Source: Candidatus Obscuribacteraceae bacterium (GTDB taxonomy: Bacteria > Cyanobacteriota > Vampirovibrionia > Obscuribacterales > Obscuribacteraceae). From it: a stretch of 64,000 nt of DNA. The translations under genes and the position numbers were made by a program. Of this stretch, positions 1 through 64,000 are shown piece by piece; position 1 is the first letter of the stretch; every line of letters starts with the position of its first letter. The stretch lies in assembly GCA_044226015.1 (NCBI GenBank), contig JBGAHS010000011.1, positions 128,001 to 192,000 on the forward strand, in the 5' to 3' direction. Under the pieces are notes generated by a model. That model did not search any database. It saw only the letters and a list, made by a program, of their open reading frames with translations, and was not told where the DNA came from.

Positions 1-872
1 GCGATACTTCTCGTTAGCCCTGACGCCAGGCTGTGCACCTGACTGATTTTCCCGAGAGTTCCACCATCGGCAGCAGCTTGAGCCATTGCTCCAAGCTGTT
101 TGGCTGCACTGTTATCTAACGCGGCAGCACCTGCGACCCAGTTACCAGGCGTAAAATTGTAGGTGTTCAAAGCAGATTGTCCAGCAAACACTACTGATGC
201 TACACCGAACAAGGAGTAGCCGCGCTTTGCTTTGCCGGCATTGGTTGTTGAGGTAGTAGAATAAGTAGGTTGAAGAATAGCCCTCACCCAGCGAGTAGCG
301 CCAGTGCCCGGCATGGTTGCCTGAGCCACTACCATTCTGTACACGCCCTTGTTGCCGTGTAGTCCGCCAACATTGCCACCAGTAACATTGGTCGCCAATT
401 CGAGATTCTGGTCATATAAAGAAGAGGGGTTATTACCCGAGTACTGAGGTGTAGCCGGGTTAGGTCCAACAACAGGACCTGGTGGGTTGCCGATTGCAGC
501 TACCATTACTTTTACAGTTGCATTAGAGCCGGTGCCTAAGACATTCTGCGGTACATCAATCCATGGAGTTTTTGCCCCCAGTGTGGCAGCACTACCGAGC
601 GACGGGCTAGTTCCAATAACCTGCATGACATCGAAAGTGGTATTACCGGAGTTAATCTGAGCAATAGCATAGTCGATTGCCATTTCAGAAGTGGCTCTCA
701 ACTTATAGTCTGAATTCATTGTTGTGACGCTATGAAAGAGCGGCATGATCGTTGCGAACATCGCAGAGACCATGAGCATCACAACCACCCCAACAGCCAT
801 CACCGAGGCAAGTGACATCCCTTTTTGATTTCTTTGTACTCGCATTCGCAATTTCGGATGATTAGGAAACAT
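1..872 (-). CDS. PilX-like minor pilin / pilus-tip protein, 3' end runs off the window
   Basis: Not in ORF track; translated by hand from ATG at 872 (GAGGT RBS upstream): MFPNHPKLRMRVQRNQKG|MSLASVMAVGVVVMLMVSAMFATIMP...LRATSEMAIDYAIAQIN. Basic leader + Gly + hydrophobic helix; paralogous to 5163..7310 (ERG|ISLATILAIG...ARAAAEAALDYTLNQMN). Confidence 0.75.
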   Translation of the reverse strand, partial: MFPNHPKLRMRVQRNQKGMSLASVMAVGVVVMLMVSAMFATIMPLFHSVTTMNSDYKLRATSEMAIDYAIAQINSGNTTFDVMQVIGTSPSLGSAATLGAKTPWIDVPQNVLGTGSNATVKVMVAAIGNPPGPVVGPNPATPQYSGNNPSSLYDQNLELATNVTGGNVGGLHGNKGVYRMVVAQATMPGTGATRWVRAILQPTYSTTSTTNAGKAKRGYSLFGVASVVFAGQSALNTYNFTPGNWVAGAAALDNSAAKQLGAMAQAAADGGTLGKISQVHSLASGLTRSI

Positions 873-921
873 AGAGACTACCTCAAATAAAGAACAACGA
901 CACGACTGACAAAAATATCTA

Positions 922-1947
922 TTAGGGTTGTGTGGTGCCCAGTCGGGGTACCAGACACGAAGCCTGACTGTTATTACGCAAATACATTTCCGTTCTTAAT
1001 GGCATGACAGATGCTCGGTGTGCAGCATCCTGGCTCATCAACTGCAGATTCAACATAACGCCAACGAAATTACCAAGTTCGCTTTCATTCGCTCCGTCTG
1101 CACTAAAATCTGTTTGCAGCGGCCCATTCACTGGTCCAAGTGCATACGCATTGTTTCTATGAACATACTCAAAAGCAGCAATCTTGGTCGGGTCTGCAGG
1201 ATTCAGTGGTCCAATGATGCCACTCACCAGGGTTATGGGAGAGCCTGCGGTCATCGATGCAGGCATGTTTGTGTTTGCGACCACACCACCAGCACCTCGG
1301 GCAGGCCACACAGCCATCTGAAGCTGATAGAAATTAACACCATTAGCCTGTGTCCGAGCTTGGTCTGGAACGACTTTGAAAACATAGGTATCCGTCATCG
1401 GCAGATAGATTGTTGATCCGCCAGTGATATAAGGATTGGCTCGTGGCCAGCCATTACTATCAAAAACAGGAACTTGAACCACGAGAGTATCCGGTCCAAT
1501 GCGATAAGGTCCATTTCCCCATGCTGCTGGATAATTCGGTAGAGTTACGTAAAACGGATTAGCTGCAGAGGGGAATGCTGCTGACATGATGTTAGCGCCC
1601 TCGGCAAGTCCATAAGATGGGTCTGTCCCGGTAATAGCACTTTGCCAGTCGGTAGTAACACCAGCCCCGATGGCGCCAGCATAACTGGGAGCATCCATCG
1701 ACATATTGCCCTGAATGTCTCCCAGATTTCTTGCCATTCTAACAATACGACCAATTCTATCTGCGCCGAATCGAGCGCCAGATATATTGTCGGTTCTGGT
1801 CATAAGCTTATTGCTCTCTACTACATTTATAGTGAGCATTCCCATGATTGCCATTGCAACGAACGAGAAGATCAGTGTTGCCACCAACAGGGAGATTAAG
1901 CTATCACCCTTTGCGGAACGAATTTTCTGTTTGATTGTTCTACGCAT
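922..1947 (-). CDS. PilW/PulJ-like minor pilin
   Basis: Basic leader KIRSAKG|DSLISLLVATLIFSFVAMAIM; shares LVVQVPVFDSNG and C-terminal YLRNN with 4115..5119. Confidence 0.7.
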   Translation of the reverse strand: MRRTIKQKIRSAKGDSLISLLVATLIFSFVAMAIMGMLTINVVESNKLMTRTDNISGARFGADRIGRIVRMARNLGDIQGNMSMDAPSYAGAIGAGVTTDWQSAITGTDPSYGLAEGANIMSAAFPSAANPFYVTLPNYPAAWGNGPYRIGPDTLVVQVPVFDSNGWPRANPYITGGSTIYLPMTDTYVFKVVPDQARTQANGVNFYQLQMAVWPARGAGGVVANTNMPASMTAGSPITLVSGIIGPLNPADPTKIAAFEYVHRNNAYALGPVNGPLQTDFSADGANESELGNFVGVMLNLQLMSQDAAHRASVMPLRTEMYLRNNSQASCLVPRLGTTQP

Positions 1948-1963
1948 TTAACATCCGCTCCGT

Positions 1964-2557
1964 TTAGCTTGTCAAACCATTGTCTGTAATCATCGAACTT
2001 AATCTGTACTCTCGAACGGCGCCAGACGTGTCCAAATACCTCACTGTAACTGTAGCGCTGATGGAATGAATCGGAATTGGACCCGCTTGAATTTCAACCT
2101 TCACGGTGTCGTCACTCAATCCCGTGTCGGGATTGATAGTATGGAACGTATAGGCTGAATGACCCATTACGTACTCATTGCCATTAGTGGTGGTGGTATT
2201 GCCATTGTTCGTGGTCGTGGTACTTCCAGAATAGTCCAGGTTGGTGTCATGCATCAGAGCACGAGGGAAGAGCTCATTGTTTGGATCTCCAGCTCCGTTG
2301 ACCTGGGGATAAACACTTGTCCCGATCGCATCGGAAACAACATCAAACTGTTGAACTCTAAGTTGATCGATACATTCTTGAGCCACGTTCATAGCGTACA
2401 ACTCACCTTGCGTCATGTTGGTGGCACGACGAACTTGTGTATACATCTGAGCCAGTGCGGCGGCGATGATGCTTGCTACTAAAACGGCAACGAGTGCCTC
2501 AACAATGAAACTACCTTTTTTCGATCTCTTACGTTTGGGAGTAATCGAATTTCTCAT
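1964..2557 (-). CDS. PilV/PulI-like minor pilin
   Basis: Class III signal KRSKKG|SFIVEALVAVLV (Glu at +5), AMNVAQECIDQLR helix, C-terminal VTVRY...Y.LSS.I..NG; GAGG/GGAG RBS. Confidence 0.75.
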   Translation of the reverse strand: MRNSITPKRKRSKKGSFIVEALVAVLVASIIAAALAQMYTQVRRATNMTQGELYAMNVAQECIDQLRVQQFDVVSDAIGTSVYPQVNGAGDPNNELFPRALMHDTNLDYSGSTTTTNNGNTTTTNGNEYVMGHSAYTFHTINPDTGLSDDTVKVEIQAGPIPIHSISATVTVRYLDTSGAVREYRLSSMITDNGLTS

Positions 2558-2793
2558 GCTCCATCCTCAAAGGAAGTGATGACAGTAAAACTAAACGATG
2601 CGGGAACCTTAATTCCATTATTCCCTTTAGGTCCTTGGAATCCTAGAGGCTGCAATGGGTTTTGTGAGTTAACTTTTATGTTCAGTGAAATACACAGCCA
2701 GAAAGGTAGTCATTTCAATACTTTCTGGTCACAATCTTTGTGCCACCGATGTTAACCCGACTTAACAATGAATTCGTTTTTGTAAAAATGAGC

Positions 2794-3408
2794 CTAGTGC
2801 TGGATATTCAAGCTTCGAAAAATCCTATCCGCTTCTTTGACTGAGTTCTGTGATTCACATGTTGAAAAACCCAAAATCAGAGTGCTCTCTTTCGTCCCAG
2901 CCAATACAAAACCGTGCTGTAGTATCTCACCCTTCTGTCCTGGCTCTGTGGCGCTCCAGCTTTGTTTTACAAAGTTATGCTCTGCCAGTCTGAATTCGGT
3001 CACGGGAGACTCAGTCCAATTTACGCGATGAGTTTTTCGAATCGAAATCATCGCGCTTTCTAAACTCTCTTTTGCAGAATCAACATGATTCTTTTTCTGA
3101 GGAACAATGCTAATAAGCAAAAAAGGGCGCTGCTCTTTGCTTCGCTTGGGTTCAAAGAAGTAAAAGTTGCAAGAGTAATAATTACGAGAACGGCTTATGG
3201 AGACGTTTTTTGGAACCATTAAGCTAAAGCTGAGAGGTGAATCAGACTTTGTTACAAAAAACTTCTGATCCCCGACTTCTTCAGCAAGCTTGGCCGATGA
3301 ACTTTTTGATTTCGTCTCTTTCTGATTAGCAGCAACTGCCAAAGGCAGATGCAAGCTTGCAAGAAAGGAGAGCAGAACAAAAAATAGACTGGTTTTGAAG
3401 AATCTCAA
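2794..3408 (-). CDS. Hypothetical exported protein
   Basis: 204-aa ORF with Sec-type signal peptide (MRFFKTSLFFVLLSFLASLHLPLAVA); no motif recognised. Confidence 0.6.
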   Translation of the reverse strand: MRFFKTSLFFVLLSFLASLHLPLAVAANQKETKSKSSSAKLAEEVGDQKFFVTKSDSPLSFSLMVPKNVSISRSRNYYSCNFYFFEPKRSKEQRPFLLISIVPQKKNHVDSAKESLESAMISIRKTHRVNWTESPVTEFRLAEHNFVKQSWSATEPGQKGEILQHGFVLAGTKESTLILGFSTCESQNSVKEADRIFRSLNIQH

Positions 3409-3569
3409 TGGCTGACCTGATGCAATTTAATAAACCGAAAATCATCAGTTGAAAAACATATTTTTCCCAAAAGAAAAAAGTTTTCTCCATTTATTGAAAA
3501 AATACGTTTCCCCGACGTTGCCAAGTGGTACAAAAAGTATGTCCCCTCTCCCCCGCATCGGATTTTTCC

Positions 3570-4115
3570 ATGCATACAATCAAACCGCGACGGAGAACTC
3601 CCCCAGGTTCTGCGCGCAGGAGCACATACGGCAATTCCCTCGTGGAAATGGTCGTTGGTGTTCTTGTTAGCAGCATATTCGCTGCAGCCGTGGTGCAAAG
3701 CATGTCACAAGGTCTCTCACTCACGAGTGGAGCCCAGAATCAAGTGGTAGCTTCAAGCATGGCGCAGGAAGTACTCGATGCTGCGCGCAATTTGCCTTTT
3801 GCAACTTTGACCTCATATCAGGGGTCGTGGCCGCTTATCGTGCAGTTACAGCAGGGCGATGGTCCTATTAACTGCCCTCCTTATCCGCGTCCTCTGTTGC
3901 TGGACAATTCTAATTTCACCTATGGAACTTCGCAGTATGGCTCTCAAGCCATCACAAACACTCTGACAGCTAATACTTGTTCTGCTACTGAAGATATCGT
4001 CAGTAACAGCGACAACACTTGCACTGTCACCGTCACCATCAATTGGAGAGATAGCACGGGCAATCATTCATATCAGGTAAGCACACGCATCGCACAAAAT
4101 GGAATCGGAGTCTGA
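3570..4115 (+). CDS. PilV/PulI-like minor pilin (ATG 3570 preferred over track start 3525)
   Basis: RRSTYG|NSLVEMVVGVLV (Glu +5), ASSMAQEVLDAAR, VTVTINWRD...YQVSTRIAQNG; paralog of 1964..2557; stop overlaps next start. Confidence 0.75.
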   Translation: MHTIKPRRRTPPGSARRSTYGNSLVEMVVGVLVSSIFAAAVVQSMSQGLSLTSGAQNQVVASSMAQEVLDAARNLPFATLTSYQGSWPLIVQLQQGDGPINCPPYPRPLLLDNSNFTYGTSQYGSQAITNTLTANTCSATEDIVSNSDNTCTVTVTINWRDSTGNHSYQVSTRIAQNGIGV

Positions 4116-5119
4116 TGAGTAAAGCTGATCAAAAGCAATCTCTAAGAAACCAGCAAGGTGAAAGCCTTGTTGGTTTGCTCGTTTCATTGACGGTTTCTGC
4201 TTTTGTCGCTGCTGGAATGATGGGACTTGCATACCTTAACTCATCTACAAATGTCAGAGCCATCAACAAGTGTGATTCTGTCAACGCCGCTAGAACTGCA
4301 GTAGATCAGATCAGCAATACGGTGCGCTCGGCTCGCTGCGTTGGCAGCATGTGGGGAACGGTTCAACCTATTCAAGTTCCGCCTGTTGATTGGTCAGCGC
4401 TCACCAGTGGCGCCAGCACGAATACTGCCGCAATAAATTTCAATGTATTCCCCAGCCAGGGCAATTCGACAGGTTACATAGACTTTCCCGCACCTGGCGA
4501 TCCGTTTTACGGCAGCAATCCGATCACAGGTAATGGTACTCCCCCTGGTGGCTGGCCTAGTTCTGATGCGTGGGTCAGCGATTCCGATGTTTCAGATCCA
4601 GCAGCAAGATGGCATTGCAGCCAGACCTGTCTCATAGTGCAGGTTCCAGTATTTGACTCAAATGGAATTCCAATGGGAATTCCGTGGCCACAAAATCAGC
4701 CACTACAAAACATACCTGTTATGGACACTATCGTTTATCGAGTTTCACCAGACCTTTCACCTGAAGCACCACCCAACACCTTCAAGATGGAGAAGGCTGT
4801 ATTTCCAGCACAAGGTGTTCCGCGTCCTGCAGGGTATTCTGCGAATTCACAAGCTCAAACTATATTAAAAGGAATCATTGGACCCTTCGACCCGAATGGT
4901 ACTGGCTCTCTCCGCATTTTCCAGTACCTGAGCAACTCAAACCCACAAGCAGTTTGTTTCCAACCTACCACCACAAGCGGTGCCACAAATATAAGCAGCA
5001 TCGGTGGAGTTTCCATAAACGTCGAAGTGCTGAGGCAGGAGGCTGGCAAATCGCATCTTGCTTCTCTCCAATTCAAAAGCGATGTATACATGCGCAACAA
5101 TGTGGCCTTCACAAACTAA
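4115..5119 (+). CDS. PilW/PulJ-like minor pilin
   Basis: RNQQG|ESLVGLLVSLTVSAFVAAGMM; LIVQVPVFDSNG; C-terminal VYMRNN; paralog of 922..1947. Confidence 0.7.
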   Translation: MSKADQKQSLRNQQGESLVGLLVSLTVSAFVAAGMMGLAYLNSSTNVRAINKCDSVNAARTAVDQISNTVRSARCVGSMWGTVQPIQVPPVDWSALTSGASTNTAAINFNVFPSQGNSTGYIDFPAPGDPFYGSNPITGNGTPPGGWPSSDAWVSDSDVSDPAARWHCSQTCLIVQVPVFDSNGIPMGIPWPQNQPLQNIPVMDTIVYRVSPDLSPEAPPNTFKMEKAVFPAQGVPRPAGYSANSQAQTILKGIIGPFDPNGTGSLRIFQYLSNSNPQAVCFQPTTTSGATNISSIGGVSINVEVLRQEAGKSHLASLQFKSDVYMRNNVAFTN

Positions 5120-5162
5120 ACATGTTCGAACCGATCAAATCCCTCCCCCCAGGAAACAGATC

Positions 5163-7310
5163 ATGATAAAGCGCCGAAAATCCGAAAGAGCTAGCTCGCC
5201 ACCATCATCCAGAGATGAGCGCGGTATATCTTTAGCTACAATCCTTGCAATTGGCACAGTCTCTTCATTGTGGATAACTGCAATGATGGCAATCGTTATG
5301 CCCACATACCAGAAGACAGCAAGCTTGAAATCAGGCACCGCAGCCAGAGCTGCAGCAGAAGCAGCGCTCGACTACACATTGAACCAAATGAACAACTCTA
5401 TATCGCAGGGACAAATTTCTAGTTATGACTGTGACCCGACAACTGTAGGTTCGAGCAAACTGAGTACAATAAGTCCGTCAGCACTTGGTCTTTCCCAGAG
5501 CAATGCCACCATTAAAGTTTTGGTGCAAAACGTAGCCCTGGCAGGACCACAATCAGGCTCTTTGACGCAGCCTATGATTTTCGACCCTCAACTTGCACAA
5601 CTCATTAACAGCGGCAAGTTAGCAAATCCATACAGACAACTCACTGCATCTGTGACTATTGGAAGTGTGACAAAACTTTTGCGAGTGACGCTGGTTCCTC
5701 AATCTGTCCGACCAAGCAACGGCTCTACAAATGGGACGGTTTTTCCGACCATGCCCTTTGCGATATATGGAGTCAACCAAACTGCCTTTGTTGGATCCGT
5801 TGGACTAAATAGTTACGTTGGCAAATCAAATGGACATGGGGCCTACGTGGACCCTCCCGCACCGCGTCCAGCCATGTTAGACCCAAGGGTTCGCGCTGAC
5901 TTCGGAAGTGGTACCACTGTAAATCAGGTGGGCTATGGTAGCAGCTTCAGTGGCATGGCACTGGGCGGAACCCAAATGGAATTTTGCGACCCAATCGTCA
6001 GCGGAACACAGGCAGCAAGCGCAATAGCACAAATGTACAATGCTTCTGCTGTGGCAAAAGCACCCTGGGTTGATGTTTACGATAACGTTTATTCCAATTA
6101 TCCAAACGCAGGTGACGTGAGCAATCCCGTCAAAGGCATCGTTTACGCAGACAAGACTACTGCAGGTTTGCCGGGCTCTGGCTACATTCCAAGAGGCTGG
6201 GATAACTCGACCGCTAATGGGTCAAATCAGAATAGCTATAACAATGTTTTTGGCTTAAGCAATACTATGGGATATTATCCATTCGACCATGCATCATGGG
6301 GTGATGCGAACTACAATGCCTCTACGATGTATCCCAGCGTCGCCGACAATAACAATATGGGAGGAGTGCTTTCAAGCGCACAACAATACTCAAAACCACA
6401 GATTCCGCCAGTTCCCACTTCACCTAGCACCGCAGTGCATTTAGGAAATATCAACCTCTCAGGCTCTGCTCAAATAGTAATCACTAAAGCAGCCCCCATG
6501 CCTACAGCACAAATTGGCAGTATCAGCAAGGGCACAATACTGCTTCCGCCAGGCGACTACAGCATTACAGGGCTGTCGATGACAGGCACATCAAAAATCA
6601 TAATCGACCCAACAGTTCAAAATCCGACAAACTTTTACCTCGAAGGAAACGTTTCCACCAATGCTGCTGTACCCGCAGTAAACATCGCAAACACATGCGA
6701 CATCAATATGAGTGGACTAATTCAAACTCCGGGTACAGCGAGCCTCTCAATAGGCAGTACCGGCTTCAACCTCAGCGGCAGCACTGGGGAAAATGGACAC
6801 GGTAGCACCATAAGCGGCACCAGCACTGCTATCAACAGAACATCTTCTATTAATGAGATTGCGGGCTCAGCTGGATTCTTGAACCTCTACTACAATGGAC
6901 CCGGCTCAGGAGCTTCTGCTGGTTCGCCATCAACACCACCAAGCACCACTTTTGCTTTTAATGGCAAACAGCGAATGACAGTGTTTGCACCAAACGCCAA
7001 CATCCTCATAGGCGCAGGCACAGACTATACGCGCCCGAGCGAGTTTTTCGGTGCTGTGGTTGGCAACTGGGTAACCGTGACTGGACCCCGACTAGCCAAC
7101 AATATTAGTTTCACTGCGTTCCATTACGATGTTAAATTGCGCCCGAATGGAGGAGCATTTACAAACCCAAATCAGACAGTTTCGGTTTGGGGTAATCCCA
7201 CTTCCGGAGACTGGACAATAGCTGGTGGCTACAAGGCAGTCACCTGGCAAGAAGCAAAAATACCGAGCAATGACCCAAGCGCCTGGTCGAATACAAGCAC
7301 CTGGCAGTAA
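5163..7310 (+). CDS. Large PilX-like protein with C-terminal beta-rich adhesin-like region (start probably ATG 5163)
   Basis: AGGA RBS at 5151; RDERG|ISLATILAIG; ARAAAEAALDY (PilX N-terminal pattern); C-terminal VFAPNANI...FFGAVVG...FHYD...VTWQE typical of PilX-like tip proteins. Confidence 0.7.
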   Translation: MIKRRKSERASSPPSSRDERGISLATILAIGTVSSLWITAMMAIVMPTYQKTASLKSGTAARAAAEAALDYTLNQMNNSISQGQISSYDCDPTTVGSSKLSTISPSALGLSQSNATIKVLVQNVALAGPQSGSLTQPMIFDPQLAQLINSGKLANPYRQLTASVTIGSVTKLLRVTLVPQSVRPSNGSTNGTVFPTMPFAIYGVNQTAFVGSVGLNSYVGKSNGHGAYVDPPAPRPAMLDPRVRADFGSGTTVNQVGYGSSFSGMALGGTQMEFCDPIVSGTQAASAIAQMYNASAVAKAPWVDVYDNVYSNYPNAGDVSNPVKGIVYADKTTAGLPGSGYIPRGWDNSTANGSNQNSYNNVFGLSNTMGYYPFDHASWGDANYNASTMYPSVADNNNMGGVLSSAQQYSKPQIPPVPTSPSTAVHLGNINLSGSAQIVITKAAPMPTAQIGSISKGTILLPPGDYSITGLSMTGTSKIIIDPTVQNPTNFYLEGNVSTNAAVPAVNIANTCDINMSGLIQTPGTASLSIGSTGFNLSGSTGENGHGSTISGTSTAINRTSSINEIAGSAGFLNLYYNGPGSGASAGSPSTPPSTTFAFNGKQRMTVFAPNANILIGAGTDYTRPSEFFGAVVGNWVTVTGPRLANNISFTAFHYDVKLRPNGGAFTNPNQTVSVWGNPTSGDWTIAGGYKAVTWQEAKIPSNDPSAWSNTSTWQ

Positions 7311-7315
7311 TTAAA

Positions 7316-7714
7316 TTAGGCTGCTCGACGAAATAGCGACGAGTTCACAAGAAACCGAAGTACTGGCAGCTGATATGGTTTAACTAGTTTCTGAGCCTCT
7401 TCTACGTCAACAAATTTTACCTTCTTCAAGGCGCCAGTGGCATGCGGTTTGCCTTCTACCATTTCGGCCGCAAAACAGGTCATTGTTTCGCACTTTCCTT
7501 TTTTTACAGAACCAACAAAAGCAAGATTTGCTGGTGCATCCATTTGAGCCTCTTCTTTGAGAACGCGCACAGCTGCTTCAGCGGTAGACTCAGCAACTAA
7601 GAGACGCGAGCGTGGAATACTCCATGACCTTCCGTTAAATACGAGAAGCACTTTGGTGCCTAACAAACACCTACGATAAATAACTATTCCAGCAGTCGTT
7701 TTCATAGTTTTCAT
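7316..7714 (-). CDS. NUDIX-fold protein with degenerate Nudix box
   Basis: TAGIVIYR...VLLV...WSIP(RS)...ESTAEAAVRVLKEEAQM; Nudix-box Gly and the Glu of RE are substituted. Confidence 0.65.
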   Translation of the reverse strand: MKTMKTTAGIVIYRRCLLGTKVLLVFNGRSWSIPRSRLLVAESTAEAAVRVLKEEAQMDAPANLAFVGSVKKGKCETMTCFAAEMVEGKPHATGALKKVKFVDVEEAQKLVKPYQLPVLRFLVNSSLFRRAA

Positions 7715-8040
7715 AAGTCCTTCCTCTCAACGAAAGTACTGACATCTGCGCATGATGACTGGGGTCTGGGCTTTTAGTTCCGCTTTTGAAAAGGTTCAGA
7801 AAAAAGTCCTCATTTTCAAAGCGCAAAAAGATGCTGCAAAAACAATTTTCCATTTAATGAAGACGAAAGAAATCAAAACTAGGAAAAACCCCTATTTTTT
7901 CGGGGATCCTCGATACAGCTGATTTCTAGAAGGTTCTATGATTTTTACTGTGATAGCGAATTCGACGTTCTCATCCTAAAAGAACCAACTTTCACCACCC
8001 GCAGTATCAACCGCATCATTATAAAACCGAGGAGAATGAA

Positions 8041-8652
8041 ATGAATACTCAAGTAAGCATGAAAAAGAGTTATGCAGATGTACCCACTGCAGACCTCGTA
8101 ATCATGGCGCAGAGAAAAGATGAAGCGGCACTGACTGAATTGCTAAAGCGACACAAAGCGTTCATATCCAACAGACTTTATAAGTTAGCACCAGATTGGA
8201 AGGATCAGTCAGATCTCATTCAAGAAGTTAATATCCGCGTTTGGCGATTCATCGGACAACTTAAGAAGGCTGCATCATTCCGTACCTGGCTATCCCAACT
8301 GATTCTGAACGTCTTCTACGATGAGCTGAGAAAGAGACCACGCGACTTTTATATGGTGTCTCTTGATGAGCCAATGTCAGACGACTCAACTGACACGCGT
8401 GATATTAAAGACGCATGTCAGCTTCCAGATGACGAACTCCTGGGCAAGGAACTGATGGCGGTGTTGACTGAAGCTATGAAGGACATTCCGGAACAGTTTA
8501 AGCAAGCTCAGTTACTCCGCGACATAAAAGGACTTTCCTATGAGGAGATTGCAAAGCTTACAGGTACTGAGCTGGGAACGGTGAAGTCACGTATTGCACG
8601 GGCGCGCTTGAGAATTCAACAGCGCGTAGCACCTTACCTCGAGTGTGCATAA
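8041..8652 (+). CDS. sigG: ECF (group 4) sigma-70 factor, cyanobacterial SigG-like
   Basis: LAPDW.D..DL.QEV.IRV, F..WLS....N.FYDELRKR, region 4 GLSYEEIAKLTGTELGTVKSRIARAR; GAGGAG RBS. Orthology to sigG is from recalled motifs. Confidence 0.8.
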   Translation: MNTQVSMKKSYADVPTADLVIMAQRKDEAALTELLKRHKAFISNRLYKLAPDWKDQSDLIQEVNIRVWRFIGQLKKAASFRTWLSQLILNVFYDELRKRPRDFYMVSLDEPMSDDSTDTRDIKDACQLPDDELLGKELMAVLTEAMKDIPEQFKQAQLLRDIKGLSYEEIAKLTGTELGTVKSRIARARLRIQQRVAPYLECA

Positions 8653-8689
8653 CTAAATCAATCAAGTTTAAATAAGCAGGAAACAGAGG

Positions 8690-8720
8690 GGCAAGCATGC
8701 GAAAGCAGCTTGCCTTTCTG
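8690..8720. terminator. Hairpin between convergent sigG and giant protein 1
   Basis: GGCAAGC-a-TGC-GAAA-GCA-GCTTGCC followed by TTTCT. Confidence 0.55.
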
Positions 8721-8721
8721 C

Positions 8722-11700
8722 TTAGTTTTTGAAGACACCGTGAGATGAGGTTACCAATTGCAGGCATGCTGCCATCTTGAGTAGTCTTGCTCCCAGATGT
8801 TTTTCCGCGGCTTCCGAGCTGTGAATAACATCATTTAGCAAATGGCTCGATGACATCAAAGAAAGTAAGGAATACTCTGCTAACTTGGCGTTTATTCCAC
8901 TGGCATTCTTCTCCACGGTTTCTTTGCGCACGGCCACAGAACTCTTGCTTCCAATTAACAGTCTTTGACCAGCACCGACAACGAACTCGCGGTCGCCAAC
9001 CTTAACCTTAACGGCACCCCAGCGAGATTCACAAAGATTGAATAGTTCAAGCTCAGTACCATCAGATTTGAGCAGAGCCACTCCATCGCCACTAATTTGT
9101 ACTTCACCCACAGCGCATTCCACTTTGCTTAGCTTGTGAGAATCAAGGATCATTTCACCTGAGATGAAGTGGAGTCTATCCGAGGAATGTCTCTCCAGTT
9201 TGCAAGCTCGTGCATAAACACTTCCATGTTCGCTTGCAGATTTCTGGATACTCTCAACGTCTACTTCAACTTTGCCTTGAACTGTCAATGGAGAGCTGCT
9301 AACACAAGCAATCGGTGTGAACTCTTTTGGATTTGAGTTGCTAGCCTCGACGGCACTTGCATTGACTGTTTGTTCCTCCAGTTTCTTGAACAAACTGCGG
9401 ACGGCACTGATATCAGTGCGCAGATTGCTGGACGATGCGTTAAACAAGACAGGCATCGCGACAGTTGTTCCCACAGTGGCGCTTGGTGCAGGTGCGGATA
9501 TGGCTTGAGACGATAGAATTCCAGTTGGAGCCGGCGGTGGATCCGCCAAAATGTATACTCCACCTGAAAGAACAATGGCAGATTTGTCTCTGCTGCCAGT
9601 ACTAAATACGATATTAGCGCCCCAGGCGTCCAACTCATTATTCTTGCCGTTCACAGTGATACCATTGGCACCAAAGTAAGCTTTTCCGCCCCATTTCTCG
9701 CTCACACTTGTGTTCGAGGGAATAGAACCCCTTATCGGGTTTGTTGGAATGGCACCTACAACGACTCTCACGTTGCCTAAGCCGTTGCTCTGACTGTCAG
9801 AAAGTGCAATCAAGGAGACATTTTTTCCAATCTTTATAACGCCAGAGGACTCGTTAGCATTTTGCAGAGTGAGATTACCTTGTCTTGCGACAAGCTCTGA
9901 GTTTTTTGCAACGTTCAAGTCACCTTGACTCTGCAGGTAAATGGAACCATTTCTGGTTTCCACATTTTGTACATTTAGCGCACCACTCGACTTCACAGTG
10001 AAGCTGCCACCAGCACTCGAATCGTCCAAATTCACGTTTCCGGTCACGGCTATGTTTACCAGGCCGTTACCCCAGGTCGACGCTCTCAGGTTTTCAGCTT
10101 TTACGGCTAAGGCTAAAGTGCTGCTTCCAATATTGCCCCTGTCAGATCTCAAAACGAGATTATTAGCCGTAATCAATCCACCTTGTTGAGAAATATTGCC
10201 TCTTCCATCAGCATTTATTTCAAGACAGTCAGCGACAAAATTGCCATTGAGGACAATATTGCCATCATCCTTGGTGCGCAAGACCACCTCAGTACCCGAA
10301 AGGGACCCGGAAACCTGCAAATTTCCCTCCCTGCTCGTAAATTTGTAATTCTTTCCGGCTATGTTTCCAGATACAGACAGATCACCGTCTGCTCTAAGTC
10401 TGGAATTATTGCCCATGGAAATCGTTCCAGCATTTACCGTCAAGGAAGAGTCATCAACTCTAAGGCGTACTCCGTTGCTTAAGGTCAATGATGGAACATC
10501 AACGATTACCTTTCCATTTGCTCCTGCATTGAAAGTTCCATTTGAAGTCAAAACCAGCGCTTTTCCGCTTGTTCCTATACTAATATCGCCAGTAGCTTTC
10601 AAGCTCAACCCTTCACCGACACTGTAAGAACTGACAGTGACAGCACCTTTGTTGCTGATGTGCGCCTCAGCAGCTGTGCTTACTGAAAGGGTTTGGGTTT
10701 CTGTGTGAATCGCATTTTTTGAAGAGCCGATATCTCCGGAACCCGACATCAGAGTGATAGACGCTGCTTTCAAAATTCCGGCAGTTTGTCGAATATTGCC
10801 AGAACCTATCGCAGAGACAAGTAAATCATTGATAACGATAACGTCAGCGGCAAGGGTTATCGTGCCATTGTTAGCAAGAGTTCGAATTATCAAACTGTTT
10901 GCATTTACATTTTGATTGATCAGCAGGTCTCCTGATGCTTCGATAATTGTCTGAGACCCAGCGTTAGGATTGTCTATCAAACCATTATTCACAAGCGTGC
11001 CACCAGGAGTCAAAACGCTGACAGTGTTGTCGCTGTGCAAAACAACGCTTGATGCAATTGTCACATTCGCATTGCTTGTAGATATGGTGACAGGAGCACC
11101 AGCGAAGTTAAGAGTTGATTGTCCTGCTCCAGCATTATTTTGCACGAAGTTTATCGGGGCAGCATCCGGAGCCGAGATTGTTATTGCGCTTCCACCACTG
11201 GTGCTTACCGAAGCAGCACCTGCCGGAAGTCCAAATGTAATACCTAGATTTGGCAATCCTACAAAATTGATGGATGACCCCTTGGCAGTGATTGCTGAGT
11301 TCGAACCAAAGTTGAGCAAGGGGGCCGTGAATGAAACGGAATTAGCACTATCGATGAGTATGCTTGCGCCATCCAGCAAATTGATTGAACCGTTAGATTG
11401 AAAGTTGACTTCACCATTCACGCCAGCATTGAAATGCGGCGTACCAGAAACAGAAATGCTGTCACCAACGTTCAACGCTAGAACGTTTATTGTTCCAGAA
11501 AGCCCAGATGAGAAGCCTACAGTTCCAGCGCCAGCAATAGTAATACCGAGAGGATCCTGAAGTACTATCACTCCATTACTTTGAGAAGAAGTAATGTTGC
11601 CGTCCAGATGAAGGGTTCCACCATTGACGTTTATTTGAATGTTTCTATCTGAACTCAGGTTTAGACTTGCCAGAGAGGTGTCAGCAGCACTGCTGGTAGT

Positions 11701-14700
11701 AATCAATCTTCCACCCTGCACAGAGAGATTTGCTATACCCAGTCCACTGCTGGTGAAGACCAACGGAGCTCCAGTGCCACTTGCGAAGCTTACGTCACCG
11801 CCTGCACTCGCGATGATGTTGTTGGACGAACTTCCCGTTGCTGTAATTGTAAGTGGTGCACCCAAGCTGGATTGGACCACCAAGGCTTGTGTATCATTCG
11901 TAGCGGTTATACTGCTACCGCTGCCAAAATTTAAAGCGTTTGTAGATATGTTCAGTTTAGTACCGCCAGCAGCAGTCAAGCTAACACTTGAACCAAGATT
12001 TACTCCAGAACTAGACAAGCTTGCTGTTTGAACTGTCAGAGAGCCCGTGGCTCCGGCGTTGACTACGTAAGATGTATTGAAATTCACGCCATTAGAGCCG
12101 GCAAAAGTGACCGCTGAATTAGCCCCACTCGCAAGTACATTGCCATTGCTACCGGACAAATTCAATATGGCTGAAGAATCCACTAGCAGCTGAGCTCCAG
12201 CCGCAGAAATTTGAATGCTGCCATCCAGAATCAAGTTATCTGTGTGAAGCGTGATATTTCCCGAACTGGAACTGAGCTGATTACCCAGCCCGATCTGAAT
12301 GTTTGTGCCGCCGCCATTTGAGGCGAGATTTACACCATTGTTACCGCTTACGGAGCTGAACATTGAAATGTTACCGTTAGCGCTGAGATTCAAAGTTCCT
12401 GCATTTAGATTTGCTTCTATCGCAAGGTCGCCATCATTATTTAGCTCAAACGTACCGGCAATAGTCGAGGTACGCAAGTCCATCTGGCTTGCATTATTAA
12501 TGTATACAGAGCCACCACTATTAACTTGAAGTTCAAGTACGTTTGCTTCGATTGGTGCGGACTTAGACCCTATATTTCCAGATTGAGAGTTGAGAACGAG
12601 AGTACCAATTCCTGTCGTGCTGGAGCCTACCTGATTTATATTGCCCTTGCCCTGAACGCTTAGAACAACAGTTGGAGAACTAATATCTGCCCCGAGATTG
12701 ATGCTTCCATTTCCAACGGTTGATACGTTCAATTGCTTGGCGCTAATTGGAGAATTAATATTTACGTCGCCACCATTGGCTATTATTTCAACGCCGATAT
12801 TTGTACTGGTATCAAAAGCATCAGAATCAATATTTACACCAGAACCCAGATTTATTGCACCATTAGAAGTGCCCATACTGACAGTCGCACCCGAGACTAC
12901 CAAATCTGCATTGCCACTCGTGTTCAAAGATAAGGAACCGGTGCCGCTGGGTTCAATCTGCAGAACACCAGGTCGAACTGAATTGCCCTGGCTTATGCTG
13001 AAGGTAACGGTTGAACCATCGGCAAAGTCTAACGAAAGTGAGCCAGACTGAGTACCACTGTTCAGCTTCAAAAGACCAGCATTGTTCATTGCCAGATTCG
13101 CATTTCCAAGGAAATGAATACTTGGAGCACCCAATTCTATTGCACCCTGGCTAGCGTTGAGACTGGCGCCTGCCGCTACATACACTGCCGTGGAAGCTTT
13201 CAGAGTGATATTTCCGGCACTTGTGCTGATGTTCTGTGCACCCAGCTTGGACACAGCCCCGTCAAGAACAACCGAATAGTTCTTTGCAGAGCCGTTGAAA
13301 TTTCCAACAACATCGCCTAGACCACTGATCGATACATTTGACGGAGAATTAGCATTAATTGCACCCATGTTTTGATCGCTTGAACCTGACAAGTTCACTT
13401 TCTGGTTCATTGCCACAAGCAAATCATTTGCACCGGAAGAAAGACTGAGCTTTCCTCCATTTGCACCACTAGCGGAAATCGTGCCAGTGCCTTCCACTCC
13501 GGCGTTGCTGTGTCCTATATTCATGCTCAATGAGGAATTCTGCGTCAGCGAAATGCTACCTCCATTCTGAGCACCATCAGCAATGACATTCGCGTCTGTG
13601 ATATCAATAACGCCGCCCTGGCTTGACCCTGCGTCAACAGAGATGGTACCGCCGTTTGCACTGGCAGAACTTGAATTGATTGTGGCCGAATTCAATGTGA
13701 CATTGCGGCTTGCACTGAGCAGAACAGAGCCACCATCGCCTCCCTGAGAACTGACATCAATTTGACTTCCTTTTCCTATTTGAAGATCTGCATTGTTTCC
13801 TCCAGCTGCCAGTGAAACTGAGCCGCCGTTGCCAGTGCCGGTGGACGATGCTACGAGAACCGACCCGTCAGCAAGGTTAAGCTGCGGCGCCATCAAATCA
13901 ATTTGTCCGCCCTTGCCAGAACCGGCACTGTTAGCCGAAAGCACTCCTGATAAATTCAGGCTGTGGTTTGCCGAAGCAAGTTGCCCGGGCGCTGAACCGC
14001 CTGCAGTCAACGAGACTTTGCCCCCATCACCATCGACCGAGACACCCACATCGATTCCCGAGCCTGCAACAGACAGGTCGCCAGCAGCGGTGATGATAAC
14101 GGCTCCGCCGTTGCCGCCAGCGGAGCCGCCACGAGCACTCAGGTTGAACCCACTTCCATTACCGATGGCAAGGTCGCCAGCAGAACTGCTTGTACTTCTC
14201 ACATTCACGGTGATCGTTCCGCCGTTACCTGTTCCAACACCATCCGCCCGCAAAGTGCCGTTAACCTTTAGTGAGCTGCTGGAAGCGCTGGCATTCAAGC
14301 CCGTATCAATGTTTATGCTGCCACCACTGCCATTTTTTGCTGCAGAGCTAACATCAACTACATCAGCGTCAATCGACATCGAACCATCAGAAATAAGTAT
14401 GATGGTTCCGCCGTCGCCGCCCTGGCTACCGCTTCTTGCGGAAAGCTTAGCCTGCCCAGAGGCAAGAACAAGGTCTGTTAATGAATGAAGTTCGATTGTT
14501 CCACCAGGAGCAGAGTCAGCTCCAGCAGCATTAAGATTCAAGGCTCCGTGAATTCCGTCAGCAAAAACAAGGTTGATCGTTCCACCTTTCTTTCCGGCAA
14601 AGTCACCGCCTTTAGTGGTGATGGTCAAATCATCAATATGAAGACTTCCGACAAGTTCAACCGATGAGGCACCGCCACCATTGCTGGTGATGTTCATGCT

Positions 14701-17523
14701 TTTAGCGTCAACAACAGAATTTGTTCCACCAATAGACACGAAGCCTGCACTCGCTATTCCATGACCACTGGTGTCAGCAGTAAGCGAACCAACTTGTATT
14801 TGCGGCGAAGACATGCTTAGAGTGCCACCTGAGTTATTGCCGCCTCCTGCAGCCGAAACCAGGATGTCACCTCCTGTAATACCGGTGGACGAGCTGAAGT
14901 TGACCTGCCCGCCCTCACCAGAACTTCCACCATTGGCACTGTATTGAGTACCACTTAATACCAGCGCACCATCCGAAACTAGAAGGATCGTGCCGCCATT
15001 TCCCGTATTGGAATTGATGACAATCGAACCAGCATTGATACCACCGGTACCATGATTGCTAGCAAAAATGGTTCCACCAATTCCGCCATCAACAGAAATA
15101 AATCCAACCGAGTTCTGTCCACCTCCAGTGTTAATTCCCAGGGCAGGAGTACCATCAGTAGGCTGAGCATTAACATAACTGCTTATGCTCACAGTGCCAC
15201 CCTGTCCGAGTGGATTGGAGTCGATGATAGAGTTAACGCTCACCCCCGCAGCGGAGTTAATGACAACAGATGCACCGTTGGCTGTGATGCTGCCAACCTC
15301 AACATCACTCTTGGATGTCGAAAGTGCAACTGTTGAGGATGAACCGCTAGCTCCAGTGATTTCTGCACTACCAAGCGAAACCTTGTCAGATTCGACCATG
15401 TCGACTCCAAACAAACCTGCAGTCAGGTTTACAGACCCGCCCGCACCACCGGTAGCGCCATTCGCTTTAATGTCGACTTTGCTCAGATCTATATCGGCAA
15501 CACCGTAAGTCGTCAGGAATGAAATTGAGCCCCCAAAGAGTCCGCTGGCCTCAATAGCTGACTTCCCAAACAAGACAGAGCCACCGTTAACGAATGCACT
15601 GATTCCGCCGCCGGTGCCATTTTTCGAGCTCAAATCCATTGAGCCATTTCCAACAAACAAACTACCAGCCATAGCCTGAATTGTTAGAGTTCCGCCATTA
15701 GCAGCAATGCTGGAAGCATTTATGGATGCATTTCCCGTGCCACCAAGGTTTATGTCGCCAGCTTGAGCCACCACATTGATAGAGCCCGCATTACCAGTGT
15801 CACTGGATGTGTTTATCGTGACACCATTCTGCATAGTGATAGCAGCTGCGGAACTGAGTGAGACAGATCCCGCGTTGCCTCCCAAAGCGCTAGTATTGAT
15901 GGTCAGAGGACCAGAACTGATTATTGAACCTGCATTAGAATTGATGGAAACGTCGCCCGATTGCGCACCGGTAGTGCTGGTGATAAGCGAGCCAGACAAA
16001 AGTATTGGTCCATTTGCAGTTAACGAAATATTGCCAGAGCTGGCGCCAGAAGTCGCAGTGGTAATCGCGATTATCGGCACAGTTTGAAGATCGATCATGC
16101 CTCCAGCGTTGAGGATCACACTGCCGGTTGCACCGCTGTTGGCGCTTGTGCCAATGTAGGAAACATCTTTGTTGATGATGTTGCCACCAGCATTGATAAT
16201 GAGAGCATCCAGACCGGAAAAGATCCACTCGCCGCCAAATTGCGACATTTCAAGAAAGACATCTCCACCAGATGAAATGGTGGGGTCTCCAGACATCTTT
16301 AAGGCACCAACATGAAGATCGCCAGTTTGCGCAGATAAAGCGGCTGTTCCACCAATCAAATTAGTCTGACCTAGAATAGAATGAACATCTACATTAATAT
16401 GTCCATCACCAGAAAAAACATTTAGTTGCTGCGAAATCCAATCGCCACCGATCAGAGATGTATCAAATTTGTCCGTGAAGAACTGGTCACGAATATTGAT
16501 ATTGCCATTAAGAGCCTGGAGAACTCCGCCAGTGTTGTTGATAGTCAAATTTTGTGCGACCTGACTTGCAACATTTATATTTCCAGCCATGGCATTAACC
16601 ATACCAGCGTTTTGAACGGCCGCTGAAACAATATTGACGTTAGACATTGCTTGCATCAGAGGACTTGGTCCACTCATTCCGGTTGGCAATGCATTTATGA
16701 CTGAGCCACCGGCATTCAAATTCAAATTGGCTGCACTACTGATGACACCAAAGTTGCTAATGTTCTGAACCGCGTTTAGACTCAAGCTCAAGTTGTTAAT
16801 TAGATTACTGAAACCACTTATTCCGCCCTGCGGAAGCATGGAAGTTAGCAAACCACCCTGCATGTTGTTGATATTTTGAGCAGAGATCACTGCACTCATA
16901 ACCTGGTTATTGTTTGATACAGCAAAGAAATTTCCCGAATTTACGAGGTTTCCGGTGATGTTCAATACACCAGATTGACCAAAGTTCCTCACTGCTGTGA
17001 CACCGGTAGGGATGACCAGGTTAGTGACATTACGTCCGGAAAGCGTGAATTGTCCGCCTGTGGCGACTCCCATAGCGTCGAGAACCAGGCTCTGAGTTCC
17101 CCCACCCAGAACCTGGCTCAATGCGACACTTTCTGCTGGTGTCAGTTTCATACCTGGTGAAACTGTCACTGTCGACCCCCCGACAGTGATAGCACCAGAT
17201 TGCTGAGCACCAGCAGTAACCGTTTTGTTCGAAGAACTTAAGTCCAGGTCTCTGGCTGCGTAAGCTGCAGGCAAAACAAACTGAAATACGAGCACTGACA
17301 CTGCACTCAGTGCGTAGGGCATTGATGCCGGCATCGAGTTATCGCAGTATCGACGCTGCTGTGTAGTTGTTCGCTGCCTCGCGAACAAATGCTCGCGCTG
17401 ACCATGTGGATCTGATCCAATAGAAAAAGGGGACTTCGCAGTCATATGTAGCACCTGCCTTGGGGGGAAAGGCAATCGCTTCCGAACCTGCTCGGAGCAA
17501 TTGGCGGGCTTTTGCGCAAACAT
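8722..17523 (-). CDS. Giant exoprotein 1 (up to 2933 aa), filamentous-haemagglutinin-like beta-solenoid adhesin; start uncertain (17523, 17445 or later)
   Basis: Uninterrupted ORF; signal-like MPYALSAVSVLVFQFVLPAAYA; G/S/N/T-rich GNGGxIxI repeats; N- and C-terminal modules shared with the two other giants. Confidence 0.8.
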   Translation of the reverse strand: MFAQKPANCSEQVRKRLPFPPRQVLHMTAKSPFSIGSDPHGQREHLFARQRTTTQQRRYCDNSMPASMPYALSAVSVLVFQFVLPAAYAARDLDLSSSNKTVTAGAQQSGAITVGGSTVTVSPGMKLTPAESVALSQVLGGGTQSLVLDAMGVATGGQFTLSGRNVTNLVIPTGVTAVRNFGQSGVLNITGNLVNSGNFFAVSNNNQVMSAVISAQNINNMQGGLLTSMLPQGGISGFSNLINNLSLSLNAVQNISNFGVISSAANLNLNAGGSVINALPTGMSGPSPLMQAMSNVNIVSAAVQNAGMVNAMAGNINVASQVAQNLTINNTGGVLQALNGNINIRDQFFTDKFDTSLIGGDWISQQLNVFSGDGHINVDVHSILGQTNLIGGTAALSAQTGDLHVGALKMSGDPTISSGGDVFLEMSQFGGEWIFSGLDALIINAGGNIINKDVSYIGTSANSGATGSVILNAGGMIDLQTVPIIAITTATSGASSGNISLTANGPILLSGSLITSTTGAQSGDVSINSNAGSIISSGPLTINTSALGGNAGSVSLSSAAAITMQNGVTINTSSDTGNAGSINVVAQAGDINLGGTGNASINASSIAANGGTLTIQAMAGSLFVGNGSMDLSSKNGTGGGISAFVNGGSVLFGKSAIEASGLFGGSISFLTTYGVADIDLSKVDIKANGATGGAGGSVNLTAGLFGVDMVESDKVSLGSAEITGASGSSSTVALSTSKSDVEVGSITANGASVVINSAAGVSVNSIIDSNPLGQGGTVSISSYVNAQPTDGTPALGINTGGGQNSVGFISVDGGIGGTIFASNHGTGGINAGSIVINSNTGNGGTILLVSDGALVLSGTQYSANGGSSGEGGQVNFSSSTGITGGDILVSAAGGGNNSGGTLSMSSPQIQVGSLTADTSGHGIASAGFVSIGGTNSVVDAKSMNITSNGGGASSVELVGSLHIDDLTITTKGGDFAGKKGGTINLVFADGIHGALNLNAAGADSAPGGTIELHSLTDLVLASGQAKLSARSGSQGGDGGTIILISDGSMSIDADVVDVSSAAKNGSGGSINIDTGLNASASSSSLKVNGTLRADGVGTGNGGTITVNVRSTSSSAGDLAIGNGSGFNLSARGGSAGGNGGAVIITAAGDLSVAGSGIDVGVSVDGDGGKVSLTAGGSAPGQLASANHSLNLSGVLSANSAGSGKGGQIDLMAPQLNLADGSVLVASSTGTGNGGSVSLAAGGNNADLQIGKGSQIDVSSQGGDGGSVLLSASRNVTLNSATINSSSASANGGTISVDAGSSQGGVIDITDANVIADGAQNGGSISLTQNSSLSMNIGHSNAGVEGTGTISASGANGGKLSLSSGANDLLVAMNQKVNLSGSSDQNMGAINANSPSNVSISGLGDVVGNFNGSAKNYSVVLDGAVSKLGAQNISTSAGNITLKASTAVYVAAGASLNASQGAIELGAPSIHFLGNANLAMNNAGLLKLNSGTQSGSLSLDFADGSTVTFSISQGNSVRPGVLQIEPSGTGSLSLNTSGNADLVVSGATVSMGTSNGAINLGSGVNIDSDAFDTSTNIGVEIIANGGDVNINSPISAKQLNVSTVGNGSINLGADISSPTVVLSVQGKGNINQVGSSTTGIGTLVLNSQSGNIGSKSAPIEANVLELQVNSGGSVYINNASQMDLRTSTIAGTFELNNDGDLAIEANLNAGTLNLSANGNISMFSSVSGNNGVNLASNGGGTNIQIGLGNQLSSSSGNITLHTDNLILDGSIQISAAGAQLLVDSSAILNLSGSNGNVLASGANSAVTFAGSNGVNFNTSYVVNAGATGSLTVQTASLSSSGVNLGSSVSLTAAGGTKLNISTNALNFGSGSSITATNDTQALVVQSSLGAPLTITATGSSSNNIIASAGGDVSFASGTGAPLVFTSSGLGIANLSVQGGRLITTSSAADTSLASLNLSSDRNIQINVNGGTLHLDGNITSSQSNGVIVLQDPLGITIAGAGTVGFSSGLSGTINVLALNVGDSISVSGTPHFNAGVNGEVNFQSNGSINLLDGASILIDSANSVSFTAPLLNFGSNSAITAKGSSINFVGLPNLGITFGLPAGAASVSTSGGSAITISAPDAAPINFVQNNAGAGQSTLNFAGAPVTISTSNANVTIASSVVLHSDNTVSVLTPGGTLVNNGLIDNPNAGSQTIIEASGDLLINQNVNANSLIIRTLANNGTITLAADVIVINDLLVSAIGSGNIRQTAGILKAASITLMSGSGDIGSSKNAIHTETQTLSVSTAAEAHISNKGAVTVSSYSVGEGLSLKATGDISIGTSGKALVLTSNGTFNAGANGKVIVDVPSLTLSNGVRLRVDDSSLTVNAGTISMGNNSRLRADGDLSVSGNIAGKNYKFTSREGNLQVSGSLSGTEVVLRTKDDGNIVLNGNFVADCLEINADGRGNISQQGGLITANNLVLRSDRGNIGSSTLALAVKAENLRASTWGNGLVNIAVTGNVNLDDSSAGGSFTVKSSGALNVQNVETRNGSIYLQSQGDLNVAKNSELVARQGNLTLQNANESSGVIKIGKNVSLIALSDSQSNGLGNVRVVVGAIPTNPIRGSIPSNTSVSEKWGGKAYFGANGITVNGKNNELDAWGANIVFSTGSRDKSAIVLSGGVYILADPPPAPTGILSSQAISAPAPSATVGTTVAMPVLFNASSSNLRTDISAVRSLFKKLEEQTVNASAVEASNSNPKEFTPIACVSSSPLTVQGKVEVDVESIQKSASEHGSVYARACKLERHSSDRLHFISGEMILDSHKLSKVECAVGEVQISGDGVALLKSDGTELELFNLCESRWGAVKVKVGDREFVVGAGQRLLIGSKSSVAVRKETVEKNASGINAKLAEYSLLSLMSSSHLLNDVIHSSEAAEKHLGARLLKMAACLQLVTSSHGVFKN

Positions 17524-17667
17524 CTGGGGGAGATGTTACACGGATAATGGGAGGGGACTGGCGTCTATATACCCGGTTGCCAAGAGATCGAATCAGATGT
17601 TTTCCTACAATTTCGAAAACAAGAAATAAAAAGTCTTGTCAGCAACTGCGGACAGCCCAACTGGGGA

Positions 17668-17696
17668 TTTCCACACAAAAATTAACAGCATATAAG
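17668..17696 (+). promoter_or_regulatory. Putative sigma70 promoter for intergenic RNA
   Basis: TTTCCA (17668-73) - 17 bp - TATAAG (17691-96). Confidence 0.45.
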
Positions 17697-17702
17697 GTTT
17701 TA

Positions 17703-17913
17703 GATAGTTTTCCTGGGGGAAATATATATCTTGGTCTGACATATCGGGAAAATCAAACAGTGAAAACGCTCTGGGGGGAGGGTTTACGCGGTTTGTGAAC
17801 GAGAGGCTTTCAGCGCTCATCCTGAATGTAAGACCAAACTAAACTGGGGGGTAGGCGCAATAACCTTGCGCCGAGCAGCAGTGGAGGACCGAGTTCTCCA
17901 CTGCTGTTTTTTT
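17703..17913 (+). ncRNA. Candidate structured small RNA with three CUGGGGG motifs
   Basis: Nested stems by eye: TTGGTCT 17731-37/AGACCAA 17831-37, ACAT/ATGT, TCGGGA 17744-49/TCCTGA 17820-25, CAAAC 17754-58/GTTTG 17791-95, GGCGCAA/TTGCGCC 17854-72; ends in a strong intrinsic terminator; no convincing ORF. Confidence 0.6.
17876..17913 (+). terminator. Rho-independent terminator
   Basis: CAGCAGTGGAG-9 nt-CTCCACTGCTG (11-bp perfect stem) followed by T7; no protein gene ends here on + strand. Confidence 0.85.
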
Positions 17914-18025
17914 ATTCTAATCACATTCTCAGGTTATATTGCTAAAGGCTCGCAGCTGACAAGCCTTCAGGCAAGTTATCATGATTCACCTACAGCTAAG
18001 GGGAGAGGACTAAGTCCTAAGCGAA

Positions 18026-19330
18026 ATGGCTCGACTGGTACAGAAATTCGGCGGCAGCTCGGTCAAAGACAGCAAGCATATCCAAAATGTTGCTCAAATA
18101 GTCGCAAACACATACAAAGCAGGAAAAGAACTTGTCGTCGTAGTGTCGGCTATGGGAGAAGCCACGGACCAACTACTGGAGCTGGCAAGTCAGGTCAGCG
18201 ATGTGAGCGAAGCAAGAGAATTGGATGTTCTGCTCGCCACTGGAGAACAAGTATCTATTTCCATGCTAGCGCTCGCATTGCAGAGCATGGGTATGAAGGC
18301 TCGTTCATTCACAGGACCGCAAGCAGGAATAATTACGGACGACACGCATGGATTTGCGCGTATCAAAACTGTTCATCCTAGCAGAATCGAAGCCTCGCTC
18401 AGAGCCGGTGAAATTGCTGTAGTAGCAGGGTTTCAAGGTATGACCCGCTCAAGCGAATTAACTACTTTAGGAAGAGGCGGCTCAGACACTACAGCAGTTG
18501 CTCTAGCAGCAGCGCTGAAAGCTGAGTGCTGCGATATCTACACTGACGTTGATGGCGTCTACTCAACCGACCCGCGCACAGTTAAACAAGCAAAAAGGTT
18601 AAGCGCCATTTCTTACGACGAAATGCTCTCTCTCTCATCTCATGGTGCGCAGGTGTTGAATGCTCGCTCGGTCGAGTTAGCAATGAAAAACAAAGTAGCA
18701 ATTCGTTGTCGCTCAACATTTGCCCCCGATGACCTCGGCACCCTGGTCTGCAGCAGAGATCAAACTCCGAGTTACCAGGTTTGTGGTGTAGCTTGTGACA
18801 GCTCACGGGTGTCTTTCAAATTAGATCAAATATTCGTTTCATCTGATACCATATCCGGTGAAGAGATAGATAAGCACCATGCGAAAGTTAACGCTTTGAT
18901 TGAACAGCTAGAAGAAATTGGCGTTCCAAAAGAAAAGGTCCTCTGTCACAAGGGGGACGACTCGGTCACCAGAGAAATCGAGTTAAACTGTGAAAAACGC
19001 ATTGCAAAATCAGTGCAAAAAGCATTAGAAATCGAATTTCCTAAAGGCGAAGTGAGAGTTGACCGCAGTGTTGCGACGGTGTCGATTATCGGAACCGGTG
19101 TACACGCAGACAAGCGATTGCGCAGCGACTTTTTGAAAACCTTAGCTGATGCAGAAATTACTGTCAGTATGATGATGGCTGATGAACTAAGCTTGTCTGC
19201 AGTCATACCAGAAATGCTGAAAGATGAAGCTATCCGCAGAGTACACAAACGCTTTTGTGAGGATAGCAACACCGAGGAGACCTTTCAGGGACAAGCAGAC
19301 GTAAAAGTAAGCGCGGGGAACATGAAATGA
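18026..19330 (+). CDS. lysC: Aspartate kinase
   Basis: VQKFGGSSV, VVVVSAMG, TTLGRGGSDTTAVALAAAL, IYTDVDGVYSTDPR; C-terminal ACT-like region. Confidence 0.95.
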   Translation: MARLVQKFGGSSVKDSKHIQNVAQIVANTYKAGKELVVVVSAMGEATDQLLELASQVSDVSEARELDVLLATGEQVSISMLALALQSMGMKARSFTGPQAGIITDDTHGFARIKTVHPSRIEASLRAGEIAVVAGFQGMTRSSELTTLGRGGSDTTAVALAAALKAECCDIYTDVDGVYSTDPRTVKQAKRLSAISYDEMLSLSSHGAQVLNARSVELAMKNKVAIRCRSTFAPDDLGTLVCSRDQTPSYQVCGVACDSSRVSFKLDQIFVSSDTISGEEIDKHHAKVNALIEQLEEIGVPKEKVLCHKGDDSVTREIELNCEKRIAKSVQKALEIEFPKGEVRVDRSVATVSIIGTGVHADKRLRSDFLKTLADAEITVSMMMADELSLSAVIPEMLKDEAIRRVHKRFCEDSNTEETFQGQADVKVSAGNMK

Positions 19331-19731
19331 CCTCTTCACCATTTGGAAATATTTTCGATAAGCTCAAGTCGTCCACAAAGCAAGCAGCTGACCAGATGAA
19401 GTTGGCAGGACGTATTGCTGGTCTTAAAGTTGAGCGAAGCACACAAAAAGCTGAGCGCGAACGCCTCTTAAAGGAAATCGGCAGTAAGACATTTTCTGTG
19501 TTCAGCAAAAATCGTACTCTCGACAAGACTGCATTAGAAGAAGAGCTGACCAACGAACTGCATCACATTGAGAGAATAGACAAGCGGCTTTTAGAAATTG
19601 AAGACGAAATTGCAGAGCTGCAACAAGAACTTGTTAAGACAGGTGCCAAGGTAGAAATCGTTGAAGCCGACGAAGTTGAAGAAGACTCCGAAAGCGACGA
19701 AGATGATACAAAAGCAAAAAAAAAGAAGTAG
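19327..19731 (+). CDS. Hypothetical coiled-coil protein
   Basis: ATGA overlap with lysC; helical charged sequence with acidic/basic tail. Confidence 0.65.
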   Translation: MTSSPFGNIFDKLKSSTKQAADQMKLAGRIAGLKVERSTQKAERERLLKEIGSKTFSVFSKNRTLDKTALEEELTNELHHIERIDKRLLEIEDEIAELQQELVKTGAKVEIVEADEVEEDSESDEDDTKAKKKK

Positions 19732-19750
19732 AACATCAGAGGAGATGAAG

Positions 19751-20410
19751 ATGAAAAACTCAGCAGTAAAATGGATTATCCTGTCCATAACGCTGGCAAT
19801 TGCCTGCCCTCTCGCTCTGGCTGATGTGACATCGCCACAAATCAAAGATAAAGGCAAGAAATACACCACTGAAAAGGCAGACAGCGGTTGGTACGGCACG
19901 AGCTCGTCAGCAAGACTTGTCGAAGCTTCTGAACTACGAATTCACGTTGAGAATATGCTCGCAAACGGTGAATGGGAAAAAGCAATTCCAAAAGCAAAGA
20001 AAGCGGTACAACTGGACCCAGGCGATCCCCAAGGGCATATTTACCTCGCGCGCGCTCTGACTATGAAGTTCTACCAGACAAAGGGTGAGCCAGACGAGAA
20101 GCTCTTGCAGGAATGTATGCTGGAATGGGACTTGATTCGTCGTCACGACGCTGACCCATCAGAACAGTGGGAAGCCGGCACCGAAGTAAAAAAACTGGTA
20201 AAGATTGCAAAAGCAATTGAGAAAGATAAGATACGCCGTGAAAAAGAAAAGCTTGAACGCGGTGATTCTCAGGTTGCCGATTCCGGTGCCACCGGAGCCA
20301 CTGTGAAACTGAAAACAGCAAGCTCATCAGGCGCACAAGTGACAGAAGACGATAACAAAGACTCCAAGAAAGGTGCTCAGAAAAAATCTCGCTGGAGAAT
20401 GATGTTCTAA
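19751..20410 (+). CDS. Exported TPR protein (start 19745 or 19751)
   Basis: GAGGAG RBS; signal peptide WIILSITLAIACPLALA; TPR AKKAVQLDPGDPQGHIYLARAL. Confidence 0.75.
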   Translation: MKNSAVKWIILSITLAIACPLALADVTSPQIKDKGKKYTTEKADSGWYGTSSSARLVEASELRIHVENMLANGEWEKAIPKAKKAVQLDPGDPQGHIYLARALTMKFYQTKGEPDEKLLQECMLEWDLIRRHDADPSEQWEAGTEVKKLVKIAKAIEKDKIRREKEKLERGDSQVADSGATGATVKLKTASSSGAQVTEDDNKDSKKGAQKKSRWRMMF

Positions 20411-20475
20411 GACAATTCAAGAGTTTATCTGATTTGGACTTGAGTCAGAAAACAAGAATTAGAATTAGGATCTAG

Positions 20476-20506
20476 GAAAGCACCGCATGCGGTGCTTTCT
20501 CTTTTG
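20476..20506. terminator. Probable bidirectional terminator
   Basis: Perfect 24-bp palindrome GAAAGCACCGCATGCGGTGCTTTC plus T-rich tail, between convergent genes. Confidence 0.75.
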
Positions 20507-20516
20507 CTGAATTGCA

Positions 20517-23500
20517 TTATGGCTTAGAGCCGGCTCGCTCGTAAGCGCCTTTTGAAGCTCCCATGATAGCGCTCACTACGGCAGTCTTCATCATTCTCTT
20601 ATATGCATTCTGCTCTCTACTATTTTTTGAATTGCGTAACGATGCAATTGATTTGATTTCTGTCATTGCAGATGAAATTGAAAATTCAGAGGAAAACTCC
20701 TTGTTCTTGCCAAATACTTTGGACTGAACTCTTCTGTGACCAATCATATGCAGAGAATTGGCATTGCCCAGTGAGTCCGTTGAATCAGAGGTAATCGTCA
20801 CATGGCTACCTGGCGCAAGATTCAGAGTTCGCCCTTCAAATTTAAAGGAAACATCGCTGGCATGTTCATCATGCAAGTCATAGACAGAGACAGCCTTGTC
20901 ACTTGCTACTACAAGAACGATGCTGCCCTTGCTCAAGGACAAAGAACCAAATCGCGTTTTCACGTCGATATTCCTGTCCGGTGAAAACAAAGCGCATCCT
21001 GCCTCAAGAAAATAAGCACCATCATTGCTGGTTCTCAACAAACTCTGTTGATTCGCATTATCTGCATTATTGCTCAGTCCAGCAATGGTACCCACGAAGA
21101 TGAATGGCTGCTGAGCGATATTTGCATTTTCACCATTTTCAACGTTCTCAGCGCTGTCACCACTCAGTATGTTCATGATGGGACCACTCAAAGAAAGATT
21201 TCCATCAACAGTTATCACTCCGTTGGACATGGGTGGAGCTGATCGGATGGCTCCAGGATCTAACAAAAGCGCAGCCAGGGTGGCATTTGCATTGGCAGAC
21301 TGCGACACTCCACTCTCAAGTAGGCTAGTAGAGCTGCCCGAGTTTGAGGAACCAAGAAAAACTTTGCTGACGAAAACAGACCCAGTGGTGTTTGATGTAA
21401 CAGTTGTATTTGTGGTGGTACGAAGTGGATCAGCGGATGTGCCGATGTCACCGCTAGCGCTGTTAAGATTTAGCGTATTTGCAACAAGTAAACCCGTACC
21501 TGAAATGGTACCGCTGCCGTTTGCATTTAAGTTAATAGTACCAAATCCGGTGTGTACTAAATTCTTAACGACTACACTTCCATTGTTACCCGTAGTCAGA
21601 TTAACCACTCCATTTGGGACGCGAATTAGTGCATTGGAAACGATATCTCCACTCGTGGTCTGGAAGTTCAAAGAACCCGCCTGAACTCGTCCATTCAAAT
21701 TAAGAGTTGCATTTCCCGTAACTGATAGAGTTCCACGTGTCGACAAGACACCATTCTGCCCCATTGATAGAGCAGGAAGGGTATTCGTTTGAATATTGAT
21801 ACTGTTAACCAGGTTAGCAGTGCCCACGAAGTTCAGGGATCCGTCTACAAGAACTGTATTCGTAAAACTGATTGGTGAGACTTCGACATTTACAGGTGAA
21901 ACAAAGTTTCGCAAAGTAAGAACCACATTTTGAGGAACACTTAGCCCGACTAAATCAGGAAAAATGTCAGTCTGTAGCACTACAATATTTCCGCCTATTG
22001 CCTGCCCAGCGGCATTCAATCTAATGTGTCCACCAAGTAGTCCCATGTTTTGCAGTGTTTTTACTTCAGCAGCAACCTGGGGATCTTTCAAGTCCAGACT
22101 GCTGAGTTGAGGAACAACATTTGCAATAACAATGCTTTTGCCGCCGATCGATACATTGCTAGCTTGAGCATCTACTATGACCTTGGAATTAACACCACCT
22201 GCTCTGATCAAATTGGATGGGGGACTCGCCACCAGTCCATTGGCTCCGAGAAAAACCTGTCCTCCGCCGTTAGCGTCTACAACGACATTAGCCACCGGCA
22301 AAGTCGGATTGGACAGAGCTGCAGCGCCAGGTCCCACTGAAATCTCCACTATGGCACCGGAAGGATTGGTCGCGATCAAGTAATCGTGTTTTCCAATAGA
22401 AATTGTGCCTACAGGACTAAGATTTTTCAGAATTAAATTCCCATCGTGAGCGAGAACGTGCACATTGTCTTTTATAACAAGAGCACCACTTGAGGTCGAA
22501 ATGGACAGGTTCCCTTTGCTGGTTAAAACATCTTGCACTGTAATATTGCTGTTCGTCGTCAAATCCAGAGATTTTGATCGACTATTCAAATTACTAATGA
22601 CACCCAGATTGTTGACACCCACGCCACCACTGCTGTGTATCTCAATAGGACCTGACACACTGGTTTCAAGTTTGCCCGAGCTGGATTTTATCCCACCATC
22701 TCCGCTAATCAGAACAAGATTGGAAGCACTAAGCGTACCGCTGGATTGAAACACAGAGCCATCTGAAGTTCTGCCGATCCCCGGAGAAGTATTGCTGCCC
22801 TGCAATAAGGCACTGTTGGCAGTGATGCTGCCATTCACCAGTAATGAACCACCGCCAATTGCAGCTAAACCTGCTCGTTCCGAAACGGCGACTGAGCCAT
22901 TCAGAGTCAAATCGCCACGCTCCATGATGACAAAATTTCGACCGACAAAACCATTATTCAGTGTCAGCTTACTGCTGACATTGTCATTGTAAATAAAGAC
23001 ATCGCGACCTGACGATGGCAGATTCAAGACAGAAGCAGTATTAACCAGAGGTTTTAGCGGTGCACCGATATCAGTCACAGCCTGCAAGTTCAAGGTACTT
23101 GCATTGACCATCGAATTTGTTGAGAGAATGCTCGAACCCGAACGAATATCTACAACACCTGAGGCTGAGACATTTCTGTTCAGGAAAACTCCAGAACTGC
23201 CTCCGCTAGCATCGAGGAGAATACCCTGGTCCGCTTGCAAGACACCACTTACTGCAATACCAGGCGCAACAAGATTGAAGTTTCGTCCTCTAGACGGCAA
23301 GCCTCCTGCACCACCGAGAGTAACTGCGTTTGTACTTGTTATTTGAACATCACCTGCAGAACGAGCGAGAACTTCGGATGCAGATGTGCTTCCAACTTGT
23401 ATTCCACCAGTCGAAGATAGCGCTCCAAGAAAAGTGGTAGTGACACTATTGGCGGTGACGCCAGCGCCTCTGCCTTGAGCAACAAGAATAACTGTATCTG

Positions 23501-26500
23501 GTGCAGAAAGATTGCCGACGTTTATGCTTCCATTGCGCGACTCTAACATTATTCTCTGGCTAGACAAATTGCTCAGCCCAATTGCGTCATTGATAGCAGC
23601 ATTCGTTGTGACCGTTATAATGCCCTTTGGACCTGGGGCATCAACACTGTTTTGAATCGAAAGAGTGTTCGACTCAATATTGATAGCACCGGCCTTGATG
23701 GTGCCTGAGACATTCAGATTTGCGGTGGAATCAAAAATGAAGATGCCAGCTTGTGAACTCAGGAGATTCAGATTATTTGACTTGCTATCAATATAAGTAC
23801 CTGCGAAGCTGTTAAAGGTCAGAAACTCGCTGTTTACGGACATTGCTCCCTTTACAGATCCAATATTGCCTCTCGCCGAATTCATACTTATGAAATCAGC
23901 TGTAAGACCAGATTTATTGGACACTATATCTTCGCTTGCGTTTATGTAAATGGATCCAAAACTGGCTTGACCGCGAGCACTTGTTACAGCGCCGGTGTAG
24001 ATCGAACCAAAAGGTTGCTGATTAGCTACTGATGAAGAGTGAGCGGACAAGCTGACTAGATGATTGTTAGCGGAACCTATCTTTACATTAGGAAGATAGA
24101 TGTCACCGCCTGTGCTGCTGGGTCCACCAAGAACTAGCCATTGCTGTTGTCCCGGACTTGTACCGTAGGTTCTAGAAGCAGCAAGGGTACCTGCTGCCAT
24201 AATGATAGAGCCGCTAGGTCTGGAACCGCTCCCCGCCGTGACTATTGAGCCTCCACTGGCGCCAGGAGCAATGATGTTGCCTGAAGCGAGTACTACAAGG
24301 TCACCGGTCGCTTTTTGCCCTCCAGACATATAGTTTGTCAAACTAACATCACCGCTGCCATTTTGTATGAGAGTTGTAGGTGATGTCTCAAGAACGACAC
24401 CATTGCCATTAGCAATATTCAAACCAAAGCTAGTAAACCATGAGAGGTTTCCGAATAGCATGGGCTTTACCAAGAAGTCGACATTGCTAGGTCTTGTTAG
24501 AAAAGTGATGGACCCACCAGTCACAACCGGCGCCTTCCCACCCCCAGAAGGGAGAATGGCAGATACGCCTTGTATGGTGATATTGCTTGCTTGCAAGCTA
24601 ATGACACCACCCCGCCCGATTTCAGCAACTGGGTCAGAAGTAACACAAGGAGTACAAAGGTTGAATAACGGAATAAATGTTCGGGTCTTTACGATAGAAA
24701 TTTGAGTGCCACCAGCTGCCGATACGGTACCTCTCACATCAATGTTGCCGCCAGCGCGAAACTCAATTTGTCCGCCCACTGATGCAGGACCCGAGGTGTG
24801 AGTTGGGGTTTGGGTTAGTCCAACATTTAAGCCACCGATGCTTCTTTGCGAGGCACCTGCAGTACCCATAGAGACAGGTGCCACGATGCCATGCCCAAAT
24901 CCAGTTATAGGTGCGATAACGCTGTTGCCGCCACTTATATTAGCTAAACCAAGTGACAGATCTACGCTGTTACCCGTGCCCTGAGTGGTGCGCGTCACAA
25001 CGCCATCGAAATTTACACCTGGAATACCTACAAATGTTGCCAATCCAGGAGCAACATCGATAATGTCGTGCCTGGCAAACTCACCATGAGAACTAACAGA
25101 AATATACAAGGGGTTAGATAGACTTTCTGAAATGCCCAGTTGAAGATTGAAGGTGCTTTCACCCTGAAGATTCGCATGATTCAAGAAAAGCACCTGACCT
25201 GGTCCCAAATTCAGAGCCAGATTTGTAATATCGTAGGTTTGCAAGCCACCGATAGTGAAGTTGTCGATAGTGACCGCACCAAGAAGCCCCAGTGTTGGTC
25301 CGATTATAGAGGCAAGAAAACTCCCATCATCCGTAAGCGATGCTCCAAGAGTCAAACCCAAATAAATTCGCGTAGCACCATAGGAGCCATCGCGTCCGTT
25401 TAATCCGGCATAACCGGGATTACCACCGTTGCCACCTGAAGCATTTGCATTCCCGTTTACGTTGATGTCACCTTTTGGCGCAAGAAACGATATGGTGCCA
25501 CCATTACCGCCGACACCTCCGATACCTCCACCTCCGCCAACGCCGCCTTGCCCGCCTGGAGAACCAACAAAGCCTATGTTTATGGAAACGCCTGCGTTAA
25601 GTGCAAATCCGCCACGTGGAAGGTTTTGCCCGTTTGCTGAACCCTGCAAGAAAATGCCCGCACCACTGGTTGCGCCATTACCACCATTTCCACCGGCGCC
25701 ACCATTCCCGCCATTGCCACCATTGCCTCCAGCGGCAATGACGCCTGTGGGGGCCGATTGAATGGTTGGAGCCGGCAACGACACTGTTTGAAAGCCATCG
25801 TTAAAGGATGTCGAATAAACATGAGTTAGCGGAGTGACAGACAGAGTGTTCGCACCTATTCCAAGAACGATGAGTTGCTCAGAGCGCTCGGCGCTGCTTA
25901 AAGTAATACGTTGTCCTATGAAATAGCCTGTCGTTGACGAAACTTGCAACACGCTGGCCCCAGGCAAGAAGAAAACATTTTTGCCTGATTGAATGTCAAG
26001 GAAGGCGCCGTTATTCACAGACTGAACACCAGAAATGGGTCCTTCTGTCGGGCTGATGGAGATATTATTATTGTTGGACTTGATGACTATCGTGCCACCA
26101 TCTCCACCCGAACCGCCACCACCACCTGCATTGGCCGAGCCACCATTGCCCCCAGAACCAGCGGAACCACCGACAGCCGCCGAACCGCCTCTGCCACCAT
26201 TCGTACCATCACCGCCTGCTCCACCATCGCCACCATTGCCGCCATCTCCTCCAATGGTATGAACATTACCGGCGATGGACACTAACTGAGAGGTGTTTAT
26301 CTGAATGTAGCCGCCTTCTCCGCCTGCACCACCACCGCCACCACTTCCTGCGCCTCCACCATCGCCTCCAGAACCGCCATTCCGTCCGACAAAAGCAACC
26401 GTTCCGTTTCTACCGGCGGCCCCGGCATTGTTTCCAGCACCGCCATCACCTCCGATTCCGCCGTCTCCTCCATTGGCAAATATGGACGAACTATCCAAGA

Positions 26501-28757
26501 ATTGCCCATTCGAAACAGTTATATTGAGAGTTCCAGCGTCACCGCCGTCGCCACCCCCGTGTCCACTTTCGCCAGCACCGCCATTTCCAGCATTTCCGGC
26601 ACCGCCCGCAAGCAAGTTTCCACCTCCATCAAGTCCGCGACCGCCTTTGCCTCCAGAGCCTCCAGCACCACCCGCGGCACCAAAACCTCCACTAACGTCG
26701 ATGCGTCCTGAAACACTTATATCAGAACTCGTCGTCAGTTGAACAAGTCCAGAGTTTCCACCATAACCGCCAGTACCAGCTTGCCCACCCCGTCCACCAT
26801 AATTACCATCGCCACCAGTTCCAGATCTACCAACAGCACCTACTGAGCCGCGATTTCCGCCATCAGCCCCATCGCCGCCGTCACCACCAGAACCTCCAAG
26901 TCCACCAAGCCCACCAGAAGCCGATAGGCTCTGAAGATTTAGCTGACCAGCAATTATGCTGACCTGAGAACTGTTGCCACCATGACCACCATCTCCGCCA
27001 TGACCACCGGCGCCACCATATCCGCCATTACCGCCTCTGCCACCGGTTCCAAATGTGGCGACATTCCCACCACGTCCACCAGCCTGACCGCTACCGCCAT
27101 CACCACCTGTGCCTCCTTGCCCTCCTCGACCTCCATTTGCCACGATACTTCCGACATTCACCAGCCCTGCCGTAGTGAGGAATATTGGACCTGCGTTTGC
27201 ACCATTGCCTCCAGAACCGGCATCAGTACCTCTGCCACCGTTGAGTCCATCTACGCCACGTCCACCGGTGCCAGAAGTTCTGTTAGTACCGGCTGCAGCG
27301 GAAGTACCTGTATAATCTGCTCCAAGAACACCTAAACTCCCAGCTCCTCCAGCACCACCCGAGGTGACTATGCTAGAAACTGTGATGGCACCAGTAGCGC
27401 CCATTACGACCGTGCCACCAGCTCTGCCATTGCCCCCCGGAAAACCATCGAAGCCAGTTGTTTCAACAGTGCCTACAGTGATATTTCCTTTGCCTGCCAC
27501 ATTGTTTGTATTCTGAGCCTGCAGATTTACGATGCCACCGAAATTCCTTAATGTGAGTTGAGGCATGTTGATGTTGCCACCAGATGCGCTTCGACCCGAA
27601 ATGTTGCCATTTGAATCAAATGTTACCCCGGCTCCGATTCGTATAACACTTTGCCTTAGAGTGTTCGAAGCATCAATCGTACCTGAGCCTGTTATGGTGA
27701 CGTCGCCAGATGCCAGAGCAATAAAGTTTTGACCCGAAGTAAAAAAGTAAGAGTTTAGCGAGCCGCCAAGATCGTTGTCATTCCCTGGTATTGTTAGTAC
27801 TAAGGATCCGTTACCGTTTAGAAAAACAGGATCATTAGTAAGAACGGCCGAGCCAATATCAAGCACTCCACCTTTCACTTTGACAGAAGTTGATGCCGAG
27901 TCGATACTGACTGATCCATTCAAGGTGCCAGCATCAACATTCACAGCATTGCTTGGACTTAAAAAGCTAATGTTCTTTGCTGTGATGTCGCCACCACTCA
28001 GCTTGATACCATCGCGGATTTTAGAGCCAGTCGACTGCAGCAATTCATTTACTATTGAAACATTCTGACTCGCGTTAATCTGTCCCAGAGTATTCTGAAT
28101 CAACAGTGCATTGTTCGAAATTGAATGTATATCGATGGAACCATTGAGACTTTGAAGAACACCACTACGATTATTCAATAGGGCTGTGGCTGCATTCAAA
28201 TTACCTATTTGTGTGGAGATTACCCCACTGTTTACTATTGAAGTAATTGCACTCAAGTTAACATTTTGAGCCGCCGAAAGCACCCCGGATGAAGTATTGG
28301 TTATGGTATTACCAGCAGTGACAGACAGATTTGCAGCAGAACTTATCTGTCCGTAATTCGTGAAGTTTCGCGTTGCTGCAAATGACAGAGATAGAGTATT
28401 TGCAAGGAATATTGGATCAATGTTGAGCCCAGTAAAACCGCCGGCAGGCATAACGGAAGTAATAAGTGCACGCGAATAGTTCGTTATGTTGAGAGCTGAA
28501 AATTTCGCTACATTGACACTGGGATCGCTTGAATAGGCAAATATTGTTCCAGCATTAGCCAGATTGCCCTTCAAGGCAAAACCCTTTGAACCAAGTTGAC
28601 CGAAGTCAATTGCCACAACCTGATTTTTCGAGACGCTAAGCGCTCCCGATGATGGAACCTTTGTTATCGTTTCTGCTGCAAAAGACCTGTTGCTAGCAGA
28701 AGCGATCAAAGAACAAGACACGAATAAGGGCCAAAAGGTCTTTCGCGGTCGAGCCAT
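20517..28757 (-). CDS. Giant exoprotein 2 (2746 aa) with PGRS-like glycine-rich block
   Basis: GGAG RBS; signal peptide MARPRKTFWPLFVSCSLIASASNRSFA; GGxGGxGG tracts ~27450-26090 and ~25745-25430; shared N/C modules. Confidence 0.85.
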   Translation of the reverse strand: MARPRKTFWPLFVSCSLIASASNRSFAAETITKVPSSGALSVSKNQVVAIDFGQLGSKGFALKGNLANAGTIFAYSSDPSVNVAKFSALNITNYSRALITSVMPAGGFTGLNIDPIFLANTLSLSFAATRNFTNYGQISSAANLSVTAGNTITNTSSGVLSAAQNVNLSAITSIVNSGVISTQIGNLNAATALLNNRSGVLQSLNGSIDIHSISNNALLIQNTLGQINASQNVSIVNELLQSTGSKIRDGIKLSGGDITAKNISFLSPSNAVNVDAGTLNGSVSIDSASTSVKVKGGVLDIGSAVLTNDPVFLNGNGSLVLTIPGNDNDLGGSLNSYFFTSGQNFIALASGDVTITGSGTIDASNTLRQSVIRIGAGVTFDSNGNISGRSASGGNINMPQLTLRNFGGIVNLQAQNTNNVAGKGNITVGTVETTGFDGFPGGNGRAGGTVVMGATGAITVSSIVTSGGAGGAGSLGVLGADYTGTSAAAGTNRTSGTGGRGVDGLNGGRGTDAGSGGNGANAGPIFLTTAGLVNVGSIVANGGRGGQGGTGGDGGSGQAGGRGGNVATFGTGGRGGNGGYGGAGGHGGDGGHGGNSSQVSIIAGQLNLQSLSASGGLGGLGGSGGDGGDGADGGNRGSVGAVGRSGTGGDGNYGGRGGQAGTGGYGGNSGLVQLTTSSDISVSGRIDVSGGFGAAGGAGGSGGKGGRGLDGGGNLLAGGAGNAGNGGAGESGHGGGDGGDAGTLNITVSNGQFLDSSSIFANGGDGGIGGDGGAGNNAGAAGRNGTVAFVGRNGGSGGDGGGAGSGGGGGAGGEGGYIQINTSQLVSIAGNVHTIGGDGGNGGDGGAGGDGTNGGRGGSAAVGGSAGSGGNGGSANAGGGGGSGGDGGTIVIKSNNNNISISPTEGPISGVQSVNNGAFLDIQSGKNVFFLPGASVLQVSSTTGYFIGQRITLSSAERSEQLIVLGIGANTLSVTPLTHVYSTSFNDGFQTVSLPAPTIQSAPTGVIAAGGNGGNGGNGGAGGNGGNGATSGAGIFLQGSANGQNLPRGGFALNAGVSINIGFVGSPGGQGGVGGGGGIGGVGGNGGTISFLAPKGDINVNGNANASGGNGGNPGYAGLNGRDGSYGATRIYLGLTLGASLTDDGSFLASIIGPTLGLLGAVTIDNFTIGGLQTYDITNLALNLGPGQVLFLNHANLQGESTFNLQLGISESLSNPLYISVSSHGEFARHDIIDVAPGLATFVGIPGVNFDGVVTRTTQGTGNSVDLSLGLANISGGNSVIAPITGFGHGIVAPVSMGTAGASQRSIGGLNVGLTQTPTHTSGPASVGGQIEFRAGGNIDVRGTVSAAGGTQISIVKTRTFIPLFNLCTPCVTSDPVAEIGRGGVISLQASNITIQGVSAILPSGGGKAPVVTGGSITFLTRPSNVDFLVKPMLFGNLSWFTSFGLNIANGNGVVLETSPTTLIQNGSGDVSLTNYMSGGQKATGDLVVLASGNIIAPGASGGSIVTAGSGSRPSGSIIMAAGTLAASRTYGTSPGQQQWLVLGGPSSTGGDIYLPNVKIGSANNHLVSLSAHSSSVANQQPFGSIYTGAVTSARGQASFGSIYINASEDIVSNKSGLTADFISMNSARGNIGSVKGAMSVNSEFLTFNSFAGTYIDSKSNNLNLLSSQAGIFIFDSTANLNVSGTIKAGAINIESNTLSIQNSVDAPGPKGIITVTTNAAINDAIGLSNLSSQRIMLESRNGSINVGNLSAPDTVILVAQGRGAGVTANSVTTTFLGALSSTGGIQVGSTSASEVLARSAGDVQITSTNAVTLGGAGGLPSRGRNFNLVAPGIAVSGVLQADQGILLDASGGSSGVFLNRNVSASGVVDIRSGSSILSTNSMVNASTLNLQAVTDIGAPLKPLVNTASVLNLPSSGRDVFIYNDNVSSKLTLNNGFVGRNFVIMERGDLTLNGSVAVSERAGLAAIGGGSLLVNGSITANSALLQGSNTSPGIGRTSDGSVFQSSGTLSASNLVLISGDGGIKSSSGKLETSVSGPIEIHSSGGVGVNNLGVISNLNSRSKSLDLTTNSNITVQDVLTSKGNLSISTSSGALVIKDNVHVLAHDGNLILKNLSPVGTISIGKHDYLIATNPSGAIVEISVGPGAAALSNPTLPVANVVVDANGGGQVFLGANGLVASPPSNLIRAGGVNSKVIVDAQASNVSIGGKSIVIANVVPQLSSLDLKDPQVAAEVKTLQNMGLLGGHIRLNAAGQAIGGNIVVLQTDIFPDLVGLSVPQNVVLTLRNFVSPVNVEVSPISFTNTVLVDGSLNFVGTANLVNSINIQTNTLPALSMGQNGVLSTRGTLSVTGNATLNLNGRVQAGSLNFQTTSGDIVSNALIRVPNGVVNLTTGNNGSVVVKNLVHTGFGTINLNANGSGTISGTGLLVANTLNLNSASGDIGTSADPLRTTTNTTVTSNTTGSVFVSKVFLGSSNSGSSTSLLESGVSQSANANATLAALLLDPGAIRSAPPMSNGVITVDGNLSLSGPIMNILSGDSAENVENGENANIAQQPFIFVGTIAGLSNNADNANQQSLLRTSNDGAYFLEAGCALFSPDRNIDVKTRFGSLSLSKGSIVLVVASDKAVSVYDLHDEHASDVSFKFEGRTLNLAPGSHVTITSDSTDSLGNANSLHMIGHRRVQSKVFGKNKEFSSEFSISSAMTEIKSIASLRNSKNSREQNAYKRMMKTAVVSAIMGASKGAYERAGSKP

Positions 28758-29042
28758 AAAGTCTCCCGTGTGCTTGATTATTAAGTAACCGATGACCCAC
28801 TTTCATCTTATCGTATATTGCACACCCTACCATCCTCCAAAATGCCTAGTACCGTAGTTTTCCAACCAATCAGTTAGTGAAGGACTAGCTTTAGAGAGGT
28901 ATTCCGCATATTAGTAGGCTTTGAAGGTCACAGATTAAATCTCGCGACGAGGCAATCGACTACAAAATTAGCCGAAAAACTTCGTTGAAAGTCGCAAATA
29001 GTGAGTCGCTTTACCCGGCAAGCAACCCAAACTCACATGAAT

Positions 29043-32000
29043 CTAAAGACTGGACAAACAGGTCAAATTTTTCGATTTTGGAATTTGCTTGAATTGTTCA
29101 CTGCGACCGCGGGTTTGAAGTCCGGCAACTGTTGTCTTGAGCAAATGATGAGAGAATTTCTTGGCATTTGGATGCTTAGAATTCACCAGTTGTTTCAGAG
29201 GCTGCACAACTTTTAGAGCAAGCGGAACATAAAACTCGGAACTAAAGGCGCTCAGCTCAGAATCTAGCTCAAGTTTTGTGATTCCACGATACGCAAAGAG
29301 TTGTGCTGGGTTGAGATGCTCAAACTCAGCAGACTTCTCAGAACTGAGTAAGACACTACTTCCAGGGAAGAGATGGAACTCGTGATTCCTTGTACTGACC
29401 TTCACAGCAGCTCTGTGCGTATCATCCAGATCATATACCGCGACTCCATTTGAGAAGTTGAGTACCAAAACCATTGAACCCGCGGAAATATGAATGACAC
29501 CATATGGAGTATTAATAGTCTTGTCCGAATCAGCAACCACAAAAACTGACTTACTCACATGGTTCGCCAAACTAATGGCACCGTATTCTGTGAGCGCAAC
29601 AGGACGAAGCCCTTGCTGTTTGCTTTCAGGCTTAATACCAAATTCCAACTGGGTAATTAGTTCTGCCGGAATTTCTCCATTTACCAGCTCAGTCTCAGTG
29701 ACATATTGAGGTTGATTCGAGGAAGCAATGGATGCTGCTGATTGTGAATATATACCGCTTTTTAGAGTTGAAATGCCAGGACTCGCAGTCAAAGTAGGGC
29801 TAATCGCAAGAGGCGGAGTAGCCAGCAAGTGCCTAAATGGGCTTGCACTTATCGTCCCACCGGCACCTGAATAAGTTAAGGTGTTTGCTCCAATCGAGAG
29901 AGAATTTCCAGACATTCCGCCGCCAATGATCAGACCTCCACCGCTAGCGACGATACTCCTGCTGCCCTGTGAAGATGCTTCCAGTGTATCTGAATTTCCT
30001 TGCTCAGAAGGAGGAGCTGAGCCCAGTGCTGAAGAAACGGGAGGAGCTGTGGGAGACACGCTGACTGGTGGGTCAGCCATAATGAGAGTATGAGCACCTG
30101 TAGGTGTGCCACCATTGACGGTGATAGCTGAGCTTGGTCTAGCTCCTGTATTGAACTCAACTGAGACCGCGCCAACAATGGTCATGTCAACACGGGTTGG
30201 ATTGACTACCTTAATTCCGTTGCTGCCGAAAAGGAAATTTGGATCTCCAGGCGGATTGTAGTTCACACCCGCTGGCGCCGTCCCTTGTACACCAGACGAG
30301 CCACCTATAAGAATTTGGACACTGCCACCCCCGATCCCATTCGTCGTAATCTGCGAACCAGCGCCAATCACAATGTTGCCTTTGGCCGTGTCTAGATTCA
30401 ATAGCTTGAGCCCACCGCCAAATACTGTGAGGTTGGCGCCAGGTGCTGTACTCAGGGTTCCCTTAGAACTAATGTTCATGTCGCCTGATGAAGCGACAAT
30501 TACATCATGAAGGGTCAGTGAGCCGGGGGTGCTGAGAGTAAATGCGCTAAGTGAAGAGGAGTTATTCAAATTAAGAGGACTGACGCTCTTGTTACTCACA
30601 TTCACTTCGCCTTGTGAGGCGAGTGTGAGATTCGTTGTATTTACACTGATAGCACCACCAACAATCGAACCAAACCCAGCGAAGGAATACACATCAAGGG
30701 ATTTGGATATTACAGTATTCCCCTGGAAGTCAACTGCTGCTCCGATATTCGCAGCAGTCAATTTGACCAGATTCGTCACTCCAGCTTTCCCTGCTCCCTG
30801 CTGCAACGTAATGTTACCGTTATCACTCAGCAAAAAGAGACTGCTGACGTTGTCCATTGCACCATTAGTGGTGATGCTATTGGTACTACTCACTGCCAAT
30901 GACTTCATCGAGGTACCTAGGACAAAGATCGATGTCCCAGCCGATGAGCTGTTTAAAGCATTAACCAGCCCTTTGGTTGAAGTCTTTAAGACAGAACTGT
31001 TGATCGCAAACCCTGTGCTCTTGTCGGTACCAGAACCGAAAGAATGCGAGGTGGTACTGCGCAAAGATATCGTACCGGTAGCTTGTACAAATCCACTTCC
31101 AAGAGTCTTGCTATCGGCCCCATTCGAATTCAGTGTAACACCAGCGGTAGAGGCAGTACCGATTTGCGTTTTGTCAGCAACGGTAATGCCTTTAGCGGTC
31201 ATCGTGATATTTGACCCACCAATGGTGCCGTTGGTTTGCACTGGTCCCGCACTAATCAAGCTGAATGTATCCACCGAAGCAGAACTTGACGCATTCAGTT
31301 TCACGACAGTGGTGCCGGTATTCTGCACATTTACAAAGGCATTGGTTGAATTCAAAGTAAGACTCGTACCCGCATTTACTTTCAGCGGCGTTACGTTGTC
31401 GCCGATGGCGCCTGTTCTACTGACAGTAATGTTGTTGCCACTCAATGTAGTGATGGGGTCGTTTGAGGAACCGAAAACACTTAGATTTCCATTACCAACC
31501 GTTTTTGACGTAGTAGATAATGCAATTGACTTGTTTCCATTCATGGCTCCCGAAACCTGAACGCTGTTAAGTGCGGAAACCTTCACAGTGTCGGGCGCCT
31601 TGCTTGCTCCTATAGTGACGAGTGATACATCGCCTTTAGCCACAGTAACATTTATCGCTTTTGTGGCGCTCAAATCCGCGTTGCCGGTAGCGCTTACAGA
31701 CGCTCCTGTATTGCTAGCAGTTAGATTTACTGTACCTCCGTTCAGATTGCTACTGATCTGAATTTTCTGATTGGCTCCAGTGACCGTTTCGGTCAAGGTT
31801 CCAGTCGGAAGAACTGTTATTCCTTCGCCTTTTGCACCACCATTGTTATCAATACCATTAGCAGCTAACACGGTAAACGATTTAGGCTGGATATTCACCC
31901 CGACAGAACCAAGGCTAACTTTACCGAGGCTAGCTGTGACGGAAACAGAATTACCGGAACTCAGATCAGATTGGAATACGAGGACATCACCCTTACTAGA

Positions 32001-35000
32001 CGTCACAGAGAGCGCGCCGCTTGTCGATTGGGCGTTTGCCACAAGGGTCAAATCCTTGCTTGAGGTCAACATCAACAGAGCACCTGACGAAAGACGACCG
32101 AGCAAGGTCATCGTGTTGCCCGCTGTGACCTTCAAATTAGTCTTCGCGTTTAACAGCCCTGGCGCGGTCGAGTCAACGGTACCGCTATTTGCGACTGTGA
32201 CAGCACCAGCTGCGCTCTGAACTGAAGCATTGATTGTAAGTGCATTGCTCGCCGATGTTGATGTTGATTTGATAGTGATATCTTTGCTGGCAGTCACGGC
32301 TAAGCTAACATTGATAGCACCAGGTGTATTCACTGTGATCGTGCCTGCCGAAGAATTGACACCAGCAAGATCAAACAGCTGAGGCGTCACGCTCTTGCCT
32401 ACATAGCCAGTCAAAGTGATATTGCCTTTAGCAGAGGCGGTTACATTTGCCTGCGTGCCTACGTCAACTTTGGAAAGCGTCACAGTTCCAGCAGAGCTAC
32501 TGCCACTGATGGCAGCCGACTGTAGTATGCCTGATGCATTTACCCCAGTAGCTCCAATTAAATTTATGATGTTGGTTTTGCCGAAAGCGCCCAAATTCGC
32601 TGAGACAGTAACTGACCCAGTCTTTGTTTTGGCGGTGAATGATGAAACGTTAGGCAGAACCTGAGACATCACCACATTGCCACCGGCGTTGTTTAACACG
32701 ACCGTCCCTTCTGTTACTCCAGACTTTCCAGCAGAAACAGAAATCGTGCCTTGAACACCGTTGACCGCTGTTTTCGAATTGACTGTGAAAGGCGTCTTGC
32801 TGTTGGAATTCAGCTCAAGATAGCCACCGTTGCCGCCATCTATACCGTCCAGATTCAGAGCACCCTTGATCTGCAGATTGCCACCAGCAGCGAGTGTTAG
32901 GCTTCCTCCCTTTCCACTTGACACTGGTGAGACATTAGCGGACGAGGGAATAACAGTGAGAGCACCACCTGTAGTGACAATAATTGTTCCACCATCACCA
33001 CCTCCCTTGCCTGCAGTGGCACTCAGGTCGAAGTTGCCTGTAGGACCAATTGATTGCGCTAGAGTAGTCGTCTGTACAATAGAAATCAGACCACCAGCGC
33101 CTGTGTCGCTGCTTCCACCGCCACCACCTGGCGCGGATAGTTTAAGTGTCGCAGAAGAACCTAAAACTTGTGAGCCAGATAGGTAGAGCTTTCCTCCAGC
33201 TCCAATGGAACTAGCCCCATAACTTAATGCTGATGGCTCTACAACTAATTTTCCACCAGTACTTATCTTTATGGTACCGCCGTCTCCTGTCAAGAGACTA
33301 AAGGACCTTGCGGATATAGACGATATCTGATCAAATTTGAAATCAGCTGATTGTCCTGATTTGATTTCTATGCTTCCGCCACTTCCGATGGCGTTACCCA
33401 CAGCGCTGTCGGCGGTCAAAGTGGTTAAGCCAGCAAAATTTATGGTAGCACCCTGCAATAGCATTGACCCGCCGGCACCGCTAACCGGCAAGGAGAGAGA
33501 GAATGCGGTGGAAGACACAGAGTAAGAGGTCTTGGTCAAATTCAAAGCTTTAGCAGAAACGACCTTCATGGTGCCACCATCTCCACTAGAGCTGCCACCA
33601 GTTACTTTTGCTCCCGCAAAGTCCAAATCTCCAGCTACATTTATGTTGACCTCGCCACCGTTTCCATTTTGAGCAGCAGATGCATTCAAAATGAGCCCGT
33701 CATTGGCAATTCTTGTGTTGCTGTTTCCATCGGTTAGAGTGATGAATATTTTGCCGCCATTGCCAGCCGCAGCAGCGGACTGAGCACTTGCACTCAAGGT
33801 AAAAGGCTGGCTTGAATTCTTACCCACCCAGGTCATCGTTCCCGTCTTTATATCTATAGAGCCACCATTACCATTACCAATGGCATCAACTTGCAGACCA
33901 GTCCCAGAGGAGAAGTCCACCGCCTTCGAAGAATAAAGGGCTATAGTTCCGCCACCCGCATTGGGACCAGTTCCTGTAACATTAATGCCAGACGGATCTA
34001 CACTCAATACAGAATTTGTGCCGCTTCGAACGTCGATGGTGACCGAACCTAACCCCGTGTCTCCGGTAGCACTGAGCAGCAAACTACCAGCACTGGGACC
34101 AACAGTGAGATCTTTTGCTGAGTTGATCACAATAGCGCCGGCGTTGTTAGCGCCATTAGCGGCCACTGAGAGGTAGCTAGCTGCGTTACCCAGTTCAAAT
34201 CCATTTGCCGCTGTCAGAGTGACGACTCCCGCATTATTTAATGCATCTTGCTTCGATGAAATAGCATTGTCAGTGACAGAAATCACATCAGCGGTGAGCG
34301 TAATATCTTTTGCCGCCAGCGAACTTCCAGTGACAGTTAGCTTACTCACTCCTGAGTTCAGGTCAATGGCAGCAGCCTTCACTGTCGTAGATAAAGTCAT
34401 CGGCACATCCGAACGCACCTGATAGGTGGCTCCAGCACCGCTTGAAACAACATTGCCATCAAGTACGGCATCTACAAGAGTTACGGAATTTGTCGAGATA
34501 TCACTTTTCGCCCAGACCGATCCAGACGATGCCTGGAGTGCAAGCTTGCCGCTCGTAAGAACAACTGGGTGACCGGAATCAGCTCCTATGTTCCCTCCGT
34601 TAATCGAAATGTCGATTTCATCAGCTTGAATTTTTCCGCCTGAAGTGACGAATGTATCGGAAGCAAAAATACCAATCTGCTTGGTGGTGTTGTCTCCAGC
34701 GCCAGCAGCGAGAGATATGCCTCCGGATGAGCTCAATACTATCGTCTGCGCAATAACTGGTGTGTCAGTTTTACGATTTAGCAGATTTTGATTTGGTGCA
34801 GCTAAGAAGAAATCACCACTGGCTTTATTGGTGTAGCCCTGTCCACCTACACTCGCATCAGCAAGCGTAATGTCACCACCAGCATGTGTGTCAATTAAAT
34901 AGGCACTTTTTGCCGAAGCAGTGATTGCACTGGCATCAAAAGTGAAGCGCGCAGCTTGAGTGCCTATGTCACCCGAAGTACTGATGACGAGATTCGCAGT

Positions 35001-38000
35001 TGAAACCACTGTTGGGAAATCAGAAACGAGCAGGTCGCCAACAGAAATCAAGGCAATTGAATTGCTTCCACTTACGGTCACCAGGTTATTGCTGGTACCA
35101 AGCTGGGTGGACGACTGCAGCAACACATCACTAGCAGACAGCGCTGCGGATACGATCAATTTGTCAGCACCAGCCAGTTTATCAGCAACAAAATGGAAGT
35201 CAGCAGCGGCAGAGTTATGGTCATAGCCGACACCATCAACAGAACTGTTTCGTAGCGTAATGCTTCCTTTATCCCAGGAGTTGACCAGGTAGACCGAGCC
35301 TTTATCAGCATTCGCAGAAATAAATGGTGCATAGACGTTCAGCGGTGAAAGCGCACTGCCAATACTAGACCCGGTGCTGATCAGAATTAAATGCTGTGGG
35401 AACGACGCGACACTATCAACCGCAGACACCGTTTTCTGCGTGATGGGACTAGCCGACATCAAAGCAATTGAGTCACCAGGGGTAACTGTTCCTTGTATGT
35501 TGATGCTGCCAAACACTGAAATGAATTCAACGTTTCTGGCGGAGATAGTAGCGTTCGAATTAACGAATAGTTCTTCACCCAGATCTTTAAGCCTCACAAG
35601 CCCGTTGGGTGCGCTTATGGCGGTACCGGTCTGGTCCAAAACGATCGATTTTCCAGTAAGGTTCAACTCACCGAATGCATCACCAACAAGAGTCAAAGAG
35701 CCCGGACCAATTTGCAGCGGAGCATTCGCCGCTGACAAAGTGATATTTCCGGACGGCATAGCGGGTCCGCCAGCAACTTGAATGTTGGATGGAGACAGAA
35801 GGTTGATTCCTCCGGTGCCGTTGTTTACGACGGTGACGCTGCCACCATTTCCATTCTTCGAAGTAGCGATTAGATTTCCATTAATTGAGTTAAGTCCTGT
35901 AGCGCCAATATCGAAAGATGTGGTGCTATTCGTTGTAATCGAAATGGAGCCAGCAGTTCCAAAATCGGTCGATACGTTTAAGTCACCAGTGATTGATATG
36001 TTCGGAGCATCAAAGATTAAGCTGGCACCATGGCCTTTCGAACTGGCGTCAGCACTTATTCCTGAAGTGTCTATAGTCAGATCTGATTTTGATGTAACCG
36101 ATATCTTACCTGCACTACCAAATGTGCCACCAGCCGAAGCAGAAAGAGAAAGCTGACCGTTACCTGAACCAATCTGATAATTTGCGCTATCGCTGTTAAT
36201 CAAGATTGTTCCAGCATCAGACGTTGAGCCTCCGGCCCACACGAGTACATTGCTCGATGAAGTGACTTGAATATTGCTAGCTGTTAATTGAATTATGCCA
36301 CCAGATGTATTTCCATTGCCGTTAGAGGTGATCGAGCTTCCATCGGCAAAAGTCAATATCCCATTGGCGCTGACAAAAATTCGCCCTGATGGTCCAAGCG
36401 CAGAAGTTGGCGTGTTGAACAGAGAATTATTTAGAGTAATGTCACCAGATGCCTCAATGAAGATATCGCCAGCGCCCTCAATTTTCCCAGTCGATATGCT
36501 ACCGGAATTGGTTTTGCTAATCGGAATTACAACTCCAGTAAAAGTCCCGTTATCAACAACAAGCCCGGCGCTGGCCAAATCTCCAGTCGCGAGCCGAACC
36601 ACGCCCGAGCCCGTTTTACCTAAGCTTCGTGTATTTATGTCCCCAGCGATAATGGCGTTTCCATTGCCACCAGCATAAACAGTGACATCACCCGACTTCT
36701 TAGCAGAGCTGCTTGCAAAGGAATTTACCGGCCCCAGAGAAATTGTCCCATTACTATAGTCACTAGCTGCAAAAGCCCAAACTGTTACTGCTCCACCCGT
36801 AGTGAATATCGTCGAGGAGTTTGAGCTTAGATCGATGTTTCCACCGGTACTCGAAGCGCCGGAAATGTTAATCTTCGAGATTGTTGAGCCTGGTGTCATG
36901 GACACACCAGCAGCCAACAATACACTAGCTCCATCAGTGCCAGACCCTATGGTTACAGGAGCGTTCGATGATATGTTGCCACCTGCAAGCAACGCAGATG
37001 ACGCCTCCGTAGTCACGCTTCCATCTAGCTTGATATTACCAGCGGTGGCAACTTGAACAGGTCCGCTAACATTGATGGTCCCCACGCGGACGAGCCCCGG
37101 ACGGAAGCTCAGTGGCATAAAGCTACCAGAGCCGGGCTGTACGGTTCCATCGATTACACTGATATTGCTTCCTTGTATAGTGGGTGTTGCGGAGTAAAGG
37201 TAGACAGTGCCACCCGGGGCTCCACTGTTGCTGCTCGAGTTAATGAGCCCTGAGAAAAGCCCGCTATTGCCGTTGACATCAGCTTTAGCCCCCGCTATGA
37301 CGCGAACATTACCATTCGCTTCTCCTGCAGTACCAGCAATACTTAGAGAACCGAAATTGACAGTACCTTTGCTGTCGTCATCTCCAGCATAAGCAATTAG
37401 AGTGACATCGCCACCGGGTAGAGCTGGAACAGCCGGTGAAGTGAATGCTCCCAAGGTCATCGTAAGGTTGCCGCCACTACTGCTTCCTTTGTTTGTGCCG
37501 GATCCGTTAGCGATGGTAACGAGAGTCACCGAATCAGGATCACTACCACTGTTTCCAGATGAAACCAGCGAGGAAGATAATTTGGCTCCTGCCACGACAA
37601 GTAGATCGCCGCCCGAAGTATCAATTGGAGCATTTATTGTAACGTCTCCAGACGCAAGAATAGCAAGGTCAGCTCCAGAAGTGGTGATGGGTGGACCAGA
37701 CAGCGTCACGTTTCCAGCAGTGTTGAAGTAAGTGGGGTCATGACTCACATTAATTTCGCCAAGCACCAGATTCGGTGTCGCAGCGCCTACGTGAGCATTG
37801 CACGCAGTAACGTTCACCACGCCAGTTACATCATCAACAGCAACATCAACGTTCCCTTTGCCAGAGAAAAAATTCAATTGCTTGGAGTCGAAGTTTCCAC
37901 CAGTTACAACAACGCTGCCATTTCCGACATAATCGTTGCTACGGAAATTGATATTCTCAGCGGCACGCAAGGTACCGTTTATGTTGTTAAGCAAAATCGA

Positions 38001-38696
38001 TTGCTCCGGCAAAGAAGCATTGATGTTGATGTTTCCAGTGCCAGAGCTGATTAGAGCTGCGTTATTGATAGTGGGGCTGAAGAGATTCACATTAGCACTC
38101 GCCGTTATACCCGCAGAGCCCGCAAGATTGCTGATGGAGTTAGCAGCGCTCATCGTAAGATTACCGGCGCTGCGGATAGCGCCAGCATTCACTATGTTGG
38201 AACTTGCACTAATGTTCAGATTCAAGTTATCTAGCGAAGCGATCATTCCGCCAGGATTGACCTTAACGTTTGCAGCAACGAGATTAGCTGCGCCAACGAG
38301 TGGATCCGTCGTTCTAAACAACAAGCGTCCAGATGCCGTAAGGTTTCCGAGTACGTTCAAATTAGCGTTGGCTGCGGTCACGAAATCAACGACAGTTACA
38401 CCGCGAGGAATGTTGAGATTGCCACTAATCGGCAACGTACCACTCAACTGGAACGACCTGGCTCCGGAGTTCAAGACCTGCCCGATTTGAGAACTCGTCA
38501 TCCCATCGGTTTTCAGCACGTTGTGCGAAGCAGGAAGCCGGCTTGCCTGAACTCCATGAAATGGAGCCAATGTTTGAGGCGCCCCCGGCACACTCTGTGC
38601 AGATGCAGCCAGAGACTGAGTCAGTAAGAGACCTAAGGCAATGCTCGATGTCTGCGCAGACTTCGTTGACTTGCTAACTTTGCGTCCTAACTGCAT
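29043..38696 (-). CDS. Giant exoprotein 3 (3217 aa), beta-solenoid adhesin-like
   Basis: GGAG RBS; signal peptide ...SIALGLLLTQSLAASA; GNGGxIxI repeats; shared N/C modules. Confidence 0.85.
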   Translation of the reverse strand: MQLGRKVSKSTKSAQTSSIALGLLLTQSLAASAQSVPGAPQTLAPFHGVQASRLPASHNVLKTDGMTSSQIGQVLNSGARSFQLSGTLPISGNLNIPRGVTVVDFVTAANANLNVLGNLTASGRLLFRTTDPLVGAANLVAANVKVNPGGMIASLDNLNLNISASSNIVNAGAIRSAGNLTMSAANSISNLAGSAGITASANVNLFSPTINNAALISSGTGNININASLPEQSILLNNINGTLRAAENINFRSNDYVGNGSVVVTGGNFDSKQLNFFSGKGNVDVAVDDVTGVVNVTACNAHVGAATPNLVLGEINVSHDPTYFNTAGNVTLSGPPITTSGADLAILASGDVTINAPIDTSGGDLLVVAGAKLSSSLVSSGNSGSDPDSVTLVTIANGSGTNKGSSSGGNLTMTLGAFTSPAVPALPGGDVTLIAYAGDDDSKGTVNFGSLSIAGTAGEANGNVRVIAGAKADVNGNSGLFSGLINSSSNSGAPGGTVYLYSATPTIQGSNISVIDGTVQPGSGSFMPLSFRPGLVRVGTINVSGPVQVATAGNIKLDGSVTTEASSALLAGGNISSNAPVTIGSGTDGASVLLAAGVSMTPGSTISKINISGASSTGGNIDLSSNSSTIFTTGGAVTVWAFAASDYSNGTISLGPVNSFASSSAKKSGDVTVYAGGNGNAIIAGDINTRSLGKTGSGVVRLATGDLASAGLVVDNGTFTGVVIPISKTNSGSISTGKIEGAGDIFIEASGDITLNNSLFNTPTSALGPSGRIFVSANGILTFADGSSITSNGNGNTSGGIIQLTASNIQVTSSSNVLVWAGGSTSDAGTILINSDSANYQIGSGNGQLSLSASAGGTFGSAGKISVTSKSDLTIDTSGISADASSKGHGASLIFDAPNISITGDLNVSTDFGTAGSISITTNSTTSFDIGATGLNSINGNLIATSKNGNGGSVTVVNNGTGGINLLSPSNIQVAGGPAMPSGNITLSAANAPLQIGPGSLTLVGDAFGELNLTGKSIVLDQTGTAISAPNGLVRLKDLGEELFVNSNATISARNVEFISVFGSINIQGTVTPGDSIALMSASPITQKTVSAVDSVASFPQHLILISTGSSIGSALSPLNVYAPFISANADKGSVYLVNSWDKGSITLRNSSVDGVGYDHNSAAADFHFVADKLAGADKLIVSAALSASDVLLQSSTQLGTSNNLVTVSGSNSIALISVGDLLVSDFPTVVSTANLVISTSGDIGTQAARFTFDASAITASAKSAYLIDTHAGGDITLADASVGGQGYTNKASGDFFLAAPNQNLLNRKTDTPVIAQTIVLSSSGGISLAAGAGDNTTKQIGIFASDTFVTSGGKIQADEIDISINGGNIGADSGHPVVLTSGKLALQASSGSVWAKSDISTNSVTLVDAVLDGNVVSSGAGATYQVRSDVPMTLSTTVKAAAIDLNSGVSKLTVTGSSLAAKDITLTADVISVTDNAISSKQDALNNAGVVTLTAANGFELGNAASYLSVAANGANNAGAIVINSAKDLTVGPSAGSLLLSATGDTGLGSVTIDVRSGTNSVLSVDPSGINVTGTGPNAGGGTIALYSSKAVDFSSGTGLQVDAIGNGNGGSIDIKTGTMTWVGKNSSQPFTLSASAQSAAAAGNGGKIFITLTDGNSNTRIANDGLILNASAAQNGNGGEVNINVAGDLDFAGAKVTGGSSSGDGGTMKVVSAKALNLTKTSYSVSSTAFSLSLPVSGAGGSMLLQGATINFAGLTTLTADSAVGNAIGSGGSIEIKSGQSADFKFDQISSISARSFSLLTGDGGTIKISTGGKLVVEPSALSYGASSIGAGGKLYLSGSQVLGSSATLKLSAPGGGGGSSDTGAGGLISIVQTTTLAQSIGPTGNFDLSATAGKGGGDGGTIIVTTGGALTVIPSSANVSPVSSGKGGSLTLAAGGNLQIKGALNLDGIDGGNGGYLELNSNSKTPFTVNSKTAVNGVQGTISVSAGKSGVTEGTVVLNNAGGNVVMSQVLPNVSSFTAKTKTGSVTVSANLGAFGKTNIINLIGATGVNASGILQSAAISGSSSAGTVTLSKVDVGTQANVTASAKGNITLTGYVGKSVTPQLFDLAGVNSSAGTITVNTPGAINVSLAVTASKDITIKSTSTSASNALTINASVQSAAGAVTVANSGTVDSTAPGLLNAKTNLKVTAGNTMTLLGRLSSGALLMLTSSKDLTLVANAQSTSGALSVTSSKGDVLVFQSDLSSGNSVSVTASLGKVSLGSVGVNIQPKSFTVLAANGIDNNGGAKGEGITVLPTGTLTETVTGANQKIQISSNLNGGTVNLTASNTGASVSATGNADLSATKAINVTVAKGDVSLVTIGASKAPDTVKVSALNSVQVSGAMNGNKSIALSTTSKTVGNGNLSVFGSSNDPITTLSGNNITVSRTGAIGDNVTPLKVNAGTSLTLNSTNAFVNVQNTGTTVVKLNASSSASVDTFSLISAGPVQTNGTIGGSNITMTAKGITVADKTQIGTASTAGVTLNSNGADSKTLGSGFVQATGTISLRSTTSHSFGSGTDKSTGFAINSSVLKTSTKGLVNALNSSSAGTSIFVLGTSMKSLAVSSTNSITTNGAMDNVSSLFLLSDNGNITLQQGAGKAGVTNLVKLTAANIGAAVDFQGNTVISKSLDVYSFAGFGSIVGGAISVNTTNLTLASQGEVNVSNKSVSPLNLNNSSSLSAFTLSTPGSLTLHDVIVASSGDMNISSKGTLSTAPGANLTVFGGGLKLLNLDTAKGNIVIGAGSQITTNGIGGGSVQILIGGSSGVQGTAPAGVNYNPPGDPNFLFGSNGIKVVNPTRVDMTIVGAVSVEFNTGARPSSAITVNGGTPTGAHTLIMADPPVSVSPTAPPVSSALGSAPPSEQGNSDTLEASSQGSRSIVASGGGLIIGGGMSGNSLSIGANTLTYSGAGGTISASPFRHLLATPPLAISPTLTASPGISTLKSGIYSQSAASIASSNQPQYVTETELVNGEIPAELITQLEFGIKPESKQQGLRPVALTEYGAISLANHVSKSVFVVADSDKTINTPYGVIHISAGSMVLVLNFSNGVAVYDLDDTHRAAVKVSTRNHEFHLFPGSSVLLSSEKSAEFEHLNPAQLFAYRGITKLELDSELSAFSSEFYVPLALKVVQPLKQLVNSKHPNAKKFSHHLLKTTVAGLQTRGRSEQFKQIPKSKNLTCLSSL

Positions 38697-38943
38697 AGCG
38701 ATCTGTCTCCAAAAAAGATTAGTCTGGCAATCTTATAACAAGGGCTACAAAAAGGGTGATTTGATTAGTAAAACGCGCAACTTTTTTACGACAGAAATCA
38801 CAAATCAAAGACACTGAACGTTTTGATTGTAAGAGCGAAGAGCTAATATGAAGGCCAGCTCAGCTTCGATGTTTGTCCAGCTAAAATCAGGACTGCATTA
38901 GGATGCAAAACGCGTTGCGGCTGCGGGTAAAAGTTTCAGATGC

Positions 38944-39741
38944 TTACAGCTCTGGTATCAACGAAACGCCACGTGCATTCACAAGGAACTCAGTCTTACT
39001 GCTTGCGGCCTTCGAAAGCTCGTTATCGCTCAAATTCTTGACTGCGAATTCCGCTTTAAACGCAGCAGCAAAGCCTTTAAGCATCGCAGATTCTATCTCT
39101 TCCATAGAAACTGTGCGAGCAATTAGTTCGAAAAGATTCGCGTGGCGTTCAATTTTAGCATCAGCTGGCGAAGCGCCCAACAAATCGGACATAAGGCTCT
39201 GCTCTAAATTCAACGGAATTGATCCATGCTGTAGAACTGATTCCCGTCGCCTCAACTGCGCACTGCCGGCAAGTTTTCTGCCTTTGAAATGCAAATCAGC
39301 ATTTGTTGTTGCAAGAAAACAATCAGCCATGTTTCTGTAGGCTGAGTTACTTGAGCCCAATTCTGTTCGAACACCAAGAATTTCGAAGGCATTCTGCAGC
39401 CCCGCGCAAATTTGCTTGTATGCGGCGCTAACACTTGACTCAAGGATTCCGCACTTTCCATGCCCCTTGTGTGTTGCAACGAATGAGTAGGTTATGTCGT
39501 TCATATGCAAAACGGCACGCCCACCTGTTGGCCGGCGCACGACATCAATTCCCCTGTCATTGACTCTTTGAACTATTTCCGGCGCTATCTTCTGATTCTG
39601 ACCAATAGTCATACAAGCAGGATGGAACCCATAGAGCCGCAAGGTCGGAGTAGAATCTTCAGCCGCCTCAAGCAATCCAAGATCGACAGCCATATTACTA
39701 GCGCCATCGTGAATTGAATAGGGAATGAAACGCCAGCTCAT
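38944..39741 (-). CDS. Lipoate-protein ligase A / octanoyltransferase LipM family
   Basis: NMAVD, PTLRLY, VVRRPTGGRAVLH, GRKLAGSAQ, LQHGSI. Confidence 0.9.
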   Translation of the reverse strand: MSWRFIPYSIHDGASNMAVDLGLLEAAEDSTPTLRLYGFHPACMTIGQNQKIAPEIVQRVNDRGIDVVRRPTGGRAVLHMNDITYSFVATHKGHGKCGILESSVSAAYKQICAGLQNAFEILGVRTELGSSNSAYRNMADCFLATTNADLHFKGRKLAGSAQLRRRESVLQHGSIPLNLEQSLMSDLLGASPADAKIERHANLFELIARTVSMEEIESAMLKGFAAAFKAEFAVKNLSDNELSKAASSKTEFLVNARGVSLIPEL

Positions 39742-41084
39742 CAGCTTTTTGCAGCAGCCAGCAATGATTCTTTGGATATTCTGGCTCTAATAACAGGTGG
39801 TGTTTCTACAGCTTTGTCACTGTATTTGATAGCTTGCAAGAACTTATCCTCTGCAAGTTTGATATGCTCATCACTATCACCATATATAGTGGCAACGACA
39901 TCGCCGCCATTCAATTTGCTACCAATCTTTCCATTTAATACTATGCCAACCGCAAGATTAATGGGGTCGCCCTTCTTCTCGCGACCAGCACCCATCAACT
40001 TGCAAGCCTCTGCCACGGTTTTACCGTTCAGCCCTGCAATCCATTTTTCTCCAGTGCCAGGAACCTTCACTTGATGCTTTAGTTTCGCCTGGGGCATCAA
40101 AGAGTAATCATCAAGCACGGCTGGGTTGCCGCCCTGATTCTTTATCAACTCTGACAATTTCGCAAGCGCCTTTCCAGATTTGATAATCTCCTCTAACTCT
40201 TTTCGAGCAGATTCTTCATTTGCAGACGTCCCGGCCTGCACCATCGCCATAGCACCAAGCCCTAAACAGAGTTCTCTGAAATCTTCAGGTCCCCCGCCTT
40301 TCAGCGTGTCGATAGCCTCGACGACTTCAAGTGTATGACCGACTGCGTGCCCAAGAGGCTGCTCCATATCAGTCACCACGGCAGTAACAGGGCGCTTCAA
40401 TCTGTGCCCTACTTCAACCATGGTCTTTGATAATTCGACTGCCTTTGCTTCAGTGTCCATAAAGGCGCCGCTTCCACACTTCACGTCAAGTATGATCAAA
40501 TTCGCGCCAGCAGCAATCTTCTTGCACATAACAGAAGCAGCAATGAGTGGTATAGACTCAACCGTTCCGGTCACATCTCTCAGTGCATACATCAAACCAT
40601 CAGCAGGAGCCAGGTCTTGAGTTTGCCCGCCAACAGCGGCTCCTATCGCTTTCACTTGCGAAATAAACTTGTCGTTTGAAAGATTGACATTGAACCCAGG
40701 AATAGCTTCAAGCTTATCGAGAGTTCCTCCAGTGTGACCCAAACCACGACCAGAAAGCTTTGCCATCGGAATCCCCGCAGCGGCAAGCATGGGCACAAAC
40801 ACAAGCGTCGTCTTGTCCCCGACGCCCCCGGTGCTATGCTTGTCCCCAACAACTGCTCCAATTTCGGAAAGATCCAACATATCCCCAGAACGAGCCATTG
40901 CGTCGGTCAAGAAGGCTGTCTCGTCCATGGTCATGCCTTGCCAACACACCGCCATAAGCCAGGCTGAAAGTTGATAGTCCCGATAGGTTTCGGGATTCGT
41001 GATACTTTTGATCAAGAAATCAATTTCTTCTTTGCTGTGCTCGCCGCCATAGCGTTTTTTGACAATGAGATCCACCATTCGCAT
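39741..41084 (-). CDS. pdp: Pyrimidine-nucleoside (thymidine) phosphorylase
   Basis: DKHSTGGVGDK, KLSGRGLGHTGGTLDKLEAIPG, YALRDVTGTV, LDVKCGSGAFM; 1-nt overlap with downstream gene. Confidence 0.95.
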   Translation of the reverse strand: MRMVDLIVKKRYGGEHSKEEIDFLIKSITNPETYRDYQLSAWLMAVCWQGMTMDETAFLTDAMARSGDMLDLSEIGAVVGDKHSTGGVGDKTTLVFVPMLAAAGIPMAKLSGRGLGHTGGTLDKLEAIPGFNVNLSNDKFISQVKAIGAAVGGQTQDLAPADGLMYALRDVTGTVESIPLIAASVMCKKIAAGANLIILDVKCGSGAFMDTEAKAVELSKTMVEVGHRLKRPVTAVVTDMEQPLGHAVGHTLEVVEAIDTLKGGGPEDFRELCLGLGAMAMVQAGTSANEESARKELEEIIKSGKALAKLSELIKNQGGNPAVLDDYSLMPQAKLKHQVKVPGTGEKWIAGLNGKTVAEACKLMGAGREKKGDPINLAVGIVLNGKIGSKLNGGDVVATIYGDSDEHIKLAEDKFLQAIKYSDKAVETPPVIRARISKESLLAAAKS

Positions 41085-41368
41085 GGTTCTGTTCCTCGAA
41101 GCTGAAAGTGATGATTTTACTTCAGTTTCGAAAAAAATTCGCTAGTTTCGCAGGTCCCACTTGACAAAAACTTCTGAGATATGATTTATAAATTAGTAAC
41201 GGAGTGAGGCTCTTAAACGCTTACCAAGAAGTCGTATAGCCTCCTCCCTTTTCTTTTTGTTGCTGGCAAAAATCAGCAGAATGCAAAAGCCCCAGCTCGG
41301 CTAGCTATACTATTAGATGTCTAGATAGACGTTTAGATGATCAGCAAGTTGATCTGGAGCCAAGTTCC

Positions 41369-42286
41369 ATGAGTTCACAAGCCTCGTCCGAGCTTCGGAC
41401 AAGAGCAGAGACAGATTCCAATTCAGGGGATAAGCCTGAGTTGGCAGAGAGTTCAGCCACCAGAACTCTGATGGGACAAATTTCGTTCATCAACACCATG
41501 CCAGTGACATTGCCGCTGCTTCAAAAGGCTGTTGATATTGGCTGCAAACTAGTATTCGACACTCCAGCAGCTCTAAACAAGAAGCTCAATGAAAACGAGC
41601 TGAATCTTGGTGCAATGAGTTCATTCTTCTATCTTGAACATGGAGGTTTCGAGCTTTTTGATCGCATTTCCATCTCCGGAACTGGTAAAGTCGGCAGCGT
41701 ACTGCTTTTTTCAAAGGACGAATTAGGGCATCTTTCTAACAAGAAAATACTTGTGCCAGATTCCTCTGCTACATCGATTAAGTTAATGCAAGTCTTGCTT
41801 AAGAGCGAATTTGGGCTAGACGTCGAGCTTATAGAGAACCCATGCCCAGATGAAACAGACGAATTCCTCAGAAAGGACACAGCAATCAGGGCGCAATTAG
41901 TCATTGGAGACAAAGCTCTAAAACTAGATGAACAATTGGGAAATAACAGCCCTTACCTCAGAATCGATCTGGCGCAGTGGTGGTATAAGCAATTCTCTCT
42001 TCCTTTTGTGTTTGGAGTCTGGGGCGCACGCAAAGAATGGGCAGTCGAAAACCAAGGACTCTTCGAAGAGATTGGAAACTCACTAAGAGCAGCTAGAGAT
42101 CTCGGGTTGACGTCGATGCTGAAAGAAGTAATTGATGAATCGTCGAAGCTTACCGGATTTAGCGAAAGCCGCCTCAAGTGCTATTACATTGACGAACTTG
42201 ATTATCGTCTCGATGACGAGCACAAGCAGGCTTTAGCGCTATTCGAAAAACTGTGCAGAGAAAATGGCTTCCTTGCACAAAAATAG
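41369..42286 (+). CDS. mqnA: Chorismate dehydratase (futalosine menaquinone pathway)
   Basis: ISFINTMPV, G.VGSVLLFS, SATSIKL, LVIGDKAL, DLAQWW...LPFVFGVW. Confidence 0.9.
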   Translation: MSSQASSELRTRAETDSNSGDKPELAESSATRTLMGQISFINTMPVTLPLLQKAVDIGCKLVFDTPAALNKKLNENELNLGAMSSFFYLEHGGFELFDRISISGTGKVGSVLLFSKDELGHLSNKKILVPDSSATSIKLMQVLLKSEFGLDVELIENPCPDETDEFLRKDTAIRAQLVIGDKALKLDEQLGNNSPYLRIDLAQWWYKQFSLPFVFGVWGARKEWAVENQGLFEEIGNSLRAARDLGLTSMLKEVIDESSKLTGFSESRLKCYYIDELDYRLDDEHKQALALFEKLCRENGFLAQK

Positions 42287-44516
42287 CCACCGAGCTTCAT
42301 GCTTAGTTATCGCCAGTCTGATTATCATTGGCGTGATACCACCCTCTTACGCAGTGCCAGCACCGGTTTCTGACTACACACCCGAGAAATTGCATTTCAC
42401 GACAGTCGGACGCAAGCATTACGATGCGCCAAATGAACAAGAACAAAGCAATGAAGCTGCAAACATAACACGAGCCAGTGCCGCTCTAAAGCGAAATCCT
42501 GTCCTCAAGAAAATACTCACAGAGGCTGAGATCGCCTTAAGTGCAAATGACCTTATTCGAGCAGAGAAGATCTTTGCAGAAGCTAACAAGCTTTTTCCCA
42601 GAGAAATCGCGCCAACTTTAGGGCAAGCCCGTATCAATTTCATTAAAGGGAATGTTGAAAAGTCAGTTGAAATAATCAAGCAATTGCTGAAGAAAAATCC
42701 GCTCTCAAGTGAAGCTTATTCTATGCTTGGAGACATTTACCTCGGTCAAGACAAGTTTACTGAAGCAAAGCAGGCGCTCAAAAACGCAATCAGCCTAGAG
42801 CAGGGTGACAGTGAAGCACTGCTTCGACTTGCCCAGATAGAACTTAGAGACAAGAATTTCGATACGACTGAGCAGTATTTGCGAAGAGCCCTTGCCGCAG
42901 ATCCGCATAGTATCAAAGCTCGAGTATTACTGGCACGCTTATTGTGGTATCAAAATAAACTCTCAGAGTCAGTGCTGGAATATAACAGCGCACTTGCACA
43001 AGACCCGGAAAATTCAGTATTACTGAGTGAGTTAGCCACAATTTACAGCCTCACCGGCAAAACCATAGATTGTATGGGCAAGCTAAATGATGCTTACAGA
43101 TACGACCCAGAATCGATCGAAATTGAGAAGCAATACATCACCGTTTATGGTGGCAGGCATGATTGGGGAAACGCGCTCGATGCGGCAAAAGCCTGGGTGC
43201 AACTGGAGAAAAATAGCGCAGAAGCTCACGGGGCACTAGCCTGGTCGCTTCTTCTAAATCAAGAGTTTGATGATGCTGCTATCGAAGCAGGAATTGCAAG
43301 CAAGCTGCTGCCTTCTAGCCCAGAAATTCGCAATCTCCAGGGAATTATCAAAATCGAGATGCGACAGGTCGACGATGCAATTGCGCAATTCAAGAAAGCA
43401 ATTGAATTAGAAAAGACCTACCTGCCGTCAAACCTGAACCTGGTCTCGGCTCTCCTGGTAAAGAAGCAGTTTCAAGATGCCTTGGACCACCTGAATCGGC
43501 TGGAATACATATTTCCCGACGACCCAAATGTTCTTGCACTTCATGCTTATGCAGCCTTAAAGTCAGATAAATTTGAGGAAGCGAAGAAGCTTTCAGATCA
43601 TGCGTTGAAACTATCCAACGATCTTCCTTTGGCCCTTATTACACAAGCAACATTGACTCGCAATGCAAACGATTTGCCTCAAGCAGAGAAACTTTTTCTA
43701 GAAATTAAAGCCCGCTGGTCAAATAGCCCGCTGGTTCTGATTGAATTGTGCAAAACATTTTTGCTCGAAGACAAAGGGGCTGAGGCAATCGATATGGCTC
43801 AGCAAGCTCTCCAATTGGCGCCCTCAAACTTAGATGCGAAAGCAGCTTTAGCGCTCGCTTTAATTCATCAGAAGAATTTTGATGGACCCATCTCATTGTT
43901 GAAAGAATGCATAGCCAGAAATCCGAAGGACCTGTCTCTTCGCATCGAATTAGCAAAAGCACAAATAGCGACTGGAGAAGCCGACTTCGCAGAAATGACA
44001 CTGGATAAAGCAAAAACGGTCTTCCCAGATAGTGCAGAACCGCTCTTAGGATTGGCCGAAGTTTCACTAAGATTGAACAATGTACGACAAGCAAGAGAAT
44101 ATCTTGAGGAAGCATTAACAAAAGATCCACATAATCACAAAGCGATTGTTGAGCTGGCTAGCTTAAAACTTGACGCTGGTAAAGCAGCAGACTGCCTTGC
44201 ACAGCTCACAGGGCTTAGCGATGATGAATTGGGTAATTCTGGACTCTTGCTAAAGGCGAGAGCCGAATTGGCGACCCAAGAGATTCAATTAGCGCGTACC
44301 GACTTCAACAAGGTCAAGAATCAAAACGCATTATCAACATTCGACCGCATTCAACTTGGGAACATACTGTGGCGCCTTGGAGAAATTGAGGAAGCAAAAC
44401 AATGCATTTCAATTATCGACATCGGTGAGATTGACAAAAATCCCAGAGCGAAGAGGGAACTAACAAAACTACAAAATGAGTTAAAGCAAGACAAAGTCAA
44501 GAACAAGAAAAGATAA
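42264..44516 (+). CDS. Exported multi-TPR protein
   Basis: Signal peptide; many TPR repeats (AL..DP.., ALQLAP..). Confidence 0.85.
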   Translation: MASLHKNSHRASCLVIASLIIIGVIPPSYAVPAPVSDYTPEKLHFTTVGRKHYDAPNEQEQSNEAANITRASAALKRNPVLKKILTEAEIALSANDLIRAEKIFAEANKLFPREIAPTLGQARINFIKGNVEKSVEIIKQLLKKNPLSSEAYSMLGDIYLGQDKFTEAKQALKNAISLEQGDSEALLRLAQIELRDKNFDTTEQYLRRALAADPHSIKARVLLARLLWYQNKLSESVLEYNSALAQDPENSVLLSELATIYSLTGKTIDCMGKLNDAYRYDPESIEIEKQYITVYGGRHDWGNALDAAKAWVQLEKNSAEAHGALAWSLLLNQEFDDAAIEAGIASKLLPSSPEIRNLQGIIKIEMRQVDDAIAQFKKAIELEKTYLPSNLNLVSALLVKKQFQDALDHLNRLEYIFPDDPNVLALHAYAALKSDKFEEAKKLSDHALKLSNDLPLALITQATLTRNANDLPQAEKLFLEIKARWSNSPLVLIELCKTFLLEDKGAEAIDMAQQALQLAPSNLDAKAALALALIHQKNFDGPISLLKECIARNPKDLSLRIELAKAQIATGEADFAEMTLDKAKTVFPDSAEPLLGLAEVSLRLNNVRQAREYLEEALTKDPHNHKAIVELASLKLDAGKAADCLAQLTGLSDDELGNSGLLLKARAELATQEIQLARTDFNKVKNQNALSTFDRIQLGNILWRLGEIEEAKQCISIIDIGEIDKNPRAKRELTKLQNELKQDKVKNKKR

Positions 44517-44525
44517 TTTCGCGTT

Positions 44526-45830
44526 ATGCTCTATGGGTCAAAGGTATTGGAAAACGCAATGAGTAAATTTACCCGGCTGCATCTAAATCAAATTATCAGC
44601 CTTTTCATAACCGCCTTTTGCTCAAGTTCTGCAGCTTATGCTGAGGACGTAATCAAGTACGAGCCAAAAGCGCGTGATCCATTCCTTGAAAGAATGATTA
44701 GAGAAGTTGCCGCTCACAAACCAAGCGAAACTGAAATGGCAGAAATCGCAGACTATGTGAGCAAACATGAGACTGATTCAGATGGGCACCTCTTGCTAGC
44801 AGATGCTTACTTCAAACTTGGTATGGACGGTTTGTATGCAGAAGAGCTGGAAAAAGCCTGGAAGCTAAATCCCAAAGCCATGATGTATCTGATTGGAGCA
44901 TTAAAAGCCCGGGCGATCTCAGGAGACACAGAAAATTTCGACCGTCTGGTAGAAGATTGCTTCAAAACATATGCTCATAATGTAAACGACCTGAATACAC
45001 TTGCAACTCTTTTGCAAATGAACAAGCAAGATGCTCTTGCAATCAAATTCTACAAGCGAGCTATGCAATTGGACCCGAGCAACCTGCACATTCTAGAAGA
45101 TTATTGCTCGTCACTGATATCACTGAAGCAGTACTCCGAAGCAATAACGGCTGCACAAAAATTGCACAAGAACCCGCAGTTTGAAGATCACGCTGCACTT
45201 GTTGAAGGACTCGCATACTTCAATTTAAATCAGACAAAGAAAGCAATTCCTCTTCTAAAGAAGGCTTACCTGGCGCATCCTAATAGCCCTTTGCTAGCAC
45301 AGTCGTATTACGCAGCACTGATGACCGATGGACAGATAAAAGAAGCGGTAGTACCAGCTTTGATGGCATTGGCGTTTCAACCTTTACTTTCACCAGCAGA
45401 CCTGGACACCGTAAAATCCAATATTCGCCCGGTAATTCGCAAAGCTTCACCGAAAGATATTGAAGAAGGCATAGCTGCGGTTAAGAAGAACATGCAGCAA
45501 GGAAGGGCACTAGCATATTTCTATTTTTCCCTGGGCGATTTGCTCGACAAGGAAAACCGCGTTCGACAAGCAATTGAGTGCTACACCGAAGGTCTAGCGA
45601 TAGACAACACTTTCGGTAGAGCTTACATGAGGTTAGGAACTGACATGGCTTTGATGGGAGCCTCTCCCAGCATAACACGAGTATTCTTTGAGCAAGCGGC
45701 CCTGCGCGCACCCAGTGACCAGCAAGTACTGTCAAAGTACTTCAGAATGAAGGAGCGCTCAAAGGTCTACGATCAGGACATAGCAAATCAGCTCAAGGGA
45801 AGATTTAACCAACTCCGCTTCCAGAATTAA
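44526..45830 (+). CDS. Exported TPR protein (start possibly 44559)
   Basis: Signal-like ITAFCSSSAAYA; TPR motifs AWKLNP, AMQLDPSN. Confidence 0.8.
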   Translation: MLYGSKVLENAMSKFTRLHLNQIISLFITAFCSSSAAYAEDVIKYEPKARDPFLERMIREVAAHKPSETEMAEIADYVSKHETDSDGHLLLADAYFKLGMDGLYAEELEKAWKLNPKAMMYLIGALKARAISGDTENFDRLVEDCFKTYAHNVNDLNTLATLLQMNKQDALAIKFYKRAMQLDPSNLHILEDYCSSLISLKQYSEAITAAQKLHKNPQFEDHAALVEGLAYFNLNQTKKAIPLLKKAYLAHPNSPLLAQSYYAALMTDGQIKEAVVPALMALAFQPLLSPADLDTVKSNIRPVIRKASPKDIEEGIAAVKKNMQQGRALAYFYFSLGDLLDKENRVRQAIECYTEGLAIDNTFGRAYMRLGTDMALMGASPSITRVFFEQAALRAPSDQQVLSKYFRMKERSKVYDQDIANQLKGRFNQLRFQN

Positions 45831-45843
45831 GAATTGAGGTAAC

Positions 45844-46380
45844 GTGAAACAAATTTTGCAAACGAAGCGCCTCATAATCAGAGAAGTCAATCCAGATGAT
45901 ATAGACTATCTGACCGAACTAATGAGCCATGAAAAAGCAATGCGTTACTTTCCAAAACTGTATTCGCGGAAGGAATGCTTGCAGATGATTGAAAAGATGA
46001 TGTTCAATTACAAGGTTCAAGGACATGGAGTCTGGCTACTCGAAGACAAAGAACTAAAGAAGCCTGTAGGAAGACTGGGATTAGTCATGCAGTCTGTTGA
46101 AAGAAAAGCAGAACCAGAAATAGGCTACATACTTCACCCAGACCATTGGCATAAAGGTTATGCCACCGAAGCTGGTGTTGCAGTGCGCAACTACGCATTT
46201 GATCAGCTGAACTACCCTCACGTAATTTCACTAATCAGACCCATTAATTTGCCATCACAAGCGGTGGCTACCCGGTTGGGGATGAAAATTTCACGCAAGG
46301 TGCATTTTTTCAACTATGAACATCTCGTGTTTAAGATTGACCGCGAAAAGTCCCTTGAACTAAAGATTCAAGGCAACTAA
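45844..46380 (+). CDS. GNAT acetyltransferase, RimJ/RimL family
   Basis: LQTKRLIIR, EIGYILHPDHWHKGYATEA, NLPSQAVATRLGM; GAGGT RBS with GTG start. Confidence 0.9.
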   Translation: MKQILQTKRLIIREVNPDDIDYLTELMSHEKAMRYFPKLYSRKECLQMIEKMMFNYKVQGHGVWLLEDKELKKPVGRLGLVMQSVERKAEPEIGYILHPDHWHKGYATEAGVAVRNYAFDQLNYPHVISLIRPINLPSQAVATRLGMKISRKVHFFNYEHLVFKIDREKSLELKIQGN

Positions 46381-46395
46381 ATCACACGAGTTTAG

Positions 46396-46830
46396 CTAAC
46401 TACCAACCAATTCTCTCGTCTTTTCAGAATCATCAGCTTCACTCTCAGACTCTGAATCGATAGCGGTTTCACCAGCTTTGGATGAGCAATTATATTTCTG
46501 CCCGCGGTTGGTTTCCATCAACTCATCTGCATGTTCTCTGGCCCAACGTTCAAACTGATCCAAAACTGGAATCAATGTCTGACCAAGAGAAGAAAGCTCA
46601 TATTCAACCCTCGGTGGCACTTCAGCGTACACAGTGCGCTTAACCAGCCCATCTTCTTCTAATGCTCGAAGTTGATGGGTCAGAACACGTTGAGTCACTC
46701 CCTGAAGTATCCGACGCAGTTCGTTAAAGCGCTTTTTCCCATCTCTCAGCTGATAAAGAATCAGTACCTTCCACTTGTCTGAAACCATGGCTATGGTGTG
46801 CATAATCGGGCAAACGATTTTATGGTTCAT
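46396..46830 (-). CDS. HxlR (DUF24)-family transcriptional regulator
   Basis: CPI...DKWKVLIL...RFNELRR...LTHQLRALEEDGLV.RTVYAEVPPRVEY.L. Confidence 0.92.
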   Translation of the reverse strand: MNHKIVCPIMHTIAMVSDKWKVLILYQLRDGKKRFNELRRILQGVTQRVLTHQLRALEEDGLVKRTVYAEVPPRVEYELSSLGQTLIPVLDQFERWAREHADELMETNRGQKYNCSSKAGETAIDSESESEADDSEKTRELVGS

Positions 46831-47009
46831 ACTTTACGCCCTCCCTGAAATGCCTATTTTTACATTGGTTCTCATTTTGATACTACATCACTTTTCGCAT
46901 ACTACACAACATTATAGTGCCTAGTTGCGATGAGATACTAGCTCATCGTAGGATCAATTCAGAAAAAACACAAGCCCAATAATCATTCAGAAATCAAAGG
47001 AGGTTTGAA

Positions 47010-47426
47010 ATGACTACAGAAACATTGAGTAAAGAATCCGCACTTGCAGTGGCATTTTTTGAAGCGAAGCTTGCTTTTGAGATCGGTCCCGTCGAACTAA
47101 AAATGGGCGCCGACAGAGGCGAAAAATATCAGATTATTGATCTTCGCACACCAGAGCATTTCGCGAAAGGACATGTTCCCGGCGCAATAAACATCAATAT
47201 CGAAGAGCTCGAGTCCTTCGCTAACAAGTTGAACAAAGATGTGACCTCGGTTGTTTATTGCTATGACAAACTCTGCTATCTATCAGCAAAAGCTGCTCTT
47301 TTGCTTGCAAAAAAAGGATACAAAGTTAGAGAGCTAGCAGGCGGCTATGATGGCTACGCTGAGAAAGGATTCCAAACCACGGCTAAGGCTGAGAACTCTT
47401 CGTGTGGAAGCGCCTGCAGCGCATAA
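47010..47426 (+). CDS. Single-domain rhodanese
   Basis: IIDLRTPEHFAKGHVPGAINI, VVYC, LAGGY; AGGAGG RBS. Confidence 0.9.
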   Translation: MTTETLSKESALAVAFFEAKLAFEIGPVELKMGADRGEKYQIIDLRTPEHFAKGHVPGAININIEELESFANKLNKDVTSVVYCYDKLCYLSAKAALLLAKKGYKVRELAGGYDGYAEKGFQTTAKAENSSCGSACSA

Positions 47427-47528
47427 ACACTGTAGACGAATCTGATCACATCAACTGCTGGCTTAGCTTAGGCAAAACGAGATTGATCAACGTTCAGTTA
47501 ATCGATTGATTTGCTGTGCGATAATTTT

Positions 47529-47562
47529 GAGGAAGTGCAAGATTTGCGCTTCCTCTTTGTTT
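47529..47562 (+). terminator. Intrinsic terminator after rhodanese gene
   Basis: GAGGAAGTGCAA-GAT-TTGCGCTTCCTC then TTTGTTT. Confidence 0.6.
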
Positions 47563-47578
47563 ATTGCAGGATAGCAGC

Positions 47579-48559
47579 ATGAGAATTTTGATTGTTGGCG
47601 GCAGCGTTTTCTTGGGAAGGCAGCTTGTCATAGCTGCTCGAAATGCTGGTCATGAACTAACGCTTTTTAACAGAGGAAACAACTCACTGCCCGAGCAAGA
47701 TGCCGTTGAAAAAATAAAAGGTAATAGAAATAATCTTGAACAATTGCAAGGAAGAAGCTGGGATGCAGTCATCGATACCTGCGGAATGAAAGCGGATGAA
47801 GTAGGTTACAGTGCTAAGCAATTGTTAGAATCCTGCAGTAAGTACGTCTTTATCTCAAGTGTTTCAGCCTATGCTGATCTCAGCAAAGAAGCCATAAATG
47901 AGGACGCAGACACAAAACTGACTCCGCGAGATCAGATACAAGACTATGGCTCGGAAAAAGCTTGGAGCGAGAAAGCAGTTCTTGAGCAATTTACTGAACA
48001 ACGCTCGCTCATCATTCGTCCAGGAGTGCTAGTAGGTCGATACGACCCCAAAGACAGGCTCACCTACTGGGTTAGAAGAATATCTCGCGGCGGGCAGGTT
48101 CTGGCCCCTGGTCGACCTGAACGAGAGGTTCAGTTCATAGACATTCGAGACACTGCAGAATGGATAGTTCGCTTGCTCGAAGCGCAGCTATGCGGAACCT
48201 TCAATCTGACAGGACCTTTCTATCCCTACACAATGGACGAACTTCTTCGAACCTGCATAAGAGAAACGAGCTCGAACGCCGAGTTAGCTTGGGCTTCAGA
48301 CGAGCAGCTAGCTGCTGCAAAAGTGGCAGCGTGGACTGAGCTTCCGCTCTGGTTGCCAGATAGCGACCAAGAACACTCAGGACTAATGAAGATAGACTGC
48401 CTCAAGGCGCAGAACACAGGCTTATCTTATCGTGCGGTTCATGAAACAATCGATGACACCTTTGATTGGGACAAAACACGTGAGCCGAATGAACCACTAA
48501 ACGCGGGACTATCGGCAGAAAGAGAGCAAGAGATTCTAAATTTGCTCTCCACTCTTTAG
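47579..48559 (+). CDS. NAD-dependent epimerase/dehydratase (extended SDR)
   Basis: MRILIVGGSVFLG, LFNRG, YVFISSVSAY, YGSEK, IRPG. Confidence 0.9.
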   Translation: MRILIVGGSVFLGRQLVIAARNAGHELTLFNRGNNSLPEQDAVEKIKGNRNNLEQLQGRSWDAVIDTCGMKADEVGYSAKQLLESCSKYVFISSVSAYADLSKEAINEDADTKLTPRDQIQDYGSEKAWSEKAVLEQFTEQRSLIIRPGVLVGRYDPKDRLTYWVRRISRGGQVLAPGRPEREVQFIDIRDTAEWIVRLLEAQLCGTFNLTGPFYPYTMDELLRTCIRETSSNAELAWASDEQLAAAKVAAWTELPLWLPDSDQEHSGLMKIDCLKAQNTGLSYRAVHETIDDTFDWDKTREPNEPLNAGLSAEREQEILNLLSTL

Positions 48560-48801
48560 AGACAGTTTTGGTCCAAACAATAAAGCAATTAGAAAGGTTT
48601 GTTTTATTCTAATAACGGGTCTCAAAGCAATCCCGAGCCGCTAGCATTCATGGGCAAGCCTTGAGGAGCCTGGCTCATAGCGTTTTCGGGGCTTTTTCGC
48701 TGTCGAGAGAGGGAGGGTGTCACAAGCCGCAACACCGTGGGGACAGACTTTAGAGATATGCTAGTATAAAAACTTGGATTAATCCTAAGAGGTTCTAAAT
48801 C

Positions 48802-49158
48802 ATGACAGAAGTCACTTCAGCACCAAAGACAGACACAATCGTTTCTTTGACCGAAGAAGCAGCAAGCGAAATCAAAAGACTCTTGGCTGATGAGCCAGAG
48901 AAGAAAGAAGGCTTGAGACTCGAAGTTCGCGGTGGCGGATGCTCAGGCTTCTCGTACGGATTCACATTCGATAATCATCAAGAAGGCGATATCGTAGTTG
49001 AACAGCACGACATCAAAGTAATGGTTGACCAAAAGAGCGCTATTTATTTGAAGGGAACAGTTCTTCATTATGAAGGCGGACTTGAAGGTCGCGGTTTCAC
49101 CATCAAGAACCCACAAGCGAAAGGTTCTTGTGGTTGCGGCAATTCTTTCTCGGTCTAG
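48802..49158 (+). CDS. iscA: A-type Fe-S carrier (IscA/ErpA/HesB)
   Basis: GGGCSGFSY and NP.AKGSCGCGNSF. Confidence 0.93.
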   Translation: MTEVTSAPKTDTIVSLTEEAASEIKRLLADEPEKKEGLRLEVRGGGCSGFSYGFTFDNHQEGDIVVEQHDIKVMVDQKSAIYLKGTVLHYEGGLEGRGFTIKNPQAKGSCGCGNSFSV

Positions 49159-49181
49159 ACACGAGATAACCAGCGCTAATG

Positions 49182-49210
49182 ATGGGCGGTGCTTGCACCG
49201 CCCGTTTTTC
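49182..49210 (+). terminator. Hairpin/terminator between iscA and ygfZ-like gene
   Basis: GGGCGGTGC-TT-GCACCGCCC followed by GTTTTT. Confidence 0.65.
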
Positions 49211-49250
49211 TAGGAATCAAAATAAAAGGACGGAACTAAGGCGAACTGAG

Positions 49251-50972
49251 ATGACTAAAGAGAGTTTGGAAATTGCCAATGTAAACGCTGCCAGAAAAAA
49301 TGGTGCGTATATGACACTACTCGATTTATCTATAATCGAAATAAAGGGTAAGGATGCAGCTTCGTTTTTGCATGGACGCAGCAGCAGCGATGTTAATTCT
49401 CTTGCGATTGGGCAAGGTCAGCTTTCTTCACTGCTTGACAGAAAAGGATACTTAATTGCATTCATCACTGTGCATCGAACCAGCGAAGATAGTTTCTGGA
49501 TTCTCAGCGACAAAGCGCAAAGTCAGACTCTCCTCACACAGTTTCAGACTTACCACTTTAGAGAGAAAATTGCCTACGAAGATATCTCGGAACGCTTTAG
49601 CCCGATCACCGTCATGGGACCATCAGTAGAAACAGTTCTCTCAAGTCGACTGAATCTGATGCTTCCACAGGAAGAATATGCAGTTTCACAAGGCAGTGTT
49701 TTCAACCTGGAATGTACTGTCATTCGTCGCTCTCTCAGTGGCGATAGCGGATTCATCATATTCCTTCCAAGTTCAGAGCCTGAATGTTTGAGGAAGGTCG
49801 AATCAGAATTAGAATCAGCAGGAATACACAAGACAAACGAAGACACGTTAAATGTCCTCAGAGTTGAGGCTGGAATTCCAAAATTCGGAACAGACATAGA
49901 CAGCGAGCATCTCTTGCCGGAGACAGGGTTCGAACAATATGCAGCAAGCTACAGCAAAGGCTGCTTCCAAGGGCAAGAAGTTCTCGCTCGAATTAAAACA
50001 TACGGAGCACCTAAGCGAGCACTAGTAGGGCTAATAATTGATGATGCCGCTGACTCCGTATTCGCCATAAATACGAATTTTCGGGTAGGCGGTGAAGATG
50101 AAGGAACAATAAAAAGCAATTGCTTCTCTCCTACCCTTAACAAACATATTGCGCTGGCCTTTATCGCACGCGACTATCGCGTCCCAGAGAAACATCTAAT
50201 AATTACAGTTGAAGGGAAGGACTACCCTGCCACAGTGAAGTTCCTTCCATTTTATTCAGCTCAAGCGAGCAAAGAGCGTGCGCATAAGCTGTACAAGATG
50301 GCGCTAAAAGAATTTGCAGAGGGGTCCGAAGAAAAAGCAATACAAATCTTGCGTGAAGTAATTGAACTCGACCCACTGCTAGCAGACGCATACGAATCTC
50401 TGGGAGTTATTCTTTCCAGGCACGAACAGTATGACGAAGCGATTGCACTAATGCATAAGTTGCAATCACTGATACCAGATTCGGTGATGGCACATACAAA
50501 CTTGTCCGTCTATTACATGCACCTCGGTGACAAAGAAAGAGCGGAGGAAGAGAAAGCGATCTCGATGAGCATCCGCATGTCACAGCTAGCGAAAGAACAT
50601 GCTAAAAAGAAGCAAGAGGAAGCCGATAAGAAAGCGAATTTAGAAGAACAAGAGCGAAGGCTGGACATGTTCAAACAAGTACTCGCAATTGATCCCGAGG
50701 ATTTTCTTGCCAACAATGGCATCGGAACAGTTTATGTAGAACTAGGCAAATTCAAAGATGCAGTTCCGTTCCTGACCAAAGCTATTAATGTTAAGCCTAC
50801 TCATACAGTGGCGTATATGGCTCTCGGCAAAGCATTTGTAGCTCTTGGAGATTTAGTGAATGCGCGCACTGTATACGAAACAGGCATTGAAATTGCCGCA
50901 AAACGCGGTGACATAACACCGATGAAAGAGATGCAGTCAGAACTCGCTAATTTGAATCAGCCTGCAAATTAA
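49251..50972 (+). CDS. ygfZ: YgfZ/Iba57 (GcvT-fold) Fe-S maturation factor fused to C-terminal TPRs
   Basis: G.DA.SFL, RVEAGIP.FG.DI, LPETG, SYSKGCFQGQEVLARI signature; C-terminal ~240 aa TPRs. Track start 49179 lies in the hairpin, so a later ATG is preferred. Confidence 0.85.
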   Translation: MTKESLEIANVNAARKNGAYMTLLDLSIIEIKGKDAASFLHGRSSSDVNSLAIGQGQLSSLLDRKGYLIAFITVHRTSEDSFWILSDKAQSQTLLTQFQTYHFREKIAYEDISERFSPITVMGPSVETVLSSRLNLMLPQEEYAVSQGSVFNLECTVIRRSLSGDSGFIIFLPSSEPECLRKVESELESAGIHKTNEDTLNVLRVEAGIPKFGTDIDSEHLLPETGFEQYAASYSKGCFQGQEVLARIKTYGAPKRALVGLIIDDAADSVFAINTNFRVGGEDEGTIKSNCFSPTLNKHIALAFIARDYRVPEKHLIITVEGKDYPATVKFLPFYSAQASKERAHKLYKMALKEFAEGSEEKAIQILREVIELDPLLADAYESLGVILSRHEQYDEAIALMHKLQSLIPDSVMAHTNLSVYYMHLGDKERAEEEKAISMSIRMSQLAKEHAKKKQEEADKKANLEEQERRLDMFKQVLAIDPEDFLANNGIGTVYVELGKFKDAVPFLTKAINVKPTHTVAYMALGKAFVALGDLVNARTVYETGIEIAAKRGDITPMKEMQSELANLNQPAN

Positions 50973-51091
50973 GGTGTTCTTCTAGCTAGTCAGTCGATAA
51001 GTGGCATAAAAGACGGGTATATTTTCGTAGTAGTGAATCTTATCTGACGGTTTCACCTGTCTTAACCTGAGAGGAGCCTGCGTCAATATCG

Positions 51092-53776
51092 ATGGCAAGC
51101 GATGGTGCCCCGGACATCGAAAATTTGGAAATTCTGGAGTTACTCGGGCAGGGTGGAATGTCCCGTGTTTTTAAAGCACGACAAATTGATTTAGACCGCA
51201 TCGTGGCTGTAAAAGTTTTGAACAAAGTTGCAGATGCCCAGGCAATGCAACGATTCAAAAACGAAGCTAAAAACACGAGTTTACTGGAACATCCAAATAT
51301 AGTCAGAACCCTCTCCTTCGGTCTATCGAAGGATCAACAACCCTTCCTTCTTATGGAGTACCTGGAAGGAAAGTCGCTGGCTGAGCTAATCGAGCAACAA
51401 GGAAGCCTAGATTATCGGCGCTTTCGCAACATCTTCTTGCCAGTACTCTCCGCGCTTCAAACAGCGCACGAAAAAGAAATTGTTCACCGTGACATCAAGC
51501 CTGGCAACATAATGATCTGCAAAGATGCAAGTGGAAATGAGCAAGCAAAACTTGTGGATTTCGGAATATCCAAAACCTTTATGACTGACTCCCAACAAAA
51601 CCTGACAAAATCTGGTGCTATTCTTGGATCACCTACCTACATGAGCCCGGAACAGTGCCAGGGTCAACAGCTGGACAAGCGCTCAGATCTCTATTCACTT
51701 TCCTGTGTCATGTACGAATCGCTTGTGGGCGAGCCTCCATTTTCTGGAGAGTCTATGCTCGAAATTATGCAGAAACACGTCGGAGGAGCGCTTCCTGAAC
51801 CTAAAGATGTACGCTCCAAAATCGACATCAATAAAGATCTACTAAAAACAATTCTCTGGGGACTGGAAAAAATTCCAGATTCACGCCCTCAATCAGCCTC
51901 CAACTTTGCTGAGAAACTAGCCAATGCGCTAGAACGGGTCACGCTAGACAAGCTTCCAATTTTGAAGCAACCGCATAAAAAACCAGCAGTTATGCTGGCA
52001 GTCATCAGCATCGCTGTTGCGGCTGGCTCTTCGATGCTGATAGCAAATAATAACAAGATGAAGACTATTTCGGAGCACGGACAAACTGTCACTGTTCAAC
52101 TCGACAAAAGGAAAGAAAAAGACCTGCAGGCCAAGTTGGCGAAAGCGATAGAAACGAGAAAACCACTACCAGTTATTAACGCCCTGCGTGAGCTTGCCGA
52201 TTACTATGAAAAAACTGGATACTACATACTCGAAGCTCGAATACTCGAACAAGTTTCAGCCCACACTAAAGTGAATAATTGTGCAAACAACAATGACCTC
52301 ATCAATCTAGCTAATGCCTATTGCAAATCTGAGTCATTCGAGAATGTAATATTTTTGCTGAAATCCAGAATGCCTGGTTTCACTAACGAAACGGAATACC
52401 TCAGGGCGGGCAATCTGTTAGCCGCTGCTAGTGTTGCCCTCAAATCTGCTGACTCCAGGCAAATCCTTCTAGATCTTCAGTCGAAAGAAAAGGGGTTGCC
52501 AGCACTTAACAGAGAAAAAATTGAAACCGATGCCCTTTATGCCAGGTATCTAATTAATGCAGGAAAATTAGACGAGGCAGAGGCATGTCTTAAGAAATTA
52601 GCAGAAAAAAGAAAATCGTTGCAGGAGAGCAATGATACCACCGAGACAAAGGTAAATCTTAGTGACACCTTGCTTGAGCTGGCAGAACTTGAAATAAAAC
52701 GGCAAAAGCCTGAAGAAGCGAGTATTTTTCTCAAATCAAGCATTGCGCTAAACGGAAACAACACTGAGCACAAGAGGCTGCTTCAAAATTCCATCGAATC
52801 GCTGAACATTCTTCAATCCCTTTATTTGAAAGACGGAGAGCTGAAGCTTGCAAAAAACTGCGAAGAAGAGACGACAAAACTACTAGAGGAATCGGTCAAA
52901 GTAAACGGCAAAAAGACACGACTGTCTGAGTACTTGCGTTCATGCAACAAAGACATGCAGTTTAGAGGAGGTATCGGAGACATCGATACCTGGAGACTAA
53001 GAGTCAGGCAAATCGACTATCTAAGCTCTGACCTGGGAAAGAGATACGACGTACTTCAGTACTTGACGGCAATGACAAAATATCAACTGATGCTTATTCG
53101 GGGTCCGCTCAAGGAGAGGCTTGCTACCTTGCACGAGTGCTTAATTCATAGCTATGACCAAACAGGTAAACCGACATTTGAGACAGGATTCGTGTTTTAC
53201 AACTTAGGAATTTTCGAAGAGACCGACATGAAAAAGTCTATCGACTATTTGAAAAAAGCCGATCTTATTTTTCGCAATCCTCAAACAGTGAAGTTACCCA
53301 TAGATTACGATTTTGCCCAGGCAAGAAATACAATCAATGTAAAGCATGTTCAGATTGCTATTGGTGATAGTTATCAGAAGGCTAAAGACTTCGAACAGGC
53401 AGAAAAGTACTACATCCTTGCCATAGAGCTAGCGGGAAAAGAAGATCCGATACAGCTCACCGACGCAGCAACGAGATGCGCAAAATTGCTGGCAATCGAA
53501 GGAAGGAAAGATGCCGCAGCAGAAATAATCAAAAGTGTTTCCGAAAAAGTTGCAAACAATCCCAGTCCACGTGCTACAGAATTACTAAGTCACCACATTC
53601 TTGAAAAACTACAGTTGCTCGAAAGTGTTGGGCTAAATTCCGAGGCAAAAGAATTAGCATATGCTCTCAGAAATGCAGCAGAAGCACACAACCTCACCGA
53701 AGTTAAATCAAGGATGGATATGTACTTAGAGATCATCTCCAAGACTGATGAGAAACGGTCAAAACAGCCTCTTTGA
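51092..53776 (+). CDS. Hanks-type Ser/Thr kinase with TM segment and C-terminal TPR-like region
   Basis: LGQGGM, VAVK, HRDIKPGN, DFG, GSPTYMSPEQ, SDLYS; hydrophobic AVMLAVISIAVAAG. Confidence 0.93.
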   Translation: MASDGAPDIENLEILELLGQGGMSRVFKARQIDLDRIVAVKVLNKVADAQAMQRFKNEAKNTSLLEHPNIVRTLSFGLSKDQQPFLLMEYLEGKSLAELIEQQGSLDYRRFRNIFLPVLSALQTAHEKEIVHRDIKPGNIMICKDASGNEQAKLVDFGISKTFMTDSQQNLTKSGAILGSPTYMSPEQCQGQQLDKRSDLYSLSCVMYESLVGEPPFSGESMLEIMQKHVGGALPEPKDVRSKIDINKDLLKTILWGLEKIPDSRPQSASNFAEKLANALERVTLDKLPILKQPHKKPAVMLAVISIAVAAGSSMLIANNNKMKTISEHGQTVTVQLDKRKEKDLQAKLAKAIETRKPLPVINALRELADYYEKTGYYILEARILEQVSAHTKVNNCANNNDLINLANAYCKSESFENVIFLLKSRMPGFTNETEYLRAGNLLAAASVALKSADSRQILLDLQSKEKGLPALNREKIETDALYARYLINAGKLDEAEACLKKLAEKRKSLQESNDTTETKVNLSDTLLELAELEIKRQKPEEASIFLKSSIALNGNNTEHKRLLQNSIESLNILQSLYLKDGELKLAKNCEEETTKLLEESVKVNGKKTRLSEYLRSCNKDMQFRGGIGDIDTWRLRVRQIDYLSSDLGKRYDVLQYLTAMTKYQLMLIRGPLKERLATLHECLIHSYDQTGKPTFETGFVFYNLGIFEETDMKKSIDYLKKADLIFRNPQTVKLPIDYDFAQARNTINVKHVQIAIGDSYQKAKDFEQAEKYYILAIELAGKEDPIQLTDAATRCAKLLAIEGRKDAAAEIIKSVSEKVANNPSPRATELLSHHILEKLQLLESVGLNSEAKELAYALRNAAEAHNLTEVKSRMDMYLEIISKTDEKRSKQPL

Positions 53777-53790
53777 AAAGTCAGGCGATC

Positions 53791-54567
53791 TTATTGTGCA
53801 GCGTTCGAGGATTCAAGTTCACGCAAGCGAAGGCGCACACGTAAGTTGAATTCATTCAATTTGTACCTTGAGCATACAGATTCAAAGGACTTTGCCACAG
53901 CAATGGCTTCATTACTGCAATTACAGCGAGCTAGTGAATGCGTAATCGCAATCAAAGTTCCACCAGTTCGAACTGCATTTTCTTCTGTTAAGAGACTAAT
54001 TTCCTTCAGAAATTCCTGCAAGAGCCTGTCAACATCCACTTCTCTGTTCTCGCTTTTCAAAAAGATAATTAGCTTGGCATATGCGTTGATTTTCAAACTC
54101 AGGTCGGAACCACCTAATTCAAGTGCCCTTCTATAGGACTTCTCTGCCAACTCTTTTTTTCCAGCAGCCATATAAGCCGAACCCAGATTGCTGGCAGTCT
54201 GTAGCGCTGACAATACCGGCAAAAAAATATTTCGAAATCGCCGATAATCGAGGCTGCCTTGCTGTTTGATTATCTGTGCGAGCGATTTTCCTTCCAGGTA
54301 TTCAAGTAAAAGATAGGGTTGCTGATTTTTTGCGACTCCAAACGATATTGTCTTTACGATATTTGGATGATCCAAAAGACTCGTACTAACAGCTTCGTTC
54401 TTAAATCTCTGGATGGCATCTGTGTTAGCTATATTGGTTAAAACTTTCACTGCCACAATACGATCCAGGTCTGTCTGCCGCGCTCTATAAACTCGCGACA
54501 TTCCACCCTGGCCTATCAACTCCAGAATCTCTACATTTTCGATTTCGGGAGACCCATCAACCGGCAC
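53791..54567 (-). pseudogene. Internally deleted paralog of the adjacent kinase (N-lobe fused in frame to C-terminal TPR region)
   Basis: GTG 54567: MPVDGSPEIENVEILELIGQGGM...IFLPVLSALQTA matches the neighbour, then jumps to SNLGSAY...; HRD, DFG, SPE and TM segment absent. Confidence 0.75.
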
Positions 54568-54719
54568 ACAACCCCCACCGACATTTCCAACCGAGAACAA
54601 AAGTTCAAACGGATTCTTAGTGTCAATAAAGAAAATATACCCCTACCAGTTGATTCAAAGCATAAAGTCGGAAATGTTCTCAGTCCCTTTTTTTGCGACT
54701 GTACGCAAAGCAGCTGCTA

Positions 54720-56120
54720 TTACTCACTTTCCTTTGGCTTGGTCACAACTAGATGATTCTCTTTAAGATCATCAGAAACATCGAGAGCAACAGTCTCCTT
54801 TCCGCTTAATCCGCTTGAGATTTCAACGTCATGCCCATAATCTCTTCCTAAAAGGACTTTGTTGTAGTGCAAATGATTGGCAGCGTCGACTATTGCCACG
54901 TACGTGCCGTCATTTCTGACCACGATGGCGTTACTCGGAACTATAATTGGCACTTCACTACGCCCAGTCATCAGCTCAACCTGCGCATACATGCCGGGAA
55001 GAAGTTTTCCATCCTTGTTTGGAATGTGCACCTCTGTCAGCAAGGTGCGAGACTGGGCATCTAATCCACCAGCTACTCTTTTCACGGTAGCCTTCACCAC
55101 CTGTGATGGCATTTCTGCAACAATAATATTAGCGCTGTCGCCTGCGTGAATTGATTGAAAATAGCTTTGTGGAACATTGACGAACACGCGCAATACATCA
55201 GTTCTTGCCATTTTTAGTAGCTCAGTATTCTGTCCAGTACTTCCAGCTGTAACAAGAGCACCAGCATCAACGTTTCTAGCTGTTATCACTCCGGCGGAAG
55301 GGGCGAGCACTCGCTGAAATGCAGCCAACTGCTGGTATTGCTCTACTGCAGCTTTCTTAGAATCAACTGCAGACCTTGCCACGGCAACTCTCTCATTGGC
55401 AGCAGCAACCTGAGACTCGGCAGTTCTTATGGATGCCTCTGCCGCCTCCAAACTGGCTTTATCGGCATCAACATTGTGTTGAGCCAGATCACGCTGTTCA
55501 AGACTCACTGCACCTTGCTGAGCCAACATCGCATATCTCTGAACCTGAGCCGTCGAATAGGTCAGGTCTGCGTCTATTTTTTTCGTACTGGCTCGTATAT
55601 TATCTACAGCCGCTTTAGACTGCTTATAATCAGCCTGTGCAGCTTTTAGCGCCGACTCCGATTGAGCGAGGTCAGCTCTAGATTGCTGTAGTTGTTTATC
55701 AATCTCTGGTGTTGCTATAACCATCAATAGTTGATTAACGGCAACTCGATCGCCGATATCAACCAAACGTTCTTTCAAATAACCACTGGTTCTTGCATAG
55801 ATTGGAATTTCTTGAATAGCTTCAATGTTGGCCGGTAGTATAAGTTTTTGCCTGGCATCGGCTTTCTTAGCGGGCACCACAGTCACGATCGGATGACTCT
55901 CTTGCTTACTAACAGCTTCTTGAGTTTTATTCAAATCTTGTTCGCGAGCAAGCCTGGGCAAAACACCTGCAATAACAATCAATGAAAGACCCAAAACAAC
56001 ACACGCAATAAAGACAGCTAGAGCAAAGGGAAACTCCCTCTTGGGCTCTTGCAATTGCCCCATCTCTGAAATAACGTAGCGTTCTGTCTTTTTCACCTTT
56101 CTTACTCTTTCATTGTTCAA
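54720..56120 (-). CDS. RND efflux periplasmic adaptor (membrane fusion protein)
   Basis: N-terminal TM; IYARTSGYL...VDIGDRV, APSAGVITARNVDAG, LLPGMYAQV. Confidence 0.92.
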   Translation of the reverse strand: MNNERVRKVKKTERYVISEMGQLQEPKREFPFALAVFIACVVLGLSLIVIAGVLPRLAREQDLNKTQEAVSKQESHPIVTVVPAKKADARQKLILPANIEAIQEIPIYARTSGYLKERLVDIGDRVAVNQLLMVIATPEIDKQLQQSRADLAQSESALKAAQADYKQSKAAVDNIRASTKKIDADLTYSTAQVQRYAMLAQQGAVSLEQRDLAQHNVDADKASLEAAEASIRTAESQVAAANERVAVARSAVDSKKAAVEQYQQLAAFQRVLAPSAGVITARNVDAGALVTAGSTGQNTELLKMARTDVLRVFVNVPQSYFQSIHAGDSANIIVAEMPSQVVKATVKRVAGGLDAQSRTLLTEVHIPNKDGKLLPGMYAQVELMTGRSEVPIIVPSNAIVVRNDGTYVAIVDAANHLHYNKVLLGRDYGHDVEISSGLSGKETVALDVSDDLKENHLVVTKPKESE

Positions 56121-56137
56121 CTAGACGGACTTTCTTG

Positions 56138-59100
56138 CTATTTTTTGGACATCTCAACGACAGATGGCTCATCGAGCTGACTTACTGGTTTCCACTTAAC
56201 TTTGTTTCGAATCAAAACAAACACACAAGGCACAAAAAGAAGTGTAGCGGTAGTTGCAACCAACAACCCACCTATCAAAGCCCTACCTAACGGGGCATTC
56301 TGACTGCCACCTTCTCCTAGCCCTAACGCCATTGGAAACATTCCAATAATCATTGCAGCAGCCGTCATAATGACTGGACGAAATCGAGTGTAGCCGGCCC
56401 TGAGAGCTGCCTCAAAAGGCTCAAGCCCCTCAGCGAGCTGTTCGTTAGCAAATGTAATCAGCAAGATGCTATTGGCGGAGGCGACCCCAATACTCATTAT
56501 TGCACCCATCAGAGCAGGAACACTAAATGTTGTTTGAGTAGCGAAAAGGGCAAGAACAATGCCAGCGAATGCGCCTGGAATTGCCATCAAAATGATAAGT
56601 GGATCGATCCAACTTTGAAAGTTCACAACCAGCAGCAAATAAACCAAAACCAACGCAAAACAGGTTCCCGTAAATAAACCTGTAAAAGCGTTATTCATTG
56701 ACTCAGATTGACCTCGAACGAAAATTTGCGTTCCTCTGGGCAACTTCGTAGCAGCCACAATTTTTCCGATGTCTTTGGCAACACTACCGAGGTCTCTGTT
56801 TTGAACATTGACAAAGATGTCGAAGACAGGAGCAATCTTGAAGTGACTAACAATTGCCGCACTGCTATTGCGCTTAAGTCCAGCCATATTAACCAGCATT
56901 TGAGGCTTTGCTTTGTGGTCTTGGGTGGTCAAAACTGTCGACATAATGTCATCGACCGAATTGATTCTGTACGTGGGCATTTGTACTGCCAACGCATAAC
57001 TCACACCATTCTTGGGATTGACCCAGAAATTCGGAGCAACCTGCTGGCTTGATGCCAGCATAATTAGCAACGAGTTCGCGATATCTCTTTGAGTGAATCC
57101 CAACTGGCTCGCCTTGCTTCGGTCCACATTTATCTGGAGCTGGGGTGCATCAACAACCTGATGCAAGGTGACATCTACAGCACCTTTTACCTCAGTAATC
57201 TTGCGCTTCAAATCCTCTGCAATGCTGTAATTCTTCTTTTTGTCTCGCCCTGTAACTTGAATATCAATGGGAGCCGGTAAGCCAGCATTCAAAATCTGAC
57301 TCACAATATCCGCAGGTTGGAAGAAGAATCGCACATCAGGGAAGTCTTTGCTAAGCATTTCGCGAATCTGGCGACGATATTCAAATGAAGATTTTTTTCT
57401 CGATTCTTTAAAGGAAATGAGAATCTCACCGTCGAAATTGCTCATCGTGATGTTATCGCCATAAGCCAGATTGATACCGCTAGTAGGAATACCGATGTTA
57501 TCAACAACAGACTCAATTTCGCCAGCTGGAATTAACCGACGAATAGCGCCTTCAACTCTTCCAAATAAACGCTCAGTCTCCTCAATTCGAGTACCTGTTC
57601 TTGCCTCCAAATGAAGACGAAGCTGCCCCCCATCTACCTCTGGAAAGAAGTCTTGACCCACAAAAGGTGCAAGACAAAAGGCAGCAGCATAAAAAATAAG
57701 AAAGACAAAAATGCAAAGAACTTTTCTCTGCAGCAAATACCCTAGCATTTCACCATACTGATCACGTAAAAATTCGAAACCTCGATTCACATAATGGTAT
57801 AAGAATGAGAATGGTCCTGTAGGCACCTTCATCGCCGTAGCTGAAACGGCACCACTGTGCTCTTTATGCATGTCCATCTCAGCACCCATGAGATAACGAG
57901 CCATCACGGGCACAAGCGTTCGAGATAACAAATAAGACATCATCATCGCGAAAATAACAGAAAGCCCAAGCGGCACAAAGAGAGACTTAGCAGGTTCCGA
58001 CAACATAAACACCGGAACAAACACTATACAGATTGATGTTGTTGAAACGAATGCTGGTACAGCTATCTGCTCAGCTCCATCTAGAATCGCCTGGACGATT
58101 GGTTTACCCATAGCAAAATTACGATGAATATTCTCAACTTCTACTGTTGCATCATCCACCAACATACCGACTGCAAGAGCCAGACCACCAAGCGTCATAG
58201 TGTTAAGAGTCTGATTGCAAGCCCAGAGACCAACAACAGCTGCCAGAATTGACAGTGGAATTGAGGTCGCAACAATAAGTGTGCTTCGCCAACTTCCTAG
58301 AAGCAAAAGTATAAGCAATGCAGTTAGCGCTGCAGCGGTCACAGCCTCTTTGATGACACCATCAATTGCATTTTTTACAAATTTGGACTGATCAGACAGC
58401 ATATGAACTTTGAGCTCTGGAGGCAGTGTTGCCATCACCTTTGGTAACGCCTGCTTGATTCTATCCACCACAGCAATCGTGGATGCTCCACCTTGTCTAA
58501 GAACGTTCAACAAAATCGAGCGGCGTCCATCCTGGTGCACTATATTTGTTTGAACTGCATAACCATCATGAACGTTGGCTACGTCACGCACATAAACAGT
58601 AGCGCCATTAACCTGTTTCACAGGAAGATTGTTGAACGCTTCAATGACGGAAGGACTGCTATTCAGCTGCACAGCGTACTCAGTGTCTCCAATCTTGGCT
58701 GTTCCAGTGGGGATAATCAGATTCTGTGAGTTGATCGCCTGGCTAATATCGTAGGGAGAAAGATTGTTTGCTTGAAGTGCGGTTGGAATCAGATCCACCA
58801 TCACTTGTCGCGCCTTACCTCCGTAGGGCAAGGGTATGGAGCACCCTTCGACACCAGAAAGTTGGGTTCGAATAAAATTCATGCCAAAGTCATACATTTC
58901 AGACTCAGAGAAGACTTTACTTCCGAGACCAAGCTGGACAATCGGAACGTCAGAAGCATTGAAGGATGTAATCAAAGGCGGTGTCACACCAGCCGGAAAA
59001 GCTTTCAATAGAGTCTGACATATACCGGTGATACTTGCGACACATCGCCCCATATCAGCGCCCTGGTGCAAGTAAATTTTAATTACCGAGAGACCATTTA

Positions 59101-59356
59101 GAGAACTTGACTCCATGTGGTCAATATCACTGGTAACTGTTGTTATCGCTCGCTCACAAATAGTGGTCATTCGGCTTTCCATTTCTTCGGCAGGAAGCCC
59201 CGAATATCCCCAGATAACGCTAACAACAGGAATATTTATAAATGGAAAAATGTCGGTTGCCATTCTCGACGCACCAACGAAACCGAGTATCGCAATGAGA
59301 ATAGACATCACGACAAACGTGTATGGTCGCCTGAGCGCTAATTTTACAATCCACAT
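56138..59356 (-). CDS. RND efflux permease (AcrB/CzcA superfamily); start likely ATG 59356
   Basis: MWIVKLALRRPYTFVV, TLGGLALAVGMLVDDATVEVENI, TRFRPVIMTA, PLGRALIGGL. Confidence 0.93.
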   Translation of the reverse strand: MWIVKLALRRPYTFVVMSILIAILGFVGASRMATDIFPFINIPVVSVIWGYSGLPAEEMESRMTTICERAITTVTSDIDHMESSSLNGLSVIKIYLHQGADMGRCVASITGICQTLLKAFPAGVTPPLITSFNASDVPIVQLGLGSKVFSESEMYDFGMNFIRTQLSGVEGCSIPLPYGGKARQVMVDLIPTALQANNLSPYDISQAINSQNLIIPTGTAKIGDTEYAVQLNSSPSVIEAFNNLPVKQVNGATVYVRDVANVHDGYAVQTNIVHQDGRRSILLNVLRQGGASTIAVVDRIKQALPKVMATLPPELKVHMLSDQSKFVKNAIDGVIKEAVTAAALTALLILLLLGSWRSTLIVATSIPLSILAAVVGLWACNQTLNTMTLGGLALAVGMLVDDATVEVENIHRNFAMGKPIVQAILDGAEQIAVPAFVSTTSICIVFVPVFMLSEPAKSLFVPLGLSVIFAMMMSYLLSRTLVPVMARYLMGAEMDMHKEHSGAVSATAMKVPTGPFSFLYHYVNRGFEFLRDQYGEMLGYLLQRKVLCIFVFLIFYAAAFCLAPFVGQDFFPEVDGGQLRLHLEARTGTRIEETERLFGRVEGAIRRLIPAGEIESVVDNIGIPTSGINLAYGDNITMSNFDGEILISFKESRKKSSFEYRRQIREMLSKDFPDVRFFFQPADIVSQILNAGLPAPIDIQVTGRDKKKNYSIAEDLKRKITEVKGAVDVTLHQVVDAPQLQINVDRSKASQLGFTQRDIANSLLIMLASSQQVAPNFWVNPKNGVSYALAVQMPTYRINSVDDIMSTVLTTQDHKAKPQMLVNMAGLKRNSSAAIVSHFKIAPVFDIFVNVQNRDLGSVAKDIGKIVAATKLPRGTQIFVRGQSESMNNAFTGLFTGTCFALVLVYLLLVVNFQSWIDPLIILMAIPGAFAGIVLALFATQTTFSVPALMGAIMSIGVASANSILLITFANEQLAEGLEPFEAALRAGYTRFRPVIMTAAAMIIGMFPMALGLGEGGSQNAPLGRALIGGLLVATTATLLFVPCVFVLIRNKVKWKPVSQLDEPSVVEMSKK

Positions 59357-59405
59357 AAGCCTAAATACTTCAGGGCCAGGGACGGCTAAACTATCCGACG
59401 CACCC

Positions 59406-59442
59406 ATTATAGTTTATAAGAATGTTTCTTACAAACTATAAT
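59406..59442. promoter_or_regulatory. Long palindromic operator overlapping -10 boxes between RND operon and MarR gene
   Basis: ATTATAGTTTATAAGAA-TGT-TTCTTACAAACTATAAT, 16/17 arm match, TATAAT on both strands. Confidence 0.75.
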
Positions 59443-59528
59443 TTGAAAAACCTTGCCCATTCAGACTTTTATTGGCACAGTTTTCGTTGTATGCTAAGAT
59501 AGCAAGTGTTATTTTCGGGGTAGCTGAT

Positions 59529-60461
59529 TTGCAGACTGTTCTACCAATAGCAAAGGAATACGAGCCGTTTCTCACCAGGCGGTCAATTGGCTATCGATTG
59601 AAAAAGCTATCTGCAATTTTGAGCAGAGAAATAAATTTGGAGCTTGAGCCATTTGATCTGACAAGAAATCACTGGACCATTCTGGGTTGCCTCTGGCAAC
59701 AAAATGGGGTTTCTGTCAGCGAAATCTCGCAACAAGCGCAGCAGATAGGTGGAACCATAACCGGCGTTCTTGACAGAATGGAAAAGAGAAAGCTATTGAA
59801 GCGCAAGCGAGACAGAAAAGACAAACGAATCTGGCGAGTACATCTCAGCGATGAGGGAGTTGCTCTTCTAGATGTACTGCCACCAGTGGTGAAACGACTG
59901 TGGGATAGAGGTCTGACTGGTTTCACAGAGGAGGAGAGAGTTAGATTCTCAAACCTGATCGATCTCGGCATAAGAAATCTCTGCCCGGACTATTTTGCTC
60001 ACTTGCCTGAACGACAGTTCAATCTTCCCTATCAATCCTATTTGCCACCGAACTCTCTCGGCTACAGGATCAAACTTTTAGCCTTGGCTATGGGCCGAAT
60101 ATTCACAGACAAAATCGCGGAGAACAATGTCACAGTCAGTCACTGGATTGTTCTCTGCAGACTCTGGCAATCGGATGGAGTTTCTGTTTCAGAAGTAGGC
60201 GGCTACATTGAGCAGATCGGCGGCACTGTTTCTGGTGTGCTCGAGCGCATGGAAGACCGTGGTCTTATCGAAAGGAAGCAAAACCCAAACGACAAGCGCT
60301 GCTGGAAAGTTTTTCTCAGCAACGCTGGTGCAGAATTAGCAAATGTTTTGCCACCTAAAGCTAAGGCAGTTCTTGATCAAATGCTTTTTCAAATGAGCGC
60401 AGATGACCTGGAGTTCTTTAGCTCTTCGATTGATCGTTTGATTGCAAACTTCAGCGACTAA
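59529..60461 (+). CDS. Tandem double-MarR transcriptional regulator (start 59472 or TTG 59529)
   Basis: Two copies of S.GYR.K.L...HW..L..LWQ..GVSVSE.....QIGGT..GVL.RME.R.L..R.....DKR.W.V.LS..G. Confidence 0.88.
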   Translation: MQTVLPIAKEYEPFLTRRSIGYRLKKLSAILSREINLELEPFDLTRNHWTILGCLWQQNGVSVSEISQQAQQIGGTITGVLDRMEKRKLLKRKRDRKDKRIWRVHLSDEGVALLDVLPPVVKRLWDRGLTGFTEEERVRFSNLIDLGIRNLCPDYFAHLPERQFNLPYQSYLPPNSLGYRIKLLALAMGRIFTDKIAENNVTVSHWIVLCRLWQSDGVSVSEVGGYIEQIGGTVSGVLERMEDRGLIERKQNPNDKRCWKVFLSNAGAELANVLPPKAKAVLDQMLFQMSADDLEFFSSSIDRLIANFSD

Positions 60462-61155
60462 TATCGACTCGAATAGCAACTTTTCGAATAACGTCGCGTA
60501 TAGTTTGTGCTTCATCAATGTCACGCTGATGTAATTGAGAAAGCTCTTTTTCTCGAGCTGTCATGGAATTCTCCACAGCCTTACGAGCATCGTTTACATC
60601 ATCAAACAATTTGCTCAACCTTGGATGATTTTGCAAACCATCATGCACTCGAGCTGTTCGATCTTCAGCCGTCTCACCGGGCTTCCACTGCAACAAGGTC
60701 AGCACTCTTTCATACTCTTTGCTGGGCAGATTTCTTGCTTTATCAAAGAGCTTGTTTGTCTTATTGGAATAATCCTCATCCAGAGCGGACCTTCCTGGAA
60801 CTTTTTCAGCTTCTTTCTCCATTTCAGACTGCCGCCCGGCAGCGTCTTCTTCCAAACTCACTCTCAATTTTTGCGATGCTGGACCAAACTTCAAAACAGC
60901 GGCTTCCTTATCGGCGGCTGCAGCAAATTCTCCAACCAATTTCTGAAACTCCACCATTTGCGGTGAAGCGTCGTCATGTTTTCCCTTCGAAAAATCGGTC
61001 AACTCTTTATCTAGCCTGGCCGCGACATCATCTTTAGATGCAGCCTCCTGAGACTTCTCGACTGCCACAGTCCGTTCATTAGCCTCTTCGAGAAAGGCTG
61101 TTCTCGCAACTGATTCCTTAACTTCTGATGCCCGCGTGAAAACAAAGTCTTCCAT
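60451..61155 (-). CDS. Hypothetical helical protein (start likely ATG 61155)
   Basis: GGAG RBS before MEDFVF; charged helical sequence; no motif recognised. Confidence 0.6.
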   Translation of the reverse strand: MEDFVFTRASEVKESVARTAFLEEANERTVAVEKSQEAASKDDVAARLDKELTDFSKGKHDDASPQMVEFQKLVGEFAAAADKEAAVLKFGPASQKLRVSLEEDAAGRQSEMEKEAEKVPGRSALDEDYSNKTNKLFDKARNLPSKEYERVLTLLQWKPGETAEDRTARVHDGLQNHPRLSKLFDDVNDARKAVENSMTAREKELSQLHQRDIDEAQTIRDVIRKVAIRVDISR

Positions 61156-61406
61156 GTTAAAGACTCCCCAAAAAGCAGTGTTAGCCCCAAGCATTCCAAT
61201 ATCACCATAATCAGCAAAAAGCCTCCGACCAATGTGGTAAACACCACACAGAAATTAATACGGCCTTATCTTCTTGAATCAATGTTTCTTGTTGCAGCGC
61301 AGCTCTCGATTTACTGCTTAATAAACAGGTCTTCATCTAAGCTCGGAGATAAAGTTAGCTACCAACTTCAATATAATTCAGAACAAGACAAATGCAGGTG
61401 CGGTAA

Positions 61407-62636
61407 ATGCCAAACAAAAAGCTGGAAGATCCAACTAATCCAATAAGCGATGAATTCATGTGCGACCCGTATCCCTCATACGATGAGCTACGAAGCAATG
61501 CACCTATTTTTTGGAGTGAAAAGGGCAAGTATTGGATCGTCACCAGTTACGATATTGCAAATCAAATCACGAAAGATTTGCGCTTCGGTAAGCGCCTTGA
61601 GCGATGGAACCATCTGAATCCACTTGCAAAAGTACTACCGGGTCCTGCAAAACTTATTCGCTCTCGCAAGAATTGGATGCTAAATGCCAATCCACCAGAG
61701 CACACACACTTACGCTCACTGGTTAATAAGGCATTTACTCCAAAAATGATCGAACAGATGCGCGCTCACATCCAACAGATAGCAGACAGGCTGATAGATG
61801 GTGTTTTGCCCGCAGGGAAAATGGAGTTCATAGGCCAGTTTGCGTTTCCAATTCCTATCACGGTTATTGCAGAAATGTTAGGCATTCCATCTGCAGACCA
61901 TTCAAAATTTAGAGAACTGTCGAACACTTTAACGCAAACTCTCGAACCTGGTTATTCAATGGAAGTCTTAAACCAGGCAGTAAAAGCGCATGATGAGCTC
62001 ACATCCTATCTTGAACCCGTAGTTGACGAGCGCCGGAAGAGCCCAGGAACTGATCTAATATCAGCACTCTTACTCGCCGAGGAAAACGGCGAGACACTCT
62101 CCGCAGAAGATATAATCGGCAACGTAATACTGATGCTGGTGGCAGGTCATGAGACCACGGTGAATCTCATTGGCAATGGCATGTTGGCTCTTCTAAAGCA
62201 CAGCGATCAGATGGAGCTTTTAAAAGGGAAGCCAGAACTCATTGAATCAGCTGTAGAAGAATGCCTTCGCTACGATTCGCCTGTGCAGACAGTCAAGCGA
62301 ATCGTAGAAGACAACATGGAATATCACGGACAAAAAATGAAAAAAGGTGACATGGTCATACTGTTTCTTGGTGCCTGCAATCGTGACCCCGATGCATTCA
62401 GTGATGCAAACAGATTTGACATCACCCGCACACCTAACAAACATCTATCTTTCTCTGCAGGAATTCACCATTGCCTCGGAGCATTCCTTGCTAGAGTCGA
62501 AGGACAGATAGCTCTAAGCACTATACTCAAACGTATTCCCGACATCAGAATGGCGGAGCAAAAACTTGAATATAAACACCCGTACAACCTGCGCGGCGTA
62601 AAAGAACTGCATCTAGTTTATAGCCCTCAAAACTAA
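61407..62636 (+). CDS. Cytochrome P450
   Basis: PPEHT.LR.LV.KAFTP, AGHETT, EECLRYDSP, heme motif FSAGIHHCLG. Confidence 0.95.
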   Translation: MPNKKLEDPTNPISDEFMCDPYPSYDELRSNAPIFWSEKGKYWIVTSYDIANQITKDLRFGKRLERWNHLNPLAKVLPGPAKLIRSRKNWMLNANPPEHTHLRSLVNKAFTPKMIEQMRAHIQQIADRLIDGVLPAGKMEFIGQFAFPIPITVIAEMLGIPSADHSKFRELSNTLTQTLEPGYSMEVLNQAVKAHDELTSYLEPVVDERRKSPGTDLISALLLAEENGETLSAEDIIGNVILMLVAGHETTVNLIGNGMLALLKHSDQMELLKGKPELIESAVEECLRYDSPVQTVKRIVEDNMEYHGQKMKKGDMVILFLGACNRDPDAFSDANRFDITRTPNKHLSFSAGIHHCLGAFLARVEGQIALSTILKRIPDIRMAEQKLEYKHPYNLRGVKELHLVYSPQN

Positions 62637-62676
62637 ACATGCAGACCGCAACTAAGTATCAGCTTTCTGGACGAGG

Positions 62677-64000
62677 CTAGTCCATTTCCCCAACATAGCC
62701 AACATCAAAGCCGCCAAGTAGAATGCTTAGTTCTCCTACCTTTGTTTGTCTGCGGAAGCGAAACTCCACGGCCAGTCCATTCTGAGTGTACGTAACGCGC
62801 GGGGCACCGCCGGCGGGACCATCCTTATAATCGTTAAAAGGAGGAGCTGGCATCGTTGTTGTAGCGAAATCATCTTGTCGACTGACAGTAGGAGGCACGC
62901 CGGTTCCACCACCGCCAACTGCTTTGCCTTTGCCTTTTCCTTGACCGCCGATTTCCATTTCATCCACATAATCATAGACAAAGCGGTGAGGGCGCCAGTA
63001 CGTCTCTGCCATGTAGTCTTGAGATCTTGGCACTTTTGCTATCAGTCCTTGAACACGTTTAAGCATTGCCTGCTCGCTCTTTCGAGAACACAATGGTGAA
63101 TTTTTCCCCAGAGTGTTAGAAGCTACCGTACTGCACTCCATCGTGTCGCCATCGTGCATACCGCCAGCCTCGTATCCACGAACACGAACCAGATCGCGCT
63201 CGTAAAAATCAAATTTATTGGTTCCCTCAAAATCAATTTTCTTAAGATTGAACGAACCAGATTTACCCTTATCGGGTAGATTCATCTCAATCCCCGTAAT
63301 CTTCCAGGACTTCGTTTTCGAATCCAATTCTTCGCCATCAGCCAGCTCTGCATACAACTGCTTCTCACCAACCACAGTATAGGGATAAGGCTTTATCGAT
63401 TTCGTGCGATATAGAATTGAGCCATCTTTTGAAAAGCTGTAGATGTGAAGGATGCCAGCCGGTATATCACCAATCGTGACAGGCGCCAGTGTCATTGGGT
63501 CTGGAGCCTTCCACAATACTGTCGGAGATGGTGGGGCTTCAAACTGGGCTGGGGAACTGCCTCCGCTGGAAGACTTTAACATATTCAAAACAGAACTTAT
63601 ATTGATTCGCGAACCTGCATTGCGAATCCAATCATAGATTCCCAATCGTATAGCCTCCGCAGCCACTGGCGGATCAGAAGTCCAAGTTGGAAGAGGATTC
63701 CATTTTGGGCTATCAATGCTTGCAAGCGGGAGGTCAACCGGAAAGTCGCCACCATCAGCGGAAAGTATGTCACACTTCTTTTTCTTCAATTCGTCCCACT
63801 CTAACAAATCCGCTGGACAATTGATTTCATCGATGGAGCCGTCGGGAAAGCTAATAGTTAGAGCACCACCCATCGGATGCACAACATCGTTGCCGGGAGA
63901 AGCACAGGAAGAAAAATGCTGCACATAGGACTTACCCTGGTCATAGACTTTCTGATCAGCATCAATTCGAATCACCGAATGCATCTGGAAAGGAAGCCCG
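62677..64000 (-). CDS. Hypothetical protein, 5' end outside window
   Basis: Frame stays open to the window edge (..GLPFQMHSVIRI..); >435 aa; no motif recognised with confidence. Confidence 0.7.
   Translation of the reverse strand, partial: GLPFQMHSVIRIDADQKVYDQGKSYVQHFSSCASPGNDVVHPMGGALTISFPDGSIDEINCPADLLEWDELKKKKCDILSADGGDFPVDLPLASIDSPKWNPLPTWTSDPPVAAEAIRLGIYDWIRNAGSRINISSVLNMLKSSSGGSSPAQFEAPPSPTVLWKAPDPMTLAPVTIGDIPAGILHIYSFSKDGSILYRTKSIKPYPYTVVGEKQLYAELADGEELDSKTKSWKITGIEMNLPDKGKSGSFNLKKIDFEGTNKFDFYERDLVRVRGYEAGGMHDGDTMECSTVASNTLGKNSPLCSRKSEQAMLKRVQGLIAKVPRSQDYMAETYWRPHRFVYDYVDEMEIGGQGKGKGKAVGGGGTGVPPTVSRQDDFATTTMPAPPFNDYKDGPAGGAPRVTYTQNGLAVEFRFRRQTKVGELSILLGGFDVGYVGEMD

Follow-up and report, generated by a model that had tools for sequence, protein, structure and literature searches.

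A predicted structured RNA with G-rich seeds and conserved C-rich tracts in neighboring pilin-like and giant-protein genes of an uncultured relative of cyanobacteria

Genes at the locus

The window, the whole stretch of DNA analyzed here, is 64,000 nt long and comes from the genome (8.19 Mb) of an uncultured relative of cyanobacteria. A three-gene operon begins with a pilV-like minor pilin gene (3570..4115, +), which matches TIGR02523 weakly (E 0.0013, below the cut-off) and has orthologues in three genomes that are 74-82% identical. It is followed by a pilW-like (4115-5119) and a pilX-like (5163-7310) gene (ORFs spanning 4115..7310, +). These two labels were assigned from gene order and prepilin-type N-termini; Pfam and NCBIfam searches matched neither gene to a family. 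Both genes are syntenic with the RNA described below in G003, G005, and G007. The giant-1 gene (8722..17445, −) encodes a 2907-aa secreted-type protein, a putative adhesin. Pfam and NCBIfam searches with giant-1 were without match, and its similarity to filamentous haemagglutinin repeats is a weak lead (score 0.79). Sixteen paralogues are found in the genome. From the alignment, giant-1 most likely starts at ATG 17445; the N-terminus MTAKS/MTGKS/MTSKS (MKTVKS in G002) and the upstream AGGCAGGTGCT are conserved in 7/7 genomes. An aspartokinase gene (lysC-like; 18026..19330, +; PF00696, ACT domain) is a neighbor only.

A structured RNA with two G-rich seeds

A non-coding RNA of about 184 nt, the G-loop RNA, is predicted at 17730..17913 (+), with both ends predicted from sequence. 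The modeled architecture consists of a closing stem (UUGGUC/GACCAA), a three-way junction, the seed-1 hairpin, a linker holding seed 2, a GCGC hairpin, and a terminator. The fold is far more stable than that of shuffled sequences (z = −7.2; 0/200 equally stable). In a seven-sequence alignment 98.6% of cells are paired, and 5/20 pairs carry two-sided changes, as in covarying stems. No small ORF common to the clade was found across the homologues. The predicted SigB/SigF-type promoter (17695..17722, +; AGGTTTTA-N14-GGGAAA) matches the GGTTT-N14-GGG(T/A)A consensus and its spacing, and the spacing of its elements is identical in 7/7 homologues. It is similar to the RGGXTTRA-N14-GGGTAT given for SigB of B. 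subtilis (PMC2532724). Two SigF-like sigma genes, both below the family cut-off, are present in the genome. A hairpin and U-tract resembling an intrinsic terminator (17873..17913, +) close the RNA, and a hairpin with a U-rich tail does so in 7/7 homologues with a different sequence in each. The predicted promoter and terminator are kept in all seven and are inverted together as a unit. The existence of an independent structured RNA with accessible G-rich seeds at 17730-17913 is well supported by these sequence patterns and fold predictions.

A covariance-model survey of 104 genomes of the family returned seven with the G-loop RNA, two of them outside the model's training set, and all seven fall in one clade. 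No Rfam model matched the window at its gathering score, and four matches at E up to 10 were at chance level. The RNA is similar in length to 6S RNA, but it folds into a junction and two hairpins instead of one long hairpin with a central bubble, and the 6S model (RF00013) had no match in the genome. It was also rejected as a member of the C-rich-loop sRNA class. Its own patches are G-rich, it has no Rfam match, and the C-rich loops belong to a separate RNA (below).

Only two G-tracts of the RNA region are conserved, 17773-78 and 17846-51, each G5-6. Of two further tracts, 17715-19 shares positions with the predicted −10 element, and the one near 17663 is without conservation. Seed 1 is a hairpin with a GGGG loop (17765..17788, +; G6 at 17773-78) on an eight-pair stem, four pairs of which show two-sided changes among the seven sequences. 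Its loop is predicted to be unpaired in 7/7 and to expose only four G. Seed 2, CUGGGGG(G) (17844..17851, +), is kept in 7/7 and is predicted unpaired at 0.57-0.76 in 5/7, but at 0.06-0.18 in 2/7. The original prediction spoke of G-rich loops, which describes seed 1, a true loop, and not seed 2, which lies in the linker between domains.

C-rich tracts in the adjoining mRNAs

Two C-tracts occur in the giant-1 leader in 7/7 genomes, versus C5+ in 0/16 paralogues of this genome. The first (C6-8; 17462..17467, −) is directly 5′ of the predicted Shine-Dalgarno AGGUG (17456-52) and is predicted to be 0.65-0.99 unpaired; C6 at −35..−10 is found in 12/5851 genes. The predicted duplex with seed 1 spans positions within −26..−14 and never covers AGGUG. 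By prediction, the ribosome site becomes cheaper to open in only 3/7 leaders when the tract is occupied. The second tract (17549..17558, −) is at the mRNA's predicted 5′ end, where (T/A)GTCCCC directly follows a conserved GGGTATA element (17574-67) in 7/7 leaders.

The pilV-like gene also has two C-tracts, both retained in 4/4 orthologues. One is at the mRNA's predicted 5′ end (3541..3554, +), where TGT(C/G)CCC follows a GGTAC element in 4/4, with only C4 in G003 and G005. The other is the CCCCCA loop of a hairpin within the coding region (3594..3611, +). Here CCCCCAGGT is invariant in 4/4 genes while the flanking codons and stem sequence vary, and the hairpin is predicted in all four; the tract also encodes a conserved Pro-Pro-Gly. 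The C-tracts of both 5′ regions are mostly predicted to be unpaired. G096 has C5 in its pilV-like 5′ region. G006 is without this operon at the locus, and a paralogous operon beside giant-1 carries two C-tracts there; the same paralogous operon has no C5+ in G000, G003, and G005.

These conserved tracts include the second C-rich sites of the original prediction (3541-54, 17558-49, and 17473-57). Its description of TCCCCCAG was also accurate. An AGAAC/GTTCT hairpin holds the copy at 3599-3606, which falls in codons 10-13 provided the gene starts at ATG 3570, and a CATCT/AGATG hairpin holds the minus-strand copy at 17531-24. The latter site was described as abutting the giant-1 ATG. With the start at 17445 it falls within the leader, 78 nt upstream, and the hairpin with its C5 loop (17519..17537, −) is specific to this species, being missing from 6/6 homologous leaders. 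Another pairing originally proposed was between CTGGGGGGAGGG (17771-82) in the RNA and its exact complement CCCTCCCCCCAG at the pilX-like ribosome-binding site (5141..5152, +). The complementarity is real, and the site ranks first for seed 1 in this genome. The 12-mer occurs three times in the 8.19 Mb, and for 2/173 of the RNA's 12-mers some start region contains the exact complement. Unlike the tracts above, this site and the 17524 site are not conserved; the pilX site is missing in 3/3 strict orthologues, and its pairing is not supported as a conserved interaction.

Genome-wide tests

CCCCCAG occurs nine times in the window: three sense copies in 5′ regions, three antisense copies inside genes, and three that are the complement of the RNA's own sequence or of its promoter. 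The observation that sense copies lie only at gene starts thus holds locally, but the expected genome-wide enrichment did not appear, with 11/384 sense copies within 50 nt of starts versus 13.9 expected (unchanged with first-pass starts). The C-rich sites proposed as pilus and adhesin targets are conserved for giant-1 (7/7) and pilV (4/4), but a genome-wide regulon of such genes is not supported: a C-tract at −45..0 is found in 2/77 giant genes and 2/70 prepilin-like genes. Among 5851 genes ranked for seed 1 (579 with C4 were scored and the remainder set to zero), pilX is 1, giant-1 13, and pilV 44, a post hoc P of 2e-4 for 3/14 local genes. None of the extra candidate target sites checked for conservation is conserved.

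In species-matching permutations, own-species seed 1 fits the giant-1 pre-RBS site better than most alternatives (34/720), and the four seed-by-mRNA-site tests of covariation gave 34, 54, 120, and 192 of 720. G/C homopolymers, however, will pair with any tract of this kind, and none of the results, including two against the C-loop RNA below, survives correction for six tests. What goes beyond chance is the G-loop RNA itself, together with the C-tracts conserved in giant-1 and pilV. The proposed circuit would be local, with two targets and a few species-specific extras, rather than a genome-wide regulon.

A second RNA with C-rich loops

On another contig (G000:C4:374723-374958) we found a second predicted non-coding RNA, the C-loop RNA, with 3-4 C-rich loops (C5-9) and a fold z of −6.0. 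It has no match in Rfam at threshold (four are sub-threshold). It is present in 6/104 genomes, all within the seven that carry the G-loop RNA, and the RNA-bearing genome without a match is 70% complete. As all bearers form one clade, co-occurrence counts as one event. Helices between the seeds and the C-loops are 8-10 bp only; in G004 seed 2 and loop 1 form a perfect helix of 10 bp.

Proposed circuit and alternative explanations

We propose that 17730-17913 is likely a small-RNA gene transcribed from a SigF-type promoter of its own. The two G-rich patches of this RNA are predicted to pair with the C-rich patches conserved in the giant-1 and pilV-like 5′ regions. Pairing would nucleate at the G4 loop or the linker and extend to 7-11 bp, tuning the stability and translation of both mRNAs. 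On sequence and predicted structure, we give such a local circuit about an even chance of being correct. As to its sign, we lean very slightly to stabilization or activation, because each mRNA has one site at its predicted 5′ end, and the duplex at the other site spares the predicted Shine-Dalgarno. The C-loop RNA could be a multivalent decoy of the G-loop RNA. The complete scheme, in which one Obscuribacterales clade evolved a G-loop/C-loop RNA code of its own and a SigF-driven G-loop sRNA grips dedicated C-loops at two points in the adhesin and minor-pilin mRNAs and is titrated by a four-loop C-rich RNA, is a tentative extension that we think fairly unlikely.

The discovery of the C-loop RNA opened another reading, in which the G-loop RNA acts as a sponge of the RosA type. 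It would chiefly bind the C-loop RNA, itself a conventional anti-Shine-Dalgarno sRNA like RoxS, 6C, or sX13, and the mRNA C-tracts would serve another purpose. RosA is a 229-nt RNA whose single-stranded G-rich regions bind C-rich sRNAs (PMC8216469). The co-occurrence, stable fold, and 10-bp helix described above are consistent with this, and G-rich ribosome sites exist as possible C-loop RNA targets (G6 tracts are enriched at −25..−1 of genes, 17 versus 4.4 expected). However, species matching of the seeds to the C-loop RNA gave no signal (662 and 378 of 720), and whole-RNA cofolding was no better than shuffles in 6/6 genomes, by a method that cannot model kissing loops. For the major pilin gene, conservation of the G-rich site is inconsistent, and the conserved C-tracts in the adjoining mRNAs are left unexplained. 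We consider a sponge unlikely.

Multi-site decoys of an RNA-binding protein are known from CsrB. A protein that binds C-rich loops could similarly regulate the giant-1 and pilV mRNAs, with the C-loop RNA as its decoy and the G-loop RNA either masking loops or unrelated. Loop 3 of the C-loop RNA and both mRNAs share a UCCCCC(C)A(A)GG-like motif that is predicted to be unpaired, and several similar loops in one RNA are decoy-like. In G025, where the G-loop RNA model has no match, a C6 nevertheless lies about 33 nt ahead of the syntenic giant gene, which, like the C5 of G096, also weighs against the pairing circuit. Yet Rho, the one candidate protein looked for, had no match above the cut-off, and the G-loop RNA directly adjoins the mRNAs bearing its complement. 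We consider the protein reading rather unlikely.

We think it improbable that the G-loop RNA is real and the complementarity incidental, with C-tracts kept for leader structure, transcription start sequence, or Pro-Pro codons. The absence of genome-wide enrichment, the poor conservation of most flagged sites, and the restriction to one clade would fit, and both 5′ tracts sit where a promoter could constrain the initial transcribed sequence. Against this, four tracts in two transcription units are conserved and mostly unpaired while their flanks diverge, and the giant-1 paralogues do not share them. A DNA-binding-protein site used in both orientations (CCCCCAG/CTGGGGG), the alternative originally raised, is very improbable. 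The element does flip orientation between genomes, and antisense CTGGGGG is slightly commoner near starts (20/384 versus 13.9 expected), as G-rich ribosome sites would also produce. But promoter, stems, and terminator move as one unit, covarying stems flank the G-tract, the pilV tract is in a preserved hairpin, and fixed flanks beyond the homopolymer were not found. A lysine riboswitch or attenuator of the aspartokinase gene is practically dismissed, for although the element ends in a terminator 112 nt upstream of lysC on the same strand in this genome, it points away from lysC in 4/7 genomes and has neither the fixed sense orientation nor the Rfam match of such elements, and 28 lysC loci of other lineages gave no model match (one weak, unrelated match was in a chance locus).

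Comparison with known systems

The local pairing circuit, with G-rich patches in the RNA and C-rich patches in the mRNA, is likely the mirror image of known bacterial regulators. RsaI of S. aureus, like RosA, is an RNA with G-rich tracts. GcvB, which has a large regulon, uses a G/U-rich seed in a long single-stranded region to pair with C/A-rich sequence 5′ of the Shine-Dalgarno, whereas here two short G tracts face two conserved local predicted targets. The 6C/B11 sRNA (PMC6486639) and Xanthomonas sX13 (PMC3771888), in reports that also cite RNAIII and RsaE, have homopolymer patches in unpaired regions, and sX13 targets include pilH (PMC3771888). The G-loop RNA resembles them as a structured RNA with short unpaired homopolymer patches and predicted G:C pairing near translation starts. 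It differs from these, and from RsaE, RoxS, and RNAIII, in its reversed polarity. In the mRNAs its predicted sites are not the Shine-Dalgarno itself but dedicated tracts next to it, and an Rfam match is lacking.

The seeds of FasX are pyrimidine-rich. In Streptococcus pyogenes this one sRNA acts on pilus and adhesin mRNAs (PMC12675982), and RoxS, also with a pyrimidine-rich seed (PMC8216469), protects the yflS mRNA by binding at its extreme 5′ end (PMC5419742). Both belong to an unrelated phylum and show no homology by Rfam, and the seeds here are G-rich. In cyanobacteria, SigF and SigJ control pilus genes (PMC2532724, PMC6495340), and the relevant excerpts of those papers mention no such sRNA. 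The locus is similar in that the RNA, giant-1, and pilV all have −10 elements of the GGGT/GGGAA type, and the genome encodes SigF-like sigmas and an Hfq of cyanobacterial type. GGGTATA precedes many unrelated genes in the genome, so housekeeping-type promoters are possible for giant-1 and pilV.

RosA of B. subtilis (PMC8216469) is likewise an independent RNA of about 200 nt in which G-rich regions are single-stranded, and here too the genome carries an RNA with C-rich loops. In contrast to RosA, the complementarity found to the C-loop RNA is neither extended nor species-matched, and conserved complementary tracts lie in adjoining mRNAs. If the complete scheme is true, this would be a RoxS/RosA circuit with the polarities of regulator and sponge swapped, and the first sRNA network for the non-photosynthetic relatives of cyanobacteria.

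Genomic setting

The source genome (G000; 8.19 Mb, containing the window G000:C5:128001-192000) belongs to the Candidatus Obscuribacterales, which are non-photosynthetic relatives of cyanobacteria. One region of it holds a prepilin-type operon of three genes (pilV/W/X-like, 3570-7310, plus strand), the giant secreted-type gene giant-1 (8722-17445, minus strand), the aspartokinase gene lysC and an intergenic stretch of 580 nt. The pilV/W/X-like operon is one of two divergent paralogues, the other being at 3-2557 (minus), and C-tracts are found only in the copy facing giant-1. An ECF-type sigma gene (8041-8652) has a close paralogue at G000:C11:1011766-1012377 (E 6e-115), and the relatives fetched showed no such gene in the interval from pilX to giant-1. 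In the whole genome, 77 genes exceed 1500 codons, up to a maximum of 14,392; many of them begin like signal peptides and resemble one another. Pfam gave no match for giant-1 to giant-3.

A predicted RNA gene beside lysC

The G-loop RNA (17730-17913, plus strand) is very probably a real, undescribed RNA gene. Its intergenic element was recovered by BLAST in 4/7 same-genus genomes, and a covariance model built from five sequences found it in 7/104 family genomes, two of them new and all of one genus. The model, with stricter filters, gave no match in the 91% complete genome G001. In a LysC tree the seven RNA-bearing genomes group as a single clade (support 98/95) that excludes G001. Pattern scans of genome and metagenome collections returned only four true homologues that were already known and chance matches (L039, L040, L044), and for this reason the alignment was kept at seven sequences.

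The conserved parts are a closing stem, a GGGG-loop hairpin (seed 1, 17765-17788), a CUGGGGG linker (seed 2, 17844-17851), a GCGC hairpin and the terminator. A G-quadruplex was considered as well; only two G-tracts are conserved. Across three helices, 98.6% of 140 cells are paired, against 33-52% in slid controls. Two-sided changes occur in 5/20 pairs, a count reached by 50/500 shuffles, and the other main helix measures were reached by 0/500, although the relatedness of the sequences inflates these statistics. The fold z-score is -7.2, and Rfam has no match. No small ORF is common to the homologues; a small-peptide gene was rejected as no peptide is shared among them. A 6S RNA and a Rho site were also rejected; the genome (92% complete) has neither a 6S match nor a Rho over cut-off.

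A promoter-like A(A/T)GGTTT-GGGAA pair precedes the RNA with identical spacing in 7/7 genomes. It is similar to the SigB consensus that PMC2532724 gives for B. subtilis and to the J-Box of PMC6495340. In the source genome, two SigF-like sigma genes scored under cut-off, and an Hfq of cyanobacterial type scored at it. At G000:C1:755482-757303, a SigF-like gene is followed directly by one that has a PilT-like N-terminus and a G5 ribosome site.

C-tracts at giant-1 and the prepilin genes

Every motif quoted in the original prediction is at its position in the window. The prediction set the giant-1 ATG next to the site at 17524. We find that the start is most likely 17445 and not 17523, because relatives share both the N-terminus that begins at 17445 and the AGGCAGGTGCT upstream of it. 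Homologous leaders lack the 17524 hairpin, which occurs in the source genome alone. The leader (17561-17445, minus; homologues L079-L084) contains further conserved blocks, with GTTGTTGGCGCATCCAGCC in most relatives. In 7/7 genomes it has one C-tract at its predicted 5′ end and another, of C6-8, ahead of AGGUG, the predicted Shine-Dalgarno. In per-sequence rather than consensus folds, the tracts are predicted to be mostly unpaired (0.78-0.96 at the 5′ end and 0.65-0.99 before AGGUG) and AGGUG mostly paired (0.22-0.35 unpaired). The leader would be a structured one, its putative Shine-Dalgarno being predicted as paired in all seven.

None of the 16 giant-1 paralogues in this genome has C5 or longer at -200 to +60. 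Outside the clade, G025 has a syntenic giant gene with C6 near its start, and no C5 was found at the corresponding starts of G001 and G035. A stretch with a G-tract hairpin (L076:11990-12160; z -2.0) lies divergent from this syntenic gene with its C6 leader in G025. It is a possible distant analogue; it gave no model match and has no counterpart in the 103 other genomes.

All four pilV orthologues keep the 5′ tract and, within the coding region, a predicted hairpin that contains CCCCCAGGT. The stems and flanking codons around that hairpin differ between orthologues. G002 and G004 yielded no strict pilV orthologue, and G096, outside the clade, has C5 in a pilV-like gene. In G006, the C-tracts are in the paralogous operon adjoining its giant-1, and the same paralogue is without C5 or longer in three other genomes. 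The 12-mer of pilX that had been noted as complementary to seed 1 is absent from 3/3 orthologues (G007 has C4 and C5 elsewhere). Two further candidate targets were rejected: a TadE/G-like gene on contig C6 with two C5 tracts (C5 in 0/7 homologues shown), and a 3324-aa giant gene (G000:C3:89122-99096, minus), for which seven genus genomes yielded no orthologue. The latter carries C6 at -23, where it matches seed 2 over 10 nt, and a second C6 at +34.

Motif statistics and seed matching

The restriction of sense-strand CCCCCAG to gene starts holds in the window, where 3 of 9 copies are sense-strand and all three are in 5′ regions, but fails genome-wide. Within 50 nt of a start we counted 11/384 copies vs. 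13.9 expected (starts from our own gene caller, 5851 genes). Only 2/77 giant and 2/70 prepilin-like genes have a tract at -45 to 0 (p about 0.02, and one of these is the discovery gene); the prepilin class was defined by a crude pattern, which overlooked pilV and pilX of the window and included some non-pilins. A genome-wide regulon was rejected on both counts. The genome has three copies of the pilX 12-mer, and for 2/173 12-mers of the G-loop RNA at least one start region holds the exact complement. Elsewhere, an intergenic tandem array of ~50-nt units has a C5-6 tract in each (G000:C6:77329-77580), and a gene is preceded by two CCCCCC-T/A-GGGGG palindromes (G000:C11:1224765-1224812), which are possible regulator sites.

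Seed 1 ranks pilX 1, giant-1 13 and pilV 44 (579 of 5851 genes scored). Species-matched seeds stood against their targets at 34 and 54 of 720 permutations for seed 1 and at 192 and 120 of 720 for seed 2, leaving out G005, a near-duplicate of G003. The advantage of species matching over permutations is only slight.

Proposed mechanism

The most likely model, to which we give an even chance, is one in which the G-loop RNA, transcribed in a sigma-dependent manner, would pair with the giant-1 and pilV mRNAs at two points each. The predicted seed duplex at giant-1 lies within -26 to -14 and never covers AGGUG. It would make the ribosome site less costly to open in 3/7 leaders and leave that cost about unchanged in four. 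We lean slightly to stabilization or activation, because the duplex spares AGGUG, there are sites at the 5′ end, and RoxS (PMC5419742) and FasX (PMC12675982) offer precedents. Repression by ribosome crowding would be nearly as likely. Pairing of the G-loop RNA with giant-1 and pilV would make up a plausible circuit of local extent, narrower than the original prediction, to which the newly found C-loop RNA described below may be added.

A candidate second RNA and alternative explanations

A scan for intergenic C-tracts revealed the C-loop RNA, a candidate second conserved non-coding RNA (G000:C4:374723-374958, plus; L121:1546-1780, homologues L122-L126). In the source genome its four C7-8 tracts fall in predicted loops, and it also has a U-tract and a long 3′ stem (fold z -6.0). 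It is present in 6/104 genomes, being conserved in G002, G003, G004, G006 and G007, with three or four C5-9 loops and a highly conserved 3′ stem, and has no match in Rfam. A palindrome just upstream, TTCCAA-N6-TTGGAA (L121:~1505-1525), is kept in 6/6 genomes and is likely a regulator site. At the major pilin genes, we found no G-rich target for the C-loop RNA that is conserved, and the major pilin was rejected as its target since the G-tract is not consistent.

The C-loop RNA may act as a decoy. Its discovery also makes a serious rival of the reading that the G-loop RNA is instead a sponge for it, of the RosA type (PMC8216469). Its conserved C-loops in the same clade and a perfect 10-bp helix between seed and C-loop in G004 are consistent with this. 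However, there is no species matching between the seeds and the C-loops (662 and 378 of 720 permutations), and cofolding of the two RNAs is no better than shuffles in 6/6 genomes. Among the rivals a sponge, though unlikely, is the most probable. Somewhat less probable still is a poly(C)-binding protein acting on the C-tracts, and less probable again is incidental complementarity. A DNA site is very improbable.

Within the same lysC/giant-1 gap (17600-18000 and homologues), the G-loop RNA points toward lysC in three genomes and away in four, which rules out a lysC leader and makes a lysine riboswitch wholly improbable. An invertible switch was also rejected; a 13-nt inverted repeat flanks the RNA here and none does in three others of the genomes, and the flips could not be counted on the LysC tree.

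Comparison with known systems

In a literature search with subscription titles largely outside its coverage, we found no published account of small RNAs in this lineage or of bacterial pairing between a G-rich seed and a C-rich target. Since two new RNA families and exact sites are available, a surrogate host could be used to test the circuit. If the model is true, one RNA could pick out a single member of a set of about 17 paralogous giant surface proteins. The homopolymer-loop sRNAs described in the papers cited here have C-rich loops, given that ribosome sites are rich in G. For a regulator with G-rich seeds, the targets would have to evolve dedicated C-tracts, as the 5′ regions of giant-1 and pilV appear to have done. 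In anatomy the G-loop RNA looks similar to RosA. For RosA itself, exchanges to A:U pairs are reported to have failed. In working it would be like 6C (PMC6486639) and sX13 (PMC3771888), with the polarity reversed, and it is not a member of either family.

Follow-up and report, generated by a model that had tools for sequence, protein, structure and literature searches.

Genomic context of the locus

In the present study, a 64,000-nt stretch of DNA (the window) from a Candidatus Obscuribacteraceae genome of 8.2 Mb, which is 92% complete (G000), was analysed. A gap of 580 nt separates an open reading frame of 2907 amino acids on the minus strand (8722..17445, start at 17445) from a divergently oriented aspartate kinase (lysC-like) gene on the plus strand (18026..19330). 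Within this gap lies a predicted G-tract small RNA of approximately 185 nt (17729..17913, plus strand), herein called G-RNA. For the aspartate kinase gene, which lies outside the RNA, a separate promoter-like site is present at 17956-17985. The start codon of the giant gene is at 17445-17443; gene starts were taken from a crude gene caller, which missed the start of this gene. The encoded protein is Gly/Ser-rich, probably secreted and perhaps adhesin-like, and no Pfam or NCBIfam family was found for it; its Atlas cluster, in which 29% of the members carry PF05594 (score 0.81), is regarded as a lead only.

The same genome encodes 49 paralogous giant open reading frames of 1698-14400 codons, including those at 8722-17445 and 20517-28757 of the window, and the one tested had no Pfam or NCBIfam match. 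Related N-termini were observed in 47 of the 104 genomes of the family. Two divergent minor-pilin-like operons occupy positions 922-7310 of the window, and beyond them lies a gene for an ECF-type sigma factor (8041-8652).

For comparison, seven congeners (G001-G007) and a metagenome contig (L046) were used. Eight homologous loci were obtained (G000, G002-G007 and L046), while G001 has a remnant only.

Structure and conservation of the G-tract RNA

From its 5' end, G-RNA is predicted to consist of a closing stem (P1) and a three-way junction with a side hairpin bearing a partly conserved GCAUUG-type loop (17731..17837), within which a hairpin (17764..17785) presents a G6 tract at 17773-17778 in its loop (seed 1). 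A linker between stems follows, carrying CUGGGGGG at 17844..17851 (seed 2, G-tract 17846-51), then a GGCGCA/UGCGCC hairpin (17854..17872) and an intrinsic terminator (17876..17913) composed of a hairpin at 17876-17906 and seven T residues at 17907-17913. The multibranch stem, the 7-bp hairpin and the terminator were thus confirmed as given in the preliminary description of this DNA, as were the three CTGGGGG motifs at 17713, 17771 and 17844. Three such motifs in the 211-mer originally delimited did not arise in any of 5000 dinucleotide shuffles, and two arose in 4 of 5000; among the six CTGGGGG clusters of the 8.2-Mb genome, only that of G-RNA holds more than two copies. The fold z-score was -6.6 for the 211-mer, -4.1 without the terminator (0/300 shuffles as low) and -7.0 for 17729..17913.

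The claim of three exposed CTGGGGG seeds held for two of them. Seed 1 retains five or six G residues in all eight homologues, with a predicted mean unpaired probability of 0.67-0.81, and seed 2 retains CUG followed by five or six G residues in all eight (predicted mean 0.46-0.76), whereas the first motif, at 17713, occurs in only one homologue. The conserved G-tracts are therefore two only, 73 nt apart, the first displayed by a hairpin loop and the second by a linker. The 5' hairpin proposed to display the first motif as part of the RNA was likewise present in 1/8 homologues, and it falls in the promoter spacer described below.

Covariation over the homologues, another of the checks proposed earlier, supported the scaffold. 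In a MAFFT alignment, with the structure defined from the same sequences, 92.3% of the cells were paired and 10 of the 33 pairs showed two-sided changes; none of 500 shuffles scored as high, and slid controls reached 33-52%. The covariation is found mostly in the seed hairpin (98.2% paired, two-sided changes in 4/7 pairs) and in the terminator (4/10 pairs). The GGCGCA/UGCGCC hairpin is 97.9% paired with four of six pairs invariant, P1 is 93.8% paired with zero two-sided changes, and the side hairpin is 82.8% paired. Outside the seeds, conserved sequence is observed in the 5' stem and the side loop. No conserved small open reading frame was found in G-RNA.

A BLAST search recovered G-RNA in four of the seven other genomes of the genus, and a covariance model (R1) was trained on the resulting five sequences. 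When the best 25 candidates per genome were scored, so that distant homologues may be missed, R1 matched 7 of 104 family genomes, namely G000 and six of the seven congeners, and none of the 96 others. The homologues outside the training set (G003, G005 and L046) scored 86-128 bits, that of L046 having been found through a promoter-anchored pattern. A looser pattern gave 49 matches in 185,579 species genomes; 43 failed the model and the six that passed are all labelled Candidatus Obscuribacterales or Obscuribacteraceae, so that no match outside Obscuribacterales passed as G-RNA. Pairwise identity among the eight homologues is 52-65%, except for one near-pair at 94%.

No Rfam family matched the element or its homologues: the best overlap with G-RNA in Rfam 15 reached 15.3 bits (E 7.4), where the gathering threshold is 60, and the eight loci gave no matches at E <= 1. 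For 6S RNA (RF00013) there was no match at G-RNA, the only candidates lying on other contigs below threshold, among them a weak one at G000:C6:800550-800755 on the minus strand (L301; E 0.04, 23 bits). Two weak matches within G000 (E 0.5 and 3.4) were rejected as paralogues and attributed to chance. Viral contigs searched with the patterns for G-RNA and for the second RNA described below gave no matches, and a literature search on regulatory RNAs of this lineage, mostly among open-access papers, returned no relevant study. As read from sequence and predicted folding, G-RNA is conserved and structured and exposes two G-tracts; it probably represents an undescribed RNA family.

Several sequences near individual homologues were also recorded. 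The remnant in G001 (L018:1308-1415) spans approximately 80 nt, has the same promoter layout and carries one G5 loop inside a terminator hairpin, with no giant gene beside it. In G084, a candidate distant G-RNA (L205:14400-14650, unscored by R1) is oriented divergently to a giant gene with GGGTAT and C6 in its leader. The RNA of G007 shares an 11-mer with the strand opposing the leader Shine-Dalgarno (SD) sequence (L010:1607-1617 and 1897-1907), which does not occur in the other homologues, and in G005 alone two near-identical palindromes of 34-36 nt lie in the interval from the RNA to the giant gene (L013:1246-1281 and 1442-1477).

Predicted promoter and independence from lysC

Upstream of the RNA, all eight homologues share GGTTT, exactly 16 variable bases and GGGAA, followed by 7-8 bases to the first stem. 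A spacer of fixed length and free sequence is expected of a promoter, and we therefore read this region (17695..17722, plus strand) as a promoter with a -35 element AGGTTTTA (17695-17702), 14 nt and a -10 element GGGAAA (17717-17722). Since the first CTGGGGG is contained within this spacer and -10 box, the RNA probably runs from about 17729 to 17913, and the transcript of approximately 210 nt suggested in the preliminary description is shortened to a probable 185 nt. The promoter matches the B. subtilis SigB consensus RGGXTTRA-N14-GGGTAT at 7/8 and 4/6 positions, and its boxes also resemble the Synechocystis SigF -12 box (PMC2532724 for both). It thus resembles, by prediction, a SigB/SigF-type promoter; the pattern alone is weak, with 55 matches genome-wide. 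Two sigma factors of G000 are closest to the cyanobacterial SigF model PRK07408, under its cut-off. The sigma70-like promoter first placed at 17668-96 was absent from the list of a consensus scan; its TAnnnT hexamer is kept in only six of the eight homologues, and since it survives in these, a second, upstream start may exist.

G-RNA is co-directional with lysC in G000, G004, G007 and L046 and inverted in G002, G003, G005 and G006, and it is absent from 29/29 other lysC loci. The position of G-RNA in G000, 110 nt upstream of lysC and on the same strand, might suggest a lysC leader, riboswitch or attenuator; however, because the element is inverted at four of eight loci and missing from the 29 other lysC loci examined, it is not read as such, and the lack of an Rfam riboswitch match and the separate promoter-like site of lysC after the terminator also speak against this role, which we consider extremely improbable and largely refuted already. 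In one RNA sequencing run, 5% of the words matched and the contigs covered lysC fragments only; as the organism may be absent from that run, it is uninformative on expression. The earlier proposal of a new, independently encoded structured RNA is supported by the covariation, the absence of an Rfam match and the inversion relative to lysC.

The two orientations, together with the pilin-like operons and giant paralogues nearby, could also point to a cis-acting DNA element, either an invertible cassette or a transcribed G-quadruplex driving variation of the pilins or giant paralogues, for which Neisseria pilE provides a precedent (PMC3547852). No flanking inverted repeat common to the eight loci was found, and programmed inversion was rejected on this ground. 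Moreover, only two G-tracts are conserved, at a distance from each other, a covarying RNA scaffold would be superfluous, and the Neisseria element requires a fixed orientation (same source). A DNA element is therefore very improbable in our view. The lysC and hutU trees did not distinguish a single inversion from several.

A second predicted RNA with C-rich loops

Because RosA and RsaI direct G-tracts at C-rich small RNAs, 240 intergenic C-run sites of G000 were checked for downstream terminators. This screen revealed a predicted RNA of approximately 235 nt, herein called the C-loop RNA (G000:C4:374724-374957, plus strand; L286:2724-2958), with four hairpin loops of C7-C8, a long, highly conserved 3' stem and a T-tract terminator. 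No other intergenic, non-tandem cluster of four runs of at least six C residues exists in the 8.2-Mb genome; the element has a fold z-score of -6.0 and gave no Rfam match. The element occurs at the same site in five of seven congeners (E <= 1.2e-17), thus in six of eight genomes of the genus, and its model matches 6/104 genomes. Across genomes it bears three to four loops of C5-C9, and 22 of 23 C-runs are predicted to be unpaired at a probability of at least 0.84. We regard the C-loop element as a finding in itself as well as a candidate partner of G-RNA.

Six of the seven genomes with G-RNA also contain the C-loop element. Kinship confounds this co-occurrence, as does the use of the same genomes to train the models; joint loss amounts to one genome (G001), and no genome-matched covariation was detected. 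In G001, which is 91% complete, the flanking gene is kept and the element is absent at the syntenic site; in G005, which is 70% complete, neither the element nor the flanking gene was found. When 30 syntenic loci were inspected by eye, related elements were seen in G084, G082 and G078 and a degenerate one in G081, with none in 24 others; these elements of three other genera carry loops of four to five C residues, and R1 finds no G-RNA in any of the four genomes, which in the case of G078, G082 and G084 speaks against the pairing proposal put forward below.

The C-loop element lies downstream of a palindrome, TTCCAA-N8-TTGGAA, which is repeated at many sites between genes. Its core, TCCAA-N8-TTGGA, has 31 matches in G000, e.g. 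C4:374683, C11:530762 and C11:1375691, and precedes the C-loop RNA, one giant gene and a sigma factor gene; the palindrome is likely the operator of a transcription factor. Other repeats were recorded in G000, namely intergenic tandem repeats of 21 and 51 nt with G6 or C6 runs (C11:727058 and C6:77329) and a dispersed intergenic repeat with a shared hairpin layout, probably REP- or MITE-like (C1:228192, C7:12709, C8:349883 and C9:204068).

A conserved leader of the neighbouring giant gene

The giant gene beside G-RNA is preceded by a GGGTAT -10 box (17574-17569) and a conserved leader of approximately 116 nt (17443..17574, minus strand), which constitutes the other candidate partner. Its C-rich sites are at 17549-17556, 17524-17530 and 17462-17467, and its SD sequence, GCAGGUGC (17451-17458), is predicted to be paired. 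All eight loci share the GGGTAT box, a 5' C-run, a predicted stem hiding the SD, an SD-proximal C-run and, across the first codons, a small hairpin. The SD-proximal run of C6-C8 ends 4-6 nt before AGGUG in every case and costs 0-1.0 kcal/mol to open, whereas the SD is predicted to be unpaired at only 0.22-0.37 in all eight leaders; its stem shows no two-sided changes. Viewed as a whole, the region 17425-17574 (minus strand) is a conserved structured element, and its small hairpin has four base pairs and mostly a GNRA loop.

A C-run beside the SD is rare: of 5930 predicted genes 10 have one, as do two of the 49 giant paralogues. Among other homologue loci it was seen in 1/25, the positional counterpart in G084, and in none of 10 further loci. 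A second giant gene of G000 (G000:C3:99096, minus strand; L047) has GGGTAT and CCCCCCAG directly before its SD and gives the best raw duplex with G-RNA; it was rejected as a conserved target, being not syntenic at 6/6 loci and having no clear orthologue.

Two explanations other than repression of the giant gene through its C-run bear on these observations. First, G-RNA might act purely as a sponge that sequesters the C-loop RNA, itself a repressor of G-rich ribosome-binding sites (RBSs) like 6C or RoxS, with the leader C-runs serving otherwise, e.g. as an S1 or standby site. The C-loop-like elements of the other genera suggest an older, independent role for such RNAs; 80 predicted genes of G000 have a run of at least five G residues near their start; and small RNAs are the targets of the G-tracts of RosA and RsaI (PMC8216469; 10.1101/278127). 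However, this explanation leaves unaccounted for a C-run conserved at eight of eight loci in the very gene adjoining G-RNA and rare among its paralogues. The one target of the C-loop RNA that was tried, a pilin gene whose SD carries G6, was rejected as not conserved, with G5 in 1/14 other pilin starts. Pure sponging thus appears unlikely to us.

Second, G-RNA might be an activator that takes the exposed C-run as a toehold and opens the stem hiding the SD, forming a coherent feed-forward loop under SigF. The predicted pairing of the SD in all leaders and the GGG(A/T)A-type -10 boxes on both units are consistent with this idea. When the C-run was held open, the cost of opening the RBS shifted by -2.2 to +1.9 kcal/mol, becoming lower at seven of eight loci; however, the gain never exceeds 2.2 kcal/mol, where opening costs 3.8-10.3 kcal/mol, the effect is reversed in G002, and the SD stem lacks two-sided changes. 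Activation is, in our estimate, quite improbable. Because binding is predicted to shift RBS opening barely, we prefer a model in which bound G-RNA would block the upstream edge of the ribosome footprint.

Predicted pairing with both partners

In G000, the predicted net binding energy of seed 2 is -13.8 to -15.3 kcal/mol to the four C-loops and -13.9 kcal/mol to the SD-proximal C-run, while seed 1, which makes a short loop contact, is predicted to bind less strongly (-10 to -11 kcal/mol). With seed 2 energies this close, neither partner is expected to have much of an advantage per site in the competition, and each C-loop RNA would offer four sites. G and C homopolymers are inherently complementary, and the match between seed and partner therefore holds low information. 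In permutation tests the cognate G-RNA/C-loop RNA pairs were no better than permuted pairs (p 0.53-0.99, 18/18 settings), and for G-RNA and the leader 7/9 settings were not significant, the other two reaching p of about 0.05, uncorrected. Apparent compensatory changes in G003 and G004 were lost under permutation and are for this reason not counted.

By duplex energy alone, the neighbouring giant gene ranks 59 of 5922; after the opening cost it ranks 128 among the best 250, in a sequence context whose beginning lay upstream of the start site predicted here. A global C-run regulon would be expected to enrich C-runs before genes on the sense strand, and no such excess was observed in G000. Further candidate targets were rejected: a pilX-like site at window position 5146 is missing in 3/3 orthologues, a tadG-like site is kept at 0/10 loci, and a gene with C10 has no C6 at eight loci. 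A GGGTAT...C6...ATG pattern matched about as often in 104 genomes as its reversed control, and a C6-SD-ATG pattern gave 14 matches versus 0 in eight genomes, in unrelated genes save the neighbouring gene.

The preliminary description had proposed a trans-acting small RNA, either pairing through several seeds or sponging a protein in the manner of CsrB. Base pairing is favoured here because complementary C-runs are conserved in two other predicted RNAs, whereas the CsrB-like branch was not supported. CsrB, RsmY and RsmZ are protein sponges with a repeated loop motif and their own terminator, and the CsrB/CsrA architecture combines repeated identical loop motifs with a matching motif beside an SD. 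G-RNA shares a repeated loop motif and a terminator with these RNAs; however, it has two motifs only, with 1-6 GGA and 0-1 ANGGA per homologue, and no match to CsrA (PF02599) was found in the 92%-complete genome, the control search being positive in 3/14 genomes.

A related explanation centres on another protein: a poly(C)-binding protein might bind the leader, with the four-loop RNA as its CsrB-like sponge and G-RNA masking the C-runs, or G-RNA might be a decoy for a protein that binds G-runs. The repeated loops of the C-loop element and the leader motif match the CsrB/CsrA architecture, a fixed protein motif would fit the absence of covariation between partners, and G-RNA also has conserved sequence outside its seeds, in the 5' stem and side loop. 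Nevertheless, the search for such a protein, which covered CsrA, gave no match, the one candidate tested yielded no conserved mRNA leader with a G-run, and two motifs per G-RNA are few for a sponge. We judge a protein-centred mechanism to be distinctly unlikely.

Discussion

Among known systems, G-RNA appears, by analogy and with partner binding predicted, to work most like RosA and RsaI. RosA of B. subtilis is a stand-alone RNA of approximately 200 nt in which G-rich segments that are single-stranded pair to C-rich segments in RoxS and FsrA, the G-C pairs being essential (PMC8216469). RsaI (RsaOG) of S. aureus has two conserved G-tracts, one of which binds C-rich small RNAs such as RsaG, and it reaches mRNAs through a separate CU-rich region (10.1101/278127). 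G-RNA resembles the former as a stand-alone RNA of similar length with exposed G-rich regions, for which a C-rich small RNA is a candidate partner, and the latter in its two conserved G-tracts; the traits of this class that are recognised in it, in sequence only, are its own promoter and terminator and two conserved, accessible G-tracts (unpaired 0.46-0.81). In contrast to RosA, the tracts are G5-6 rather than G4, the promoter is of SigF type rather than sigma-A, the phylum is different, and C-runs of an mRNA leader form a second candidate partner, with pairing being predicted only. Unlike RsaI, G-RNA has no CU-rich mRNA-binding region, and any mRNA target would therefore compete for the same G-tracts. 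Rfam and pattern searches revealed neither a match nor a sequence likeness to RosA or RsaI. The C-loop element, for its part, presents C-runs in hairpin loops as does the actinobacterial 6C RNA (PMC6486639), considered here together with RsaE/RoxS; it differs in its three to four loops, long conserved 3' stem and lack of an Rfam match, and G-RNA has the opposite polarity.

Herein, we propose with moderate confidence that G-RNA is a trans-acting small RNA that pairs with the loops of the C-loop RNA and with the C-run in the leader of the neighbouring giant gene, and that it is titrated between both. This proposal builds on the demonstrated conservation of G-RNA, its covarying scaffold, its two G5-6 tracts, the complementary C-runs in both partners and its independence from lysC. 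First, a SigF-type sigma factor would transcribe both G-RNA and the giant-gene mRNA, while the C-loop RNA would be under the separate TTCCAA-N8-TTGGAA operator. Second, G-RNA and the C-loop RNA would titrate each other, as RosA does with RoxS. Third, free G-RNA would bind the C-run approximately 16-24 nt before the start codon and hinder the loading of ribosomes. In other words, production of the giant protein might require both active SigF and a surplus of C-loop RNA (an AND gate), and a surplus of G-RNA would release the targets of the C-loop RNA. In favour of the proposal, a cyanobacterial-type Hfq is encoded in the genome.

The present study thus describes two new RNA families that are unrelated to each other, together with a structured leader that is conserved, and the pairing hypothesis can be tested without culturing the organism. 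The range is narrow, comprising one genus by model and perhaps a few sister genera, which limits the breadth of the finding. Taken to its full extent, the hypothesis describes a code of reversed polarity in a non-photosynthetic member of Cyanobacteriota, in which a G-tract small RNA would be the regulator, a C-run at the SD the handle and a four-loop C-rich RNA a multivalent decoy, so that an AND gate of three RNAs would join SigF and a transcription factor in the control of one giant surface protein; this complete scheme is tentative, and we rate it as rather unlikely. If it is true, the logic of G-tract and C-loop sponges, which we found described in Firmicutes only, would have arisen independently in this lineage, and the recognition of an mRNA through a C-run rather than a G-rich SD would reverse the usual polarity of such regulation.
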